From an uncultured Eubacteriales bacterium (GTDB taxonomy: Bacteria; Bacillota; Clostridia; Oscillospirales; Oscillospiraceae), in NCBI GenBank assembly GCA_900315595.1, contig OMZQ01000001.1:111775-175774 (forward strand): a stretch of DNA of 64,000 nucleotides, read 5' to 3'. The notes beneath the pieces were generated by a model. It was given only the letters and a program-made list of their open reading frames with translations. It ran no database searches and was not told the DNA's origin. Below are positions 1 to 64,000 of the stretch, one piece after another. A program made the translations under genes and the position numbers. Numbering within the stretch: the first letter of the stretch is position 1; the number at the start of each line of letters is the position of its first letter.

Positions 1-960
1 GACGAGGCGGGTGTAGAGGATCGGAAAGGCGGTTTCCAGGCCGACGATCCCAAAGGGGCTGCCCTTGAGACCGCGAGCTTTTTCTTCCGGACTGTGCGGC
101 GCGTGATCGGTGGCGATGACCTCGATCGTGCCGTCCAGAACGCCCTCGATGAGGGCTTCCCGGTCCTCCGGCGCGCGCAGCGGCGGGTTCATTTTGAAGC
201 GCCCGTCCTCTTGAAGATCGCGTTCGTCCAGCGTCAGATAGTGCGGCGCGGTCTCACAGCTCACGTCCACGCCCGTGCGCTTTGCTTGCCGGATCAGATC
301 CACGCTTTCCTTGCAGGAAATATGGCAGACGTGATAGCCGCAGCCGGTTTTCGCGGCAAGGTTGAGATCTCGCTCGATCTGACGCCATTCGCTCTCGGAG
401 CAAATGCCCGCGTGACCGTGCGCCCTTGCATAAGCGCCGTCATGGATATAGCCGCCGCGGAGCAGCTCGTTGACCTCACAGTGGGCCACGATCAGCTTTC
501 CGAGCTGCTTTGCCAGACGCATTGCGGCCTCCATCCGGTCGTCCTGCTGAACGCCGTGACCGTCGTCGGAGAAGGCGCAGACGCGCGGGGCCAGGGCGGC
601 GAAATCCGCCAGCTTCTCCCCTTTTTCGCCGACGGTGATCGCGCCGTACGGATAGACGTGGATCACGGCGTCTCTGGCGATCAGAGCCTCCTGCGCGGAC
701 AGATGAGCAATGCAATCCGGCACGGGATCCAGATTCGGCATGGTGCAGACGGCGGTATAGCCGCCGCGGGCCGCAGCTCTGGTTCCGGTGACGATGGTCT
801 CTTTATAAGAAAAGCCCGGCTCGCGAAAATGCACGTGCAAATCGCAAAAGCCGGGAAAAACGCTATAGTTATGAAAAGCAGGCAGAGCCCCCTTTTTCTT
901 GAGAGCGGAAACGTCGCAGGCCGCACGGGCAAGTTCGATTTGTGTTCTGAGGTCGATCAT
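1..960 (-). CDS. pyrC: Dihydroorotase (3' end cut by window edge)
   Basis: Absent from the ORF track because it has no stop inside the window; read by hand. ATG at 960-958 follows a GGAGGA RBS. Translation MIDLRTQIELARAAC...FPGFCDLHVHFREPG...VIATDHAPH carries the dihydroorotase HxH metal site and the DHAPH motif. The plus-strand ORF 94-1008 is its antisense shadow. Confidence 0.9.
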   Translation of the reverse strand, partial: MIDLRTQIELARAACDVSALKKKGALPAFHNYSVFPGFCDLHVHFREPGFSYKETIVTGTRAAARGGYTAVCTMPNLDPVPDCIAHLSAQEALIARDAVIHVYPYGAITVGEKGEKLADFAALAPRVCAFSDDGHGVQQDDRMEAAMRLAKQLGKLIVAHCEVNELLRGGYIHDGAYARAHGHAGICSESEWRQIERDLNLAAKTGCGYHVCHISCKESVDLIRQAKRTGVDVSCETAPHYLTLDERDLQEDGRFKMNPPLRAPEDREALIEGVLDGTIEVIATDHAPHSPEEKARGLKGSPFGIVGLETAFPILYTRLV

Positions 961-1196
961 GCTATGTCCTCCATTCGCGGTCGGCGGCTCACGTCGATCC
1001 TATTGTAAACGGAACAGGTGGGAATTGTCAAGCGGCAAGAAGCCGCGGCGGAAATCTTTGTAGAATTCGCTGTTTGCAATCGATACCAATCGCAGAAAAA
1101 GCGACAATTCGCCCGAAAAGTGCGGAGCGTAAGAAACGGTGAAAACAGGATCGGGCCTGCGCTCCGGGCAGTCAGCCGGGAGCGCAGGCCTTACGA

Positions 1197-2702
1197 CTAT
1201 TTGATGGTGGTGCTGGTATCCTTCTGAATCACGTCATGCGCGCCGCCCTCGACGATGCTCGTGGCGGAAACCAGGGTCAGCTTGGCCTTGTCCTGGAATT
1301 CGGGAATGGTCAGAGCGCCGCAGTTGCACATCGTGGATTTGACCTTGCTGAGCGTCACGGCAACGTTGTCCTTGAGGGAGCCGGCATAGGGCACGTAAGA
1401 ATCCACGCCCTCAACGAAGGAGAGCTTCTTATCGCCGCCCAGGTCGTAGCGCTGCCAGTTTCTGGCGCGGGCAGAGCCCTCGCCCCAATACTCTTTGTAG
1501 TAAGTACCCTGAATGCTGACTTTGTTGGAGGGGCTTTCATCAAAGCGGGCAAAGTAACGGCCCAGCATGATGAAGTCCGCGCCCATCGCCAGAGCAAGGG
1601 TGATATGGTGGTCGTAAACGATGCCGCCGTCAGAGCAGACGGGAACGTAGACGCCGGTTTCGCGGTAATACTCGTCTCTGGCCTTGCATACCTCGATCAG
1701 AGCGGTTGCCTGTCCTCTGCCGATGCCCTTGGTCTCACGGGTGATGCAGATCGAGCCGCCGCCGATGCCGACCTTGACAAAGTCCGCACCGCAATCAGCG
1801 AGGAAGCGGAAACCGTCGGCGTCCACGACGTTGCCTGCGCCGACCTTGACGGCGTCGCCATAGCGCTCGCGGATCCAGGCAAGCGTTCGTTTCTGCCATT
1901 CGGAGAAGCCCTCGGAGGAGTCGATGCAGAGCACGTCAGCGCCGGCCTCGATCAGGGCGGGCACGCGCTCGGTATAGTCGCGGGTGTTGATACCGGCGCC
2001 GACCACGTAGCGCTTATGGGAGTCCAGAAGCTCGTTGGTGTTCTGCTTGTGAGAGTCGTAGTCCTTGCGGAAGACAAAGTAGCAAAGCCGCCCGTCCTTG
2101 TCTACGATGGGCAGGGAGTTGAGCTTGTGATCCCAGATAATATCGTTTGCTTCCTTGAGCGTCGTGCCCTCGGGCGCGCTGATGAGCTTGGATAACGGCG
2201 TCATGAAGGTCTCGACCTTCGTCTCCGGCCCCATGCGGCTGACGCGATAGTCGCGGCTGGTGACGATGCCGACGAGCTTGCCGTCCATCGTACCGTCCGC
2301 CGTGACGGCGATCGTGGAATGGCCCGTGCGCCGGGTCAGCTCGATCACGTCGGCAAGCGTATCCTCGGGGCTGACGTTGGAATCGCTGCGAACAAAGCCA
2401 GCTTTATAATCCTTGGCGCGCTTGACCATCGCAGCTTCGTCGTCGATGGACTGAGAGCCGTAGATGAACGAGACGCCGCCCTGGGTGGCAAGGGCAACCG
2501 CCATCCGGTCGTCCGAAACGGCCTGCATGATTGCGGAAACCAGCGGAATGTTCAGATGGATCGCGGGCTCCTCTCCCCTGCGGTATTTGACCAGCGGGGT
2601 TTGAAGATTCACGTTGGCCGGGATGCAGTCAGCCGAGGAATACCCGGGAATGAGCAGATACTCATTGAAGGTACGGGACGGTTCCGAGATAAACGTTGCC
2701 AT
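1197..2702 (-). CDS. guaB: IMP dehydrogenase family protein with CBS pair
   Basis: 501 aa. IMPDH/GMPR barrel with an inserted CBS pair (GIVTSRDYR..., [10 protein letters not shown]) and catalytic loop [21 protein letters not shown] precedes ATG 2702. Confidence 0.85.
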
Positions 2703-2803
2703 GCTTTTTTCTCCTTTTTATAAAATATGTTGGATTATATTGGACAATGGGCGAACAATGTGCTATGATAGATACGGATCATCCGGAAAAGGAGTGAGGT
2801 CCG

Positions 2804-3646
2804 ATGTCAGACGGAACACGTTCTGCGGAAGCGCTGCAAAAGCTTGCAAAGCACGCGCCGCCGGAAGCATTTGAGCAAGAATATGAGAAGCTCCTGCGGA
2901 ACCATCCGTTCCGGGCGGAACTGATCGGGAGCGAAAACCCATACACGGGGCGGGAGATCGCTTCCGAGACGGATTATCGCGGTTTTCTGCGGGAATGCGC
3001 CTACGCCTCCCTTTTGGAACGGGCTGAACGGCAGGCGGAAAACGGAAGGAAAGCGGATCGCCAGCTTGAGCGCCGCGAAAAAGAAGCGACACAGGCAGCC
3101 GAGGAAGCCCGGATGCTGCAGGCCGAGGCAGACAAACGCAGCGACGCGTTCCGCGCCGAACGGGACAAGGCCGTTCGGGCCAGGCGGGAGACAAGGATCG
3201 GTCTGATCGGGCTGGCTGCGGCACTGCTGATCTTCGCAGCGATCTTCTTGCCGCGTCTGGAGCGGACCGCGTATCAGAAGGGCTTTACCGCCGCACAGAC
3301 GGAGACGGAGCCGGTCAGGGCCGACCAAACGGCGGATCCCGAGGCTGTCTATCAGTCCGCATACGCCGCCGGTTTTGCCGCCGGGAAAAAGGAATCCGAA
3401 GACGCCGTGCGCGCTTCCGCACCGACGGAACCGGAGACGGAGCAGGCAGCGCCCGAGACGGTCGAGGAGACCCGGCCCGCAGAGGAAACGGGTGAGGAGA
3501 TCACCTACATCGGCAATCTGAACAGCCACATTTTCCACCGCTCAGACTGCAAGAACCTTCCAGCGGAGAAAAACAGGATCACGTTTGACTCCAGAGAGCA
3601 GGCCGAAGAGTACGGCTACACACCTTGCAGCAACTGCAATCCCTGA
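2804..3646 (+). CDS. Hypothetical single-pass membrane protein with C-terminal Ada-like zinc motif
   Basis: 280 aa with a GGAGTGAGG RBS. Charged coiled-coil N-terminal part, one TM (IGLIGLAAALLIFAAIFL), acidic linker, and a C-terminal FHRSDC...PCSNC motif resembling the Ada metal-binding domain. Confidence 0.6.
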   Translation: MSDGTRSAEALQKLAKHAPPEAFEQEYEKLLRNHPFRAELIGSENPYTGREIASETDYRGFLRECAYASLLERAERQAENGRKADRQLERREKEATQAAEEARMLQAEADKRSDAFRAERDKAVRARRETRIGLIGLAAALLIFAAIFLPRLERTAYQKGFTAAQTETEPVRADQTADPEAVYQSAYAAGFAAGKKESEDAVRASAPTEPETEQAAPETVEETRPAEETGEEITYIGNLNSHIFHRSDCKNLPAEKNRITFDSREQAEEYGYTPCSNCNP

Positions 3647-3704
3647 TTATAGCACCGCACTCGTCCAGAGCGAATCCGCTCCGGACGGGTGCGTTCGTTT
3701 TTGC

Positions 3705-4493
3705 CTACCAGGCGCCCAAATAGCCAATGGTAACGGCGGAATTTTCAGAACCGGCCCGCATGCATTCGGGCATGGATTTCCCGGCAAGACGGGCAAGGAG
3801 GAAGCCTGCGATATAGCTGTCGCCTGCGCCGAGGGTATCGACGACCACACAGTCGATGGCGTCCTGGTGATAGAAGGTCTCGCCATCCCAGGCCATGCTG
3901 CCCTTGGGACCGCGCATCGCAACGACCACAGAGGGTCCCTTCGCGGCAATGCCGCGCATGATCTCCCGGAGCTGGGATTCATCGGCGGAGTCGTCGGAGA
4001 AAAAGGCGATGTCAACGTTCGGCAGAGCCGTCTGACAGACGGGGGCAAAGGGAAGATCGGCACAGTCAAAGGCGACGGGAACGCCCATTGCCTGAATACG
4101 CCCAAGTTCCTTTTCGCAGGTGCCCCAGACGGCGGAGACCGCAAAATCATGCTCTGCGATGAACGCAAAATCCTCCTCCCGCAGGGAGAAGTCCGTCATA
4201 GCACCGGCGTCATAGGAAACAAAGACGCGGTTGCCGTTTTCCATTCGGACGTGGGTATTGGGCGTGGGGCCGTCCAGAATCTGAACGTGGCTCACGTCCA
4301 CGCCGCGCGATTCCAGCTCCGTGCGGACAAGGGTGCCGTCCTCGTCGTTTCCGACGCCGCCGATAAAGGAGGCCTCGCTGCCCAGTCGGCGTGCATAGAC
4401 GGCAAAATTGACCGGGTTTCCCCCGACAAATTTCAGATCCTGGCTGTCGTAGTAGTCCACACAGCTATCACCGATACAGGCAAGTCGATTCAT
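3705..4493 (-). CDS. PfkB-family sugar kinase, fructoselysine 6-kinase (FrlD)-like
   Basis: 262 aa, collinear by eye with E. coli FrlD as I recall it: N-terminal IGDxCVD, GGNxVNxAVY, C-terminal DTxGAGDSxIAGFL ... YxGAW end. Confidence 0.8.
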   Translation of the reverse strand: MNRLACIGDSCVDYYDSQDLKFVGGNPVNFAVYARRLGSEASFIGGVGNDEDGTLVRTELESRGVDVSHVQILDGPTPNTHVRMENGNRVFVSYDAGAMTDFSLREEDFAFIAEHDFAVSAVWGTCEKELGRIQAMGVPVAFDCADLPFAPVCQTALPNVDIAFFSDDSADESQLREIMRGIAAKGPSVVVAMRGPKGSMAWDGETFYHQDAIDCVVVDTLGAGDSYIAGFLLARLAGKSMPECMRAGSENSAVTIGYLGAW

Positions 4494-4595
4494 ACTCTGC
4501 GCCTCACTTCTCGTTTGTTTTTCAAGCAGACAACGTCAAAGATGAATAATTTTTGCTATTGTAACGCATGACCGGAGATTTGTCAATCCAAAAAA

Positions 4596-5579
4596 TCACT
4601 CGCCGGCGCCGATTTCCGTGATTTCATCCTCCACCAGACCGTCGCGGGCGAGCATCTGCCGCATAACGGCAACGTCGGCGGAGATATCGACCAGGTCGGA
4701 TTCAAACAGCTTCTCGATCTGACGCTCGCTGCCGGCGATCAGATCGTCCAATACGCTGCAGATTCCGGCGCGGGTTTTCGCCGCGTAGGCGGGATCAAAC
4801 CGACGGTCCTCGATCCGGGCATAGCTACCCAGGGTTTTGAGCGCAGTGGGCAGATAGTAATTCAGAAACCGATCGATCTTCTCTTCTTTTTCCGGCGCCT
4901 GCTCCAGAATGCTGAACATGCGCCGCGTCTGCTCCTCCAGCCGGTCGATTTTTTCAGAGATTTCCCGGTCGGCAATTCGATCATTTGCGTCCCGGATCTC
5001 ACGCAGAAGCTGCTCGCTGCGGGAGACCGTCTTCGGCTCGCTTTTCGCTTCTTCCGGCCTGGGCGGGATCTGCGGTTTTCTCTCCAGCTTCGGATCGTAA
5101 TCGGTCAGCATCAGCATATCCGTTCGATGATCGACCCAGCCCTTGGAATAGACGCCGAGGGAGATCAGCTCCGTCAGGTCCTTCTCGACCTGGTCGTGGT
5201 CGATCCCGGTTACGGAGCAGAACTCCGTCAGCGGGATACTGTCACGAACGGTATCGTGGCTGATATGGAGGTACTGGATGAAGCGCAGACGCTTTTTTCG
5301 GTTACGGATACCGCGTACGACCAGAAGAACAGAAAGAAGAAGCGCGGGCAGGACCAGAAACGTTGCAAAGGGGTGATCCGCAGCATCCCCGGAAAAGAAG
5401 GCGGACAGGCCCGGGATCGCGCACGCCGCAAAAACAACGGATGAGATCAGCCACGGCTCGATGCTGCCGCCGGGCAGCTTATTGAGCATGCTTTTTTTCA
5501 CGCCCGGCGTTCTGGCGTTCCGTTTGACTGCCGGCTTTTTTTCCGACGAGGGCTTCTTCTCCGAAGCAGCCTTTTCCAT
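4596..5579 (-). CDS. XpaC-like (5-bromo-4-chloroindolyl phosphate hydrolysis protein family) membrane protein
   Basis: 327 aa. Lys-rich N-terminus, two TM helices, and a C-terminal helical region with FLNYYLPTALKTLGSY typical of the XpaC/PF10112 family. GGAAGGGGG RBS. Confidence 0.5.
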   Translation of the reverse strand: MEKAASEKKPSSEKKPAVKRNARTPGVKKSMLNKLPGGSIEPWLISSVVFAACAIPGLSAFFSGDAADHPFATFLVLPALLLSVLLVVRGIRNRKKRLRFIQYLHISHDTVRDSIPLTEFCSVTGIDHDQVEKDLTELISLGVYSKGWVDHRTDMLMLTDYDPKLERKPQIPPRPEEAKSEPKTVSRSEQLLREIRDANDRIADREISEKIDRLEEQTRRMFSILEQAPEKEEKIDRFLNYYLPTALKTLGSYARIEDRRFDPAYAAKTRAGICSVLDDLIAGSERQIEKLFESDLVDISADVAVMRQMLARDGLVEDEITEIGAGE

Positions 5580-5656
5580 CTTGCGACCCCCTTCCCCGTT
5601 TTTTTCTATTATAATTCAGATATACAGAAAATGCAACCGTTATTCTGCAAAAAACC

Positions 5657-5692
5657 GAATCCGCCAGAATCATCTTGCCATCCGGCGGATTC
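5657..5692. promoter_or_regulatory. Inverted repeat GAATCCGCC-N18-GGCGGATTC bracketing the -35 box of the GH31 promoter (candidate operator)
   Basis: Perfect 9-bp arms at 5657-5665 and 5684-5692. No upstream plus-strand gene that it could terminate. Confidence 0.3.
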
Positions 5693-5703
5693 TATGTTAA
5701 GAT
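5675..5703 (+). promoter_or_regulatory. Sigma-70-like promoter of the GH31/GPH operon
   Basis: TTGCCA (5675-5680), 17-nt spacer, TAAGAT (5698-5703), about 30 nt upstream of ATG 5734. Confidence 0.45.
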
Positions 5704-5733
5704 ACAATTAACAGAATCGGAAGGAGGTTTTCT

Positions 5734-7719
5734 ATGCCCCAATCTCAAGTTCAAACCGGCGAATGGACCCTGTCCGCCGACCGGGAAATGCTTCTGCTGC
5801 ACAATTCCGATTTTCCGTTTGCCACTGCCCTGCGCCGGGAAAAGTCCTATTCCGTAAACCGCGGCACCGTGAAGGAGACCGTCCGCGAGGTCGAGCGTAT
5901 TCCGCTGACCGAGGTATCCGCGGAGCAGGGTTCCGTCGTGCTCTCCGGCGGCGGTCACAGTCTGCGCGTCGTGCTCCGGACGGAGGACCTCGGCTTTCGT
6001 CTTTGTCTGACCGGAGAGGCCGGCTGGGGCTATGAATTCCGCCTGCCTGCCCGGAACGGAGAGGCCGTTTTCGGCGGGGGCGAACAGTACCGGCAGGTCA
6101 ATCTGCGCGGCGAGCAGGTCGTGAACCTGGTCTCCGAACACATTCAGGCGACCACCGTTCTTCAAAAAGCCCTTTTGCCGCGTGCGCTGTACCGGGAAAA
6201 GCCCCATGGAAAAATCGGCTCTTATGCGCCGTTGCCTGTCTTTGTAACAGATCGGGGGCGGCTGATCCGCTTTGATGCAGACAGCGACGGCATCACCTTT
6301 TTCGGGCGCGACGCCTACGTCTTTACCTTCGACCGCTGCCCGCGCGAGCTTTTGCTGTTGAAGGCCGACCGCTTCGAGCCCCTGACCGCCGCGCTGACGA
6401 AGGAAGCGCCGAACCGCCAGTATCTGCCCGACTGGTGCATGGACGGCATGATCCTGGGCGTGCAGGGCGGGACGCAGACGGTTCTGGACAAGGCCTTTGC
6501 CATGCAGGACGCCGGCGCGAAGATCTCCGCCGTCTGGTGCCAGGACTGGTCCGGCGAGAACCGGACCGTGATGGGCAAACAGGTCTGGTGGAACTGGGAG
6601 GTTCATGAGGGCCTGTATCCGGATCTCCGTGAGGCGATCCGGCGGCTGAACGAACGCGGGATCAGATTCCTGGCCTATATCAATCCCTATCTGGTCAAGG
6701 ACTGCCGCCTGTACGAACTGTGCAGAGATCGCGGCTGGCTGATCACACGCAAGGACGGGACCGTCTATCACATCAAGTCCACGACCTTTGACGCGGGCAT
6801 GCTCGATCTGACGAATCCGGAGGTCGTGACCTTCATCAAGGATGAGCTGATCAAAAAGAACATGCTCGACCTCGGAATCTCCGGTTGGATGGCGGACTTC
6901 GGCGAGTATCTGCCCGTGGACTGCGTCCTGCACGACGGCGATCCCGCACTGCTTCACAACCGCTGGCCGGTCCTGTGGGCAAAGCTCAACCGCGAGGCCA
7001 TCGAGGAAGCGGGGGCCTCCGACGCATTCTTCTTCATGCGCTCAGGCTATCTGGGGATCCAGACCTACGCCCCGATCCTCTGGAACGGCGACCAGCACAC
7101 CGACTTCACGAAGGATTACGGAATGCCCTGCGTGATGCCGGCCAGCTTCTCGCTCGGCTTCTCTGGGGTCCCGCTGATCCACAGCGACGTAGGCGGTTTC
7201 TTTTCCTTCGGCAAACTAAAGCGAAACGACGAGCTGTTCATCCGCTGGATGGAGATGTGCGCCTTTTCCCTGCTCATGCGCAGTCACGAATCCCTGCGCC
7301 CCTGGGCAAACAGCCAGTTTGACGCGCCTGCCGTCAAGCCTCACACGGTTCGCCTGACCACGGTCCACACGCGGCTCAAGCCTTATCTTCTGCATCTGCT
7401 GGACCAGGCAAAGGACGGAACGCCCGCTCTGCGTCCCGATTTCTGGGCGGAAACAGACTTCTCCGCAAGCCGGGATCCCTACAGCTACTTCCTGGGCGAC
7501 GACCTGTTCGTCTGTCCGGTCATCGAGCGTAAGGCTCAGCGGCGGAAGGTCTTTCTGCCAAAGGGCGATTGGGTCTACTTCTGGTCTGAGCGCGAGTACG
7601 CCGGCGGTCGGAATTATGACGTTCCCGCCCCGCTCGGAAGGCTCCCGGTCTTTTATCGCAAAAACAGCTCCTATGCAGACGTATTCCGCTATGCGGCAAG
7701 TAAACAGAAAGAAGCGTGA
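5734..7719 (+). CDS. GH31 alpha-glycosidase of the YihQ clade (not a canonical sulfoquinovosidase)
   Basis: 661 aa with a GGAAGGAGG RBS. Collinear with E. coli YihQ as I recall it (QDWSG..., FLAYINPY, GWMADFGEYLP nucleophile region, WNGDQ acid/base region, HSDVGG). The YihQ R301 and Y508 equivalents are Q283 and F489. Confidence 0.85.
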   Translation: MPQSQVQTGEWTLSADREMLLLHNSDFPFATALRREKSYSVNRGTVKETVREVERIPLTEVSAEQGSVVLSGGGHSLRVVLRTEDLGFRLCLTGEAGWGYEFRLPARNGEAVFGGGEQYRQVNLRGEQVVNLVSEHIQATTVLQKALLPRALYREKPHGKIGSYAPLPVFVTDRGRLIRFDADSDGITFFGRDAYVFTFDRCPRELLLLKADRFEPLTAALTKEAPNRQYLPDWCMDGMILGVQGGTQTVLDKAFAMQDAGAKISAVWCQDWSGENRTVMGKQVWWNWEVHEGLYPDLREAIRRLNERGIRFLAYINPYLVKDCRLYELCRDRGWLITRKDGTVYHIKSTTFDAGMLDLTNPEVVTFIKDELIKKNMLDLGISGWMADFGEYLPVDCVLHDGDPALLHNRWPVLWAKLNREAIEEAGASDAFFFMRSGYLGIQTYAPILWNGDQHTDFTKDYGMPCVMPASFSLGFSGVPLIHSDVGGFFSFGKLKRNDELFIRWMEMCAFSLLMRSHESLRPWANSQFDAPAVKPHTVRLTTVHTRLKPYLLHLLDQAKDGTPALRPDFWAETDFSASRDPYSYFLGDDLFVCPVIERKAQRRKVFLPKGDWVYFWSEREYAGGRNYDVPAPLGRLPVFYRKNSSYADVFRYAASKQKEA

Positions 7720-7725
7720 GTGATT

Positions 7726-9138
7726 ATGAGTACAAAAGGTTCCTACATCTCCCGGACCAGCGGGATCGGGATCAAGGATAAGCTCGGCTATGCCTTCGGC
7801 GACCTGGCCTCCTGTCTGGTCTTCGGTCTGACGCAGAGCGTCCTGAACAAGTACTACACAGACGTTCTGGAGATCAGCGTTCTGCACGTGCTGATCATGA
7901 CGGTCATCGCACGGATCTGGGATGCGATCAACGACCCGATCTGGGGACGGATCATCGACCGCGCCGGACGCAAGGCCGACGGACGCTACCGCCGCTGGAT
8001 CAAGTACTTTTCCCTGCCCGTGGCTTTGGCCGCCGTCCTGATGTTCCTTGACGTTCGCGGCTTTGCAAGCACCGGCAAGCTGGTCTGGATCTACGCGACC
8101 TATATCCTGTTCGGCATGCTCTATACCTGCATCAATATCCCCTACGGCTCCATGGCACAGGTCATCACCTCGGACGACAAGGAGCGCTCTTCTCTTTCGG
8201 TCTTCCGTTCCATCGGCTCCACCTTCGGCGCGATGCCTGCAATGGTCCTCGCTTCCATCTGCTACGTGACGGTGGACGGCGCGAAGCGGATGGACTACAC
8301 CCGCGTCTTCATCGGCGCATGCGTGATCGCGGTGCTTGCCGTGGTGTTCTATCTGCTCTGCTACCGCTGGACGAAGGAGCGCGTGATCTCCGATCCCGCG
8401 CCGAAGCAGAAGGGACAATCCGGGAAGGTCGTCAAGACCCTTCTCAAGAGTCGTCCGTTCCTTGCCGTCTCTCTGGCCTCCATGCTCTTCCTGGCGGCTC
8501 AAATGTTTGGACAGGGGTATAACACCTATCTGTTTGACCACTTCTTCCACAAGCCCGGTCTGACGATGCTCCCCACCGTCTTTCAGTATCTCCCCGTCGC
8601 TGTTGTGATGTTCTTCGCCACGAAACTCGGCAACAAGTTCGGACGCCGCGAGGTCTGCTCCCTTGGCGTCCTGATCGCAGCCGCATTTTATCTGATCCTG
8701 TTCGTCCTGGCGCTGTTCGGCGTCGTGAACGTCTGGCTTTATCTGCTTGCAAACCTGATGGCCGGTATCGGAACGGCCTTCCTCTTCCTCCTGGTCTGGG
8801 TGCTGGCGACCGACGCGATCGACTACAATAAGGTCAATTACGGCCTCAATGACGAAGCCACGAGCTACGCCTTCTACACCTTCATGCGGAAGCTCGGCCA
8901 GACCGTTGCGACGATCCTGATCAACGTGCCTCTGCTCCGAATCGGCTACAACGGCAGCCAGCTCAAGACCGAGGCGCTGAGCGATTCGGCGCTCAAGACC
9001 ATGTACAACGACTCCGTCATGATCCCCGCCGTCCTGTTCCTCCTGGTCTGGGTCCTGCTCCGCTTCGTTTATCCGCTGAGCAAAAAGCGCGTAACCGAGC
9101 TCCAGGTACAGAAGGAGCGGCTGTTCGGCAAAGAATAA
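7726..9138 (+). CDS. Glycoside-pentoside-hexuronide (GPH/MelB/YihO-like) cation symporter
   Basis: About 470 aa, 12-TM profile, N-terminal GYAFGDLA...NDPIWGRIIDR motif of the GPH family. Starts 1-7 nt after the GH31 stop (GTG 7720 or ATG 7726). Confidence 0.85.
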   Translation: MSTKGSYISRTSGIGIKDKLGYAFGDLASCLVFGLTQSVLNKYYTDVLEISVLHVLIMTVIARIWDAINDPIWGRIIDRAGRKADGRYRRWIKYFSLPVALAAVLMFLDVRGFASTGKLVWIYATYILFGMLYTCINIPYGSMAQVITSDDKERSSLSVFRSIGSTFGAMPAMVLASICYVTVDGAKRMDYTRVFIGACVIAVLAVVFYLLCYRWTKERVISDPAPKQKGQSGKVVKTLLKSRPFLAVSLASMLFLAAQMFGQGYNTYLFDHFFHKPGLTMLPTVFQYLPVAVVMFFATKLGNKFGRREVCSLGVLIAAAFYLILFVLALFGVVNVWLYLLANLMAGIGTAFLFLLVWVLATDAIDYNKVNYGLNDEATSYAFYTFMRKLGQTVATILINVPLLRIGYNGSQLKTEALSDSALKTMYNDSVMIPAVLFLLVWVLLRFVYPLSKKRVTELQVQKERLFGKE

Positions 9139-9156
9139 TCCCGCCTCAATAAACTT

Positions 9157-9184
9157 ACGGTGCAGTCCGTTCGGGCTGCACCGT
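9157..9184. terminator. Hairpin between convergent GPH and ABC permease genes
   Basis: ACGGTGCAG-N10-CTGCACCGT, a 9-bp stem in the 62-nt gap between the stops at 9138 and 9201. Confidence 0.5.
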
Positions 9185-9200
9185 ATTGCTTTACAGGTCG

Positions 9201-11861
9201 TTATTCAACGTTTTTCAGCGCTTCATCCAGCGGAATCCGCTTGATCCGGTGGAAATCGATCGCCGTAACCAGGGCGTAGCCGAGGATGACGAACAGGATC
9301 GCAAGCACGCCGCCGGACGGGCTGAGATAGAAGGAGAACCAGCCGTCCATGCGCATCATAAAGATCCGGAAAATCACCTGAATGACCGTATAGCCTGCTG
9401 CAAATCCGATCAGAGCGGAGAACAACACCATAATGGCCGTGGTCAAAATATAGAGCGAGGCGATCTCACTGGTTCGGAAGCCGAGGATCTTGACCATCGA
9501 GATTGCATGCTCGTTCTTCTCTATGATGATCTTGCTGAGCAGATAGAGCAGAATCACGGACAGCGCGAGCAGCGCATATTGGAAAATTCCCATGAAGCCG
9601 CCGATGGAATGATCGAGCTGATCGGTGATCTTCGTAATATCTCTGGCGGTCATCACACTGGCGATTTTGGATTCCGGCAGATCCGCGAGCTCCGTATTCG
9701 AAAAATAGCCGTTGAAGCTCCCGGCGTCCCGATCGAACAGTTGATTGAAGTTTTCATTCGGGAGGAAAAGCGCTACGCCGCCGTCATAGTCAAATATGCC
9801 CATGACCCGGAATTCATAGTCCTTATGCTTGTACTTTTCGGACAGACGGACCGTGTCCCCTGCCTGCAAGCCGTATTTCTGGGACATAGCCCTGGAAACG
9901 CATACCTCGCTGCCGGTCAGACTCTCGCGGATGCTCACGTAACGGCTGCCCGATTCATAGCCGTAAACCGTCACCGACTCGTCGTGCGTCCCGTTTTTCA
10001 AAAGCAGGGACGCAGCGCTGAAGCGTTCAGCCTCCGGCGAATCGACGGTGATCTCCGTTCCGTCCTCATTCTCGGTGTCCGTCAGGAGGTACTGGTACTT
10101 TGCAAACAGCATATCCGGCGCGTTTTGAGCGTAGTGATCCAGCGAATCGGGGAAGCCGAAGGCAAAGCAAAGCATGATTTCGATGAACACGACGCCGAAG
10201 GTAAGGATCAGATAGTTCGGAATATTCTGCAGAAGGATCCGGATGCGGAAGCGGCGCAGAAAGCTCCAGCGCGGAAGACGGCGGGCCTTGGCGCGCTTCG
10301 TCCGTTTCAGATCTCGGCGCAGAAAGCGCAGCGGGCTCAAACGCAGTCTGGAAACGATGACCGTAAGATTGATGCAGAACATCAGAACCAGCGGGATGAT
10401 CGTCGTTTTCACAAGAGCGGCGGGGCTCCAAACCGTCTGATACTTCGGCATGCTGTAGCTGTTGTAGTAAAGGTCCACGGCTACGTCCTTAAAGACCGTA
10501 TAGCCGAGCAGGTTTCCGAGCGCTGCGCCGAGAAGCGTGATGATAACGGGAACCGTCATGTAATGGCGGATCAGCTCGCCCTTCGTAAAGCCGGAGGCAC
10601 GGAGAGTCCCGATGACAGGCGCTTCCTGTTCGATCGTACTGTCGATCGTGACGGCAAAGATAAACGCAATGACAGCGATCAGAATATAGACCAGAATCTC
10701 CGTTCCTGCGGTGTCGCTTTCGATGTCGTCCGGGGCGAAATTGACTGCCTGGTTGAGATAAACGGGAACGTAATCCTCGATTTGAGCGTCCGCCTTTACC
10801 GTCTGCGTCAGCAGGATCTTGAGGAAGTCGTTCGCCCGGTCGGCCTTCTCGTAATCATTCGCCGGTTTCGTTTCGTAGAAATAGGCGTAGGAATAATGCG
10901 TCCGTGCGCCGAGAGCCTCGAAGTCCGCAGGCGTCACCATGCCGACGTCAAAGCCGAAGGCGTCGAACATCAGAGCGTTGTTATTCTCATGGAGCGTGAT
11001 ATAGTTGACGTAGGAGAGCAGGCCGACGATCCGGAAGGTTTTCCTGCCGACTTTCAGGCTGTCGCCAATGCGCAAGCCCACGTTGTCGGCGTGCATCCGG
11101 TCGATTGCGATTTCTCCTTCCGCTTCAGGCGCTCTGCCGGAAAGGAAGCTGGCCCGGTCAACGGGAGAATCACTGCGAAAAACCCGGATCGTTGCATCTG
11201 CGGTACCGTCTCCGCTTAGATCTTCGTCCTCGTTTTTGTAAAAATGCGCATAAACGGTGACGGGGCAGTCCTCGCATTCCTCGTTCAGACTGTATTCCTC
11301 CGCCAGCGCCTCCCACGTTTCGTCTGCAGCTTGTTCGGCCTCCTTGCGGGCGGCCAGTCTGGCATCATGCAGAGCGGTTTGATAGTCTTCTGATTCGGAA
11401 GCGGCTTTCAAGGCGTCCGCATACTGATCCTGTATCGCGGCCTCGATCTGCGCGGAGACTGCGTCCTCGTCCGTCACGCCGTAAGCCTTGCACTGCTCGC
11501 GTACTGTTTCTTCGATTGCGGCCTGAACCGACTTCTCCAGCGCATCCCGGGCGGCCGATTCCGCCGCCTCGTCAGCCTCGCGGTATGCTTCGTCCAGAAA
11601 ATGCTGCCGCAGATCGGCCCGTTTGCCGGAGGATAGATCTGCAAGCAGCTCGTTCGAAGCCTGCTTGTTCAGCTCAAAATTGCCGTCCTCCAGATTGAAT
11701 TCGACGTTTCCGTTTTTCAGCGAAGCCATCATGCTGTCGTGACCGACGTAAACGCCGGAGACCACGCCGATCATAATGACCATGAACAGAAGGATCACAA
11801 GATACTTGCCCAGATCCCGCACAAGCTCACGCGGGATCCGTTTATTCAGCGGGTTTTTCAC
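9201..11861 (-). CDS. ABC transporter permease with two FtsX/MacB-type domains
   Basis: 886 aa. GTG start 9 nt after the ATPase stop, with a GGTGAGGTGA RBS. TM1 is followed by a large extracytoplasmic domain; two FtsX-like 4-TM modules (..GTLRASGFTKGEL.., ..KILGFRTSEI..). Confidence 0.85.
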   Translation of the reverse strand: MKNPLNKRIPRELVRDLGKYLVILLFMVIMIGVVSGVYVGHDSMMASLKNGNVEFNLEDGNFELNKQASNELLADLSSGKRADLRQHFLDEAYREADEAAESAARDALEKSVQAAIEETVREQCKAYGVTDEDAVSAQIEAAIQDQYADALKAASESEDYQTALHDARLAARKEAEQAADETWEALAEEYSLNEECEDCPVTVYAHFYKNEDEDLSGDGTADATIRVFRSDSPVDRASFLSGRAPEAEGEIAIDRMHADNVGLRIGDSLKVGRKTFRIVGLLSYVNYITLHENNNALMFDAFGFDVGMVTPADFEALGARTHYSYAYFYETKPANDYEKADRANDFLKILLTQTVKADAQIEDYVPVYLNQAVNFAPDDIESDTAGTEILVYILIAVIAFIFAVTIDSTIEQEAPVIGTLRASGFTKGELIRHYMTVPVIITLLGAALGNLLGYTVFKDVAVDLYYNSYSMPKYQTVWSPAALVKTTIIPLVLMFCINLTVIVSRLRLSPLRFLRRDLKRTKRAKARRLPRWSFLRRFRIRILLQNIPNYLILTFGVVFIEIMLCFAFGFPDSLDHYAQNAPDMLFAKYQYLLTDTENEDGTEITVDSPEAERFSAASLLLKNGTHDESVTVYGYESGSRYVSIRESLTGSEVCVSRAMSQKYGLQAGDTVRLSEKYKHKDYEFRVMGIFDYDGGVALFLPNENFNQLFDRDAGSFNGYFSNTELADLPESKIASVMTARDITKITDQLDHSIGGFMGIFQYALLALSVILLYLLSKIIIEKNEHAISMVKILGFRTSEIASLYILTTAIMVLFSALIGFAAGYTVIQVIFRIFMMRMDGWFSFYLSPSGGVLAILFVILGYALVTAIDFHRIKRIPLDEALKNVE

Positions 11862-11870
11862 GCGATCACC

Positions 11871-12584
11871 TCACCATTCCAGCTCCGAGGCCGTGATCTT
11901 GTGTTCGTTCCGCTCGTCGGAACGGACCAGGCCGTCCCGGAGCTTGATCACGTGGTCCGCCATGCTGCGGATCGCCTCATTGTGCGTGACCATGATGACG
12001 GTGTTGCCGTACTTTTTGTTGCAGTTTTCGATGAGCTGCAATATCTCCTTTGAGGTTTTGTAGTCCAGCGCGCCGGTCGGCTCGTCGCAGAGCAGAAGAT
12101 CCGGGTTCTTGACGATGGCCCGCCCGATGGAGACCCGCTGCTGCTGACCGCCGGAGAGCTGATTGGGATACTTATACTGATGCTCGGTCAGTCCGAGGAC
12201 GGAAATCAGCTCGTCGAGGTTGACCGCGCTCTTGGACAGATAAGCCCCGACCTCGATATTCTCTTTCGCGTTCAGGTTGGGAATCAGGTTATAGGTCTGG
12301 AACACGTAGCCGAGATGGAGGCGACGGTAGGCCGTCAGGGACTTCTCGTCCATCTCCCGCAGGCGCTCGCCGTTGATCGTAATCGTCCCGGAATCCTGGA
12401 CGTCGATGCCGCCGATGATATTCAGCAGGGTCGATTTGCCCGAGCCGGACGGGCCGAGCAAAACGCAGAACTCCCCTTTTCGGACGGAAAAATTGACGCC
12501 GCGCAGGACCTCCTGCCGCGTCTCGCCGGAGCCGAAGCTCTTTTTCAATTCACTGATTTCAAGAAAATTCGTATCACGTTCCAT
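11871..12584 (-). CDS. ABC transporter ATP-binding protein (MacB/LolD-type)
   Basis: 237 aa. Walker A GPSGSGKST, signature LSGGQQQRV, Walker B LLLCDEPT. GGGAGGA RBS. Confidence 0.9.
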   Translation of the reverse strand: MERDTNFLEISELKKSFGSGETRQEVLRGVNFSVRKGEFCVLLGPSGSGKSTLLNIIGGIDVQDSGTITINGERLREMDEKSLTAYRRLHLGYVFQTYNLIPNLNAKENIEVGAYLSKSAVNLDELISVLGLTEHQYKYPNQLSGGQQQRVSIGRAIVKNPDLLLCDEPTGALDYKTSKEILQLIENCNKKYGNTVIMVTHNEAIRSMADHVIKLRDGLVRSDERNEHKITASELEW

Positions 12585-12600
12585 TGGGTTTCCTCCCGTT

Positions 12601-12678
12601 TTATTTCTTCCAGACGATCACGCAGGCGGCGAGCAGCACGACCGCCATTACGGTCAATATAACAATCAAATCATCCAT
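12601..12678 (-). CDS. Candidate 25-aa hydrophobic micropeptide, first cistron of the ABC operon
   Basis: Read by hand; below the ORF-track size cut-off. ATG GAT GAT ... TAA encodes MDDLIVILTVMAVVLLAACVIVWKK. GGAAAGGA RBS lies 8 nt upstream, and the stop is 16 nt before the ATPase ATG. Confidence 0.4.
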   Translation of the reverse strand: MDDLIVILTVMAVVLLAACVIVWKK

Positions 12679-12755
12679 TTCGCGGTTCCTTTCCGCTCAT
12701 AAACTTAGCTTCTGCTAACTGATCGATTAAACAAATGGCCTCCTCGGAAGCCTTG

Positions 12756-12775
12756 CAGTTAGTTTGTTCTAACTG
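12756..12775. promoter_or_regulatory. Inverted repeat CAGTTAG-N6-CTAACTG just downstream of the -10 box (candidate operator)
   Basis: Perfect 7-bp arms. A third TTCTAAC half-site at 12784-12790 overlaps the -10 hexamer. Confidence 0.35.
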
Positions 12776-12782
12776 TATTTGC

Positions 12783-12811
12783 ATTCTAACACCGCATTGC
12801 TCGTTTGTCAA
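12783..12811 (-). promoter_or_regulatory. Near-consensus sigma-70 promoter of the micropeptide/ABC operon
   Basis: On the minus strand: TTGACA (12811-12806), 17-nt spacer, TAGAAT (12788-12783). Confidence 0.5.
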
Positions 12812-12865
12812 GATGCTCTGGCAAAGAAACCGTGCATTTATCACCGAAATCTTGTTCGAAAGCAA

Positions 12866-12907
12866 GAAAAACCCGCCCCGTCCGCAAATGCGGCAACGGA
12901 GCGGGCG
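12866..12907 (-). terminator. Rho-independent terminator after the anti-sigma gene
   Basis: Minus strand reads CGCCCGCTCCGT...ACGGGGCGGG followed by TTTTT, 14 nt after the stop at 12921. Confidence 0.55.
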
Positions 12908-12920
12908 CTCGTTACAAGGA

Positions 12921-14186
12921 TCAGTGGATCGTATATACCAGCGGGGTTTCCGGCTGCCAACGATCCGTAAAGATCGGCTTCATATAGACGATGCGGTCTG
13001 TGGTGTCAAGATAATAGGTCTCGACGTGCGTCTGATCCTCGTGATACATGGAATCTAAGTTCGTATTGAGACTGCGGCCTGCCTTGTCGTAAAATGAGAT
13101 GGGCCATGCATGATCGCCAAAGATGGAATCCGTCTCCACCAGGAAGGAAACAGCAGACTGATTTCCTTCGATCTTCCGGCCTGCAAAGCTGTAACCGGGA
13201 AATGTCGTTTCACTCTCTCCTGTTTCCAGATCCAACGGGATCCATACGCTCTTGTCCCGCAGCTTTGCACCGAATACAACCAGCTTGATTGAATCTGCCT
13301 CGTAGAAATACGGGCTTTCGGCATAGTAGGTTAAAGCGGAGTCAGTATTATCTTCCCCCAGGCTGATGAGGCCGGAGCTTCCGGCAGAGAACTGCTTGCC
13401 GTCTTCCGTCTCAAAACAGAACTGTAATTGATCCAGCCAGGCGGTGTTGTCTGCGTCCTCCTCCAGATGCAGGGTGATATGCGTCGGATAAATCTCCAAC
13501 TGCTTCAGCGTGAACCTCTGACCGGAAAGCTCCACCGGTTGATCGAGCACCCGAGTTTTCGCCGGGGCGATCATTGTCGTGTCCACGCGGAGCGGGAAGT
13601 CAAAGCGGGCCAACTCCAGATCCGGATCGTCGCGATCCATAACCTGAAGGCGGAAGGTCAGGTACTCCGGGGTCTGCGCCAGAAAGACGAACGCGTGCAT
13701 GAGATCACCCTCGGACTCCTGCGACAAATTGGAAACACCGTAAAAAGAGACGTCGGGTTCCAGAATAACCGACGGGATCGTCGAGATCCTGTGCGGCTCC
13801 TCTGTCTCCAGCCGATAGAATACGTGGAGCTGCTGGTCATCCACGATCAGATATTCCACCGTGACGGTCACACCGTTTTTTGTCTGGCTCTGCCCGTCGA
13901 GCTGAACGTAGTCATTCTGCACGGCAGCTTCCAGCGAGGGGGAAAAGCGCACAGCGCGGACAAGATCGGTCAGGACCGGAATGCGGCTCAGTGCAGAGGC
14001 CACCGGCGTGGACAGATTAACAAGGGCTACGAAGACGGCAAAGACGGCGGCAAGTCCGATCAGCGGACGAATCATGTAACGTTTTCTGGCGCGTCGGCGT
14101 TCCGCCTTCCGAAGAGAAGCGTTCAGGCTGGGGGCTTCCTCCTCCAGCGCGCGGGTCAAAGCCTTGAATTCATCGTTTCGATTCAT
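12921..14186 (-). CDS. Membrane-anchored anti-sigma factor candidate (DUF4179-like extracytoplasmic domain)
   Basis: 421 aa. 4-nt ATGA overlap with the ECF sigma gene. Short charged cytoplasmic N-terminus, one TM (PLIGLAAVFAVFVALV) and a large external domain. Confidence 0.65.
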   Translation of the reverse strand: MNRNDEFKALTRALEEEAPSLNASLRKAERRRARKRYMIRPLIGLAAVFAVFVALVNLSTPVASALSRIPVLTDLVRAVRFSPSLEAAVQNDYVQLDGQSQTKNGVTVTVEYLIVDDQQLHVFYRLETEEPHRISTIPSVILEPDVSFYGVSNLSQESEGDLMHAFVFLAQTPEYLTFRLQVMDRDDPDLELARFDFPLRVDTTMIAPAKTRVLDQPVELSGQRFTLKQLEIYPTHITLHLEEDADNTAWLDQLQFCFETEDGKQFSAGSSGLISLGEDNTDSALTYYAESPYFYEADSIKLVVFGAKLRDKSVWIPLDLETGESETTFPGYSFAGRKIEGNQSAVSFLVETDSIFGDHAWPISFYDKAGRSLNTNLDSMYHEDQTHVETYYLDTTDRIVYMKPIFTDRWQPETPLVYTIH

Positions 14187-14653
14187 TGGTTTTCCTCCTC
14201 TCCAAGCTCCAGACGAAGGAGCTTCAACGCTCTTCTCTGCTGGGAAGCGACAGTTCCCTGCGGCAGATGCAGGACCTCCGCAGTTTGCGCTAAGGTCAGC
14301 TCTGAAAAGAATCGAAGCGTAATGACGTCCTTCAAATCGCGTGGAAGCTTCTGCAAGGCATCACGGAGCGGGAGACTGTCAAATTCCTCCGCCGAAGCCT
14401 CCGGCGCCTCCTCGATCGGAACCAGGCGCTTCTGCCTGCGAAGCTCGTTATAGCATTCGTTCATGACGATCCGCGTCATCCACGTGTCGAACAGGGACGG
14501 ATCACGCAGCTTTCGATGGGAGCATAATCCCTTATAAACCGCCTCATCCAGGACGTCCATCGCCTGCGAGTGACTTCCCATGAGCAGGATCGCAGTCTTG
14601 TAAAGCCTGGTTCGCAGGCCTTCCACACGCAGGGCATATTCTTCATTGGTCAA
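14183..14653 (-). CDS. ECF-type RNA polymerase sigma-70 family factor
   Basis: 156 aa. Region 2 (DVLDEAVYK...FDTWMTRIVMNECYNELRR) and region 4 HTH (LTLAQTAEVLHLPQGTVASQQRRALKLL). TTG start with an AAGGGGAG RBS. Confidence 0.85.
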   Translation of the reverse strand: MTNEEYALRVEGLRTRLYKTAILLMGSHSQAMDVLDEAVYKGLCSHRKLRDPSLFDTWMTRIVMNECYNELRRQKRLVPIEEAPEASAEEFDSLPLRDALQKLPRDLKDVITLRFFSELTLAQTAEVLHLPQGTVASQQRRALKLLRLELGEEENQ

Positions 14654-14821
14654 GCCTCATCTCCCCTTTCATCCATTAGACGCACAAGAACGGCATTTTT
14701 ATTTCGAGCAGACAAAATATTTTCGCAAAAGCAAATCGTGCCTGCCCATAGAAGATTACAGGGGACGATGGCCCGTTCGGGCTGCATCATCCCCTGCATC
14801 GTGTGTTTCGTGACGCTATCG

Positions 14822-16162
14822 TCAATACCGCTCCACCGGGAAGCGGAAGAACTCGGCCAGGGCTTCGAGGGTTTTGGCGTGGCGGCCGCGGAGGACGGCG
14901 AAGTGTGGCTCGAAGCCGGACTTGACGCTATCCTCAACAATGGCGCGGACCGGGTTGTCGGTTTTGACTACGACAGAGGTTCCCGTGAACTGTTTCGGCT
15001 TATCCAGGATCTCGCCCTCGGCCAGGAAGAAGCGAAAGCTTCCGTCCGGCTCGCGGCCGATGCGGAAGATCGTGGCCGTCGGGAAGGCCTCGCAGCCGAA
15101 GTCCATCGCCGGACCGATCTTTCGGTTCGGGTGAACGCCGACGGTCGCCCCGGTGTCCTTCCGAGCCAGCGAGCAGGCCGCCGCGCCGCAATGCCAGAAG
15201 GTCAGGGTGTTTTCGTCCTCATTCAGGGAAACCGGGTCGCCGAAGAAGGTCGGCTGACCGGAGAGCTGCATGCCGATCCACATGGACAGAGCGCCGTAGA
15301 CGTCTGCCTCGCAGGCGGCGGCAACGCCGTCGTCATTGAGCATGGAAAGAACGGTGCAGACAGGCGTGCCGTAGGCCGTGAAGAAATCCGGCCAGCAGCG
15401 GGAGGCCAGCGCGCCGATGCCCTGCTCCCGCACGTATTCCGAATAGGCGCGGTAGAGCCGTGCATGGCCGAGGCGGTTGACCTCCGGCGTGTGCGAAAAG
15501 CCGCAGGTGGCGCAGGCGGTCTTTTGCAGGGCCTCAGCGCAGTCCTCCTCGGAATAGGTCTTTGCACGTTCGATCAGCTCCCTGGCCTCGATGGCGGCAA
15601 GCTCGACGCCGAAGACGCTCATCAGCTCAGCGTCAAGAGCGCGGCCAAAGCCGAAGCCCTGGGGCGTATGACCCACGGCGGCCATCCGAAGTCCCTTCAT
15701 GGCGGTCTTGACGCGGGCGGCCTCAATTGCACACTGGAGGGTATTTACTGCAGTCGGCTCGTTCGGCGCACCGTAGACGTAGACGAAGGGCCTGTCGTCA
15801 AAGGCACGAAGTGCGTTGGCGGCAGAATAGGCTCCGGTCAGCGAGTTCAGCCGCAGACGGCCGCCGTCGATGACGGGCTCGCGCAGGGTCCAGAGGATGA
15901 TCGGGCAATCGAAGCGGCGCAGGACCTCGGACATATAGGCCGCGTTGGCAAAGGTCAGATTCTGGTAAACGATCAGATCGGGGTGCAGGGGCTCGAGATA
16001 GGCGCGGAGCTTGTCCACGGACAGAAGCATCTCCTCCGGGAAGACAAAGCCCGGCTCGAGCGTGTGCAGAAGCTCCTTCGATTGGGCAAACGCATCCTCG
16101 GCGCTGGGCATATGAAAAGTCGGCACGCCGACCGGAACGTAAACAGGCGTAAAGGGTTTCAT
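14822..16162 (-). CDS. L-fucose/L-arabinose isomerase superfamily protein (substrate unknown)
   Basis: 446 aa from ATG 16162, which follows AAAGGAGG; the ORF-track start at 16234 has no RBS. FucI-like C-terminal domain features (ACEADVYGALS, FGDP, TFWHCG). Confidence 0.75.
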   Translation of the reverse strand: MKPFTPVYVPVGVPTFHMPSAEDAFAQSKELLHTLEPGFVFPEEMLLSVDKLRAYLEPLHPDLIVYQNLTFANAAYMSEVLRRFDCPIILWTLREPVIDGGRLRLNSLTGAYSAANALRAFDDRPFVYVYGAPNEPTAVNTLQCAIEAARVKTAMKGLRMAAVGHTPQGFGFGRALDAELMSVFGVELAAIEARELIERAKTYSEEDCAEALQKTACATCGFSHTPEVNRLGHARLYRAYSEYVREQGIGALASRCWPDFFTAYGTPVCTVLSMLNDDGVAAACEADVYGALSMWIGMQLSGQPTFFGDPVSLNEDENTLTFWHCGAAACSLARKDTGATVGVHPNRKIGPAMDFGCEAFPTATIFRIGREPDGSFRFFLAEGEILDKPKQFTGTSVVVKTDNPVRAIVEDSVKSGFEPHFAVLRGRHAKTLEALAEFFRFPVERY

Positions 16163-16189
16163 ATTGATCCTCCTTTTGTTTCTTGGGTA

Positions 16190-16218
16190 ATCATAACCCG
16201 CGCAAGTCTGCTTGTCAA
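16190..16218 (-). promoter_or_regulatory. Sigma-70 promoter of the isomerase gene
   Basis: Minus strand: TTGACA (16218-16213), 17-nt spacer, TATGAT (16195-16190). Confidence 0.5.
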
Positions 16219-16271
16219 TCGTTTTTCCGCGCAATCAGGTCATGATGGAGCTCGGAGTACTGGATTTTCTA

Positions 16272-16300
16272 TTGACTTTCACTCCGGAATTGGCTAAACT
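16272..16300 (+). promoter_or_regulatory. Sigma-70 promoter of the transketolase operon
   Basis: TTGACT (16272-16277), 17-nt spacer, TAAACT (16295-16300), divergent from the isomerase promoter. Confidence 0.45.
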
Positions 16301-16317
16301 GGTTCATAGACATAACG

Positions 16318-17163
16318 ATGGAGGAAATCGAATTGGATCAAAATCTAAAACTGATTGCCCGGGATATTCGCTGTGACGTCATTCAGGCGATCGGGCACCT
16401 GGGCGTCGGTCACATCGGCGGCTGTCTTTCTGTGGTCGAGCTGCTGACCGTCCTTTACTTTGAGGCCATGCGGATCGATCCGAAGAACCCCAAGCTCGAG
16501 GGACGGGACCGCTTCATCTGCTCCAAGGGCCACGCGGGTCCCGCCGTCTATGCGGCGCTGGCGAACCGGGGCTTTTTTGACAAGTCAATGCTGCTGACCC
16601 TGAACCAGGGCGGCACGAACCTGCCCAGCCACTGCGATATGAACCGAACCCCCGGCGTGGATATGACGACCGGCTCCCTCGGACAGGGCTTTTCCTGCGC
16701 CGTCGGCGCGGCTCTGGGCTCAAAGCTGGCAAAGGACGGGGCCACTGTCTATACCCTGATCGGCGACGGCGAAAGCCAGGAAGGCCAGATCTGGGAGGCG
16801 GCGATGTTCGCTTCCGCCAAGCATCTGGATAACCTGATCGGATTCACCGACTACAACAAGCTCCAGATCGACGGAACCGTTGCCGAGGTCAACGACGTCG
16901 CTCCGCTCAACGAGAAATGGGCCGCTTTCGGCTGGAACGTATTGGAAGCTGCAGACGGCAACGACATTGCCCAGGTCTCCGACGCGGTTCGCCGGGCGAA
17001 AGCAAACCGGGGCAGCGGAAAACCGACGATGGTCATTCTGCACACGAAGAAGGGCTGCGGGATGAAATGGGCTGAGGACTTGGGTCCGGCCAACCACAAC
17101 GTCAAGGTGCCGGCGGAGGTCGCAGAGGCGGCAATCCGCGCCCTGAGAGAGGAGGCCCTGTAA
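16318..17163 (+). CDS. Transketolase, N-terminal (TPP/PP-domain) subunit
   Basis: 281 aa. GHIGGCLS, SKGHAGPAVYA and GSLGQGFS...GDGESQEGQIWEA motifs of split transketolases. Start could be ATG 16318 or TTG 16330. Confidence 0.9.
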   Translation: MEEIELDQNLKLIARDIRCDVIQAIGHLGVGHIGGCLSVVELLTVLYFEAMRIDPKNPKLEGRDRFICSKGHAGPAVYAALANRGFFDKSMLLTLNQGGTNLPSHCDMNRTPGVDMTTGSLGQGFSCAVGAALGSKLAKDGATVYTLIGDGESQEGQIWEAAMFASAKHLDNLIGFTDYNKLQIDGTVAEVNDVAPLNEKWAAFGWNVLEAADGNDIAQVSDAVRRAKANRGSGKPTMVILHTKKGCGMKWAEDLGPANHNVKVPAEVAEAAIRALREEAL

Positions 17164-18086
17164 TGCAGATGCGTGAAGGATATGCCGAAGCCTTGGGCGA
17201 GCTGATGGAACGCGATGCGCGCGTGGTCTTATTGGATGCCGACCTGGGCAAGGCCAGCGGGACCCTCGGTCTGCGCAAGCGTTTCCCCGATCGGATCTTT
17301 GACTGCGGCGTAGCGGAACAGAATATGGCCTCAATCGCAGCCGGTCTGGCCAGCTACGGCTTCAAGCCCTGGATCGAGAGCTTTACCCCCTTTGCCTCCC
17401 GGCGGATTTGCGACCAGATCGCGATCTCAATCTGCTATGCGGGAATGAACGTGAAGATCATGGGCTCCGACCCCGGCATCACCGCCGAGCTCAACGGCGG
17501 CACCCACATGAGCATGGAGGATATCGGCGTTCTGCGCTCGATTCCCGGCATCGTGATTTTCGAGCCTGTGGACGCAGTCCAGCTCCGCGCAGCCATGCCC
17601 GTGCTGGACGCATACGAGGGTCCGGTCTATCTGCGCCTTGCAAGAGGCGAACAGCCCGCGATCTTCCCGGAGGATTATCAATTCGATCTCTTCCGGGCCG
17701 ACGTTCTGCGTGAGGGTTCTGACCTGTCAATCTTCGTCAGCGGCATCCAGACCCGCGACTGTCTGGACGCGGCGGCAGAGCTGGCCGAAAGCGGGATCTC
17801 CTGCGAGGTCGTAAACGTCCACACGATCAAGCCGATCGACCGTGAGACCGTTATCGCCTCCGCCCGAAAGACCGGCTCCGTGCTGACGGTGGAAAACCAC
17901 AACGTGATCGGCGGTCTGCGCTCCGCCGTGCTGGAAGCGCTTGCGCTGGAACGAATTCCGGTCCGCGCCGTCGGCGTAGAGGACCGCTTTGGCGAGGTTG
18001 GAAAGCTCCCCTATCTGCGCGAGGCGATGGGGCTGACGAAGGAACACGTGATCGAGGCCGCGAAGGAAGCGGTACGAACGAAATAA
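17163..18086 (+). CDS. Transketolase, C-terminal (Pyr-domain) subunit
   Basis: 307 aa. TAATG overlap with the N-terminal subunit. DCGVAEQNM and GGTHMSMEDIG motifs. Confidence 0.9.
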   Translation: MQMREGYAEALGELMERDARVVLLDADLGKASGTLGLRKRFPDRIFDCGVAEQNMASIAAGLASYGFKPWIESFTPFASRRICDQIAISICYAGMNVKIMGSDPGITAELNGGTHMSMEDIGVLRSIPGIVIFEPVDAVQLRAAMPVLDAYEGPVYLRLARGEQPAIFPEDYQFDLFRADVLREGSDLSIFVSGIQTRDCLDAAAELAESGISCEVVNVHTIKPIDRETVIASARKTGSVLTVENHNVIGGLRSAVLEALALERIPVRAVGVEDRFGEVGKLPYLREAMGLTKEHVIEAAKEAVRTK

Positions 18087-18099
18087 AGGAGTATTTACA

Positions 18100-18576
18100 A
18101 TGAAGCTTGCAATCGGAAGCGATAAATCCGGCTTTGCCGTCAAGGAGGCCGTCAAGGCCTATCTGTCCGGTACCGAACACGAAGTGGACGATCTCGGCAC
18201 CGTCGATCTGGAGGCTGTCCATCCCTATTACCAGGTGGCAAGCGAGGTCGCGCCGCGCGTTCAGGACGGAACCTATGACCGGGCCATCCTGATCTGCGGC
18301 ACCGGCGCGGGGATGAGCGTCGTCGCCAATAAATTCAAGGGCGTCTATGCCGTCGCCTGCGAGAGCCTCTACGCCGCCAAGATGGCGCGCGCCATCAACA
18401 ACGCGAACGTCCTTTGTCTGGGCGGCTGGATCGTCGGACCGGAAATGGCCGTTGAGCTGGTCAAGGCCTTCCTGGCCACCGACTGGTGCCAGGATCTGGA
18501 GCCCTGGCGGGCCGATAACATGCACAAATTTGCCGCGAAGGTCCAGGAAATTGAGGACGGCGTCTATGGGGCTTGA
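18100..18576 (+). CDS. RpiB/LacA/LacB-family sugar(-phosphate) isomerase
   Basis: 158 aa with an AAGGAG RBS. ILICGTGAGMSVVANK with the catalytic Cys, plus a C-terminal extension. Confidence 0.85.
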   Translation: MKLAIGSDKSGFAVKEAVKAYLSGTEHEVDDLGTVDLEAVHPYYQVASEVAPRVQDGTYDRAILICGTGAGMSVVANKFKGVYAVACESLYAAKMARAINNANVLCLGGWIVGPEMAVELVKAFLATDWCQDLEPWRADNMHKFAAKVQEIEDGVYGA

Positions 18577-19663
18577 GTTCTTCTACAGTCAGCCGGTCCG
18601 CATCTGGTTCGGGGCCGGGCAGTTTGACCGGCTCGGTGAGATCCTAAATGAGCTTGGGCTCAAGCACTGCGTGGCCGTCTGCGACCCGTTTTTGAAGATC
18701 AAGCTGGAAGCTCTGTCCACACAAAACAAGGCGATCTGCGCCGTCTTCTCCGGCGTGGAGGAAAATCCCCAGCTTTCCGGGGTTGAGGCCGTGATCCGTC
18801 TGATCCGGGAGACCGGAGCGGACGGCGTGATCGGCGTCGGCGGCGGCAGCACGATGGACACCGCCAAATTCGCCGCAGCCGCTGCAAGTGCCGATGGGGA
18901 AGCCATCGACTGCTTCCGCGGCGCCTGCCCCTTCCCTGCCGTCCATATCCCGGTTCTGACCGTTCCCACGACAGCCGGAACCGGGAGCGAGGTCACGCAG
19001 GTCTCCGTGATCAGCCACGGCAGGGAGAAAAAGACGATTAACAACCCCGCCTTCATGCCGAAGGCGGCTGTCGTCGATCCCCTGCTGACCCTTTCCGTGC
19101 CGAAGCGAACGACGATGAACACCGGCCTGGACGCGCTTGCGCATGCGCTGGAGGGCTATTGGAGCGTCAACCACCAGCCGATCTCCGACCAGATGGCAAA
19201 GGAGGCCGTGCGCCTCGTTCTGAACAATCTGGAACAGGCCTGGCGGGACGGCGGCGATCCGGAGGCACGGACGAATCTTTCGCTTGCCGCCCTGTTCGGC
19301 GGTTTGGCCTTTGCGCTGCCCAAGACGGCCGGCTCCCACGCCTGCTCCTATCCCCTGTCCGAGGATTACGGTCTGCCCCACGGTGAGGCCTGCGCCTTCA
19401 CCCTGGACAGCTTCGTCCGGATCAACGCTGACGCGCGTCTGGAGGCTCTCTGCCGAAGCGCGGGTCTGTCCGGGACCGATGAGCTTGCCGAACGGATCGC
19501 CGCGCTCAAGCGGCTGGGCGGGCTGCGGACGCGGCTCTCCGACCTCGGCGAAGTCGATCTGGACAAGCTGGCGCACGACGCCGCAGTCCATCCCCTGATG
19601 CAAAACAACCCCGTCCGGATGGACGAGGCCGCACTGCGTCGGATGTTTGAAGCGCTGGCATGA
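18566..19663 (+). CDS. Iron-containing (group III) alcohol dehydrogenase
   Basis: 365 aa from ATG 18566, an 11-nt overlap with the isomerase gene. GVGGGSTMDTAK nucleotide loop and metal-site His residues (LDALAHALE, HGEACA). The ORF-track start at 18347 lies inside the upstream gene. Confidence 0.85.
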   Translation: MGLEFFYSQPVRIWFGAGQFDRLGEILNELGLKHCVAVCDPFLKIKLEALSTQNKAICAVFSGVEENPQLSGVEAVIRLIRETGADGVIGVGGGSTMDTAKFAAAAASADGEAIDCFRGACPFPAVHIPVLTVPTTAGTGSEVTQVSVISHGREKKTINNPAFMPKAAVVDPLLTLSVPKRTTMNTGLDALAHALEGYWSVNHQPISDQMAKEAVRLVLNNLEQAWRDGGDPEARTNLSLAALFGGLAFALPKTAGSHACSYPLSEDYGLPHGEACAFTLDSFVRINADARLEALCRSAGLSGTDELAERIAALKRLGGLRTRLSDLGEVDLDKLAHDAAVHPLMQNNPVRMDEAALRRMFEALA

Positions 19664-20574
19664 AGCAGTCGAAAAACGCCGCTATGATGCTGGCAATGGT
19701 GGTTGCCTGGTCGGTCTTCTATACGGTATCGAAGGTCACGGTGGACGCCACCGGCTCCGTCTTTGCCGCCGGTTTTCTGCTGCGCGTCGCGGCCTTGATC
19801 TTTCTGACGGTCCAGCTCCTCGCTGACGGAAACTTCAAGCTGTTGTTCCATCCCGGAAAGGCCGCATGGATTCTGGTTTTGATCGGCGTTTTCGGTTTTC
19901 TGCTGGATCTGTTTGCCAATCTCGGCTACGCGGGCGGCTCGCTCAGCACCGGTACGGCCCTGCTCAAGACGGACGTTCTGATGGTGAATCTGATCACGGT
20001 GCTCGTCTATCGCAAAAAGCTCTACGAAACGGACTGGCTCGGTACGGCGGTGATGCTGGTCGGCGTATTGCTGGTGCTTGGGATCGACTTTTCCGGCTTC
20101 TCTCTGCATCTGACCGATCTGTTTTTCCTCGCCAGCGCCGCCTGCGTGACTGCCAACGCCTTTCTGATCAAGGCCGCGCAGGACAAGTACGGCAAGACCA
20201 CAGACGAGATCTCCTATTACAACAACCTTGTCGTTCTGATCCTCTTTGGTCTGTTCACCCTGGTCCGGGGAGACCTGAACGGCCTGAACGCCAGAGTCGG
20301 CTCCGGCTTCTGGCCGCTGGTACTGCTGGGCGGTTTCGCCCAGGCCGGTATCTATTTCTTCTATTACCGGAATCTGAAACGAAACGAGGTCTGGGTGGTC
20401 AAGCTCTGGCTGCTTGGCATGCCGATCGTCAGCTCTCTGATCGGCGCGGTCTTTCTGCACGAGCGGCTCACGCTCTGGAAGATCGTGGGAATCGCGGTCG
20501 TCCTGCTCGGCGCGGGGATCATCCTCTTACGCGGCAGACTGAACGCAAGGCGAAACGGCGGAGCCGAATCATAA
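19660..20574 (+). CDS. EamA/DMT-family transporter
   Basis: 304 aa. ATGA overlap with the ADH gene. Ten hydrophobic segments arranged as two EamA repeats. Confidence 0.8.
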   Translation: MKQSKNAAMMLAMVVAWSVFYTVSKVTVDATGSVFAAGFLLRVAALIFLTVQLLADGNFKLLFHPGKAAWILVLIGVFGFLLDLFANLGYAGGSLSTGTALLKTDVLMVNLITVLVYRKKLYETDWLGTAVMLVGVLLVLGIDFSGFSLHLTDLFFLASAACVTANAFLIKAAQDKYGKTTDEISYYNNLVVLILFGLFTLVRGDLNGLNARVGSGFWPLVLLGGFAQAGIYFFYYRNLKRNEVWVVKLWLLGMPIVSSLIGAVFLHERLTLWKIVGIAVVLLGAGIILLRGRLNARRNGGAES

Positions 20575-20620
20575 ACCGTACCGGGTGCGAAAACAAGCGT
20601 TTTCGCACCCGGTACGGTTT
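20573..20620. terminator. Bidirectional rho-independent terminator
   Basis: 22-bp perfect stem AAACCGTACCGGGTGCGAAAAC / GTTTTCGCACCCGGTACGGTTT with a 4-nt loop. It exactly fills the gap between the convergent stops. Confidence 0.75.
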
Positions 20621-21358
20621 TTATGAAAAGAAGGATCGAATCGCTTCTGTCACCTGATCGAGGTGTCTGTCATAGCAGTGGGTATCGCCCTCGATGGGTA
20701 CGAGGGTGCAGTTCCGGTAAAGCGCGGCTGTCTGCTCGCCCCAACGGAACGGGACCGTGGCGTCGGCTGTGCCGTGGATCAGAAGCACCGGACCGTTGAA
20801 GCTCCGTGCCGCCGCATCGGCGTCGATCGTCTGGGCGGAGCGGATATAATTGCCGTCCAGGATCCGCTGCGGACCGAGGTGGATCTCATCCGGGACGTTG
20901 GCCGGGTCAAAGACGCCGCCGAGGATCGAACCCATTCGCGCCCCATCCGGGATCATATAGGCCGGAGAGAGCAGGATCAGGCCGTCCACACGGTCACGCC
21001 TGCAAGAGCCTGCCAGCATTGCGGTCAGACCGCCCTGTGAATGTCCGCCAAGCCACAACTCCGAAACAAAGTCCAGACCGGCGGCGTAGTCGATCGCGGT
21101 CACTGCGTTGGAGACCCATTTGGGGATCGTGTGGTCCCGGAACGAGCCGCCGCTTTGCCCGTGACCGTAAAGATCGAGGCGAAGCGTGGCAAAGCCGCAA
21201 TCACGCAGAGACCGGCAGACCGCAAGGATATGCCGCTCCTCCTTATTCCCGGTGAAGCCGTGGAGGATCACGGCGAGCGGTTGTTTCTCCGGCGCTTCGG
21301 CAGGCCGCTCCAGAACACAGTCCAGATGAACGCCTTGATCAAAAAGAGAAACGCGCAT
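20621..21358 (-). CDS. Alpha/beta hydrolase (serine esterase/peptidase S9-like)
   Basis: About 245 aa. HGFTGN oxyanion region and GHSQGG nucleophile elbow. ATG 21358 follows GGAAGGAG. Confidence 0.8.
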   Translation of the reverse strand: MRVSLFDQGVHLDCVLERPAEAPEKQPLAVILHGFTGNKEERHILAVCRSLRDCGFATLRLDLYGHGQSGGSFRDHTIPKWVSNAVTAIDYAAGLDFVSELWLGGHSQGGLTAMLAGSCRRDRVDGLILLSPAYMIPDGARMGSILGGVFDPANVPDEIHLGPQRILDGNYIRSAQTIDADAAARSFNGPVLLIHGTADATVPFRWGEQTAALYRNCTLVPIEGDTHCYDRHLDQVTEAIRSFFS

Positions 21359-21377
21359 CAAAAGCTCCTTCCTTCGG

Positions 21378-22151
21378 CTACAGTACGCCGAACAGCTCCA
21401 GGATCACGCGGATCAGAAGCAGAGACAGGACGACCAGAATGACGGGACGGACGATTTTAGAACCGTTTTTGATCGCTAATCCCGAGCCGACGTAATGCCC
21501 GGCGATCGAGAAGCAGGCTGCGATCAGGCCGATCCAGATCAGAACCTTTCCCGCCAGAAGCGAGGTCGTCAGAGCGGCAAGATTCGATGAGAAGTTGGCA
21601 ACCTTCACGTTTCCGGAGGCTGTGCGAACGTCCAACTTTGCAAGGGTACAATAGGCCAGCAGCAGGAAGGTCCCGGTGCCTGGGCCGTAGAAGCCGTCAT
21701 AGACGCCGATCAGAAACGTACTGATCCAAACGATGGCGCGGCGCTTCCCCACTGCCATCTCCCCTTCCGTCTCCGGCAGAGATTTCTGGCGCAGCAGGAT
21801 CAGAGCGGACAAAGGAAGGACGACGACCAGGACGTATTTCAGGATCCGTTCGTCCACGGCAAGCTGGATCTTCGTTCCGAAGAATGCGCCGGCCATTGCA
21901 AGCAGAGCCGAGGGAATGGCCAGCCCCCAGTTGACGTAGCCTTTCTTCAGATATCGGGTTGTAGAGACCGCTGTGCCAATACAGGAGGACATCTTGTTCG
22001 TGCCGAGGGCAAAGTGCGTGGGCAAGCCGGAGAGCAGGTAGATCGGAACCGAGATGATCCCTCCCCCGCCGCCGATGGAGTCCACAAAGCCCGCCGCAAA
22101 AACACCGACCCCGATGATCAGCACGACCCAGATCGGATAACCGGAAATCAC
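21378..22151 (-). CDS. TauE/SafE (DUF81) family anion exporter
   Basis: 257 aa, 7-8 TM, with FVDSIGGGGG and GFYGPGTGTF repeats typical of TauE/SafE. GTG start overlaps the glgA stop (GTGA). Confidence 0.85.
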   Translation of the reverse strand: MISGYPIWVVLIIGVGVFAAGFVDSIGGGGGIISVPIYLLSGLPTHFALGTNKMSSCIGTAVSTTRYLKKGYVNWGLAIPSALLAMAGAFFGTKIQLAVDERILKYVLVVVLPLSALILLRQKSLPETEGEMAVGKRRAIVWISTFLIGVYDGFYGPGTGTFLLLAYCTLAKLDVRTASGNVKVANFSSNLAALTTSLLAGKVLIWIGLIAACFSIAGHYVGSGLAIKNGSKIVRPVILVVLSLLLIRVILELFGVL

Positions 22152-23887
22152 GGTTTGATCTCCAGATACAGGCTGCGGTAAAGCATTGCGCTGCGTTCCC
22201 AGGAGACGTCCTTTTCCATATCGCGGACGACCATTTCATCCCAGCGGGCGCGTTCGGTAAAGAACAGCGTTTTTGCGCGGTTGATCGCGTCGAGCAGAAG
22301 GCCGGATTCATAGCGGTCAAAGGTGAAGCCGTTCCCTTCGCCGGTATAGGTGTTAAAGGGCTGAACGGTATCCTTGAGGCCGCCGGTCTCACGGACGACG
22401 GGGACGGTGCCGTAGCGCATGGCGATCAGCTGGGTCAGACCGCAGGGCTCAAACAGGGACGGGACCAGAAGCGCGTCAGCGGCTGCATAGATCCGGTGCG
22501 CGCGGGTTTCATCATACATGATGTTGGAGCAGACGCTGCCGCGATAGTTGTTTTCAAACCAGCGGAAGGAATCCTCATAGCGCTGATCGCCGGTGCCGAG
22601 GACGACGAACTGCGTGTTGCCGTCGAGCATCTGCGGAAGAATCGAATTGACGAGATCCAGACCCTTCTGATCGGTCAGCCGGGAGATCAGACCGATCATC
22701 ATCTTTCCCTCGTTGACCTCCAAACCGAGCTCCTCCTGCAGCGCACGCTTGTTTGCCCGCTTCTGCGCAACGGCATTGGAGCAGGAATAGTTTGCAGGGA
22801 TCAGGGCGTCGGACGCGGGGTCCCAGAGCGTCGTCTCGATGCCGTTGACGATGCCGCTGAGCTTCCCGCTGTGATAGCGGAGATGCGCGTCAAGTCCGTC
22901 TCCGTAGAACGGATCCTGGATCTCCCAGGCATAGGTCTGGCTGACCGTGGTGACGCGGTCCGCGTAGGCGATTCCGCCCTTGAGCAGATTGGCGTCCTGG
23001 TCGCCCTGCTTGAGCGCGCCCATCTCAAAGACGGAATCGGGCAGGCCGGTCCAGTATTGGATCGTCGGGACGTTGTAGACGCCCTGGAAGCGAAGATTAT
23101 GGATCGTCAGGATCGTTCTGGCGGAGGCAACCGGCGTATCGGCAAAGAGGGTGCGCAGATAGACCGGAACCAGCGACGCCTGCCAGTCGTGAACGTGGAT
23201 CACGTCGGGGATCCAGTTCATATAGTTCAGCGCAGCCAGAGCGGCCTTGGAGAAAAAGCAGAACCGGGGAATATCGTCGATCAGGTTCGTATACGGGTTG
23301 CCCGTGGAGAAGAACTCGTCGTTTTCAATGAAGTCATAGACGACGCCGTCCCACACGTATTCCATGATACCGACGTGGAAGGACCGTCCGTCTGCGCAGA
23401 GGTCCATGCGGAAGGTCCCGCGCCAGACCATCTTCTCGTGGAACTGCTGCGGAATGCAGCGATACTTGGGGAGAATCACCTTGACGTCGCAGTTGAGTCG
23501 AGAAAGCGCTTTGGGCAGGGCATACATCACGTCGCCAAGTCCGCCTGTCTTGACGAAGGGGTAACACTCGGAGCCGATGAAGGCGACGCTTCTGCGGGGC
23601 TGGGGCAGCTCGGGAGCCTGCTCCTCTGCGACGGGTACGGGTTCGGCGGCGGGCGCCTTCTTCGCGGCAGCCTTGCGGGACGGCTGCTTTGCGGCAGGCG
23701 TCTTCTTCGGCTCGGCGGGGGCGTTTTCAGCGGTCTTTTTCTTCGGCTCTGCGGTCTTTTTCGCGGTCGTTCTGCGCGCCGTTCTCTTTGCAGGCTTTTC
23801 TGCCTCGGTCTTATCGGTAAGGACGGAACGCTCGTTCAGGGGCTTATCATCCGTCGTTTTTTCTTTTTTTGTTTTCTGATTCGGCAT
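22148..23887 (-). CDS. glgA: Glycogen/starch synthase with about 100-aa Lys/Ala/Pro-rich N-terminal extension
   Basis: 579 aa with an AAAGGAGA RBS. The GT5 core starts near residue 100 (FIGSECYPFVKTGGLGDV) and continues to EPCGLTQL. Residues 1-98 are basic low-complexity sequence (AKKTAEPKKKTAENAPAEPKKTPAAKQPSRKAAAKKAPAAEP). Confidence 0.9.
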   Translation of the reverse strand: MPNQKTKKEKTTDDKPLNERSVLTDKTEAEKPAKRTARRTTAKKTAEPKKKTAENAPAEPKKTPAAKQPSRKAAAKKAPAAEPVPVAEEQAPELPQPRRSVAFIGSECYPFVKTGGLGDVMYALPKALSRLNCDVKVILPKYRCIPQQFHEKMVWRGTFRMDLCADGRSFHVGIMEYVWDGVVYDFIENDEFFSTGNPYTNLIDDIPRFCFFSKAALAALNYMNWIPDVIHVHDWQASLVPVYLRTLFADTPVASARTILTIHNLRFQGVYNVPTIQYWTGLPDSVFEMGALKQGDQDANLLKGGIAYADRVTTVSQTYAWEIQDPFYGDGLDAHLRYHSGKLSGIVNGIETTLWDPASDALIPANYSCSNAVAQKRANKRALQEELGLEVNEGKMMIGLISRLTDQKGLDLVNSILPQMLDGNTQFVVLGTGDQRYEDSFRWFENNYRGSVCSNIMYDETRAHRIYAAADALLVPSLFEPCGLTQLIAMRYGTVPVVRETGGLKDTVQPFNTYTGEGNGFTFDRYESGLLLDAINRAKTLFFTERARWDEMVVRDMEKDVSWERSAMLYRSLYLEIKP

Positions 23888-24012
23888 AATCGGGAATCTC
23901 CTTTCGAAAGATCCAATCGTTCTGTAATGGGGATTGCTGCATATTATAGTGTAAAATTTCGAATTGTCAAGCTGTTCGTTTTTTCCAGTTTTCCCGGTTT
24001 TCGTAAAATAAT

Positions 24013-24067
24013 CGGCATATTCGTGCAGAAAAACGAAATTTTTCCGTCAGACTGCACGAATATGCCG
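24013..24067 (-). terminator. Long hairpin downstream of the flavin reductase gene
   Basis: Perfect 16-bp arms CGGCATATTCGTGCAG / CTGCACGAATATGCCG with a 23-nt loop. On the minus strand it is followed by ATTATTTT. Confidence 0.45.
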
Positions 24068-24094
24068 CGGTAACTTATACGCTCTTTGCCCGAA

Positions 24095-24568
24095 TCAGAG
24101 AATCTCTGTGACCTCTCCCATGATGAGAGAATGCGGCTCGATCCCGTTCTGGTAGATCCGCTTGGCGGCCTCGGGAACGGAGTCGTAGTCCAGCTCGTGC
24201 ATATAGAGCTTTTTCAGGATGAAGGTCTGCTCTGCTTCGGCAAAGGTCATGCCGCCCTGCACAGGCTTCGGCGTCAGTCCGGCTTCCGCGATCTTATCGC
24301 AGTCGCGGCCGGAGAGCGTTCCCATCTTACTCAGGGCTTCGCGGCAGTGCGCGGGAAAGAAGGATACCGTGAAGGTATCGTTCTCCTTCAGAAAACGCCA
24401 GGTATAGCGGTCCGGGCGCACGTAGACGGAGACGACCGGTTTATTCCAGATCGTACCCATCGAGCCCCAGGAGATCGTCATGCTGTTATAATGCTCGGGC
24501 GTGCCGGCGGTGACCAGAGCCCAGTCAGAGTTGAAGCGTTCAAAGGGATTGATGCGGATTTCCTGCAT
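24095..24568 (-). CDS. Flavin reductase-like FMN-binding split-barrel protein
   Basis: 157 aa from ATG 24568 (GGAAAGGA upstream). The ORF track extends to a TTG at 24592. ISWGSMGTIWNKPV region is typical of the family. Confidence 0.7.
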   Translation of the reverse strand: MQEIRINPFERFNSDWALVTAGTPEHYNSMTISWGSMGTIWNKPVVSVYVRPDRYTWRFLKENDTFTVSFFPAHCREALSKMGTLSGRDCDKIAEAGLTPKPVQGGMTFAEAEQTFILKKLYMHELDYDSVPEAAKRIYQNGIEPHSLIMGEVTEIL

Positions 24569-24598
24569 AGTCAAACTGTCCTTTCCGTTCAAATCAAC

Positions 24599-25192
24599 TT
24601 ACAGATACCAGATTTTACAGACGATCGCCGTTCCGGTTTCCCCTGCAGCGTGCAGATGCATGGCTTCCGGCTCCCGTTCAAGGACGGCTTCCCCGCCGCG
24701 CAGCGCGATCTCTTCGGAACCGTTTTGTACCAGGATCGAACCGGATGCGCAGAAGACGAGAATTGCAGCGTACGACCTGCCCTCAGGCGTCCGTCTGCCG
24801 GAGGCGATCAGTTTTGAGCCGCTGTGCAGGATCGAAGCGTCCATGCTTCCGTCCACGGCTTGCTTTCGGAGCATCAGATTGAAGTCCGTGCAGCGTCCGC
24901 GGCTGCGGGTCGCAGCGCCGCCGTCAAAGCGGTGTACCTCGTAAGGACGCAGATGAAGCCATGCGGCATCGTCATGGGAAAGGTCGATCTCTCCCTGCAG
25001 GGTGGTGATCAGACGATCGTAATCCGGAAGCAGGGTAAAATCCGAGGCTTCAAGCTCCACAGTGGCGGAGCTGATTCTCCATAGAAACTCCCGCTCGGCG
25101 TAGGACGCGCCGTCCGGCGCGATGGCAAGTTGAGTGGTTTTGCCGCCCGACCAGGTGGTGGTCACGAAATCGGGCGAGGTCAGCTTCAGCAT
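24599..25192 (-). CDS. HutD/Ves-family cupin protein
   Basis: 197 aa. N-terminal W-SGG-T-QLAI-P signature and double beta-barrel repeat pattern. Confidence 0.65.
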   Translation of the reverse strand: MLKLTSPDFVTTTWSGGKTTQLAIAPDGASYAEREFLWRISSATVELEASDFTLLPDYDRLITTLQGEIDLSHDDAAWLHLRPYEVHRFDGGAATRSRGRCTDFNLMLRKQAVDGSMDASILHSGSKLIASGRRTPEGRSYAAILVFCASGSILVQNGSEEIALRGGEAVLEREPEAMHLHAAGETGTAIVCKIWYL

Positions 25193-25210
25193 ATTCGCGC
25201 CCCCGGCGGA

Positions 25211-26545
25211 TTATTCCGCGATCAGGGTGCCGACGGGACCGGTGACCAGATGGGTGCTGTAGAAGGCTTCTCCGGCCCGCTCCAGATACTCGAGGTCGCG
25301 GACGCCTGCGGTCTCAAACGCGCTGTGCATGGCAAGCTGGGCAAGACCGAGATCAACGGTGTTCATGGAGACGTGGGCCATCGCAATATTGCCGAGCGTG
25401 CTGCCGCCTGCGGCGTCGGAGCGGTTGGCAAAGTACTGCAGAGGCACGCCCGCCTTCTCGCAGATCCCCTTGAACAGAGCCACGGAGACGGCGTCGCTGG
25501 TATACTTTTGACCTGCGTGGGCCTTGACCACGATGCCCTCGTTCATGTAGGTGCAGTTGATGGCGTCGGTCTTTTCGGGGTGGTTGGGATGAACGGCGTG
25601 GGCGTTGTCGCAGGAGAGCATGAAGCTCCGGGCCGTCATGCACCGGTAATCCTCGTCGTCCATGCCAAGGCCGCGGACGATTCGATAGAGCACGTCGGAC
25701 AGGAAGGTGGAATCCGCGCCTTGCTTGGTGCCGGAGCCGACCTCCTCATTGTCAAAGCAGGCGTAGACCTGGATGGACTTCTCATTGCTGCCGCGCAGGA
25801 AGCCGCGCAGATTTCCGTAAGCGCATTCCAGATCGTCCAGACGACCGGCGGAGACGAACTCCCGGTTCATGCCCCAGACGGTGGGCTCGGTGCGGCTGTA
25901 AAGATAGAGGTCCGTGCCGAGCAGATCCTCGACCGCGCAGCCGGCTTCCGCAGCGACCAGCTTCTTGAAATCGCCGGGCTTCATCTCGCCGGAGCCGATC
26001 AGGGGCAGCATGTCCACCTGCTTGTTGTAGGAGAGTCCGTCGTTGGCTTGACGGTTCATGTGGATGGCGACGTTCGGGATCAGGACCAGATCGCGGTCAA
26101 AGTTGATCAGCCGGGATTCGAAGGTTTCCCGCTCCCCTTCCTGCTTGCGGACGAGAACGCGGCCTGCAATGGAAAGCGGACGGTCCAGCCAGGTGGAGCA
26201 GAGCATACCGCCGTAGCCCTCGGTGTTGAGCTGCATATAGTGATCGCGAACGCGAAGCTCGGCGTTTTCCTTGATTTTGAAGCAGGGAGAGTCGCTGTGC
26301 GAGGCCGTAACCATGAAGCCGGCGTCGGACAGATCGGTACCGACGCGGAAGGCGATGATGCTGGAGCCGTTGCGCGTGGTGAAATAGCGGCCGCCGGGAC
26401 GGACGGTCCAACGGTTCGTCTCGGCCAGCTCCTCAAAGCCTTCGTCGAGAAGCATCTGCTTGAGATTTGCGACGGCGTGGAAGGCAGAGGGACTCTTTTT
26501 CAGGAATTCCATCAGGCCGTGAATGGATTCATTTGTCTGTGTCAT
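25211..26545 (-). CDS. M18-family (aspartyl) aminopeptidase
   Basis: 444 aa from ATG 26545, which follows AAGGAGG. HSDSPCFKIK, FDNEEVGS and CDNAHAVHPN metal-site motifs. Confidence 0.85.
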   Translation of the reverse strand: MTQTNESIHGLMEFLKKSPSAFHAVANLKQMLLDEGFEELAETNRWTVRPGGRYFTTRNGSSIIAFRVGTDLSDAGFMVTASHSDSPCFKIKENAELRVRDHYMQLNTEGYGGMLCSTWLDRPLSIAGRVLVRKQEGERETFESRLINFDRDLVLIPNVAIHMNRQANDGLSYNKQVDMLPLIGSGEMKPGDFKKLVAAEAGCAVEDLLGTDLYLYSRTEPTVWGMNREFVSAGRLDDLECAYGNLRGFLRGSNEKSIQVYACFDNEEVGSGTKQGADSTFLSDVLYRIVRGLGMDDEDYRCMTARSFMLSCDNAHAVHPNHPEKTDAINCTYMNEGIVVKAHAGQKYTSDAVSVALFKGICEKAGVPLQYFANRSDAAGGSTLGNIAMAHVSMNTVDLGLAQLAMHSAFETAGVRDLEYLERAGEAFYSTHLVTGPVGTLIAE

Positions 26546-26690
26546 AGGTTTATCCTCCTTGGTTTCAGACCCGGGCTTGAAATTCGGTCCGGTATTCTCT
26601 TGATTCATTTTAGCACGGCGGCGCGGCGTTTGCAAGCCCTTCTCTTACGAAAAGGTATAATACGGACAAAATCGCATATTCTGAAATCGG

Positions 26691-27176
26691 GTGATGAAAA
26701 TGAAGAAAACTGCATGGAAGGCCTACGCCGGATGGATCCTCGGAACGGAGGCCGTCGGAGCGCTTGCCGGCTTTCTGACCCGCGAGGGTACGGAGCTCTA
26801 CAAGACCACGATCCAAAAGCCGCCGCTCTCCCCTCCGGCCATCGTATTTCCGATCGTCTGGTCCGTGCTCTACGCGTTGATGGGCGTCGGCGCGGCCAGG
26901 ATCTGGCTGAGGCCGAAAAGCAGCGCCAGACAGAAAGCGCTTGGCTTCTATCTGGCGCAGTTGGGCTTTAACTTTGGTTGGAGCCTGATCTTTTTCAACG
27001 CGCAGAACTTCGGTCTGGCTTTCGTCTGGCTTGGCGTTCTGCTTGCGCTGATCGTGTGGATGATCGCCTATTTTGCAAAGGTGGCTCGGGCTGCGGCCTG
27101 GCTCCAGCTTCCCTACGCCCTGTGGGTGACCTTTGCGGGGTATCTGAACTACGGGGTATGGATGCTGAATCGGTAG
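26691..27176 (+). CDS. tspO: TspO/MBR tryptophan-rich sensory protein
   Basis: 161 aa, five TM. PPLSPP..FPIVW and WLQLPYALWVTFAGYLN signatures. Confidence 0.85.
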   Translation: MMKMKKTAWKAYAGWILGTEAVGALAGFLTREGTELYKTTIQKPPLSPPAIVFPIVWSVLYALMGVGAARIWLRPKSSARQKALGFYLAQLGFNFGWSLIFFNAQNFGLAFVWLGVLLALIVWMIAYFAKVARAAAWLQLPYALWVTFAGYLNYGVWMLNR

Positions 27177-27178
27177 GG

Positions 27179-28951
27179 TCATTGGGCGAACTGGCTGTTG
27201 TATAGCTTCGCGTAGAAGCCGTCCTGCGCAAGCAGGGTCTCGTGCGTCCCGATCTCGATGACCCTGCCCCGGTTCATGACGAGGATCCGATCCGCGTCCC
27301 GGATCGTGCTCAGACGGTGGGCCACGATGAAGCTGGTCCTGCCCTGCATCATGGTCGAAAAGGCCTTCTGGATGTTGATTTCGGTTCTCGTATCAATGGA
27401 GGAGGTCGCCTCATCCAGAATCAGCATGGGCGGCAGACAGAGCATCACGCGGGCAATGCACAGAAGCTGCTTCTGCCCCTGGGAAAGGGAACCGCCGTCT
27501 TCCCCGATGACGGTGTCAAGCCCCTGCGGCAGGCGGCGGATAAAGCTCCATGCGTGCGCCTGCTTGCAGGCGGCAATGATCTCATCGTCGCTTGCGTCCG
27601 GTTTTCCGAGAATCAGATTCTCACGGATCGTGCCGGACCGGAGCCAGGTTTCCTGCAGCACCATTCCGTAGCTGGCGCGAAGACTTTCCCGCGTCAGATC
27701 GCGCACGTCGGTTCCGTCCACCGAGATTGAACCGCCGTCCGCGTCGTAAAACCGCATCAGAAGGTTGATCAGCGTCGTCTTGCCGCAGCCGGTCGGTCCC
27801 ACGATGGCGATTCGCTGACCGGACTGAACCGTGAGATCCAGGTCCTCGATCAGGGATTGGGCGGGATCGTAGGAGAACCGCACGTCCCGCAGGGAAACGC
27901 AGCCCTTGCAGTCCGTCAAAACCTTCGCATCCGGGCTGTCAGGCTGCTCGGACGTTTCTTCCAGCAGGGCAAAAATGCGGCCTGCACAGGCAAGCGCGTT
28001 CTGAAATTCCGTAATGACGCCGCTGATCTCGTTGAAGGGCTTGGTGTATTGATTGGCATAGGAGAGCAGCGCCGAAAGCGCGCCGACGGTAAAGACCGAG
28101 CCCGTTCCTGCTGTGGAAACGCAGAGCAGAGCGCCGGTCAGCACCACGACGGCATAGACGACGCTGTTGACAAAGCGGGTCACCGGGTTCGTCAGCGAAG
28201 AAAAGAACACGGCCTTGCGGGAAACCGTTTGCAGGGTTTCGTTCAGACGGTCAAAGTCCTCTACGCTCCGCGCCTCTCGTCCGAAGGCCTTGACGAGCTT
28301 CTGACTGCCGAGCATCTCGTCGAGGAAGGCGGTCTGATCGGCGCGGGCCTCACTCTGCACCAGGAAGAAGCGATGGGTGTGCGAGGCAATAAACCTTGCC
28401 GCAACAAAGCTCAAGGGGGTCAGCACGACCACGGCCAGAGCGATCAGCGGCCGGATCGAGATCATAAACGCAAGGGTGCCGAGGATCGTGACGACTCCGG
28501 TAAAGAGCTGGGTAAAGCCAAGCAGAAGCCCGTCTGCAAACTGATCGACGTCAGCGATCAACCGGCTGACGATCTCTCCGACCGGGTGATTGTCCAGATA
28601 ACGGAAGGGCAGGATCTGGAGCTTGGCAAAGGCTTGGGCGCGAACGTCATGTACCACCTGATAAGTCACCCGGTTGTTCATCGCCCCGTATGCCCACTGG
28701 CAGAGGGCGGTCACGCCGACGACGGCGGCGATCCGCAGCATCCAGTCGGCGATCCGCCGGAAGTACACCTGCCCCGGCCCAAGGATGCAGTCGATGATCC
28801 GGCCCACGCAGATCGGGACGTAGAGCGATCCTGCAACCGAGACGGCGGAAAACAGAACGGAGAGGACGATCCATATGCGATAAGGCCGAAGCAGGGCCAG
28901 TATCTTACGAAGCGTACCCTTCGGCGCTTTCTTGTTATCTTGCCGTTTCAT
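27179..28951 (-). CDS. ABC exporter, fused permease/ATPase (heterodimer partner 2)
   Basis: 590 aa from ATG 28951 (MKRQDNKK...), a 17-nt overlap with the upstream ABC gene. Six-TM domain, Walker A GPTGCGKTT, LSQGQKQLL, ILDEATS. Confidence 0.85.
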   Translation of the reverse strand: MKRQDNKKAPKGTLRKILALLRPYRIWIVLSVLFSAVSVAGSLYVPICVGRIIDCILGPGQVYFRRIADWMLRIAAVVGVTALCQWAYGAMNNRVTYQVVHDVRAQAFAKLQILPFRYLDNHPVGEIVSRLIADVDQFADGLLLGFTQLFTGVVTILGTLAFMISIRPLIALAVVVLTPLSFVAARFIASHTHRFFLVQSEARADQTAFLDEMLGSQKLVKAFGREARSVEDFDRLNETLQTVSRKAVFFSSLTNPVTRFVNSVVYAVVVLTGALLCVSTAGTGSVFTVGALSALLSYANQYTKPFNEISGVITEFQNALACAGRIFALLEETSEQPDSPDAKVLTDCKGCVSLRDVRFSYDPAQSLIEDLDLTVQSGQRIAIVGPTGCGKTTLINLLMRFYDADGGSISVDGTDVRDLTRESLRASYGMVLQETWLRSGTIRENLILGKPDASDDEIIAACKQAHAWSFIRRLPQGLDTVIGEDGGSLSQGQKQLLCIARVMLCLPPMLILDEATSSIDTRTEINIQKAFSTMMQGRTSFIVAHRLSTIRDADRILVMNRGRVIEIGTHETLLAQDGFYAKLYNSQFAQ

Positions 28952-30668
28952 CCTGTCCCTCCTTTCGGAACTGGGAATCGTAGATCTCCCGGTACACCGG
29001 ACAGGACCGCAGAAGCTCGTCATGCGTTCCGAGCCCGACTGCTTTGCCGTCGTCCAGAACAAGGATCTGATCGGCGCTCCGCACCGTGGAGGTCCGCTGG
29101 GAGACCAGGAAAACGGTCGGATCATAGTCCAGACTGCGCAGCGCCTTCCGCAGAGCTGCGTCCGTGGCAAAGTCCAGAGCAGAGGCGCTGTCGTCCAGAA
29201 TCAGGATCTCGGGGCGGCGAACCAGAGCGCGGGCGATCGTGAGCCGCTGGCGCTGTCCGCCGGAGAGGTTTCGCCCGAACTGCTCCACAACTCCATCCAG
29301 ACCGCCTTTGGCGGCAAGCACGTCCGAGGCCTGGGCAAGGCTTGCGGCGGTCAGAATCTCGTCATCCGAGGCCGCTTCGTTTCCCCAGAGCAGGTTTTCG
29401 CGGATCGTCCCGTGGAACAGGACGGCCTTCTGCGGCACGAAGCCGATCTTCTGGCGCAGGGCTGAAGGATCCCAGGCGCGAACGTCGGTCCCGTCTACGA
29501 AAACCGCCCCGCTCGTGGCTGTGTAAAACCGCGGGATCAGCGAAACCAGCGTGGATTTGCCGCTGCCCGTTCCGCCGATCAGTCCGACCGTCTGGCCCGG
29601 CTTCACGCGCAGATCGATCCCGCTCAGGGCGTCGGCGGCGGAGCCGTGATAACGGATCCCTGCATCCCGGAGCTCCACGCGCAGAGACGGGTCACCCTTC
29701 GGCAGCTCCGGTTCCACGGTCTGCGGCTCTTCAACGTCCAGAACGGCCTGAATCCGTTTCCCGCAGGCGACCGCCTTCGTGACGTTGATGATGAGATTTG
29801 CGAGCTTGATCAGCTCGACCAGAATCTGACCCATGTAATGATAGAGGGCGACGACGGCGCCTTGGGTCAGAAGGCCTGCATTGACGCGCAGAGAGCCGGT
29901 TCGAAGCAGGCCCAAAACAGCAAGATCAATGATGACAAGGGTAATCGGGTTCATCAAGGCGGAAACCCGACCGACGCGGCGCTGATTTCGGGTCAGCGCC
30001 GTATTCTTTTCCCCGAAGCTCGCCTGCTCCGCCGCTTCGCGCCGGAAGGCGCGCAGAACGCGGACGCCGTTCAGATTCTCCCGCGCCGAACCGAGGACCG
30101 CATCCAGCTTCTCCTGTACCCGGCGGTAAAGCGGGATGCTGACCAGCATGATGCCGAACACCACGAGCGAAAGGGCCGGGATCACGGCAAGGAACCAGAG
30201 CGCCGCCTTCGCGTCGATCGTGAACGCCATCAGCATCGCGCCGAAGACGACGAAGGGAGAGCGCAAAAGCAGGCGCAGGGTCAGATTCAGGCCGGTCTGG
30301 ACCTGGTTCATATCGGAGGTCATGCGGGTGATCAGCGTGGAGATGCCGATCGTATCCAGGGTCCGGTGCGAGAAGGTCTGAACGTGGGCGTACAGGGCGT
30401 GACGCAGGCGCGTCACAAAGCCAATGGCGGCTTTGGCGGAGAAATACTGCGCGGTCACGGAAAACGCCAGGCCTGCCAGTCCGAATCCGACAAGCAGCAG
30501 AGACATCCGCACGATATATCCGTGATCGGCAAATGCGATGCCGCGGTCGATCACAGCCGCAACGACCATCGGAACGAAAAGCTCCAGAGAAGCCTCCAGG
30601 AGCTTGAAAAGCGGACCAAGGACGCATTCCTTCCGGTATTCCTTCAGATAAACAAAGAGCTTTCGCAT
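28935..30668 (-). CDS. ABC exporter, fused permease/ATPase (heterodimer partner 1)
   Basis: 577 aa. Six-TM domain, GGTGSGKST, LSGGQRQRL, ILDDSAS. Confidence 0.85.
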   Translation of the reverse strand: MRKLFVYLKEYRKECVLGPLFKLLEASLELFVPMVVAAVIDRGIAFADHGYIVRMSLLLVGFGLAGLAFSVTAQYFSAKAAIGFVTRLRHALYAHVQTFSHRTLDTIGISTLITRMTSDMNQVQTGLNLTLRLLLRSPFVVFGAMLMAFTIDAKAALWFLAVIPALSLVVFGIMLVSIPLYRRVQEKLDAVLGSARENLNGVRVLRAFRREAAEQASFGEKNTALTRNQRRVGRVSALMNPITLVIIDLAVLGLLRTGSLRVNAGLLTQGAVVALYHYMGQILVELIKLANLIINVTKAVACGKRIQAVLDVEEPQTVEPELPKGDPSLRVELRDAGIRYHGSAADALSGIDLRVKPGQTVGLIGGTGSGKSTLVSLIPRFYTATSGAVFVDGTDVRAWDPSALRQKIGFVPQKAVLFHGTIRENLLWGNEAASDDEILTAASLAQASDVLAAKGGLDGVVEQFGRNLSGGQRQRLTIARALVRRPEILILDDSASALDFATDAALRKALRSLDYDPTVFLVSQRTSTVRSADQILVLDDGKAVGLGTHDELLRSCPVYREIYDSQFRKEGQDETAR

Positions 30669-30688
30669 AACCGCCTCCGGGGCTGGGT

Positions 30689-31933
30689 TCAGTTTGAATG
30701 GGATGCTTCTTCGGACGACAATTCACGCAGGAATGATTCCGCAGCGGTGACGTCCGCGTCGTTCAGAGAATCCGGTCCGGCGTACCGCGCGCGAAGATAG
30801 AGCCTGCGCAGGGAGATCTCTGCATCCGCCGCGGCGCCTCGGGCGGGGTCGTTCAGGATTTCCAGCGAGGTCTGCGAGGGCAGGATCTCCTGTCCGGCCT
30901 TCACGCGGAGCCGGAGATAGACGCGGAAGATCTCGCGGATCCTCTGGGCGTTGTCCGGCACGAACGAACGCTTCCGTGACCGTCTGGCGCGCTTCGGAAC
31001 GTCCATTTTTTCCGGCGCGAAAGCAAGCACGGGCTGCGTCCCGGCAGATTCGCGCGGACGGCGGAGAAAGCGGATCAGCAGGATCGTCACGATCACAACG
31101 ACCAGAACGATCCCGACGACCGTTCCGATCTCAGCCCACGGAAGCTGCAAGTTCGCGTTCTTCGTCTGAATGCCGGAGAGGTCCGGCAACGGTCCGGCGT
31201 TGGGCGCGTGGGCGTTTTCCACAGCGGCCTGGGTTTCTTCAGGCGCATAATTGGAAGCCTCCATCGTGGCGGGACGCGAAAACTGACTCATGATCAAAGA
31301 GATCAGGCGGAACAGCAGGACGAAGGGCATCATCAGAAGTTTGCCCAGCACACCGAGGACCGGAATGAGCAGAACGAGAAGCCCGCCGGAAAGGACCGGA
31401 AGCATCGTGCCGGCAAGGGATTGCGCCTTCCAGCGCAGAAGCTCGGGACAGCCTGCCCGCAGGGACAGGAGCGTAACGCTGAGCAGGACGAGCCCGGCGA
31501 CCGCAAAGCCGCAGACGGTAAGGGAATCGCAATGCACGAACTCATGGAAGGAGATCCCGAGCGACCGCAACGACATCATAAAAACGGCAAAGATCGAGAA
31601 GCCGGCCGGGATCGGAAAATACCGGCGCACCGCCCGGTAGGTCTGAAAGGCCTGATTTGAGCAGCAAAGGAAGAGGAAAACGACCCAGGCTGCAAGCAGA
31701 ATCCAAAACGCAGGTCGCCCGAAGGCCGGGATCAGCAGCAAAGCAGGCGGAAGCAGCCATGCAAGCCGGGCGGCGAAAGAGCCTGCCCGAACGCTCAGCG
31801 CGGAGAACAGCAGGCATGCGGCGGCAAAGGCCGCAAAGAGCCATCCGACCGTCCGTTCGGAGGCAAAGAGGGCGATCTGGGAGAAGCATACGCAAAGCAG
31901 GCCGCAGATCCCGGTGGGAACGGCTTTTTTCAT
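30689..31933 (-). CDS. Polytopic membrane protein with DUF4129-like C-terminal domain
   Basis: 414 aa, about 7 TM. The cytoplasmic C-terminus (IREIFRVYLRL...RRLYLRARY) resembles the DUF4129 tail of TgpA-like partners of MoxR/DUF58. No transglutaminase Cys-His-Asp core seen. Confidence 0.55.
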   Translation of the reverse strand: MKKAVPTGICGLLCVCFSQIALFASERTVGWLFAAFAAACLLFSALSVRAGSFAARLAWLLPPALLLIPAFGRPAFWILLAAWVVFLFLCCSNQAFQTYRAVRRYFPIPAGFSIFAVFMMSLRSLGISFHEFVHCDSLTVCGFAVAGLVLLSVTLLSLRAGCPELLRWKAQSLAGTMLPVLSGGLLVLLIPVLGVLGKLLMMPFVLLFRLISLIMSQFSRPATMEASNYAPEETQAAVENAHAPNAGPLPDLSGIQTKNANLQLPWAEIGTVVGIVLVVVIVTILLIRFLRRPRESAGTQPVLAFAPEKMDVPKRARRSRKRSFVPDNAQRIREIFRVYLRLRVKAGQEILPSQTSLEILNDPARGAAADAEISLRRLYLRARYAGPDSLNDADVTAAESFLRELSSEEASHSN

Positions 31934-32003
31934 GGAATGCCTCCTTTCTCGCAGGTCTTAGTAAATGACTTCCGCGCAGCACATAATTGGGGCCAGCCCC
32001 GAT

Positions 32004-33041
32004 TCATCCGTCCGCCGCCCGGCCGTCAAGGACCATCAAACGGTGATTGCTGTGCGCCTGGAGCCGGTCCAGGAGAGACGGTTCCGGCTCCGGCGAAATG
32101 ACGATACAGGTCCGGTCCGGTCTGCCGGAACGGATCACGCGCTCTACGACGTTGGAAAAGTCATAATAGTGCGTGAACTGGGAAAGACCGATCGCGCGGA
32201 GAATGGGAAAGAGATGTCCCCTGCCCAGACCGCGCGCCGTATTTCCCAAATCGCCGTTTGCGAACAGCTCATAGGGGATTTTTCGCGCCTCCAGGAACTC
32301 GCAGAGGCTTCGAAGCTGGCACAGACAGGACTCCATCTGCGCAGGATGCTCGGGATGCTCGTCGATGAGCAGGACGACGTCGGCGTCCGCCGTATGATCG
32401 GGCTGCTTGACCATCAGCATGCCGGTCTTTGCCGTCTGATTCCAGGAAATCTGCTTCATCGGTTCTCTGCCCGTATATTCCCGGTAGCCGGTAATCAGAC
32501 AGGGATCGTCATGCAGGAAGCGGCGCACGGAAACCGAGCCGAGCAAGCCGCCCAACGGGATGTGTTCGGCCACGTCCTCCGCCGCGTCTGCGGTGCAGAC
32601 GATCCGCCGCTCGTCAAAGGAGAAATCTGCCCTGCTTTTCAGGCCAAGCAGATCTCCGACCTCGAAATACGCCTTTCCGACGCGATAGACCCCGCGCTGA
32701 TGCAGACGAAGGCGAATCCTGCCGTTGATCCGGCTGTGCGCAGGGAGCCAGCAGACGCCCTCCACGCTGACGCCGCCGTAGTCCTGATTCACCGTCCAGC
32801 TCTGACCGCGTTCAGGCGGCAGAACTGTCACGTGATCGGAAAAGACAAAGGTGTAGCCGACGTATAGGATCGGGAACCGGGAGGGATTCAGAATGGAATA
32901 ACGCAGCGTGATTTCCTCGTCCGGCACGCAGAGCGCCAGGTCCGCCTCCGTCCGGATCTGGATCCTGCCGACAGCGCGCAGACTGAACAGCTCCAGAACG
33001 AGGGCGGAAATCAGCAGACCCGCGAGAAATACGGCGATCAC
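32004..33041 (-). CDS. DUF58 domain protein (MoxR-associated, vWA-like)
   Basis: 345 aa. N-terminal TM and the DUF58 motif YREYTGREPMKQISWNQTAKTG. 4-nt overlap with the MoxR gene. Confidence 0.75.
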   Translation of the reverse strand: MIAVFLAGLLISALVLELFSLRAVGRIQIRTEADLALCVPDEEITLRYSILNPSRFPILYVGYTFVFSDHVTVLPPERGQSWTVNQDYGGVSVEGVCWLPAHSRINGRIRLRLHQRGVYRVGKAYFEVGDLLGLKSRADFSFDERRIVCTADAAEDVAEHIPLGGLLGSVSVRRFLHDDPCLITGYREYTGREPMKQISWNQTAKTGMLMVKQPDHTADADVVLLIDEHPEHPAQMESCLCQLRSLCEFLEARKIPYELFANGDLGNTARGLGRGHLFPILRAIGLSQFTHYYDFSNVVERVIRSGRPDRTCIVISPEPEPSLLDRLQAHSNHRLMVLDGRAADG

Positions 33042-33979
33042 AGGTCTTCCAGCGGGACGGTCAGCTCATCCATCGCCCGCTGAAGGAAGGCTTCCGCATT
33101 GAGGTGGCTGTTTCCGGCAAGGAAGATCCGGTGCGGAAGAACGCAGAGCGCCTCCTGTTTGACGTCCTCCGGGATCACGTAGTCGCGGTCATGCAGCGCC
33201 GCGTGGATCTGGGCGGCCCGGTAGAGCGCAAGCGCGCCGCGGGTGGAGACGCCGAGATTCACGATCTCGCTGCTGCGGGTATAGGCGATCAGGTCCATCA
33301 AATACCCCGCCACGTCGTCGCTGACCCTGACCTGCGGATAGGCGGCTTGCAGGGCGAGAAGCTCATCCACGGTCACGACAGGCTTGAGATCAGACAGGAT
33401 CGCCTTGGAATCCGCCCGGCGCAGTACGGACAGCTCCTCGTCGCGGTCCATGTAGCCCAGCCTCAGGCGCATGAAGAATCGGTCCATCTGGGCCTCCGGC
33501 AGCGGGAAGGTCCCGTAGGATTCCACGGGATTCTGCGTTGCCATGACCATATAGGGCGCCGAGAGCGAATTGGTCACGCCGTCCACGGAGATCTGCTTTT
33601 CTTCCATGACTTCAAGCAAGGCGCTCTGGGTACGGGGTGTGGCGCGGTTGATCTCGTCGGCCAGGACGAAATTTGTAAACAGGGGTCCGCGGCGGAACTC
33701 GAACTCGCCGTGCTTTTGATTATAAAAGTTGATGCCGGTCAGGTCAGACGGCAGAAGGTCCGGGGTAAACTGGATCCGGCGAAAGTCCCCGCCGATGGAA
33801 CGGGAAAAGGCGCGCAGAAGCATGGTCTTTCCGGTACCGGGTACGTCCTCCAGCAACACGTGGCCGCCTGCGATCAGGCAGATCACGACCTGCTCCACGA
33901 TGTCGTCCTTTCCCACGATGACCTTCCGGCAGTTTTCCGTCATCCGTTTCCCGAAGGCAGAAAAGGCGGAAACGTCCAT
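33038..33979 (-). CDS. MoxR-family AAA+ ATPase
   Basis: 313 aa from ATG 33979, which follows GGAGGAG. Walker A DVPGTGKT, Walker B ADEINRA, ATQNP sensor region. Confidence 0.9.
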   Translation of the reverse strand: MDVSAFSAFGKRMTENCRKVIVGKDDIVEQVVICLIAGGHVLLEDVPGTGKTMLLRAFSRSIGGDFRRIQFTPDLLPSDLTGINFYNQKHGEFEFRRGPLFTNFVLADEINRATPRTQSALLEVMEEKQISVDGVTNSLSAPYMVMATQNPVESYGTFPLPEAQMDRFFMRLRLGYMDRDEELSVLRRADSKAILSDLKPVVTVDELLALQAAYPQVRVSDDVAGYLMDLIAYTRSSEIVNLGVSTRGALALYRAAQIHAALHDRDYVIPEDVKQEALCVLPHRIFLAGNSHLNAEAFLQRAMDELTVPLEDL

Positions 33980-34144
33980 ATGATCTCCTCCAATCCGGTT
34001 GTGATCGTTCAAATTCGTCGGTTCTATTTTACTGACGGAGCCTGCCTTTGTCAAGATTCAGCAAGGCTGCGGCTTCGATTTTCAGATTGACAGCCGCCTG
34101 TGAATCGTTTATAATGCAGTCAGATTCGACCGGGAGGGATTCTT

Positions 34145-34867
34145 ATGGAGGAAGCGTTGATTCGGACTGCCCTGCTGCTGGGAAAAGCGGGCATGGAAAA
34201 GCTGAACGCCGCCCGCGTGGCGGTCTTCGGCATCGGAGGCGTCGGCAGCTATACGGCGGAGGCTTTGGTTCGCTCCGGCCTGGGCGCCCTTGACCTGATC
34301 GACAACGACTGTATCAGCGAAAGCAATCTGAACCGCCAGATCTACGCCACAAGAAGCACCATCGGTCAGTACAAGGTGGACGCCGCCCGCTCTCGCATTC
34401 TGGATATCCGTCCGGAGATCCGGCTGACGACCTGGAAGACCTTTGTCACGAACGAAACGATCTCGGAATTCGATTTTTCCCAATACGACTACGTGGTGGA
34501 CGCAATCGACACCGTGACCGGAAAGCTGGCGATCATACTCGCCGCCCGGGCAGCAGGCGTTCCTGTCATCAGCTCCATGGGAACCGGAAACAAGCTCGAC
34601 CCGACCCGGCTGGAGCTGGCGGACATTTCCAAGACCTCGACCTGCCCGCTGGCGCGGATCATGCGGAAGGAGCTTCGAAAGCGGGGCGTCGATCATCTGA
34701 CGGTGCTCTACTCGAAAGAGGAGCCGATCGATATCTATAGCCGCTCCGATTTCCCTCTGCCCGAGCCGACGCCGGGCCGCAGGGCGATCCCCGGAAGCAA
34801 CTCCTTCGTTCCGCCGGCCGCCGGGCTGATCATAGCCTCGAAGGTGATCCGGGATCTGATCCAATAA
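34145..34867 (+). CDS. tcdA: tRNA threonylcarbamoyladenosine dehydratase (ThiF/E1-like)
   Basis: 240 aa. GIGGVGS Rossmann loop, NLNRQ, and C-terminal TSTCPLARxMRKELR typical of TcdA/CsdL. Confidence 0.85.
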   Translation: MEEALIRTALLLGKAGMEKLNAARVAVFGIGGVGSYTAEALVRSGLGALDLIDNDCISESNLNRQIYATRSTIGQYKVDAARSRILDIRPEIRLTTWKTFVTNETISEFDFSQYDYVVDAIDTVTGKLAIILAARAAGVPVISSMGTGNKLDPTRLELADISKTSTCPLARIMRKELRKRGVDHLTVLYSKEEPIDIYSRSDFPLPEPTPGRRAIPGSNSFVPPAAGLIIASKVIRDLIQ

Positions 34868-34872
34868 AGCTC

Positions 34873-34909
34873 GCAGGGCCGTACCGAAGCCGGTACGGCC
34901 CTGCGTTTT
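34873..34909. terminator. Bidirectional terminator between tcdA and the serpin operon
   Basis: GCAGGGCCGTACCG-AAGC-CGGTACGGCCCTGC (14-bp stem) followed by GTTTT. Confidence 0.7.
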
Positions 34910-34940
34910 CATCTATGTACGGGGACCCGGGAAAGCGCGC

Positions 34941-36017
34941 TTATTGGATCCGATTCACGACGCCGACAAAAAGCGGGGTCGCGGTCTCGCGATGGAAGAT
35001 CGCAAAGGCAAAGGGGCGGTCGAGGGTGACAAATCTGGTCTCCTCAAAATGCGGGATACAGCCAAGCCGAACCATCGCCGCAGTGACCGCAGCAGCCTTC
35101 GTGCCGACGCGGTCGTTTTCAATGTGGGTCTTATGCAGAATGCGCTCCACATAGGAGCCGGGTACGGGCGTCATACGGCTCAAATCGGCCTCCGCCGGGG
35201 AGAAAACCGACCGGATCCCGAGCGCCTGGAATACGGCGTTCATTTCGAGCGCAAAGTCAAAGGAGAACTCCGGCTGAATGACCTCGGTCTTGACGTTCTC
35301 CGCCGTCTGATAAAGCTCCTTCCATACCGTGAGCGAAGGAAAAACGGAAGAAAGCGGAGCCGCCTCATCCTCGGGCAGAACGGCGACGAAGTCGTATTTT
35401 TCCCCGCGGTAGGGCTTGGCAAAGCCGATCAGACCAGCGCCATGGAGCCACGCCCGCTCGGTGCTGTGAAGCATCGTGACGGATCGCTGCTGACCTTCAA
35501 CGTCTGTGAAGACGCCGTCCTCGTTCACGTCGTCGGGCTGATACGCACGGCTCCACTTGCCCACAAATGCAATGGCGTTGAGCAGACAAAGGTCCGGCGC
35601 AGGTCCGTTATCCAGCAGACGCGGGATCATCCCGAGGGTCTTTTCCCTGGTCCAGTCGTTGACCGCCCCGACGACGTCGCCTGCGGAGAAGACCTCGGCC
35701 TCGTACCCTTCCGCAATGCGGGAGCGGTAGGAATCGAGGACGAAGCAAGACCGGTCAGCTCGGGCGATCAGCGCGTTCGCGTCATGGAATTCGGCCTCGC
35801 CGCCGTCCCGCAGGCTGGCGCGCAGCTCGGAAAGAGCGGCGGCACAGTCCGTTTCGTTCAGCGCAGCCTCCAGCTCCGCCCGGCTTTTGCCGTCCGCGCC
35901 TTCCAGCAGCAGGGCGGCAAGCGAATAAACAGAGTAGGGAGAGATCAGCAGATTATCCGTTCCGGCGGTGCGGAACGTTTCCTGCAAAAGACCGTCAAAA
36001 AAAGGAAGATTCATCAT
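34941..36017 (-). CDS. Serpin-family protease inhibitor, no signal peptide
   Basis: 358 aa. N-terminus enters the serpin core directly (NLLISPYSVYSLAALLLEGADGKSRAEL). Hinge/RCL reads GTKAAAVTAAMVRLGCIPH and is followed by LDRPFAFAI. ATG directly abuts the upstream stop (TGAATG), with AAGGAGGG inside the upstream gene. Confidence 0.85.
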   Translation of the reverse strand: MMNLPFFDGLLQETFRTAGTDNLLISPYSVYSLAALLLEGADGKSRAELEAALNETDCAAALSELRASLRDGGEAEFHDANALIARADRSCFVLDSYRSRIAEGYEAEVFSAGDVVGAVNDWTREKTLGMIPRLLDNGPAPDLCLLNAIAFVGKWSRAYQPDDVNEDGVFTDVEGQQRSVTMLHSTERAWLHGAGLIGFAKPYRGEKYDFVAVLPEDEAAPLSSVFPSLTVWKELYQTAENVKTEVIQPEFSFDFALEMNAVFQALGIRSVFSPAEADLSRMTPVPGSYVERILHKTHIENDRVGTKAAAVTAAMVRLGCIPHFEETRFVTLDRPFAFAIFHRETATPLFVGVVNRIQ

Positions 36018-36659
36018 TCAGCCCTCCTTTGCGCAGCAGAGCGCCGCGATCCGGCGGTCAAGCTCCGCTTTGAATTCCCCGACGTGGAAGCCGTCTGCGA
36101 CCCGGTGGTTGGCCGTGACCGTCATGTGCAGCTCCAGCCGGTCGTTTTGGACCGGGTAGAACTTGCCCCAGGTGAGATGCGGGATCAGATCGTCCGGATC
36201 GCCCCTGTGTTCCTCCCTCAGACCGGTCACATCGAACCAGGGAAGGCAGGAGACGAAGATCAGGCTTGCGGACTCCTTTTCCATCCGGATAAAAGCCGTT
36301 TGCGCATCGTCCGCTTCCTTCGCATGGCGGCAGAAGGTCAGCGGATCGTCCTCAAAGGGGACGGTGATGATCCGAAACTGCCGCTCCCCTTTTCGCAGAG
36401 AAGTAAAGCTGGGGTCTCCGCGGTCGATCTCCACAAGCTGACCGTCGATCACACGAAGGCGAAATTCCGGGACGGCATTCATCGCACCTGTGGACAGCCA
36501 GGTCAGCAGATGATAAAAGGAAACGCGATTCTGCTTGGCCCAGGCATGGACGGCGGTCACGTCCACGGGAAAGGTCACGCTGAAAAACGGACAGGAGATG
36601 TTGAAGAACTTCTCATAGAGCTCCCGCCGCGGCCAGGATGCAAGGTCGATGGTTCGCAT
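36018..36659 (-). CDS. Chloramphenicol acetyltransferase (type A CAT) family acyltransferase
   Basis: 213 aa, collinear with CAT-I as I recall it: DLASWPRRELYEKF, VSCLPWF, and NHRVADGFHVG, where the catalytic His of the HHAVCDGFH motif is kept. Confidence 0.8.
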   Translation of the reverse strand: MRTIDLASWPRRELYEKFFNISCPFFSVTFPVDVTAVHAWAKQNRVSFYHLLTWLSTGAMNAVPEFRLRVIDGQLVEIDRGDPSFTSLRKGERQFRIITVPFEDDPLTFCRHAKEADDAQTAFIRMEKESASLIFVSCLPWFDVTGLREEHRGDPDDLIPHLTWGKFYPVQNDRLELHMTVTANHRVADGFHVGEFKAELDRRIAALCCAKEG

Positions 36660-36677
36660 GGTCGATATCCTTTCGGC

Positions 36678-36920
36678 TTATTTCTTAAAATATTTGTTGT
36701 AGGCCCAGAGGACGAGGCAGGAGCCGCCGACTGCGACGATGAACTGCGCCCAGACTCTCGTGGCCCGGAAGCCGATCAGATGCATGATCAGACCGCCGAC
36801 GAAGCCGCCGACGATGCCGAGAATGATATTCTGGAGCAGAGTGGCCTTCGTGCCCATCAGCTTTCCGGCACAGAAACCAGCCAGAGCGCCGAATGCAATG
36901 TCAATCAGAATCGAAATCAT
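36678..36920 (-). CDS. GlsB/YeaQ/YmgE-family small membrane stress protein
   Basis: 80 aa from ATG 36920 (GGGAGGTG RBS), three TM with Gly-rich helices (GIVGGFVGGL). The ORF track begins at GTG 36929. Confidence 0.8.
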   Translation of the reverse strand: MISILIDIAFGALAGFCAGKLMGTKATLLQNIILGIVGGFVGGLIMHLIGFRATRVWAQFIVAVGGSCLVLWAYNKYFKK

Positions 36921-36925
36921 GGTAT

Positions 36926-37678
36926 TCACCTCCCGTCAAATTGGATGATCCGGAGCTTTTCAGCCCGGGTGTACGATTTGAGCTCTGCCTCCCGGCGAAG
37001 CGCCGCGGAGCGGCTCGGCAGCGTCTCGTGATAAACCAGCCGAACCGGAAGACGCGCGCGGGTGTATTTTGCGCCGCGTCCTGCGTTGTGCGCCTGAATG
37101 CGGCGGTCAAGATCCGGGGTGCAGCCGGTATAAAGCGTTCCGTCTGCACATTCCAACAAATAGACGAACCATGGCTGCGAAGGTTCCGACTGCAAAATGC
37201 CCTCGTGGGTCAGAAGCCATTGCTTGCGCTCCAGTCCGCCCGCATAGCCGGTCAGCTTCTTCCCTGCGCCGAGCACGCGGTGACAGGGAACGAGAATGGA
37301 AATGGGATTTCTGCCGACCGCGCCGCCAACCGCCTGCGCGCATGCGGACCGACCCTGCGCGATCAGGCGGGACGCAAGCTCGGCGTAGGTCACGGTCTGA
37401 CCGTATGGGATCTCCAAGAGCAGGTTCCACACCGCGATCTGAAACTCGCTGCCGTACCAGCGGATCTGCGGAAGCTGCTGCGGCTTCCTTCCGTCAAAAT
37501 AGGCGTCCAGCCAGGCTTTGGTCTCTGTAAAGACCGGAAGCTCCGCTTCCTGCGCGTCCTCGGACAGCCCTTCCGCGTCATATTTTTGACCGGCAAACCA
37601 AAGCCCGGTCAGCGCGTCGCCGTCGGAGGCAAGCGTCAGCCTGCCAAGCGGCGATTCATAACGGCTTATGAAGCGCAT
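36926..37678 (-). CDS. Fusion of O6-alkylguanine-DNA alkyltransferase (Ogt/MGMT) and a GIY-YIG nuclease domain
   Basis: 250 aa from ATG 37678, which follows GAGAGGGGAG. Residues 1-165 carry the PCHRV active site and the YGQTVTYAELA HTH. Residues about 170-250 read WFVYLLECADGTLYTGCT...AKYTR...LVYHE...E..LK (GIY-YIG/YhbQ-like). The ORF-track extension to 38110 is Arg-rich junk. Confidence 0.85.
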   Translation of the reverse strand: MRFISRYESPLGRLTLASDGDALTGLWFAGQKYDAEGLSEDAQEAELPVFTETKAWLDAYFDGRKPQQLPQIRWYGSEFQIAVWNLLLEIPYGQTVTYAELASRLIAQGRSACAQAVGGAVGRNPISILVPCHRVLGAGKKLTGYAGGLERKQWLLTHEGILQSEPSQPWFVYLLECADGTLYTGCTPDLDRRIQAHNAGRGAKYTRARLPVRLVYHETLPSRSAALRREAELKSYTRAEKLRIIQFDGR

Positions 37679-37703
37679 TTCCACTCCCCTCTCTTTGCAC
37701 CTG

Positions 37704-37732
37704 ATTATAGCATACTTTTGTTTCATTTTCAA
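37704..37732 (-). promoter_or_regulatory. Near-consensus sigma-70 promoter of the ogt-fusion/glsB/cat/serpin operon
   Basis: Minus strand: TTGAAA (37732-37727), 17-nt spacer, TATAAT (37709-37704), about 25 nt upstream of ATG 37678. Confidence 0.55.
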
Positions 37733-37757
37733 TTCCGTTGCAGAAAAATCATTTTGC

Positions 37758-37786
37758 TTTACGCAATCGACGAAATATGTTATAAT
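37758..37786 (+). promoter_or_regulatory. Extended -10 promoter of the GNAT/thiN/lipoprotein operon
   Basis: TTTACG (37758-37763), 17-nt spacer ending in TGT, TATAAT (37781-37786). Confidence 0.45.
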
Positions 37787-37869
37787 CAGGTCGATGAGAT
37801 CGAAGTCGGTCCGCATACCGGCTTTCGATCGACCGATCCCGCATTCCCAAAGAGAACGGAGGAACCCAG

Positions 37870-38913
37870 ATGATCCTGCAAGAACGCGAGCTGACAATCC
37901 GAAGCGCCGTACCGGACGACGCGGAAATCCTGACTGCATGGTGGAACGACGGCGCTGTGATGGCGCACGCGGGCTTTCCAAACGGCCTCGGCACGACGGC
38001 GGAACGGGTGCGCGCACAGATCCGGCGGAACGAGCCCGACGTAAGCGAGCTGCTGACCGTTCTTTGCGACGGCGTTCCGATCGGGGAAATGAATTACCGT
38101 TCCGAATCAAAGGCTTTTGCGGAGATCGGGATCAAGCTCTGCGTTTCCTCGATGCAAAACCGGGGTCTGGGAAAGCGCCTGCTGGCCCTGCTGCTGGAGC
38201 ATCTGTTTGAACTGGGCTTCCGGACAATCCGCCTGGACACGAATCCGAACAACCTTCGCGCCATGCACGTTTACGAAACGCTCGGCTTCCGCCGCCTCGG
38301 CATCCGCGTCGATTCCTGGACCGATCAGCTCGGACGGCTGCAGTCCGCCGTGGATTACGAGCTCCGCCCGGAGGACCTGAAGCCCTGGCTGAACCGGAAC
38401 AAACCGATCAACACTCCGCGGCTTCTGCTGGCAAAGGGCCGTCCCGGCGACTGGAGGGATCTGTACGAAAACGTCTGGTCGCATCCGGAAACCGCACGGT
38501 ATATGTACTGGTCGGTGACGGAGGATCCCGCCGATGCGCCGGCGCGGATGCAGCGAACGATCGGCTTCCAGGCGGCGCACGACGGCTGGTGCGTCTATGA
38601 AAAGCAGAGCGGTCAGGCCATCGGCTTTGCAAATCTGGATCAGGTCGATGCGCAGACCTGCGAGGAGGGTGGGATCGCCCTCGGCCCGCGCTTCGTTGGA
38701 AAGGGCTATGGAACCGAGATCTTGCAGGCTCTGCTTGATCGGGCGCGGCTCATCTACGGCGCGAAGCGATTCCGCTGCTCCGCACGGGAACAAAACGCGG
38801 CCTCCCGCAGACTGATCGAATCGTTTGGATTTTTGCAGTCCGACGCGCAGACCAAGACTGACGAACGGGACGGCAGCGTATATCAGAAAATCATCTATGA
38901 AAAAGAGCTTTGA
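37870..38913 (+). CDS. Tandem-GNAT N-acetyltransferase (two RimJ/RimL-like domains)
   Basis: 347 aa with a GGAGGAAC RBS. Two acetyl-CoA loops (QNRGLGKRLL and VGKGYGTEIL), each followed by an N..A...YE..GF motif. Confidence 0.75.
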   Translation: MILQERELTIRSAVPDDAEILTAWWNDGAVMAHAGFPNGLGTTAERVRAQIRRNEPDVSELLTVLCDGVPIGEMNYRSESKAFAEIGIKLCVSSMQNRGLGKRLLALLLEHLFELGFRTIRLDTNPNNLRAMHVYETLGFRRLGIRVDSWTDQLGRLQSAVDYELRPEDLKPWLNRNKPINTPRLLLAKGRPGDWRDLYENVWSHPETARYMYWSVTEDPADAPARMQRTIGFQAAHDGWCVYEKQSGQAIGFANLDQVDAQTCEEGGIALGPRFVGKGYGTEILQALLDRARLIYGAKRFRCSAREQNAASRRLIESFGFLQSDAQTKTDERDGSVYQKIIYEKEL

Positions 38914-38923
38914 GAGGAAAACG

Positions 38924-39565
38924 ATGGAAAATAACCAGGCTCGCCGCTGTGTGATCGTCGGCGGCGCAACAATCGAACGCTATGACGTCATACGCGCCTA
39001 TCTGCGCGATACGGATTTCTTTATCTTCTGCGACAGCGGCCTGCGGCACCGCGACGCGCTTGGCGTCCGGCCCGATCTGATCATCGGAGACTTTGACTCC
39101 CATGAGAATCCCCATTCCGGCGAGGAGACCATCGTCCTTCCGACGGTCAAGGACGACACCGACACAGCCTTTGCGGTCAAGGAGGCCGTTCGCCGCGATT
39201 TTTCCGACTTCCTGCTGATCGGGGTGATCGGCAACCGGCTGGATCACACGCTTGGGAACGTTCAGCTCCTGTATCTGCTGGACGGGCTGGGCAAGCACGC
39301 GCTTGCAGTGGACGACTACTCGGAGCTGGAGGTCGTTTCGACTCGCCCGGCAGAGGTTTCGGATTCTTTCCTGTACTTTTCCCTGCTGAATCTTTCCGGG
39401 CTCGCAAAAGGGGTCGAGATTCAGAACGCAAAATACGAGCTTTGCGGCGCGGAAATACCATGTGACGATCCCTACGCCGTCAGCAATGAGCCGCTGCGCG
39501 GGAAGACCGCGATCATCAAAGTTCGGGAAGGCCGCCTGCTTTTGATTCGGGATCGAAAGGAGTAA
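38924..39565 (+). CDS. thiN: Thiamine diphosphokinase
   Basis: 213 aa from ATG 38924 (GAGAGGA RBS). IIGDFDS, KDDTD and GNRLDHTLGN motifs. The ORF-track start at 38825 lies inside the upstream gene. Confidence 0.85.
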   Translation: MENNQARRCVIVGGATIERYDVIRAYLRDTDFFIFCDSGLRHRDALGVRPDLIIGDFDSHENPHSGEETIVLPTVKDDTDTAFAVKEAVRRDFSDFLLIGVIGNRLDHTLGNVQLLYLLDGLGKHALAVDDYSELEVVSTRPAEVSDSFLYFSLLNLSGLAKGVEIQNAKYELCGAEIPCDDPYAVSNEPLRGKTAIIKVREGRLLLIRDRKE

Positions 39566-39571
39566 ACAGTC

Positions 39572-40738
39572 ATGAGAAAGACCTTCCGACAAATCCTGCT
39601 GTGCCTGCTTTTGTGCGCCGGTCTGCTTGCGGGCTGTACGACCGTCGGGCAGATCGAACCGACCGCGACCGTGCCTGTCCTGACGACGCCCGCCGCCGCG
39701 CCGACCCAAACGATGCCGGTCGAAGCAACGGTTCCCGCCTCAGGCATCGAGCTGGAGACGAACGAGGCCGGAAAGACGATCGTCCGCGTTCCCGGCCCGG
39801 TTGACGAGCGGCCGGCTTTTCCCTTTGAATTCAATCCCTGCGTCTGCTCCGCCATCTGTAAGCTCTGCCTGGGCGACGAGGTCGAAGCCGAGCTCAACGC
39901 CTATTGCGACGCTGTGCTGGCCGGAGCGGACTTCTTCCCCTGCTCCGGGGCGGACAACTGGGCACGGGTCAACGCGGCAAAGGCGGAGGCTCTGCCGATC
40001 AGCATCTTCGTCGATCTGGGCGAGAGCTTCGATGAATCGCTCTTGACCGACGGGCAGTATCCGATCCGCTACACGGTCCCCAAAGCGGAGTTTTCGCAGA
40101 TCACGGCGGAATTTCAGACCCAGGTCGCCGTTTTGATCGACGCAGCCGATCTGCGCGAGGGAGATACCGATCTCGAACGCGCGCTGAAGCTCTATACCTC
40201 CGAAAGTCTGCGCTGCGTCTATGACTACAAGACCGAAGAAGACTTCACGATCCGGGGCTACAAATCCAACGCCTACCACGTGATCATGGAGGACAAGGGC
40301 ATTTGTCAGGAATTTGCACGCGCCTATGCCTATCTGCTCCAGCAGGTCGGCGTGGAGGCCTCGACCTGCGGCTCGCAGATGGTCCAGGACATCGGCCCGC
40401 ACGAGTGGACGGTGATCCTGCTCGACGGCGTCTGGTACCATGCAGACGTGACCTGGCAGCTCAACGAGCCTTACGCTCTGACCTTCTTCGGCGGCACGGA
40501 CGAGGAGCGGTACTACCACGGCGTCCTGCTGGAATACAACGACTTCGGCAATTACGGCGTGCTCGACAGCGAGGCGTTTCCGATCAGCGATCTCCGGTTC
40601 GAGCCGCTTGAATCCGCAAAATGGTATCGGATCGACCATGAGACGCAAACGCTGTACTATTACGACGACCCGGACTTTATCCTCAACGATCCGGGGAGCT
40701 ATTCAGCAGAGCCCAAGCAATTTGATCTCAAGCCGTGA
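39572..40738 (+). CDS. Lipoprotein with C-terminal transglutaminase-like cysteine protease core
   Basis: 388 aa. Signal peptide with lipobox LLAGC. Cys-His-Asp arrangement GICQEFA ... PHEWTVI ... WYHADV. Confidence 0.7.
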   Translation: MRKTFRQILLCLLLCAGLLAGCTTVGQIEPTATVPVLTTPAAAPTQTMPVEATVPASGIELETNEAGKTIVRVPGPVDERPAFPFEFNPCVCSAICKLCLGDEVEAELNAYCDAVLAGADFFPCSGADNWARVNAAKAEALPISIFVDLGESFDESLLTDGQYPIRYTVPKAEFSQITAEFQTQVAVLIDAADLREGDTDLERALKLYTSESLRCVYDYKTEEDFTIRGYKSNAYHVIMEDKGICQEFARAYAYLLQQVGVEASTCGSQMVQDIGPHEWTVILLDGVWYHADVTWQLNEPYALTFFGGTDEERYYHGVLLEYNDFGNYGVLDSEAFPISDLRFEPLESAKWYRIDHETQTLYYYDDPDFILNDPGSYSAEPKQFDLKP

Positions 40739-41004
40739 AAGAATCCGGGCAAGAGGAGACCTAAGTCGCGAGGGGCGGGAGGCATACGACTATGAAATAA
40801 GCCGGGAACTCTACGACCGGCTGGGCAGCTTTCGGGACGACTGTGAAAATGAGAGACTGATCCGTACTGGCAAACGCGCCTATTCCTTTGAAAACACCAT
40901 GTACGGCACCCTCGGCCCGGAGCGGATCGTCTGGGATGAAGAAGCCAACGAAGCCATGCGCAAAGCGGTACAAAAGCAGAAAAAGAAATAAAAACGGAAA
41001 TGAA

Positions 41005-41040
41005 CCCCTCGCCGCAGGCAATTCAACCCGCGGCGAGGGG
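41005..41040 (+). terminator. Rho-independent terminator of the plus-strand operon
   Basis: CCCCTCGCCGC-N14-GCGGCGAGGGG followed by TATTATT. Confidence 0.5.
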
Positions 41041-41134
41041 TATTATTCGTTCAGGAAATGATTCCATTTACGATATACAGATATTTCCTTGCAATCATGT
41101 CGTGGAGAGGAGTTTACCCTCCCCTCTAAGAATC

Positions 41135-42505
41135 CTATTCTGTTTTCTTTCCTTCGATGCCATAAAGAGTAAGACCGCCGTCGATGAAAACCATATCGCT
41201 GGTGTCGGTCTTGAGAGCAAAGGTCTTTTCCCCGAGAGGAAAAAGCTTTACTTCAGGCTCTTCTTTATCCTTCAGGCTGAAAATCGCGAACAGACCGTTG
41301 TCCTTCAATTGTATATCGATCTTGTAGTCTTCCCATTCGTAACTGCCGCAGAAACTGCTCCAGTTACTCCTGTCGGGGTTTTGGAGTGCCATCTCTTCGA
41401 CCGTTTTTAGCGGCTCGGGCTCTTTGCCCCTGACGATCGCTTCCATGCCTTCTCTGAATCCCCTATATGCTCTGGCATCCATGGAATCGCGGCAGTTTAG
41501 AATCACGAGCATTTTGTCCGCATCGACAAAGCGTTCAAACCAGGTTCTAAGCCCCGGCATGCCGCCGCTGTGGCAGACAATCAATCCATCCTTTGGGTCA
41601 GTCTGTATTCCCCAGCCTAGTCCATAGTTTGTCTTTCCGATAATTTCATCGTCAACTGCCGGTTCTCCGTTCGATAGCCTGGCAGGAGCGTACATGATTG
41701 CCTGTTCTTCTTTCGTAAGGACCGTTTCTTCCCGCAGCGCTCTGTCCCAGGCAAGCATGTCGAAGACGGTTGTGTACGCATAATCGCAGCCGTTCAGACC
41801 GTCAGATCCGACCACGTATCCTCTGTCTTCTTCCGAGATATCCGAAGGAACATATCTGCCGTTCTCCAGGACCATATTGCGGGTGAAGCGGTCGGATGGC
41901 CTCCCGTCCCGGCGGGTGTGGAGGATCGCGGTATCCTTCATACCGGCGGGCTCGAAGAGATTCTTTTTGAGGAAGTCTTCAAACCTGATGCCGGAGACTT
42001 TTTCCACCGCATTGGCGATCAAGCAGTATCCGACGTCCGTGTACCGGAACTTTTCACCTGGAGCACAGGCAGCCGGCTTACTGCTTTCGCAGATGAAGCG
42101 CAGGATCTCGCTGCACGCCGGGATCCTGTTTTCCTTTTCCAGAACCGGGACGACCCAATCTGAGGTGTAGAAATCATCGGGCATACCGCTTGTATGGGTC
42201 AGAAGATGGCGGATCGTCACGCCTTGATACGGATATTCAGGAAAGAACTTCGTATACTCGTCGTCAAGGCGGAGTTTGCCTTCTCTGACAAGGAGCATGA
42301 CCGCTGCTGCCGTAAACTGCTTGGTGATTGAGGCCATCTCAAAGATGCTGTCCTCCTGCATGGGGAGTTTGTCTTCCGCATCACGAAAACCGAATGCGCC
42401 TTTGCTGATGATTTGCCCGTTCTCTGCGTAGAGCCAGGTGCCGTTGAATACGCCCTTTTCGTGCGCCTCGCGGGCAAGGTTTTCCATGGCTGTCTTTTTA
42501 TCCAT
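41135..42505 (-). CDS. Serine hydrolase of the beta-lactamase / class C PBP-like family
   Basis: 456 aa. SxxK motif SITKQF and HLLTHTSG. Extra C-terminal beta-rich domain. Gene is visibly AT-richer than its surroundings. Confidence 0.8.
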   Translation of the reverse strand: MDKKTAMENLAREAHEKGVFNGTWLYAENGQIISKGAFGFRDAEDKLPMQEDSIFEMASITKQFTAAAVMLLVREGKLRLDDEYTKFFPEYPYQGVTIRHLLTHTSGMPDDFYTSDWVVPVLEKENRIPACSEILRFICESSKPAACAPGEKFRYTDVGYCLIANAVEKVSGIRFEDFLKKNLFEPAGMKDTAILHTRRDGRPSDRFTRNMVLENGRYVPSDISEEDRGYVVGSDGLNGCDYAYTTVFDMLAWDRALREETVLTKEEQAIMYAPARLSNGEPAVDDEIIGKTNYGLGWGIQTDPKDGLIVCHSGGMPGLRTWFERFVDADKMLVILNCRDSMDARAYRGFREGMEAIVRGKEPEPLKTVEEMALQNPDRSNWSSFCGSYEWEDYKIDIQLKDNGLFAIFSLKDKEEPEVKLFPLGEKTFALKTDTSDMVFIDGGLTLYGIEGKKTE

Positions 42506-42518
42506 AATTATATTCTCC

Positions 42519-43007
42519 TCACAGCTTCAGAACGGCATCGATGTCGCCGTCTTTGTCTTCTCCTATCTCCTCAAAGCCGAAGGAAAGGTATAACTTTCTC
42601 GCCACTGTATTCTCTCGGTCATAACAGATCCAGCAGTAGTCTGCTTTTCCGTGCGGAAAAGTCCTGATATAATCCAGCGCGAGTCTGACAGCCTCACGTC
42701 CATAACCTTTTCCCTGAAACTCCTCATCAATCATCAGGCGCCAAAAGAAGTAATTGTCTTTTGATATCTCAGGTGCATTTTCGTCGTCGCAAACCTCTCC
42801 ATAGTCATAGGCGAGCATCAGAAAGCCGACCGGCGTGTCGTCGTCATAGATTCCGAACGGATATACGGCCCCATTGGTCTTGTTTCCGACGTAAGCATGA
42901 ACGAGACTCCATACGTTGCTCGCGAGAAAGCGCTCCTGTTCCTCCTTTACGCTCAGTTCCATGATATCCCATACGTTATATTTGTTTAGTTCTTCCAGAT
43001 GAACCAT
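42519..43007 (-). CDS. GNAT N-acetyltransferase (diamine/spermidine acetyltransferase-like)
   Basis: 162 aa with a GGAGGG RBS. QGKGYGREAV acetyl-CoA loop and ARKLYLSFGF. AT-richer composition. Confidence 0.8.
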   Translation of the reverse strand: MVHLEELNKYNVWDIMELSVKEEQERFLASNVWSLVHAYVGNKTNGAVYPFGIYDDDTPVGFLMLAYDYGEVCDDENAPEISKDNYFFWRLMIDEEFQGKGYGREAVRLALDYIRTFPHGKADYCWICYDRENTVARKLYLSFGFEEIGEDKDGDIDAVLKL

Positions 43008-43072
43008 GGCAATCCCTCCAAAAACATCGATTTGTCAGAGCAATAATACCATGTTTCTGCAAAGAAAACAAG

Positions 43073-43102
43073 TTATTACAAGAGATTTTTTGTATCTGTC
43101 AA
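43073..43102 (-). promoter_or_regulatory. Sigma-70 promoter of the GNAT/serine hydrolase pair
   Basis: Minus strand: TTGACA (43102-43097), 18-nt spacer, TAATAA (43078-43073). Confidence 0.45.
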
Positions 43103-43370
43103 ATATTGGAATACAGTAATCAAAGAGAAGGAATTCGCCTGGGGGAAGGCGGTAAGGCGCACAAAAAACGCTGTAAAATTAGCCTCGGAAAGCGAAATCC
43201 GCATCCTCTTTGCCGGTCTTTTCTCCGTTGTTTCCGTGTCGGCGTTTCCGCTAAGTAGTCAGGAATGTGGTCAGACGGTTTTTCGGAGTTGATTTCGCAT
43301 GGGTAAGCACACGTCGGTTCAGCCACGGAACACGGCGATGTTCGGGACAGGCGGGATTCTCCCGCGGGCT

Positions 43371-43395
43371 AAAAACGTGCCACCGGCACGTTTTT
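43371..43395. terminator. Bidirectional terminator-like hairpin in the noncoding stretch
   Basis: AAAAACGTGCC-ACC-GGCACGTTTTT. A/T runs on both flanks make it a terminator in either orientation. Confidence 0.5.
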
Positions 43396-43447
43396 GCGGC
43401 ATCCTGCCGCCGCCCTGTTCGAATCCCGCCGCTCAAATACGATACCA

Positions 43448-43485
43448 AAGAGAAAGAGGACGCCAAGACGCGTCCTCTTTCTCTT
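43448..43485 (-). terminator. Hairpin immediately 3' of tRNA-Pro
   Basis: Perfect 16-bp stem AAGAGAAAGAGGACGC / GCGTCCTCTTTCTCTT with a 6-nt loop, starting at the nucleotide after the encoded CCA. Confidence 0.55.
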
Positions 43486-43562
43486 TGGTCGGAGTGGCGG
43501 GATTCGAACCCACGGCCTCTTGGACCCGAACCAAGCGCGATACCAAACTTCGCCACACCCCG
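43486..43562 (-). tRNA. tRNA-Pro (anticodon CGG), CCA encoded
   Basis: Folded by hand from CGGGGTGTGGCGAAGTTTGGTATCGCGCTTGGTTCGGGTCCAAGAGGCCGTGGGTTCGAATCCCGCCACTCCGACCA. Acceptor 7 bp, D stem GCGA/TCGC, anticodon stem CTTGG/CCAAG, loop TTCGGGT, T arm GTGGG-TTCGAAT-CCCGC. 77 nt. Confidence 0.95.
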
Positions 43563-43651
43563 GAGCGATGATTATTATAGCGGGATGCGCATGAAAAGTC
43601 AAGTATTATTTTCTGAAAAGCCGTTGATCCTTTTCTGAAATTCGCTCGGTC

Positions 43652-45151
43652 TCAGTTTTTCCGGAAATGCTTGTACTGCTTTGCGTAGAAGGCGACGCCC
43701 ATCGCCGTCCAGACGGCGAGCATGATGTAGCTCTCCTTGCCGAAGTGGACGCCCTCCAGACCGGGGATCGGGATGAGCTGGAGCACCATAAAGGCCAGGG
43801 AGAAAACCACGCCGACGACAGCCATGATCTTCAGGAAACGGGAGGCGTCGCCGTCGCGGCGGGCCGTGATCAGGGTACTGGCACAGGTGAAGAAATAGCC
43901 GATGGATGCGCCGATGGCACTCATATCCACAAACCAGCCGAGCGCTTCTCTGCCGAGGATCGGCCCGGAGAGGCTGACGGCAATGCAGAAGACGATCGCG
44001 TTGCGGGGCGTGGAATACTTGCGGTTGACCTTCCCGAACCAGGCGGGCAGATACCCGTCTCGGCTCATGGAGTACATCAAACGGGAGGAGGCCAGATAGA
44101 AGCCCATGATGCCGGAGAGGACCGCGCAGGAAACGCCGAGACCGATCAGCACCTTACCGAAGCTGCCAAGCAGCTCCTCGGCTGCTACCAGAACGACCCA
44201 CTCCCCTGCCATCACGCGGTCCGGCCAGTTTGCCAGGGCTGCGGCGGCAACGGTATTATTGGAAACGTAAACGAAGCAGCCGAACACAATGGCGATGATC
44301 ATGATGAAGGAGACTTTTTTGAAGGAGAAGTTAAACTCCTCGGCAGCCTGGGGAATGGCGTCAAAGCCAACGTAGGCCCAGGGCGCAATGGCGAACGTCG
44401 CCAGGATGGCGGAAAGGACGCCGGAGGTGCCTGCGTGGGCGGTTTTGGCGATGCCCTGCCCGATCTGATCCGCCTTGATCCCGGCATTGACGGCTGCCTT
44501 CGCCAGCTCCTTATCATAGTCGAAGCCCCAGATCGGCGTGAAGTTGACGCTCTTTGCCTTGGCGCTGATCAGAGCGGAGAAGAAGAGCGTAAAGACGCAG
44601 ATTACGAGCAGAACGGAGAGAACCGTCTGCACGATGCCCGCCTTGCGGACGCCGATGATATTCAGCCAACCGAACAGAAGCAGGATCGCCATCGCCGGCA
44701 GCATCTGCCCGAGGTAAATCTCGTTTCCGGCAATCGTATAGTGGAAGCCGAAGTTCAGAATACCCTTATGATCGGTCAGGCCGTCGATGATCAGCGCGAT
44801 CGCCGTGCTGTTCATCGGAACATTGGTCAGATACGCGGAGACGAGGAACCAGCCGCAGAGAAAGGCCATGCGCTTTCCGAAGCACATTCTGGTGAACGTA
44901 AATTCGCCGCCGGCCTTCGGATACTTGGGAACCATGTAAGCGTAGGAGAATGCTATGATGATCATGACGGCAGCGCCGAGGATCATCGCGATCGCGGTTC
45001 CGGCCACACCGGAATTGGACAGGAACTTCTTGCCGGGGTTAATGAACGAGCCCCACCCGATCACGCAGCCAAATGCAATTGCCCAAACGTGCATCGGGTT
45101 GAGCTGGCGCTTGAGGCCGGTATTGGATTCAGACGCCGATTTCTTGCTCAT
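43652..45151 (-). CDS. APC-superfamily amino acid/amine permease
   Basis: 499 aa, 12-TM profile. N-terminal AIAFGCVIGWGSF and KYPKAGGEFTF motifs of APC transporters. Confidence 0.85.
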   Translation of the reverse strand: MSKKSASESNTGLKRQLNPMHVWAIAFGCVIGWGSFINPGKKFLSNSGVAGTAIAMILGAAVMIIIAFSYAYMVPKYPKAGGEFTFTRMCFGKRMAFLCGWFLVSAYLTNVPMNSTAIALIIDGLTDHKGILNFGFHYTIAGNEIYLGQMLPAMAILLLFGWLNIIGVRKAGIVQTVLSVLLVICVFTLFFSALISAKAKSVNFTPIWGFDYDKELAKAAVNAGIKADQIGQGIAKTAHAGTSGVLSAILATFAIAPWAYVGFDAIPQAAEEFNFSFKKVSFIMIIAIVFGCFVYVSNNTVAAAALANWPDRVMAGEWVVLVAAEELLGSFGKVLIGLGVSCAVLSGIMGFYLASSRLMYSMSRDGYLPAWFGKVNRKYSTPRNAIVFCIAVSLSGPILGREALGWFVDMSAIGASIGYFFTCASTLITARRDGDASRFLKIMAVVGVVFSLAFMVLQLIPIPGLEGVHFGKESYIMLAVWTAMGVAFYAKQYKHFRKN

Positions 45152-45172
45152 ATCCTTTCAATCCTCTCTAAT

Positions 45173-46063
45173 TTATACGTCGTAGGTGTTGTCTACGGCT
45201 TTGAGCTCGCGGAAGGTATCGATCTCAACAATGTCAGCATCGAAGCACTCGCGAATCTCCACGTTGTAGCGGTCGCGGCGATAGACCAGCGGAACCTGCT
45301 CCCAGTACCGTTCCTTGCCGCCGGGCGAATGATAGATATCCTCAATATCCTGAGACAGCTTATGTCCGTCCGCCTCGTTCCAGTACGAGATGCCGACCAT
45401 CTGCCAGCAGTTCTCGCCGCCGACCTTTTCCTCCACGATCACGCCGTTTTTGACCTCAAAGCACCAGTCGTCGGTGCGCTCCTTGTGGATGGCAAGGAAA
45501 TTGGAGGAATAGTGGTATTTCTTGATAATGGACGGATTCGAAAGCAGAAGGTCCGCTTCAAACACGTAGGCGCCGGAAAGCAGATACCGCGCAACCAGAG
45601 CGCTGGAAATGTTGTTCGCTTCGTTATAAACGGGGTTTTCCAGGAAGCGGATCATAGGATACTTATAAAGAAGCTGATCAAACTGCTCTGCCAGATAACC
45701 GCGGATGATACAGATTTCGTTGATTCCCGCCGCAAGACAGGCGTCGATCAGACGGTCAATAATCCGAACGCCGCGAATCCGGACGAGGGGCTTGGGGGTG
45801 TTCAGGGTGATGGGGACCAATCGAGATCCAAACCCGGCCGCGAGAAAGATGGCTCGCTTGACGCGATAGGGCTCGAGCGCAATCAGTCCGTTTTCAGTGA
45901 TCGCGCCGTTCTGCACAAAACCAAGCTCATTCAGCTCACGCACACACCGGTTGATCGCGCCAAGAGAATGGCCGGTCATCTTTTCAATGTCTCTTTGGGT
46001 CAACGGGCGCTTGCTGGACGCGAGGACGTTCATAATATCAAATTGCCTACGGGTTAATTCCAT
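45173..46063 (-). CDS. Winged-HTH fused to LicC-like nucleotidyltransferase (phospho-base cytidylyltransferase family)
   Basis: 296 aa. The N-terminal 60 aa are MarR-like (LTQRDIEKMTGHSLGAINRCVRELNELGFV). This is followed by LAAGFGSRLVPITLNTPKPLV, the NTP-transferase glycine loop, and LicC-like length. Confidence 0.7.
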   Translation of the reverse strand: MELTRRQFDIMNVLASSKRPLTQRDIEKMTGHSLGAINRCVRELNELGFVQNGAITENGLIALEPYRVKRAIFLAAGFGSRLVPITLNTPKPLVRIRGVRIIDRLIDACLAAGINEICIIRGYLAEQFDQLLYKYPMIRFLENPVYNEANNISSALVARYLLSGAYVFEADLLLSNPSIIKKYHYSSNFLAIHKERTDDWCFEVKNGVIVEEKVGGENCWQMVGISYWNEADGHKLSQDIEDIYHSPGGKERYWEQVPLVYRRDRYNVEIRECFDADIVEIDTFRELKAVDNTYDV

Positions 46064-46195
46064 TCAATACTCCTTTCTGGTTGTTCAAAACGAAGCAAAA
46101 GAAGAAAATAAAGTGAACAAAATAGATTGCAATTCACAGAAACAGAACACATAAATCGGCCCTGTTCAAACTTCGGGCCGAAAAAGGGCTTTTCT

Positions 46196-46224
46196 GTTTG
46201 ATTTCATTATAGCAATCAATTGCA
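46196..46224 (-). promoter_or_regulatory. Perfect-consensus sigma-70 promoter upstream of the HTH-LicC gene
   Basis: Minus strand: TTGACA (46224-46219), 17-nt spacer, TATAAT (46201-46196). Predicted leader is about 125 nt to ATG 46063. Confidence 0.6.
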
Positions 46225-46314
46225 GCTTTGTCAACTGAAAACGACAAAAAGCAATGACATCATAGTTTGAAACGATCAGAGGAATCCTGATGAAGCTGTT
46301 CAAAACAGCAGGAA

Positions 46315-46348
46315 CGTGCCGACGCTTGGAAAAGCAAGCGTCGGCACG
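46315..46348 (-). terminator. Terminator hairpin after the DMT transporter gene
   Basis: CGTGCCGACGCTTG-N6-CAAGCGTCGGCACG, a 14-bp stem 40 nt after the stop at 46388. The T-run is only distal. Confidence 0.4.
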
Positions 46349-46387
46349 CAGACAGATCCGCTCGTTTCGCGGTATCACGCGGCGGTA

Positions 46388-47287
46388 CTATGCGTTCTTT
46401 GAGCTACGCTGCACGCCCCAGATGCCCAGCAGAATCAGCGCAGTGAAGCCCAGCGCCGCCCAGGAGAAGGGCTCACGCAGGAAGACGACGCCGGCGAAGA
46501 CGGAAACCGCAGTCGTCAGATTGGCAAAGGCCGTCTCTCTGGCGACCGGAAGACGGGTCAGCGCGTAGCTGGAGCAGAAGAAGCACAGCACGGAGCAGAA
46601 CACCGAGAGAAAGAGCATCGGGAGCGTATAATGCCAGTCTCCGATGGGACGGACGTAGGCGGCGAGGTCTCCCCTGCCGCGAATCAGCGCGATCATCGTG
46701 AATACCACGGCGCCGATGCCCATCATGGCATAGGTGCGGGCATAGGCCGAGGTCGTCCGGGAAAGGCTGCGGCCGAGCAGCGTATAGGCCGTGGCGGAGC
46801 AGACGGCAAGGATCAGCGCGGCGACGCCGATCCAGTCCAGACGGCCCGAGGATCGGCTGAGCAGACCGATCCCGATCACGCCGACGACGGAAAGGACGCC
46901 GAAAATCAACTGCCCCGGGGTAGGCTTTTCACGCAGAAACGGCCAGGCGGCGAGGGTGGAAAAAATCGGGATCATGCCGATCATCAGCCCGGAAAAGCTG
47001 GTTGTGGAATGCAGAATGCCGTACTGCTCTCCGAAAAAGTAGAAGACCGGTTGGGCAAGGCCGAGCGCCAGCAGGAGCAGGACCTGTCTGCGGCTGAGAC
47101 GCATGGAGCGAAGCTCGCGGGGACGAAGGTGCATCAACAGGAAGGCGATCAAAAACCGGTGGCTCAATAGCGTAAAAACGTCCGTCTGATTCAGACAGAT
47201 CCGGGAGGCGAGGAAGCTGACGCCCCAGCATCCATGACAAAAGACGTCGGCAAGGCTCGCCTTTGCGGTTTCAGACAGCTTGTTCAT
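46388..47287 (-). CDS. EamA/DMT-family transporter
   Basis: About 299 aa from ATG 47287 (GGAGAAGGA RBS inside the upstream gene, 17-nt overlap). Ten TM in two EamA repeats. Alternative start at 47320. Confidence 0.8.
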   Translation of the reverse strand: MNKLSETAKASLADVFCHGCWGVSFLASRICLNQTDVFTLLSHRFLIAFLLMHLRPRELRSMRLSRRQVLLLLALGLAQPVFYFFGEQYGILHSTTSFSGLMIGMIPIFSTLAAWPFLREKPTPGQLIFGVLSVVGVIGIGLLSRSSGRLDWIGVAALILAVCSATAYTLLGRSLSRTTSAYARTYAMMGIGAVVFTMIALIRGRGDLAAYVRPIGDWHYTLPMLFLSVFCSVLCFFCSSYALTRLPVARETAFANLTTAVSVFAGVVFLREPFSWAALGFTALILLGIWGVQRSSKNA

Positions 47288-48428
47288 TCGTATCCTTCTC
47301 CGTATATTCTCCGTACTCACAGCCGACGTGACCGACGTCTACGGTGTCGATCAGCACCGGTTTCCCGTGTTCCTTCTCATACAGCTTTACCGTTCCCCAG
47401 CCGTTGCCGCCGTTCCAGAGGCGGTTGTGCCGCCGCTCTCCGTTCGGGGCCTCGTAATGGATCCAGAGCATCTCCGAGCGGCGGCAGAAGATCTCCGTCT
47501 CCATGACCGCGTGGATATTTTCCTGCCGCACGTGCCAGGTCATGAGCTCGTCGCCCTCGGTGAAGGAAAACTCGGTTTTGACGTTCAGCCAGAGGTGTGA
47601 GAAATTGAAATCATACTCTTTTCCCTCATAGCAGAAGACGCCGAGCAGACGGCGCTCGATGGGGACGAAATAGACCTTCGGTCTTCCGCCTCCGATGTCA
47701 AAGGCGGAATGCTCCAGGCGTTTGCCGGTCTTTCGGCTGACCAGGTCCGAGGAGGCCAGCCAAAGCCAGGGAGTCGTGAAGTCGCGGCCCCAGTTTTTAT
47801 CGGCGTAACCAAAGCTCTTTTCCGGGGTGACGACGTAGCGGCGGCCGTTGAATTCGACGGTGCCGGAGAAGGCCGTCTTCATGCCCTCGACATGCCAGAA
47901 CATTGCAAAGGTCTCCAACTCGCGGAAGGGCGCGGAGGTCCCGTAGCCGACGTTGAAGGCGATCTGCTTATCCATATGCAGATCGAAGCGCATGGAACCG
48001 GCGTCACACATCCATTCCGGGTGGGCAGCGGCATCGGCCCGGGAGACCGCAACGGAGCCGGACAGACGGAATTCCGAGGCGTGGCAGTCGCCGGCCTGGA
48101 CCCAATAGGGCGCGCCGTCATGGATCCGGACCTCATCCCAGCCGAAGAATCGGTGGAGCTGGCAGGGGTTCTTTCCCCAGGCGCCGACCTTGACCATCAG
48201 GTATGAGGGCCGCTTGCCTGCCGCACGGTTTTCCGGCAGCTGACCGAAGACCGGTTTCGGTCCGCCGAGGGCGGGATTACAAACGAAAAACTCAATGAAG
48301 AAAGGTTGGTCGGCTCCGGTCTCCGCGTCCTGCGCGGTAAACGAATGCCACCACCAATCGTAGCCGCAATAGCGCTCCGCGCCGTGGAGCATGTAGGCGT
48401 TTCTCTCGTAGTCATGCACGTTGAACAT
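47271..48428 (-). CDS. Tocopherol cyclase-like family protein (PF14249-like), function unknown in bacteria
   Basis: 385 aa. FGYADKNWGRDFTTPWLWL resembles the xKNWG..FP..WxW signature of the tocopherol cyclase family. Cytoplasmic, beta-rich. Confidence 0.55.
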   Translation of the reverse strand: MFNVHDYERNAYMLHGAERYCGYDWWWHSFTAQDAETGADQPFFIEFFVCNPALGGPKPVFGQLPENRAAGKRPSYLMVKVGAWGKNPCQLHRFFGWDEVRIHDGAPYWVQAGDCHASEFRLSGSVAVSRADAAAHPEWMCDAGSMRFDLHMDKQIAFNVGYGTSAPFRELETFAMFWHVEGMKTAFSGTVEFNGRRYVVTPEKSFGYADKNWGRDFTTPWLWLASSDLVSRKTGKRLEHSAFDIGGGRPKVYFVPIERRLLGVFCYEGKEYDFNFSHLWLNVKTEFSFTEGDELMTWHVRQENIHAVMETEIFCRRSEMLWIHYEAPNGERRHNRLWNGGNGWGTVKLYEKEHGKPVLIDTVDVGHVGCEYGEYTEKDTNEQAV

Positions 48429-48451
48429 TTGCTTCTATTCCTTTCGATCCG

Positions 48452-48480
48452 AAAAAGGACCGGCATGCGGCCGGTCCTTT
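48452..48480 (-). terminator. Rho-independent terminator of the cap operon
   Basis: Minus strand: AAAGGACCGGC-CGCAT-GCCGGTCCTTT followed by TTCGG. Lies 6 nt after the ggt stop. Confidence 0.65.
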
Positions 48481-48485
48481 CGGAA

Positions 48486-50174
48486 TCAGTGCTCGTAGTT
48501 GTAGACCATCGCGCTGGAGGTGTCTCTGCGGAGATCACACACAGCGTAGAGGCCGTCGGTCGGATCGTAACCGACAATGGACGTACAGCCGAAGATCAGA
48601 TGGGAATTGGAGTAATAGTAGAGCTTGTCAATTTTGTTTACGTCCACAATGTTCGCATGCTGATCCTGCGATTCGATGCAAAGCAGTCCGTCAGAATCAT
48701 AGAAGGCCCTTCCGCGGTCAACCGCTGTCTGAACGTCAGTGCCCCTGCGGATGATGTCGATCAGAACGGGAGCGATCAGCTTCGGGATCTCGACGCCGCC
48801 GGGCGTACCGATCGCAAGCAGCTCACCCTGCGGGCCGACGCAGATGATCGGAGAGAAATGCGTTCTGGGCCGTTTTCCCGGCTCATAGGCATTTTTGCCT
48901 TCGCCGCCGAAGTTCGTCAGCGCATCGTTCAGATAGAAGCCGCCGACGCAGATATAGGAGCCCCAGGTATTGGAGAGAGAATTCGTCACGCAGACGATCA
49001 GGCCGTTGTTGTCAATGACCGCAAACTGCGTCGTGCACTCCCGTTCCGGGTCGTCCATCCAGTTGTAATTGCTCAACGAGGCGATCCGCTTCTGAAGGTA
49101 TTCCTCCGAAAGAGAGGACTTGGGCCGGAATTTATAGAAATCCGGGTCAACCAGACGAGCGGAGCGGCTCTTATAGGCGACGGTGGTCGCCGTCTGGAGG
49201 ACGTCGAGATAGCCGTCGGGATCAACGGCGGGATCGGGAATGTCGAGCATTTCCGCAACCTTCAGCATTTGAAGAACGGTCAGGCTCGAGGACGGCGCAT
49301 AGCTGCCGAGCATCTTCCAGCCGTTGAACTCAGAGCGAACCACCTTGCGGACCTTTGCCTCATAGTTGGCAAGGTCTTCCGTGGTCAGCGAGCATTTTTC
49401 GGCGATCTTCTCCGCGATCTCACCGCGGTAGAACGCATCGGAGCCGCCGGCCTGGATGGCACGGAAGGTTTCCGCAAGCTCCTTCTGCTTGAGAACGTCG
49501 CCCTCGCGCAGATTGGTGAACGCCGGATTGTAGCGGCGAAGATTATCGGAGAAGCTCAGGCGGTAGATGAACATATCGGAGGCGGTGAAGCCCTCCTCGG
49601 CATAGTCAATGCTGGGCTGAATGACGTCCGCCAGAGACATCGTGCCCCAGAGCTCAAGCGCTTTTTCCATGCCGGCAACGACGCCGGGAACCGCAACCTG
49701 GTCTGTCATGACGGGAGACGAGCCCGCGCAGCCGTAATAGTCCAGCGTTGTCGCTTTTCCGGTCTTGCTGTCATAAACGAGCATAATGCCGCCTCCGCCG
49801 ATGCCGGAGGAGTAGGGCTCGCTGACAGAAAGCATAAAGGAGATCGCGGCGGCGGCGTCCACGGCATTTCCGCCGGAGGAAAGAATCTGCATACCGACGC
49901 GCGTGGACTCCTCCGTGGAGCTGGAAACGGCAAAGCCGCCCATCGTTTCCACGACAGGAGCCGGAGATACGGTCTCCTCCGTGGTCTGCTCCTCATCCTC
50001 TGCGGTCAGATCCTCGGGATCAACGATACCGGACTCACCGGTGGCGTGACCCGCGGCGGAATCCGAGGTGGCGGCGCTGTTTCCGTTGCCGGAACAGGCC
50101 GTCATGGAACAGAGCAGACAAATCAGCAGCAGGCCGGCGATCCATCGCCGGATCTTCATTTGATTACGGATCAT
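48486..50174 (-). CDS. Gamma-glutamyltransferase family lipoprotein (CapD-like position in the cap operon)
   Basis: 562 aa from ATG 50174, which follows AAGGAGG. Signal peptide with lipobox-like SMTAC. Autoprocessing/nucleophile region ECTTQFAV and GGxG loops of the GGT family. Confidence 0.85.
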   Translation of the reverse strand: MIRNQMKIRRWIAGLLLICLLCSMTACSGNGNSAATSDSAAGHATGESGIVDPEDLTAEDEEQTTEETVSPAPVVETMGGFAVSSSTEESTRVGMQILSSGGNAVDAAAAISFMLSVSEPYSSGIGGGGIMLVYDSKTGKATTLDYYGCAGSSPVMTDQVAVPGVVAGMEKALELWGTMSLADVIQPSIDYAEEGFTASDMFIYRLSFSDNLRRYNPAFTNLREGDVLKQKELAETFRAIQAGGSDAFYRGEIAEKIAEKCSLTTEDLANYEAKVRKVVRSEFNGWKMLGSYAPSSSLTVLQMLKVAEMLDIPDPAVDPDGYLDVLQTATTVAYKSRSARLVDPDFYKFRPKSSLSEEYLQKRIASLSNYNWMDDPERECTTQFAVIDNNGLIVCVTNSLSNTWGSYICVGGFYLNDALTNFGGEGKNAYEPGKRPRTHFSPIICVGPQGELLAIGTPGGVEIPKLIAPVLIDIIRRGTDVQTAVDRGRAFYDSDGLLCIESQDQHANIVDVNKIDKLYYYSNSHLIFGCTSIVGYDPTDGLYAVCDLRRDTSSAMVYNYEH

Positions 50175-50201
50175 AGAACCTCCTTCTGAGGCCGAATGCA
50201 T

Positions 50202-51446
50202 TTATTCGTGCAAATCGACCTGGAACGGGATCTGGATCAATCCCGATTCGGTGATCGTATAGGAGCCTTCCGGCAGGGATTCCGTCAAAACGTCCTGGAT
50301 CTGCGAAAGATACAGGGAGTTGTCGGTTACGTGGGGGCGGAATTCATCGATGTGCATCGGGATCAGTGTGAAGACCACGGCTCCGGTTTCCCGATTGACG
50401 TTCATCTGGAGCAGGGTGGTATTCCGCGCGGGGCGCTGACCCTGATCAAAAACGAAGTTGCCGAGGCTGTAGAAAATAATGCCGTTTTTATAGAATTCAA
50501 CGGGCTGCAGAACGTGCGGATGGCAGCCGATGACAACGTCCGCGCCGGATTCAATGAGCTGATGGGCGATCTTCCGCTCGGAGTCCGTCACGGTGGGAAC
50601 GTTTTCCTTGCCGAAGTGAACGTATGCGATCGTGACGTCGGACTCCAGAGAGGCCTTCAGCAGATTGCGGTAGGTACGGCTGTTGTTCGTGGAGCAAACG
50701 CCGTAATCATCGACGGTCGCGGCAAAATGCGGCGGAACGAAATTGGTGCAGGCAACATAGCCGACCTTCATGCCGTCTGCGTCCAGAACGCGATACGAAG
50801 GCGCTTCCTCCCAGTTGGCGCCCGCGCCGGCGTATTCGGCGCCGAACTCGGTAATGCTCTCCAGCGTCTCCCGGAGCGCAGTCCGGCCGTAGTCAACCGC
50901 ATGGTTATTTGCGACGGAGAAGACGTTGATTCCTGCGTCTACCGCGGCCTTCAGACCGTCCCGCGTGCCGTGAATGACCAGCTTATCCGCTTCCGGATAG
51001 TCGTCCTTATCGCCGTTCAGGATCGCGCATTCCAGATTCGCGAAAACGAGGCTGGAATTCTCCCAAAGCGGCTTGACGCAGGAGAAGATTTCGTCGTAGC
51101 CTTTCTTTTCCCCGTAGGTCTGGACGTAACGCCCGACCATAAGGTCTCCGGCAAAGGAGAACTGAACCTCGTTCTCGCCGACGGGAACCAGAGGCTTCTG
51201 CTGCATCGTATTGAGCGCATGACTGCGGACTGCGCCGCCGACGATCACCAGAACGAGCAGTACGAGAGACGCAGCCAGCACACGAAGTGCGCCGGGCTTT
51301 GTCCTGCCCATGCGATCCCGACGTGACACGATCTGCATCTTCTGGGCGAAAGAAAGATGGTGGGTGGCAGGATCGACCTTCTTTGCAAGCTCGACGTGAC
51401 TGGCGCGCGCACGCATCAGAGAATTGATTTTACTGATATTCTGCAT
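50202..51446 (-). CDS. capA: CapA/PgsA poly-gamma-glutamate synthesis protein (PGA_cap metallophosphatase fold)
   Basis: 414 aa. N-terminal cytoplasmic tail plus TM, then FSFAGDLMVGRYV ... NLECA ... VANNHAVDYG motifs. Start lies 1 nt after the capC stop. Confidence 0.85.
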   Translation of the reverse strand: MQNISKINSLMRARASHVELAKKVDPATHHLSFAQKMQIVSRRDRMGRTKPGALRVLAASLVLLVLVIVGGAVRSHALNTMQQKPLVPVGENEVQFSFAGDLMVGRYVQTYGEKKGYDEIFSCVKPLWENSSLVFANLECAILNGDKDDYPEADKLVIHGTRDGLKAAVDAGINVFSVANNHAVDYGRTALRETLESITEFGAEYAGAGANWEEAPSYRVLDADGMKVGYVACTNFVPPHFAATVDDYGVCSTNNSRTYRNLLKASLESDVTIAYVHFGKENVPTVTDSERKIAHQLIESGADVVIGCHPHVLQPVEFYKNGIIFYSLGNFVFDQGQRPARNTTLLQMNVNRETGAVVFTLIPMHIDEFRPHVTDNSLYLSQIQDVLTESLPEGSYTITESGLIQIPFQVDLHE

Positions 51447-51447
51447 G

Positions 51448-51894
51448 TCAGATCACCCGCATCAGAAGCTGCACGATCCCAAAGGTCAGATAGGAGACCG
51501 CCAAAACAGCGGGAATCGTGATGTGGACGCCCTGCTTGATCGTCGTATGTGCGATCAGAGCCGGGGTAATGACGCCGATCCCACGGAAAGCAAGCGTTGC
51601 AAACGGGAGGGTCGGAACGAAAAAGTCTGCGAGCAGCTTGAACACCAGACCAACCAGGATGCAGGCAACGAATTTGCGCTTGCCGAACAGCAGGATAAAG
51701 CGCGGCAGGACGAATTCGACGACCAGATAGGTCAGAAGCGCGATCAGAAGCACGATGCCGACGGAAAGAAGATCGTCGCAAATCATAGCCAGATATCCGG
51801 CAACGATCACACCGCCCGAGGAAATGCCAAAGAATTCTTCAACGGCAAGGCTCAACAGCAGGCCCACGATCAGGGCAATATAAAATTCACTCAT
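51448..51894 (-). CDS. capC: CapC/PgsC poly-gamma-glutamate synthesis membrane protein
   Basis: 148 aa, four TM. SGGVIVAGYLA and GIGVITPALIAH resemble B. subtilis PgsC. Confidence 0.85.
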   Translation of the reverse strand: MSEFYIALIVGLLLSLAVEEFFGISSGGVIVAGYLAMICDDLLSVGIVLLIALLTYLVVEFVLPRFILLFGKRKFVACILVGLVFKLLADFFVPTLPFATLAFRGIGVITPALIAHTTIKQGVHITIPAVLAVSYLTFGIVQLLMRVI

Positions 51895-51918
51895 ATCTCT
51901 GTATCCTCCGAAAGGGAT

Positions 51919-53208
51919 TTAGGAATTGCGAACGCTGGCGGCGTCCTCGACGGCGCCGGAATTTGCGCTCTGGCCCAGCTTGGTGAGATCGCTGCGGTTA
52001 TCGCTGGTGCCGAGCAGGCTTCTCGGATTCAGCGCACGGACGGCCTCCAGGAACTCCTCACCGATTCCGTGGATATTACCGATGCAGAACAGAATATGCT
52101 CATCCAGCAGCGGGGTAAGCTCGTTCATGATCTGGCGCACGGTGCGGTTGCTGAGATTCCGGTATTCCGTCACGTTCGGCAGCTTGCCGCGCTGATAGGC
52201 GTGGTCGATCGGCTCGGCCTTCTCACCGATCACGAACAGACGGATCGGACCCATCAGGGACAGGCAGTCCCTGGCGAACTGAATGGAGCGGTCAACGCGG
52301 TCCGGGCGGCAGTTCATCACGACGATCGGGTCCTCCTTCGGCAGATCCATGTCCTTCAGGTATTCCCAGATCTCAAGCGTGGAAGCAGGCTCGTTCGCGG
52401 CGAAGGCGTTGATCAGCCAGGAGTGCAGGTTCTTATTCCGGACCTCCTCGATGCGCAGAGCGCCGGGGTCGGGATGGGCGCGAAGCATGCCGCGGAACGA
52501 AACGTCGTCGGGGATCCCCAGGGCGCGGGCCACGTTCAGCGCCATCACGCAGTTGTTTTCGAAGATCTTATAGTCGAACTTCTCCAGATAGCCCTCCGGA
52601 AGAATACCGGGCTTCGCAACGACCAGCTTTGAGCCGCGGTCCTCGGCGATCGCACGGAAATACTCCGTGTATTCGCAGTCGGGCACGACGGCAATCCCGT
52701 GATAGGGGATCGTATCGCCAAAGGCCCAGGCGAGCTGATCCAGCGTGGGGCCCATCTCGTCCAGATGGTCCTCCAGAACGTTGACGATGACCACGATCCC
52801 GCCCTTGAGAATGTCGTGCTGAAACACCTTCTGATAGTCGGGGCGGACAGCCATACACTCGCAGACCAGGGCGTCTGCGCCGGCCTTTGCGGCCTTGTTG
52901 ATGACGCGGATCTGTTCGCTGATCGACACGCCGCGGGGCTTGCGGACGATCTCTTCCTCCTCCTCGCGGTCCCAGTAGATCATGCGGGCTGCCGTGCCGG
53001 TGGTCTTGCCGACCACGTGATAGCCCGCTTCCTGAAGGATGCGGGTGATCAGACGGGTGATGGTGGATTTACCGCGAATACCGTTGACGTTGACGCGAAT
53101 CTTCAGCTTTTTCAGATTGCGTTCGTTTCTGCGTTTTTCAAGCAACAACAGGCCGACCGCGATCCCGATCAGGACGACCACGATCAGATAAAACTGCCAG
53201 GATAACAT
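51919..53208 (-). CDS. capB: CapB/PgsB poly-gamma-glutamate synthase (Mur ligase-like amide ligase)
   Basis: 429 aa, collinear with B. subtilis PgsB as I recall it: VNVNGIRGKSTITRL, VGKTTGTAARMIYW, ECMAVRPDYQ, NVLEDHLDEMGPTL, NCRPDRVDRS. Confidence 0.9.
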   Translation of the reverse strand: MLSWQFYLIVVVLIGIAVGLLLLEKRRNERNLKKLKIRVNVNGIRGKSTITRLITRILQEAGYHVVGKTTGTAARMIYWDREEEEEIVRKPRGVSISEQIRVINKAAKAGADALVCECMAVRPDYQKVFQHDILKGGIVVIVNVLEDHLDEMGPTLDQLAWAFGDTIPYHGIAVVPDCEYTEYFRAIAEDRGSKLVVAKPGILPEGYLEKFDYKIFENNCVMALNVARALGIPDDVSFRGMLRAHPDPGALRIEEVRNKNLHSWLINAFAANEPASTLEIWEYLKDMDLPKEDPIVVMNCRPDRVDRSIQFARDCLSLMGPIRLFVIGEKAEPIDHAYQRGKLPNVTEYRNLSNRTVRQIMNELTPLLDEHILFCIGNIHGIGEEFLEAVRALNPRSLLGTSDNRSDLTKLGQSANSGAVEDAASVRNS

Positions 53209-53406
53209 AGCATTCCCCTATCTGTATTCGGATGCTGCAATAAACCTTTTGCACCGATACTCTATCAATTATAATCAAACAGTCCGATTATAGCACGCAG
53301 GGACGGATATGTCCACAAGGATCTTTCAAAATCGGATATTTTTCCAAAAATTCATGGGTTCTCGACAATTCGCCGCCGAAAAAGCTTGTGTTCATTCATC
53401 GGTTCG

Positions 53407-54528
53407 TCAGCCCTCCGTCTCATCCTCCGCCGCCAGAGTGCAGGCAGGGACGCTGTCGCGGTCCCACTCATAGCCCTCCATCTCGTCGTCGGTCAGGAAG
53501 CGGACGGAGCCCTCTGAGAGGGCCTGCGTCTGGAAATCAACGTGGCGGAAGCCGTCCTCAAACTCAATGACGTTCCAGTACCACGGCTCTCCGTCCTTGA
53601 GACCTTCCACCGGATAGCAGGGGATCTCCGCCTGATTGCAGAGATAGGAAAGGACGGAGGACATTGTGAAGCTGTTGCTCTCCCCTTCGCAGAGAAGGGT
53701 ATAGACGGAGGCGTCATCCTTTTGTACGTAGTGAAAGCGCGAATTCAGATAATAGTACATCAGCCGGACGGTCTGATCCGGCTCCGTGGAGTACCGGAAA
53801 TAGGCGCAGGCGGAATCCAGGACGGCGTTCGCCTCGGTGCGCATTCGGCGCAGGGCGTCGTGGTTGCTCCGGTAGACGTAGTGAACCTCGACGACACGGA
53901 CGTAGCCGCGATTGGGATAGACGTCGGCGGTGATATCCGGCGCTTCCGCGATCTGGTCGGGATGCTCAAAGACGTATTGCCGGAGGGCGGCGGCAAAGTC
54001 CTCCTCCGCATAGCCGGAGACGCGGAGCGTGAAGGAGTTCTCCTGCTCGACGAGTGCGGAGGTCATGCGCTTGAGGGCGGCGTCAATGCCGAGAACGGAT
54101 TCGATCGCGGCGATCTCCCCTGCGGAGCGCCGATAGATGGCGTCCATCCGGACCCGCCAGGCGCCGCCGGAATAGACCCGATCCAGCTCCAGATAATCGA
54201 CGGCGTAGGCGCTGATCGCGTCCTGATTCATAAAGTAGTCCTTAACCTTGTCAATGTCGGTTTCGATGGAGCCGGAATAGTCCTTGATCTCAACTTCCCC
54301 GTGCTCCACGCCGGCGAAGATGAACTGGTACAGGGCTTCGCGCAGGCTGTAGTAATCCGAGGCCGTACGGATCGGGTCCGGCTCCGTGGCCTCCGTGGGA
54401 GGCTGGGTGGTCTCGCGGAAAGCGTAGGGATCCTTATGCTCGGCAAGAGAGACGGACTCCCCCTCATACTGAAGCATGCAGCCGCTGAGCATAAGCAGCG
54501 CCAGCGCCAGCGGCAAAAGACGGCGCAT
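53407..54528 (-). CDS. Lipoprotein with degenerate transglutaminase-like C-terminal domain
   Basis: 373 aa from ATG 54528 (GGAGGTGA RBS; the ORF track starts at 54546). Signal peptide MRRLLPLALALLMLSGC. The C-terminus LLCEGESNSF ... PWYWNVIEF ... FRHVD keeps the Cys and Asp positions, but the His position reads Tyr by eye. Confidence 0.6.
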   Translation of the reverse strand: MRRLLPLALALLMLSGCMLQYEGESVSLAEHKDPYAFRETTQPPTEATEPDPIRTASDYYSLREALYQFIFAGVEHGEVEIKDYSGSIETDIDKVKDYFMNQDAISAYAVDYLELDRVYSGGAWRVRMDAIYRRSAGEIAAIESVLGIDAALKRMTSALVEQENSFTLRVSGYAEEDFAAALRQYVFEHPDQIAEAPDITADVYPNRGYVRVVEVHYVYRSNHDALRRMRTEANAVLDSACAYFRYSTEPDQTVRLMYYYLNSRFHYVQKDDASVYTLLCEGESNSFTMSSVLSYLCNQAEIPCYPVEGLKDGEPWYWNVIEFEDGFRHVDFQTQALSEGSVRFLTDDEMEGYEWDRDSVPACTLAAEDETEG

Positions 54529-54577
54529 CACGGAAGTCACCTCCATTCAGGCAAGCGGAAACAGATGGGACACGCGC

Positions 54578-56821
54578 TTACAATTCCAAAGAAAGCTGCT
54601 GCTCCACCCGATCCTCGTCCTTGAGCAGAGCGCCGATGGCGGGCAGAGTCCGGGTGCGGTAGCGGGTCTCGTTCCGGATCCCGCTCTGCGCCAGACGGCA
54701 GGCGCGGACAAGCTCCGCCTTGCGCTTGAGCGTGAGAACGCTGACGCCCTGGATGGCGCGCCCGGACTTGAGGGCAAGCTGCGCCGTGGAAAACACCAGC
54801 GCACGGTTTTCCGTGGTAAACAGGGCGAGCTTCTCGTCCTCCTTCATCTGGAACAGCGCCTTGAGCGGGCTCTTGTCGCAGTAGGCTCCGGTCAGCTTCC
54901 TGCGGTTGGATTTCGTCTCATAAGCGGCAAGGTCGATCTTGGAAACCTTGCCGTCGGCATAGACGAAAACCAGGAAGCCGGTATAGTCCCCCGGCAGGAA
55001 GACGGCGAGCACGTTTTCCCCGTCCTCCATGCCCAGCTTCTGGGGCAGATAGTCGCCCAAAACGGAAGCCTTGCCGTCCGGGAAGGCGTCGCACCGGGTC
55101 TTGTAGACCTGGCAGCGGTCGGTGAAGACCAGAAGCTCAGCCTGATTCGTGGTCTCGGCGGTCATGGACAGGGCGTCGCCCTCCTTGAACTTCTGCTCGC
55201 CGGACATGCGAAGGCTCTGCGGCGTGATCTTCTTGAAATAACCCTCCCGGGAGAGGAAGATGGTCACCGGATAATCGGGCGCGGGCTCCGGGGCCTCCTC
55301 GGTGAATTCCTCGTGCTCATAGAGCAAGCCGGTCCGGCGGTCCATGCCGTAGGTCTTTGAAACGGTCTCCAGCTCCTTGACGATGATCGTTCGGACGCGG
55401 GCGCTGCTCTTGAGGATCTTTTCAAGGTCCTCAATGGCCTTTTCCAGCTCCTCGGTCTCCGCCGTGCGCTTGAGGATGTACTCCTTGTTGATGTTTCGCA
55501 GCTTGATCTCTGCAACGTAGTTGGCCTGGATCTCGTCGATGCCAAAGCCGATCATCAGGTTCGGGATGACCTCGGCCTCGGATTCGGTGCCGCGGATGAT
55601 GGCGATGGCCTTGTCGATATCGAGCAGGATCTTGCCCAGGCCAAGCAGCAGGTGGAGCTTTTCCTGCTTCTTCTGGAGCTGGTAATAGGTCCGGCGGCGG
55701 ATGCACTCGGTCCGCCAGGCGACCCACTCCTCCAGGATCTCGCGGACGCCCATCACGCGGGGCATGCCGGCGATCAGCACGTTGAAGTTGCAGGTGAAGC
55801 TGTCCTGCAGGGTGGTGTAGCGGAAGAGCTTCTGCATCAGCTTCTCCGGGTCCACGCCGCGCTTGAGGTCCATCGTGATCTTGAGGCCGGAGAGGTCCGT
55901 CTCGTCCCGGATGTCGTTGAGCTCGCGGATCTTGCCCGTCTTAGACAGATCGACCACCTTTTCGATCACCGCCTCGGCGGTGGTGGTGTAGGGCAGCTCG
56001 TAGACCTCGATCAGATTGCCCTCCTTCACGTAGCGCCATCTGGCGCGGACGCGGAAGGAGCCGCGCCCGGTTTCATAGATGGCGTTCATCTCGGCGCGGT
56101 CATAGATGATCTCGCCGCCCGTCGGGAAATCCGGGGCTGGCATGGTTTCCAGCAGGTCGCAGCGCGGGTCGCGGAGATAGGCGATCGTGGTCTCACAGAC
56201 CTCCCGGAGATTGAAGCCGCAGATATTCGAGGCCATGCCGACGGCTATGCCGTTGTTGTTGGAGACGAGGACGTTTGGGAAGGTCGTGGGCAGAAGGGTC
56301 GGCTCCTTCATCGTGCCGTCGTAGTTGTCGGCCATGTCCACGGTGTCCAGGTCGATGTCACGGAAAAGCTCGGCGCAGATCGGCTCCAGCCGCGCCTCGG
56401 TGTAACGCGGGGCGGCATAGGCCATATCGCGGGAGTAGACCTTGCCGAAGTTGCCCTTCGAGTCCACGAAGGGGTGGAGCATCGCGCCGTTGCCGCGCGA
56501 AAGGCGCACCATCGTCTCATAGATCGCGGCGTCGCCGTGGGGATTGAGCTTCATCGTTGCGCCGACGATATTGGCGGACTTCGAGCGGTTGCCCTTCAGC
56601 AGGCCCATCGTATACATCATATACAGGAGCTTGCGGTGGGAGGGCTTGAAGCCGTCGATCTCCGGGATGGCACGCGAAACGATGACGCTCATTGCATAGG
56701 GCATAAAGTTCCATTCCAGCGTGTCGCAGATGCCCTGCTCAGTGAGCTCGCCGCGCAGACCGACCACGGAATCGTCAACCGCGTGTTTGGTTGGTTTTGG
56801 TTCAGATTTCTTTTTGGGCAT
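54578..56821 (-). CDS. Type IIA DNA topoisomerase subunit A (gyrase/topo IV family, topo IV-like short form)
   Basis: 747 aa. YAMSVIVSRAIPEIDGFKPSHRKLLY, the active-site Tyr in AAPRYTEARL, and C-terminal beta-pinwheel repeats. Confidence 0.85.
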   Translation of the reverse strand: MPKKKSEPKPTKHAVDDSVVGLRGELTEQGICDTLEWNFMPYAMSVIVSRAIPEIDGFKPSHRKLLYMMYTMGLLKGNRSKSANIVGATMKLNPHGDAAIYETMVRLSRGNGAMLHPFVDSKGNFGKVYSRDMAYAAPRYTEARLEPICAELFRDIDLDTVDMADNYDGTMKEPTLLPTTFPNVLVSNNNGIAVGMASNICGFNLREVCETTIAYLRDPRCDLLETMPAPDFPTGGEIIYDRAEMNAIYETGRGSFRVRARWRYVKEGNLIEVYELPYTTTAEAVIEKVVDLSKTGKIRELNDIRDETDLSGLKITMDLKRGVDPEKLMQKLFRYTTLQDSFTCNFNVLIAGMPRVMGVREILEEWVAWRTECIRRRTYYQLQKKQEKLHLLLGLGKILLDIDKAIAIIRGTESEAEVIPNLMIGFGIDEIQANYVAEIKLRNINKEYILKRTAETEELEKAIEDLEKILKSSARVRTIIVKELETVSKTYGMDRRTGLLYEHEEFTEEAPEPAPDYPVTIFLSREGYFKKITPQSLRMSGEQKFKEGDALSMTAETTNQAELLVFTDRCQVYKTRCDAFPDGKASVLGDYLPQKLGMEDGENVLAVFLPGDYTGFLVFVYADGKVSKIDLAAYETKSNRRKLTGAYCDKSPLKALFQMKEDEKLALFTTENRALVFSTAQLALKSGRAIQGVSVLTLKRKAELVRACRLAQSGIRNETRYRTRTLPAIGALLKDEDRVEQQLSLEL

Positions 56822-56847
56822 ATCGGATGATACCTCTTCTATTCAGG

Positions 56848-57981
56848 TTAATCGGCAAAGGTGCGGCAGAGCCGGTCCCAAAGCCTGCGCAGACCGCGAA
56901 CGATCCGGGCGCAGAAGCGGTCGAGCCGGAGCAGGCGGAACAGCCTGAGCCGGAGCCAGTCGTAAAGGGCGGAGGGCAAGAAGATCAGCAGCATGAAGCC
57001 GGGGATCAGGACCAGAAGCTGCCACGTTGGCGCATGCTTGAAGGAAATCAGGCAGAGCTCCAGCCGGGACCAGACCGTGTGATGCACGTGGATCACGTAG
57101 ACGCCGAAGCAGAGGGGCGCGATCCCGCGGACCAGAGCCCTTGCTGCCCGGCCACGGATCTCAAGCCGCGCAGCCAGAACCAGCAGCGCGACCGACGGCA
57201 GGACAAGGAAGGGCGTGGAATACTTGGAAAACGGCGCGACGCTCATCCCTGCAAGCTGAACGCGCCAGGCGATCAGTCCGTTCAGAACGATCAAACCCAC
57301 GGCGCACAGACGCAGCTTCCATCGGGCGGCGCGGAAGAAGATCCGCTCCTTGCGGACGCAGGCCCCGACGACGTACATGCAGACGAGCCACATGGCCGAA
57401 AAACCGCCGGCAAGGGCGAAGGTATCGCCGTAATAGACGTAGCCGAGGAAGGAGCCTCCGGAGGAAAGACCAAGTACGCCCCAGAACAGGCCGAGCGTCT
57501 GCTTCCGGTCCAGAGCAGCCACGCCGCGGTTGACGATCGGGCTCAGCAGAAAGACGAAGGAATAGCAGGAAAAATACCAGAAGCAGCGCTGGGTGACGGG
57601 AAACGCGGAACGGATCCAGAATTCCGGTTCGACGGAGCCGGGCTGGATCAGCTCCCCGATCACGCACAGAGACAGGCTCAGCAGCACCACCTGAAGCCAG
57701 AGGGCCAGAAAACGCTCCGGTCTCCAGCGGCCCGGATAGAGCACGTAGCCGGAAATCAGCGCAAAGATCGTCACGCCCATTCCGCCGATCCGGACAAGAT
57801 TCTCTCCCAACTGCTGCATTACGGGACCGTCGGCCCGATAACAGTGGATCAGGCCGGTCTGATTCAGGGTGTGCAGCATGACGATCAGGGCGATTGCAAG
57901 GATGCGGAGGGCGTCCACGCCCAGGTTGCGTTCCGCCCGCGCGGACAGGGGCGCTGCGTTCGGTTTCGATGCGGATCGCAT
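56848..57981 (-). CDS. Acyltransferase family 3 (OafA/YrhL-like) integral membrane protein
   Basis: 377 aa, about 10 TM. N-terminal LGVDALRILAIALIVMLH motif of acyltransferase_3. Confidence 0.75.
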   Translation of the reverse strand: MRSASKPNAAPLSARAERNLGVDALRILAIALIVMLHTLNQTGLIHCYRADGPVMQQLGENLVRIGGMGVTIFALISGYVLYPGRWRPERFLALWLQVVLLSLSLCVIGELIQPGSVEPEFWIRSAFPVTQRCFWYFSCYSFVFLLSPIVNRGVAALDRKQTLGLFWGVLGLSSGGSFLGYVYYGDTFALAGGFSAMWLVCMYVVGACVRKERIFFRAARWKLRLCAVGLIVLNGLIAWRVQLAGMSVAPFSKYSTPFLVLPSVALLVLAARLEIRGRAARALVRGIAPLCFGVYVIHVHHTVWSRLELCLISFKHAPTWQLLVLIPGFMLLIFLPSALYDWLRLRLFRLLRLDRFCARIVRGLRRLWDRLCRTFAD

Positions 57982-58005
57982 GCGGATCAGTCTCCTTTCA
58001 GCGCT

Positions 58006-60000
58006 TCAGGAAATATCGGCCAGATCGAGATACTTGTAGCCGTTGTCGGAGATATAGTCCTTTCGGGCCTGCAGATTGTCCCCGAGCAGCATATCAAAAT
58101 AGACGGCGGTCCGGGCGGCGTCCTCCGGCATGACCTTGATGAGCCGGCGGGTCTCGGGATTCATGGTGGTCATCCACATCATTTCCGGCTCGTTCTCGCC
58201 GAGGCCCTTGGAGCGCTGGATATTGACCTTCTTCCCTTCCAGCTTTTTGAGGATCTCGGCCTTCTCGGTCTCGTTGTAGGCAAACCAGGTCTGATCCCTG
58301 CAGGTGATCTCAAAGAGCGGAGATTCGGCAATATAGACGAAGCCCTCGCGGATCAGCGTCGGAACCAGCCGGTAGAGCATGGTCAGGATCAGCGTGCGGA
58401 TATGGTATCCGTCCTCGTCGGCGTCGGTGCAGATGACGATTTTATTCCAGCGGAGGTTGGACAGGTCAAACTCCGCCAGATCCTTGACGTGCTTGTCGCG
58501 GACCTCGATGCCGCAGCCGAGGACCTTGAGCAGGTCCGTGATGATCTCGGATTTGAAAATTTTCGCGTAATCCGCCTTGAGACAGTTCAGAATCTTGCCG
58601 CGCACCGGCATAATGCCCTGAAATTCGGCGTCTCTTCCCGTCTTGACCGAGCCCAAAGCGGAATCGCCCTCCACGATATAGAGCTCGCGCACGTTCGGGT
58701 CCTTGCTCCGGCAGTCCACGAACTTCTGAACGCGGTTGGCGATATCCAGAGAGCCGGAGAGTTTTTTCTTGATCGTCAGTCTGGCCTTCTCCGCCGTCTC
58801 CCGGGAGCGCTTGTTGACCAGGACCTGGGCGGCGATCTGCTCGGCCTCCTGCTTGTTTTCGATGAAATAGACCTGCAGGCGGGAGCGGAAGAATTCCACC
58901 ATCGCATCCTGGATGAACTTGTTGGTGATGGCCTTCTTGGTCTGGTTCTCGTAGGAGGTCTGGGTGGAAAAGCAGTTGGTCACAAGAACCAGACAGTCGC
59001 AGACGTCCTGCCAGGTGATCTTGCTTTCATTCTTGACGTATTTGTTCTCCTGCTTGAGATAGGCGTCGATGGCGTAGACGAAGGCGTTTTTGGCAGCCTT
59101 TTCCGGCGCGCCGCCGTATTCCAGCCAGGAAGAGTTGTGGTAGTATTCCAGATGACCGCCCTGACGGGCAAAGCAGACGGCTGCGGTCAGGCGGACCTTG
59201 TAGTCCTCCATATCGGGACGGTCGCGTCCGACGCGGTCAGCCTCCCAGTATTGGGGCATGGTGATGGGACTCATGTTCCCGGTCTCGGCAAGCTCATTGA
59301 GATAGTCCACGATACCGTTTTCGTAGCGGAATTCCGTGGTCTCGAATTTCCCGCCGATCTGATTGCGGAAGCGGAAGGTCACGCCTGCGTTGACCACAGC
59401 CTGCCGCTTGAGCATATCGGTGTAGTAATCCGAGGGGATGTCGATGTCGGTAAAGACCTTGAGGTCCGGCTTCCAGTGGAAGCGCGAGCCGGTCTGCTTG
59501 CGGGTCGTGGGCTCCTTTTCGAGCTTGCCGACGATGCGGCCCTTTTCAAAGTGCAGATTGTACCGGAAGCCGTCGCGGTAGATCTCGGCGTCAAAGTATT
59601 CCGAGGCGTACTGGGTGGCGCAGGTGCCGAGGCCGTTCAGACCCAGGCTGTATTCATAGTTTCCGCCGCCCTGATTGTTTTTGTACTTGCCGCCCGCGTA
59701 CATCTCGCAGAAGACAAGCTCCCAGTTGTAGCGCCCCTCTTTTTCGTTCCAGTCCACGGGACAGCCGCGGCCAAAGTCCTCCACCTCGACGGAGTGATCG
59801 GCATACCGGGTGACGATGATCAGATCGCCGTGCTTCTCGCGGGCCTCGTCGATGGCGTTGGAAACGATCTCAAAAACCGCGTGCTCGCAGCCGTCCAGGC
59901 CGTCCGAGCCGAAGATAACGGCGGGGCGTTTGCGGACCCGGTCCTCCCCTTTCAGTAATTCAATACTCTCATTGCCGTAATCCGGTTGTTTTTTGCTCAT
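58006..60000 (-). CDS. Type IIA DNA topoisomerase subunit B (GyrB/ParE family)
   Basis: 664 aa. GHKL ATPase motifs (EIVSNAIDE, DFGRGCPVD, GLNGLGTC), Toprim EGDSALGS, PVRGKILN. Confidence 0.9.
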   Translation of the reverse strand: MSKKQPDYGNESIELLKGEDRVRKRPAVIFGSDGLDGCEHAVFEIVSNAIDEAREKHGDLIIVTRYADHSVEVEDFGRGCPVDWNEKEGRYNWELVFCEMYAGGKYKNNQGGGNYEYSLGLNGLGTCATQYASEYFDAEIYRDGFRYNLHFEKGRIVGKLEKEPTTRKQTGSRFHWKPDLKVFTDIDIPSDYYTDMLKRQAVVNAGVTFRFRNQIGGKFETTEFRYENGIVDYLNELAETGNMSPITMPQYWEADRVGRDRPDMEDYKVRLTAAVCFARQGGHLEYYHNSSWLEYGGAPEKAAKNAFVYAIDAYLKQENKYVKNESKITWQDVCDCLVLVTNCFSTQTSYENQTKKAITNKFIQDAMVEFFRSRLQVYFIENKQEAEQIAAQVLVNKRSRETAEKARLTIKKKLSGSLDIANRVQKFVDCRSKDPNVRELYIVEGDSALGSVKTGRDAEFQGIMPVRGKILNCLKADYAKIFKSEIITDLLKVLGCGIEVRDKHVKDLAEFDLSNLRWNKIVICTDADEDGYHIRTLILTMLYRLVPTLIREGFVYIAESPLFEITCRDQTWFAYNETEKAEILKKLEGKKVNIQRSKGLGENEPEMMWMTTMNPETRRLIKVMPEDAARTAVYFDMLLGDNLQARKDYISDNGYKYLDLADIS

Positions 60001-60135
60001 AGTATCCTCTCAGCGGTAAAACCGCAACGTATTGATGTGTTCGTGCATACACACCCACTATATCCTGTACAGTATAGCCGGAATCCGTAAAAATGTCAAG
60101 GAAAATCGGCGGAAAGCAAGCCTGCTCCGAAAAAG

Positions 60136-60167
60136 CGAAAATGCTCCCGGTCAGGGGAGCATTTTCT
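60136..60167 (-). terminator. Terminator overlapping the HAD gene stop codon
   Basis: Minus strand: GAAAATGCTCCC-CTGACC-GGGAGCATTTTC followed by GCTTTTTC. The upstream arm encodes the last residues EKMLP. Confidence 0.55.
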
Positions 60168-60789
60168 CGATTGCAGCCGGTATTTCGGAAAAAGCATGCA
60201 CAGCCGGCGCGTCCGGAACCGATCCGAAGCCGTAGGCAGCGTGGAGGAACGGGATCCCGGCGGCGCGGGCCGCCTCGCAGTCTCCCATCGTATCTCCGAC
60301 GTAGATCGCGCGTTCGATTCCGTTCCGCTCCATGACCAGACGGATGTTTTCGCCCTTGGTCTTTGCGGTGCGGACGGCGTTTTCGTAATCGTCGAAGTAC
60401 CCGCCGGTTTGATTGCCGGAAAAGAATGCCTCGATATAGCCCAGGCCGCAGTTGCTCACGACAGCCATGAAATACCGCTCGTGCAGGCGCGGCAGAAGCT
60501 CCTCCTCTCCGGGATAGAGCAGGCCGCCGTGCGCGGCAAGCGGGATGCATTCCGCATCACAGCAGGAATTGACCACTGCTTCCGCCCAGGCGCGGTCCTT
60601 GCCAGGAAATATGGCCTCCGCGATCTGCGGCAGGGTCTTTCCGCAGCAGCGGCGGCAGTCGTCCGGGGTGAAGACCTGATCCACGCCGTTGGCCCGGCAC
60701 CAGTCGTTCCAGGCGGCGGCGACGGTATCGCAGGAATCCCAAAGCGTGCCGTCCAGATCCCAGATGATCGCCGTTTTCTGCTTTTTCAT
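60151..60789 (-). CDS. HAD-superfamily phosphatase (phosphoglycolate phosphatase-like)
   Basis: 212 aa from ATG 60789, which follows GGAGG. Motif I DLDGTLWDS, VSN motif II, GDTMGD motif IV. Confidence 0.8.
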   Translation of the reverse strand: MKKQKTAIIWDLDGTLWDSCDTVAAAWNDWCRANGVDQVFTPDDCRRCCGKTLPQIAEAIFPGKDRAWAEAVVNSCCDAECIPLAAHGGLLYPGEEELLPRLHERYFMAVVSNCGLGYIEAFFSGNQTGGYFDDYENAVRTAKTKGENIRLVMERNGIERAIYVGDTMGDCEAARAAGIPFLHAAYGFGSVPDAPAVHAFSEIPAAIEKMLP

Positions 60790-60871
60790 AAAAACCTCCG
60801 GTTTCCAGGTTGAAAACCCGTGAAAAATGGTGTAAGATATAGAAAGATGATCTTGAAGGGAGATTCTTTGC

Positions 60872-61876
60872 ATGAAACGAATTCTTGCCATCGGCACCGG
60901 CGGAACCATCGCCTCCCAGCTCGCGCCGGACGGCCTCCAGCCGGAGCTCAATACCGATCAGCTTCTGTCTCAGGTCCCGGCGATCCGGGAGTTCTGCGAC
61001 GTTGTCTGCAATCAGCTCTGCTCCATCGACAGCACGAATATGTCCCCCTCCCGCTGGGTCCAGATGGCGCGGGCGATCCGGGACGATTATGACAATTACG
61101 ACGGCTTCGTGATCATCCACGGAACCGATACGATGGCCTATACAGCAGCCGCCCTCTCCTATCTGATCCAGGGCAGCCCCAAGCCGATCGTTCTGACCGG
61201 CGCACAGAAGCCCATCGGCTCAGACAGCACGGACTCCAAGATGAACCTGGAGGACGCCTTTCGCTGCGCCTGCTCGAATCTTTGCGGGGTCCTGCTGGTC
61301 TTCAACGGGAAGGTCATGCTGGGTACCCGCGCCAGAAAGACGCACACCAAGAGCTTCCGCGCCTTTTCCAGCATCAACTATCCGGAGCTGGCCTATATCC
61401 GCGACGGACGGGTTTTGCCCTTCATCGTGCCGGAGAGCCGGGAGCGGCCCACCTTCTACGACCGGGTGGACGACAAGGTCGCCCTGCTGAAAATGATCCC
61501 TGGCACGGACAGCGCACTGCTGGCCTGGATGCTGGAGCACAACGACGCGCTGATCATCGAGAGCTTCGGCGTGGGCGGGATGCCGTCCTACCGCGGAACG
61601 GAGTTCCACGATCTGATGGCAGCAGCCATGAAGCAGGGCAAGACCATCGTGATGACGACCCAGGTGGAGAACGAGGGCAGCGACCTGGCCGTCTACAGCG
61701 TGGGCAACAGTCTGAAAACCCGGCTGGGCGTTCTGGAGGCCTATGACATGACGACGGAGGCCGTGGTCGGAAAACTGATGTGGATCCTCGGTCAGACCCG
61801 CGACCCGGACGAGATCCGCCGCCTGTTCTACCGGCCCGTGGCAGCAGACATTCTTATTCCGACTTCCGAGGCCTGA
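60872..61876 (+). CDS. ansA: Type I L-asparaginase
   Basis: 334 aa with a GAAGGGAG RBS. GTGGTIAS and HGTDTMAYTA catalytic threonine motifs. Confidence 0.9.
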   Translation: MKRILAIGTGGTIASQLAPDGLQPELNTDQLLSQVPAIREFCDVVCNQLCSIDSTNMSPSRWVQMARAIRDDYDNYDGFVIIHGTDTMAYTAAALSYLIQGSPKPIVLTGAQKPIGSDSTDSKMNLEDAFRCACSNLCGVLLVFNGKVMLGTRARKTHTKSFRAFSSINYPELAYIRDGRVLPFIVPESRERPTFYDRVDDKVALLKMIPGTDSALLAWMLEHNDALIIESFGVGGMPSYRGTEFHDLMAAAMKQGKTIVMTTQVENEGSDLAVYSVGNSLKTRLGVLEAYDMTTEAVVGKLMWILGQTRDPDEIRRLFYRPVAADILIPTSEA

Positions 61877-62333
61877 ACACGTAGTAGCGCTGGCCGACGT
61901 AGTTGATGATGCAATAGGTCATCGTACAGGCCAGCATGACCAGATTCTCGCGGAAGACCGGGGTCTCGGCGCTGCGGGCGACGAGATTCTGCACCCAATC
62001 GGAGATCGCGCAGAAGGGCCGGACCTGGATGAGGGATTCAAAGACCTTGAGCAGGAGGACCTTCGCAAACAGATAGCTCAAGCCCACGGAGACGACGAAC
62101 TTCACCGGCCAGTACCGGGAGATCTCCAGGCCGCGGAAGGTCACGTAACGGTTGAGCAGGAAGGAAATCCCGGTCTGGAGCGCGAATTCGATGATGAGGC
62201 TGGGCGTTTTCGCCACGTGAAAGACGTTGTGCAGAATCAGCATGATGAGATTGCACACGCCGTAGTTGAGGATGCCCAGGGTGACGTAGAGCCAGAAGGT
62301 CTTGTCAAAGAACTGATTCCAGATTCGTTTCAT
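61854..62333 (-). CDS. GtrA-family membrane protein
   Basis: 159 aa, four TM, with the FxLNRYVTF motif. Its 3' end overlaps the ansA 3' end by 23 nt. ATGA overlap with the upstream GH25 gene. Confidence 0.8.
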   Translation of the reverse strand: MKRIWNQFFDKTFWLYVTLGILNYGVCNLIMLILHNVFHVAKTPSLIIEFALQTGISFLLNRYVTFRGLEISRYWPVKFVVSVGLSYLFAKVLLLKVFESLIQVRPFCAISDWVQNLVARSAETPVFRENLVMLACTMTYCIINYVGQRYYVFRPRKSE

Positions 62334-63139
62334 TCCGCAACCTCCGTAACTGTTTCTGCTTCGGGTTCGACGTACATCAGATCCCGGTCCACCTGCACCT
62401 CGATGCCGGCAACGTGTCCCTTCCCGGTGTACTGCCAGAAATGGACCCCATAGCCGAAGGATTGATAGCTGCCGTACTCTGCCAGCCAGAACGCGCTTCT
62501 TCGCAGGGCTTCCAGATTCAGAAGCATATAGCCGTAGGACTGGCTGAAATAGACGCCCGGCGCGTAGCCGCCTTCTGCAACCGTGTCGCAGAAGATCTGC
62601 GCGTAGTCGGAGACCAGGGTATTGGCGTAACCGGCGGTCCGCCCGCGGGAGACCTCCTCCCAGTCGAAGAAGACAGGCAGCTCCAGCTTTCGCCCGCCCA
62701 GCGTATCCAGGACGAAATCGGCCTCCGCCTTGGCCTCCTCCCGGCTGGTGGCCTGGGAATAGAAGTAGACGCCGACCGCGATCCCCGCGGCGCGGGCATT
62801 TTCATAGTTTTCCTCAAAGCGGCTGTCCACGTTCAGACTGCCGCTTTCATGATAGCCGCGGAAGCCGATCTGGAGGATCGCAAAGCGGATCCCGTCCTGA
62901 TAGACGGCCTCCCAGTCGATCTCGCGCTGGTGAGAGGAAACGTCGATGCCCTGTATGGCGCCGGGATAAGAGACGACGCCGTTTTCATCTTTCGTAAAGG
63001 CCGCCATTTCCGCAGTGTTGAGCGGGATCAGCGACCCGGACGGCGCTGCGCCGCTGCGAGACCGGCGGAAGATCGAGCAGCCGGTAAACAGCAGCGCGCA
63101 AACCAGCAGAACAAGGCAGCTCCGGCGGATCGGTTTCAT
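62330..63139 (-). CDS. GH25 muramidase (lysozyme) lipoprotein
   Basis: 269 aa. Lipobox LFTGC. GIDVSSHQREIDW, FFDWE and WQYT motifs of GH25. Confidence 0.85.
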   Translation of the reverse strand: MKPIRRSCLVLLVCALLFTGCSIFRRSRSGAAPSGSLIPLNTAEMAAFTKDENGVVSYPGAIQGIDVSSHQREIDWEAVYQDGIRFAILQIGFRGYHESGSLNVDSRFEENYENARAAGIAVGVYFYSQATSREEAKAEADFVLDTLGGRKLELPVFFDWEEVSRGRTAGYANTLVSDYAQIFCDTVAEGGYAPGVYFSQSYGYMLLNLEALRRSAFWLAEYGSYQSFGYGVHFWQYTGKGHVAGIEVQVDRDLMYVEPEAETVTEVAE

Positions 63140-63205
63140 ACGCGCCCTCCTTTTTGTACATGATTTTTAATTATATCACACTTTGTTGAGAAATGCAAAA
63201 AGTAA

Positions 63206-63234
63206 TTGCCTTTTCCCGGAAATTGTTGTAGAAT
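63206..63234 (+). promoter_or_regulatory. Sigma-70 promoter of the second CapA-like gene
   Basis: TTGCCT (63206-63211), 17-nt spacer, TAGAAT (63229-63234). Confidence 0.45.
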
Positions 63235-63270
63235 GACGGAGCACACGAATCATTATCTTGGAGGAAGACT

Positions 63271-64000
63271 ATGTCTGACATTCGTGAAACCGGCAGTCTG
63301 GAGGAGCAGCTCCGGCAGGATCAGCGGCGCGAGGCAGCGCGGCGGCGCAGAAAGCGCCTGCCCTGGATGATCCTGCTGGCTCTGCTCGCAGTTTTGATCG
63401 GCGTCGGCCTGTACCTTCTGATCTCGAATCAGAATCCCAAAACGCCCCGGACCGCCGAAACCGTGGCCCCTGCGAACAGCCCTGTGACGATTGCCTTCGT
63501 CGGAGACATTGCCATGACGAAGGCGGCCCAGGAGGCGTTTCGGACCCCTGCCGGGTATGACTTCTCCCCCTGCTTTCGCTGGGTCACGGCTGAGCTTCGG
63601 GCAGCCGACCTTGCCGTCGGCAATTTGGAGGGCAATATCTCGGATGAGATCTCCGACTATAATTATCCCCCCGCCCTCCTGACCGCCCTGTATGACGCAG
63701 GCTTTGACGTTCTGCAGACCGCAAACTCGTTCAGCGTCGTCAACGGCGTCTCCGGTCTGGCCCGGACCAAGGCCGCGATTTCGTCCGCCGGTCTGCGTTC
63801 CGTCGGAACCAGCGCCACGAAGGAGGAAGCCGATCAGACCGGCGGCGTTCTGGTTCAGGACGTGAACGGGATCCGATTTGCCTTTCTTGCCTTTACCAAG
63901 GGCATGGAGAACAATCTTCGCGTCCCGGAGGAGGCGCTTTGGAGCGTCAGCCTTCTGTATTCCGACGAGCTTTACAAGGAGATCGCTCGCGACGCCATCG
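63271..64000 (+). CDS. Second CapA-family (PGA_cap metallophosphatase) membrane-anchored protein, 3' end cut by window
   Basis: Absent from the ORF track because there is no stop in the window. ATG 63271 follows GGAGGAAG. Translation MSDIRETGSLEEQ...RKRLPWMILLALLAVLIGVGLYLL...IAFVGDIAMTK...AVGNLEGN...LQTANSFSVVNG matches the CapA N-terminal motifs. Confidence 0.75.
   Translation, partial: MSDIRETGSLEEQLRQDQRREAARRRRKRLPWMILLALLAVLIGVGLYLLISNQNPKTPRTAETVAPANSPVTIAFVGDIAMTKAAQEAFRTPAGYDFSPCFRWVTAELRAADLAVGNLEGNISDEISDYNYPPALLTALYDAGFDVLQTANSFSVVNGVSGLARTKAAISSAGLRSVGTSATKEEADQTGGVLVQDVNGIRFAFLAFTKGMENNLRVPEEALWSVSLLYSDELYKEIARDAI

Follow-up and report, generated by a model that had tools for sequence, protein, structure and literature searches.

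The window analysed here, a 64-kb stretch of DNA from cow-rumen metagenomes, holds a divergent sugar gene cluster. On the minus strand lies a gene for a SqvD/SftI-type sulfoquinovose (SQ) isomerase of the FucI/AraA superfamily (14822-16162). Facing away from it, five plus-strand genes form an operon: the SqwG-like N-terminal, thiamine diphosphate-binding subunit of a split transketolase (16318-17163; Pfam Transketolase_N, 160 bits), its SqwH-like C-terminal subunit (17163-18086; Transket_pyr and Transketolase_C), a SqwI-like isomerase of the RpiB/LacAB family with the loop ILICGTGAG (18100-18576; PF02502, 146.7 bits), a SqwF/TauF-like iron-type alcohol dehydrogenase (18566-19663), and an EamA/DMT transporter (19660-20574; Pfam EamA, two repeats). 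Their junctions are, in order, a 1-nt TAATG overlap, a 13-nt gap, an 11-nt overlap, and an ATGA overlap. Gene calls, Pfam and NCBIfam matches, and translation confirmed the coordinates, gene families, overlaps, and Cys loop given in an earlier sequence-only reading of the window. That reading had also reported no kinase, aldolase, or regulator in the cluster, which holds, and none was found among the window proteins scanned. The two divergent promoters that it had described were recovered, TTGACA-17-TATGAT before the isomerase gene (16190-16218, minus strand; 11/12) and TTGACT-17-TAAACT before the operon (16272-16300, plus strand; 9/12). The promoter scan is weak by itself (5 sites observed versus 2.3 ± 1.6 expected); both -35 and both -10 hexamers were kept in at least 70% of 73 aligned related intergenic regions, and the plus-strand -35 TTGACAA and -10 TA.A.T were conserved among related loci. 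A bidirectional intrinsic terminator with a perfect 20-bp stem and T runs on both strands lies at the operon end (20575-20618).

The isomerase matched the SftI model (NF048012) across profile positions 5-438 of 443 with 387 bits, a score that did not reach the equivalog cutoff of 700, and also matched Pfam Fucose_iso_C. Its AlphaFold model (pLDDT 76.7) most resembled AraA (TM 0.72) and FucI (TM 0.68) among solved folds, and relatives are encoded by at least 457 GTDB species. The published sulfo-TK, sulfo-TAL, and sulfo-EMP2 pathways all begin with SqvD (also SftI), which is homologous to FucI (PMC9594981, PMC12890257). The FucI-like isomerase, previously counted as an addition to the minimal pathway, is thus not an extra, because SqvD opens the published sulfo-TK pathway. 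By gene family, the cluster comprises the published set of SqvD, SqwG, SqwH, SqwI, and SqwF; its composition, earlier called non-canonical, is on this evidence that of a canonical, near-textbook sulfo-TK cluster.

The best general family matches of the operon are “transketolase” and “ribose-5-phosphate isomerase B,” which would suit ordinary pentose-phosphate genes lying beside unrelated sugar genes. The diagnostic residues of the transketolase speak against that explanation. Aligned to the split transketolase 6YAJ, the C subunit retains both Arg residues (R4 and R161) and has A31 and D103 in place of the phosphate-type Ser and His. RAFDR marks sulfofructose transketolases and RSFHR the phosphate type (PMC11659671); by alignment, the head-group residues of the C subunit, R-A-(F)-D-R, are of the sulfofructose type. 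R-A-D-R is common to 68 of 69 related C-subunit sequences; counting the window with its 80 related loci, 77 of 81 encode the N subunit. The RpiB-like protein gives a mixed signal: it passed the RpiB subfamily model PRK05571 (140.2 versus 135) but fell just short of the cutoff of the rpiB equivalog model (136.4 versus 138.65), and structure alignments to RpiB end at residue 129, the C-terminal third aligning to no RpiB structure. HMM score alone would label this protein RpiB. Across 63 homologues, conservation of its GSDKSG, RAINNAN, and C-terminal QDLEPWR motifs was 95% or higher, and PF02502 is the family named for SqwI (PMC9594981); we regard it as a SqwI-family member predicted to convert 4-deoxy-4-sulfoerythrose to 4-deoxy-4-sulfoerythrulose. 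A pentose-phosphate role is further opposed by the translational coupling of all five genes, including a TauF-like reductase and an exporter, by synteny with SqvD, YihQ, and DUF4867 across 80 species, and by a second, separate split transketolase pair close to two of the related loci (L007 and L016). Taken together, this explanation is hardly credible.

Among solved structures, the dehydrogenase was closest to the sulfoacetaldehyde reductase BkTauF of Bifidobacterium kashiwanohense (6JKO; 262 bits, 41% identity), with a 107-bit margin over the next match (155 bits). Measured against the active-site residues defined for BkTauF (PMC6616044), it keeps D192, F252, T257, H261, and H275; the two enzymes share the metal ligands as well as F252 and T257, the putative substrate residues. 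Its two changes, Q196 to His and F265 to Tyr, are replacements reported in other TauF homologues (PMC6616044). BkTauF serves taurine nitrogen assimilation, whereas the window enzyme is placed in sulfoglycolysis, with a predicted conversion of sulfoacetaldehyde to isethionate. The EamA/DMT gene keeps the same operon position in 53 loci, and its product is presumed from this context to export isethionate; a DMT permease encoded in the SQ cluster of Faecalicatena was likewise proposed as a possible sulfonate exporter (PMC11659671). The TauE gene at 21378-22151, previously cited in support of sulfo-TK, does not serve that purpose. It is not significantly similar to the TauE genes found inside sulfoglycolysis loci and is part of a distinct, convergent glgA unit, and a TauE gene lies near the core in only 1 of 80 related loci; it is therefore probably irrelevant to the cluster and there by chance.

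The same divergent core cluster was found in 80 other species (70-96% identity), nearly all of them ruminant-gut Clostridia. Among these related loci, the core is flanked by a canonical YihQ with the R/W/Y sulfonate-binding residues in 31, by DUF4867 (SqvB) in 30, and by a ROK regulator in 39; neither DUF4867 nor the ROK regulator had a match within the 64-kb window. What the window does encode is a YihQ-family GH31 glycosidase (5734-7719, plus strand), followed directly by a GPH-family glycoside:cation symporter (7720-9138, plus strand; TIGR00792 gph, 285.7 bits versus a cutoff of 231). The GH31 passed the YihQ equivalog model PRK10426 (601 bits versus a cutoff of 553) and matched E. coli YihQ and E. 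rectale SftG (GH31_13; PDB 5AED and 6PNR) over its full length with 414-416 bits. It shares their catalytic Asp pair (D388 and D453) and the equivalents of Q288 (Q270) and W304 (W286), yet in the alignments Q283 and F489 take the places of Arg301 and Tyr508, so that two of three sulfonate-binding residues are replaced. A Gly-to-Thr change at position 350 of the window protein covaries with the Arg-to-Gln change. This variant, here type A, occurs in 26 genome and 32 metagenome loci, most of which adjoin a sulfo-TK core, and it occupies the place of YihQ in at least 57 loci besides the window; the GPH gene adjoins it in nearly all related loci. E. coli YihO and YihP also belong to the GPH family. 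The window GH31 is presumed, from its family and residues, to be a sulfoquinovosidase or a related glycosidase, and the symporter is presumed to import the glycoside that it cleaves.

The sequence-only reading had noted the altered sulfonate pocket and taken it as an argument against a textbook sulfo-TK locus, offering as one possibility an undescribed transketolase-dependent pathway for another 6-deoxy or 6-substituted hexose. Such a sugar would be non-sulfonated (e.g., quinovose, degraded to acetaldehyde and then ethanol), and the variant GH31 would be the gateway of its pathway. The loss of Arg301 and Tyr508, by which canonical sulfoquinovosidases bind the sulfonate, was upheld, and the variant, which is conserved, comes with a symporter of its own; in five loci (L082, L100, and L103-L105), a canonical YihQ accompanies it, and the two are thus perhaps not redundant. 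As an argument for another sugar, however, the variant fails, because 31 sister species pair the same core with an R/W/Y YihQ. No position in any core enzyme separates variant-GH31 from canonical-YihQ loci, and SqvD identity is 76% between the two groups and 78-80% inside them, which suggests that both would act on the same substrate. The transketolase combines both head-group Arg residues with the sulfofructose-type A/D pair, the dehydrogenase is TauF-like and keeps TauF substrate-site residues, and a terminal exporter gene in the operon is easier to reconcile with an anionic end product than with ethanol. Textbook sulfo-TAL loci, too, contain Gln-type GH31s, together with a transaldolase, a sulfolactaldehyde-reductase-like gene, DUF4867, and TauE. 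The other-hexose pathway is thus unsupported, and we consider it improbable.

A further alternative is that the window holds a sulfo-TK core whose gateway was lost in this lineage, the organism depending on free SQ from other rumen bacteria while the GH31 and GPH proteins handle an unrelated glycoside. A 5.7-kb insertion encoding an ECF sigma factor, an anti-sigma factor, and a MacB-like ABC transporter separates the GH31-GPH pair from the core; SqvB and ROK are missing from the window; in an assembly with an identical isomerase (L003), the GH31 is truncated and the GPH split; and sulfo-TK-bearing Caproiciproducens of the rumen have no known sulfoquinovosidase (PMC13219744). Against this, the variant GH31 and GPH directly follow the isomerase gene in L030, L033, L046, and L049 (at a distance of no more than 3 nt in two of these loci), in the slot of the canonical YihQ, and the association with the core also appears in metagenome loci retrieved with the GH31 as query. 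A core of this kind without a gateway is therefore very unlikely, although release of SQ by the window organism is not assured, given a GH31 without Arg301 and Tyr508.

We conclude that the locus is very probably a sulfo-TK cluster for the conversion of SQ to isethionate in an uncultured, Oscillospiraceae-type (Clostridia) bacterium of the cow rumen; judged by sequence, its sole unusual part is the nearby GH31 with a differently built sulfonate-binding pocket. The sulfo-TK logic proposed earlier is borne out by the transketolase residues, the TauF-like dehydrogenase, the SqwI-family isomerase, and synteny. Activities and directions of transport are predicted from gene content and order, diagnostic residues, and the canonical sulfoquinovosidase and SqvB genes of sister species. 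The GPH symporter would take up an SQ glycoside for cleavage by the GH31, and the SqvD-type isomerase would convert SQ to 6-deoxy-6-sulfofructose. The SqwGH-like transketolase would transfer C1-C2 to glyceraldehyde-3-phosphate, yielding xylulose-5-phosphate and 4-deoxy-4-sulfoerythrose; after isomerization to sulfoerythrulose by the RpiB-like SqwI, a second transketolase round would leave sulfoacetaldehyde, to be reduced to isethionate by the TauF/SqwF-like enzyme and exported by the EamA/DMT transporter. A kinase and an aldolase would be dispensable because the sulfonate takes the place of the phosphate.

Faecalicatena sp. DSM22707, with a bifurcated sulfo-TK/TAL pathway (PMC11659671), shares with the window an RAFDR-type transketolase, a SqwI-like isomerase, a sulfoacetaldehyde reductase, and a DMT permease, but it alone has transaldolases, a candidate NAD-dependent GH188-type sulfoquinovosidase, and an ABC importer. 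The sulfo-TK cluster of Clostridium sp. MSTE9, as outlined in secondary accounts, comprises SqvD, SqvB, SqwGH, SqwI, SqwF, SqwE, and YihQ (Liu et al. 2021, via PMC9594981 and PMC12890257). On that description, both loci encode, by gene family, a FucI-like SQ isomerase, a split transketolase, a PF02502 isomerase, a metal-dependent alcohol dehydrogenase, and a YihQ-family GH31, without kinase or aldolase and with isethionate as the expected product; they differ in exporter (EamA/DMT in the window operon, TauE-type SqwE in MSTE9), in the lack of DUF4867 (SqvB) from the window, and in its GH31 without Arg301 and Tyr508. The sulfo-TK pathway is already known from rumen bacteria, and what is distinctive here is a conserved GH31 variant with an altered sulfonate pocket. 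Sulfo-TK clusters were reported in cow-rumen “Ca. Limivicinus” (Oscillospiraceae), Caproiciproducens, and Sphaerochaetaceae, with sqwG, sqwH, and sqwI in the top 15% of transcripts of SQ-enriched “Ca. Limivicinus” species and about 7 mM isethionate formed from 10 mM SQ (PMC13219744, 2026). Their yihQ genes were identified by BLAST and phylogenetic placement; text searches of that report found no mention of sulfonate-binding residues or a motif, and it does not single out the window species or its variant GH31. Those clusters and the window share habitat and the isethionate-ending variant, family-level placement resting on MAG labels. Three of our related loci carry the label “Ca. Limivicinus,” with isomerase identities of 70-74%.

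The six-gene cluster that spans 14822-20574 has the composition that is canonical for sulfo-TK, the transketolase route from sulfoquinovose (SQ) to isethionate. A 446-amino-acid isomerase (14822-16162, minus strand) adjoins, and is transcribed divergently from, a five-gene plus-strand operon for a transketolase N subunit (16318-17163), a transketolase C subunit (17163-18086), an RpiB/LacAB-family isomerase (18100-18576; 13 nt from the end of the transketolase C gene), an iron-type alcohol dehydrogenase (18566-19663), and an EamA/DMT transporter (19660-20574). Pfam and NCBIfam profiles upheld the families of all six genes, and the coordinates and gene junctions given in the sequence-only reading were exact when the sequence was read again. 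In the published sulfo-TK pathway, the first enzyme is SqvD (= SftI), a FucI homologue that converts SQ to sulfofructose; SqwGH (a split transketolase), SqwI (a PF02502 isomerase), SqwF (a metal-dependent alcohol dehydrogenase), and an exporter follow, with YihQ and the DUF4867 protein SqvB usually encoded close by (PMC9594981; PMC12890257). The FucI-like isomerase, which the sequence-only reading had regarded as an addition to the pathway, is thus not an extra: because the published route begins with the FucI homologue SqvD, and because the protein matched the SftI model, it takes its place as the SqvD-type first enzyme. All enzyme roles in the cluster are those predicted from its genes.

The match of the isomerase to the NCBIfam SftI model (NF048012) covered model positions 5-438 of 443 at 387 bits, under the equivalog cutoff of 700. 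Such a score is not unexpected, since the sulfo-TK-type isomerase of Faecalicatena is just 32% identical to Bacillus SftI. No solved structure of an SqvD-type isomerase was detectable by sequence search; when superposed, a predicted model (pLDDT 76.7) gave TM scores of 0.72 with L-arabinose isomerase and 0.68 with L-fucose isomerase, which points to an AraA/FucI-type fold.

The next three enzymes were compared at the level of single residues. Sulfofructose transketolases carry an RAFDR motif, whereas transketolases of phosphate sugars carry RSFHR (Borusak et al., PMC11659671). Compared with the Carboxydothermus split transketolase 6YAJ, the C subunit kept R4 and R161 and had Ala31 in place of Ser and Asp103 in place of His, so that the phosphate-orienting R-S-F-H-R of pentose-phosphate transketolase was absent, a motif call made on the four positions read (R4, A31, D103, and R161). 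The R-A-D-R combination recurred in 68 of 69 related sequences. The RpiB-like protein scored 146.7 bits to Pfam PF02502, 136.4 to the rpiB equivalog TIGR01120 (cutoff 138.65), and 140.2 to subfamily PRK05571 (cutoff 135), and its alignments to RpiB structures ended at residue 129 of 158. Three of its segments (GSDKSG, RAINNAN, and QDLEPWR) were at least 95% conserved in 63 homologues: the first has Lys and the second Ile where RpiB structures have His, and the third is a conserved C-terminal segment that is not RpiB-type. In RpiB, these two His residues serve phosphate binding and ring opening; their replacement would fit an acyclic, sulfonated tetrose as the predicted substrate. Among solved structures, the dehydrogenase matched 6JKO/6JKP best (262 bits; next, 155 bits), and 6JKO is BkTauF, a sulfoacetaldehyde reductase (PMC6616044). 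It was 41% identical to BkTauF over 362 residues and retained D192, F252, T257, H261, and H275, with Q196 replaced by His and F265 by Tyr, both of which have been reported among TauF homologues (PMC6616044). We predict it to be an SqwF-type sulfoacetaldehyde reductase.

The operon closes with its EamA/DMT gene and contains no SqwE, the TauE-type sulfonate exporter. EamA/DMT was the conserved transporter of the related loci, and a DMT permease has been proposed as a possible sulfonate exporter in a Faecalicatena SQ cluster (PMC11659671); the role and direction of transport are putative here, both for the EamA/DMT protein and for the GPH symporter discussed below. A TauE-family gene at 21378-22151 had been counted as nearby support for the pathway, and it no longer serves as such. 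The gene is past the operon terminator and belongs to a convergent glgA-tauE-hydrolase unit that has a separate 12/12 promoter; a TauE was found in only one of the 80 related loci besides the window; and the protein was not significantly similar to the cluster-embedded TauE proteins of four sulfoglycolysis loci, which are 30-59% identical to each other. We therefore rejected it as SqwE. The α/β hydrolase of the same glgA unit (20621-21361), considered as a sulfolipase, was likewise rejected, with a counterpart in just 1 of the 80 related loci besides the window. In this clade, where the transporter conserved in the operon is of the DMT type and not TauE, a search for "SqwE" would overlook the exporter or assign it wrongly. 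The convergent unit itself (20621-23970) has a perfect 12/12 promoter at 23943-23970 and encodes a glycogen synthase with a 100-amino-acid Lys/Ala/Pro-rich N-terminal extension, the YfcA-like TauE-family membrane protein, and the α/β hydrolase; only L010, a relative with 96% identity, shares it, and a link to SQ is improbable.

To compare gene content, we scanned one genome per GTDB species; relatives of the isomerase occurred in at least 457 stretches, of which the best 80 (70-96% identity) were analyzed and, with the window, make up the 81 loci counted here. Because many contigs were incomplete, the counts are minimums: the transketolase N and C subunits were present in at least 77 and 71 loci, respectively, the RpiB-like isomerase in at least 65, the alcohol dehydrogenase in at least 56, EamA in at least 53, a ROK/MarR regulator in at least 39, and DUF4867 in at least 30. 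Sequences of Clostridium sp. MSTE9, whose sulfo-TK enzymes are biochemically characterized, were not among the best 80 of the at least 457, and the likeness drawn here between the window and MSTE9 is at the level of families and motifs. The arrangement typical of relatives was DUF4867-ROK-EamA-ADH-RpiB-TKC-TKN, a divergent isomerase, and a module with a family GH31 glycosidase. DUF4867 (SqvB/SftX), which in at least 30 related loci lies 3′ of EamA and ROK, had no match in the 64-kb window; the ROK-DUF4867 end was either lost here or never present, and its place is occupied by a terminator, a perfect 20-bp hairpin at 20575-20618. At the other end, a 5.7-kb insertion splits the isomerase from the GH31-GPH pair. 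That region (9201-14653) encodes a MacB-like ABC transporter of the MacB/FtsX type together with an ECF sigma factor and an anti-sigma factor of the DUF4179 type; in relatives, the GH31-GPH pair adjoins the isomerase, or only a PNP_UDP_1 gene lies in between. The 155-bp divergent intergenic region has two promoter-like sites with 11/12 and 9/12 consensus matches. The promoter scan had no significance by itself; both -35 and both -10 hexamers, together with the ribosome-binding site of the isomerase, were kept across related loci (at least 70% of the 73 intergenic regions aligned). A search of this region for an operator returned just one weak 9-nt inverted repeat. In some relatives, a second split transketolase pair, which may be a housekeeping enzyme, lies a few kilobases from the sulfo-TK operon (L007, 1-1307; L016, 585-2436); in L007 it adjoins a malic enzyme gene.

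A YihQ-family GH31 (5734-7719) lies 7 kb from the core. It scored 601 against the NCBIfam YihQ model NF007746 (cutoff, 553) and reached 414-416 bits against the E. coli (YihQ) and E. rectale (SftG) enzymes, and it kept the catalytic nucleophile and acid/base Asp residues (D388 and D453). Sulfoquinovosidases bind the sulfonate and the aglycone through a Q/E-R-W-Y set, Q288, R301, W304, and Y508 (PMC12780224). The window protein has Q270, Q283, W286, and F489 at these positions, so the Arg and the Tyr are replaced; R277, a candidate compensating basic residue, was conserved only in the close clade. The sequence-only reading was therefore right that sulfonate-binding residues are lacking, as regards R301 and Y508; it counted this against a textbook sulfo-TK locus and left room for another hexose as substrate, a reading that the comparison with related loci argues against. 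Canonical YihQ was found in sister loci, and two types could be told apart. Type A (67-71% identity to the window GH31; motif Q/W/F) occurred in 26 genome loci plus the window with a GPH symporter as partner, and type B (33-38% identity; canonical R/W/Y) occurred in 31 genome loci. In four loci (L030, L033, L046, and L049), type A sits directly 3′ of the isomerase, within 3 nt in two, in the slot that type B takes elsewhere; L082 carries both types. A metagenome search with the GH31 added 32 type A loci, in which the sulfo-TK core was present wherever the flank was sufficient and of which four (L100 and L103-L105) have types A and B side by side. No position in the six core proteins separated type A from type B loci, and isomerase identity was 76% between the two sets of loci and 78-80% within each; the core pathway, and hence the substrate, would thus be the same in both. 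That sister species carry the canonical sulfoquinovosidase links this shared substrate to SQ.

In L072, the one locus examined for the partners of type B, the canonical YihQ is followed at 13523-15241 by a fragment of an aldose-1-epimerase (YihR-like mutarotase) and by an MFS transporter gene. The two types may thus be gateway modules that substitute for each other, with a different importer in each. On a STEW19 scaffold with an identical isomerase (L003, 8320-11159), the GH31 is shortened to 472 amino acids and GPH is split into open reading frames of 137 and 334 amino acids; the cause is either an error of assembly or degeneration of the module in one strain.

Loss of the Arg extends beyond this clade, and Gln at the Arg301 position was common among YihQ-family GH31s of sulfoglycolysis clusters. 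Across L011-L089 and L090-L169, Q/W/F proteins belonged to rumen sulfo-TK loci and Q/W/Y proteins to sulfo-TAL and other sulfo-TK loci. The GH31s with Q/W/Y, which were more distant metagenome matches, sit in textbook sulfo-TAL loci (transaldolase, NAD_binding_2 reductase, DUF4867, SqvD, TauE, ROK, and GPH), with a score of 622 bits against E. coli YihQ for one of them; further examples occurred in sulfo-TK-like loci of other lineages. Arg or Gln at position 301 covaried with Gly or Thr at window position 350: Thr was present in 59/59 type A proteins and in all 20 Q/W/Y proteins with a sulfoglycolysis context, and Gly in 34/34 type B proteins. Among representatives at 50% identity, Gly accompanied Arg in about 36 of 44 proteins and Thr accompanied Gln in about 55 of 71. 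Glu351, considered as the covarying partner of Arg301, was rejected, as the wider family couples Arg301 to Gly/Thr at 350. On this sequence distribution, the Arg-less form recurs as a coupled alternative in sulfoglycolysis clusters, and as such is not a sign that the window locus handles another sugar.

A text search of the literature found no description of Gln-type YihQ; SqgH, from a distant GH31 clade, recognizes SQ without the R/W/Y motif (PMC12780224). The variant fills the canonical YihQ slot in some species and adjoins canonical YihQ in five loci, so its specificity is perhaps distinct. We tentatively suggest, as a possibility on the doubtful side, that the GH31-GPH pair of the window represents a large YihQ-family class, undescribed in the searched literature, with Arg301 changed to Gln, Gly to Thr nearby, and maybe a distinct specificity; in the rumen clade, Tyr508 is changed to Phe as well. 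The putative substrate of the type A enzyme could be another natural SQ glycoside or a related sugar; another possibility is that an uncharged pocket accommodates the sulfonate. Since Gln-type GH31s pass the NCBIfam YihQ model, homology-based yihQ surveys and models such as PRK10426 take in many GH31s that lack the sulfonate-binding Arg and, here, also the Tyr.

SQ is made on a gigaton scale and reaches the rumen in forage lipids, and isethionate from sulfo-TK is turned into hydrogen sulfide by sulfite-respiring bacteria. The exact isomerase protein of the window was found on 17 contigs, of which the six listed were all from metagenome assemblies, several from PRJEB21624 and a STEW19 sample, which we take to be cow-rumen studies. 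The nearest genomes were ruminant-gut metagenome-assembled genomes (MAGs) labeled Clostridia, Oscillospiraceae, Ruminococcaceae, or "Ca. Limivicinus," and nearly all of the best 80 loci came from ruminant MAGs. In cow-rumen microcosms reported in 2026, SQ was degraded to isethionate; sulfo-TK genes were found in "Ca. Limivicinus" (Oscillospiraceae), Caproiciproducens, and Sphaerochaetaceae, with sqwG, sqwH, and sqwI in the top 15% of transcripts of each enriched species, and the pathway was carried by 35.5% of 313 Limivicinus genomes (PMC13219744). The window belongs to this rumen sulfo-TK guild as an additional member. Because the guild has already been described, the cluster is not itself a discovery; what it contributes is another rumen Clostridia genome. 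One related contig (L089, CAVGWF010000016.1), from a bin titled 'Escherichia coli isolate ... cleanbin,' combines a type A GH31 and a GPH gene with an isomerase of the Oscillospiraceae type (70% identity) and is probably mis-binned.

A search for further SQ genes at 24-60 kb of the window found nothing related among the 20 larger open reading frames scanned. Genes of a poly-γ-glutamate-type capsule set (GGT, PGA_cap, and a Mur-ligase-like gene) at 48486-53208, a topoisomerase IV/gyrase-like pair (A and B; 54578-60000), and another EamA gene (46388-47320) are unrelated neighbors in the window.
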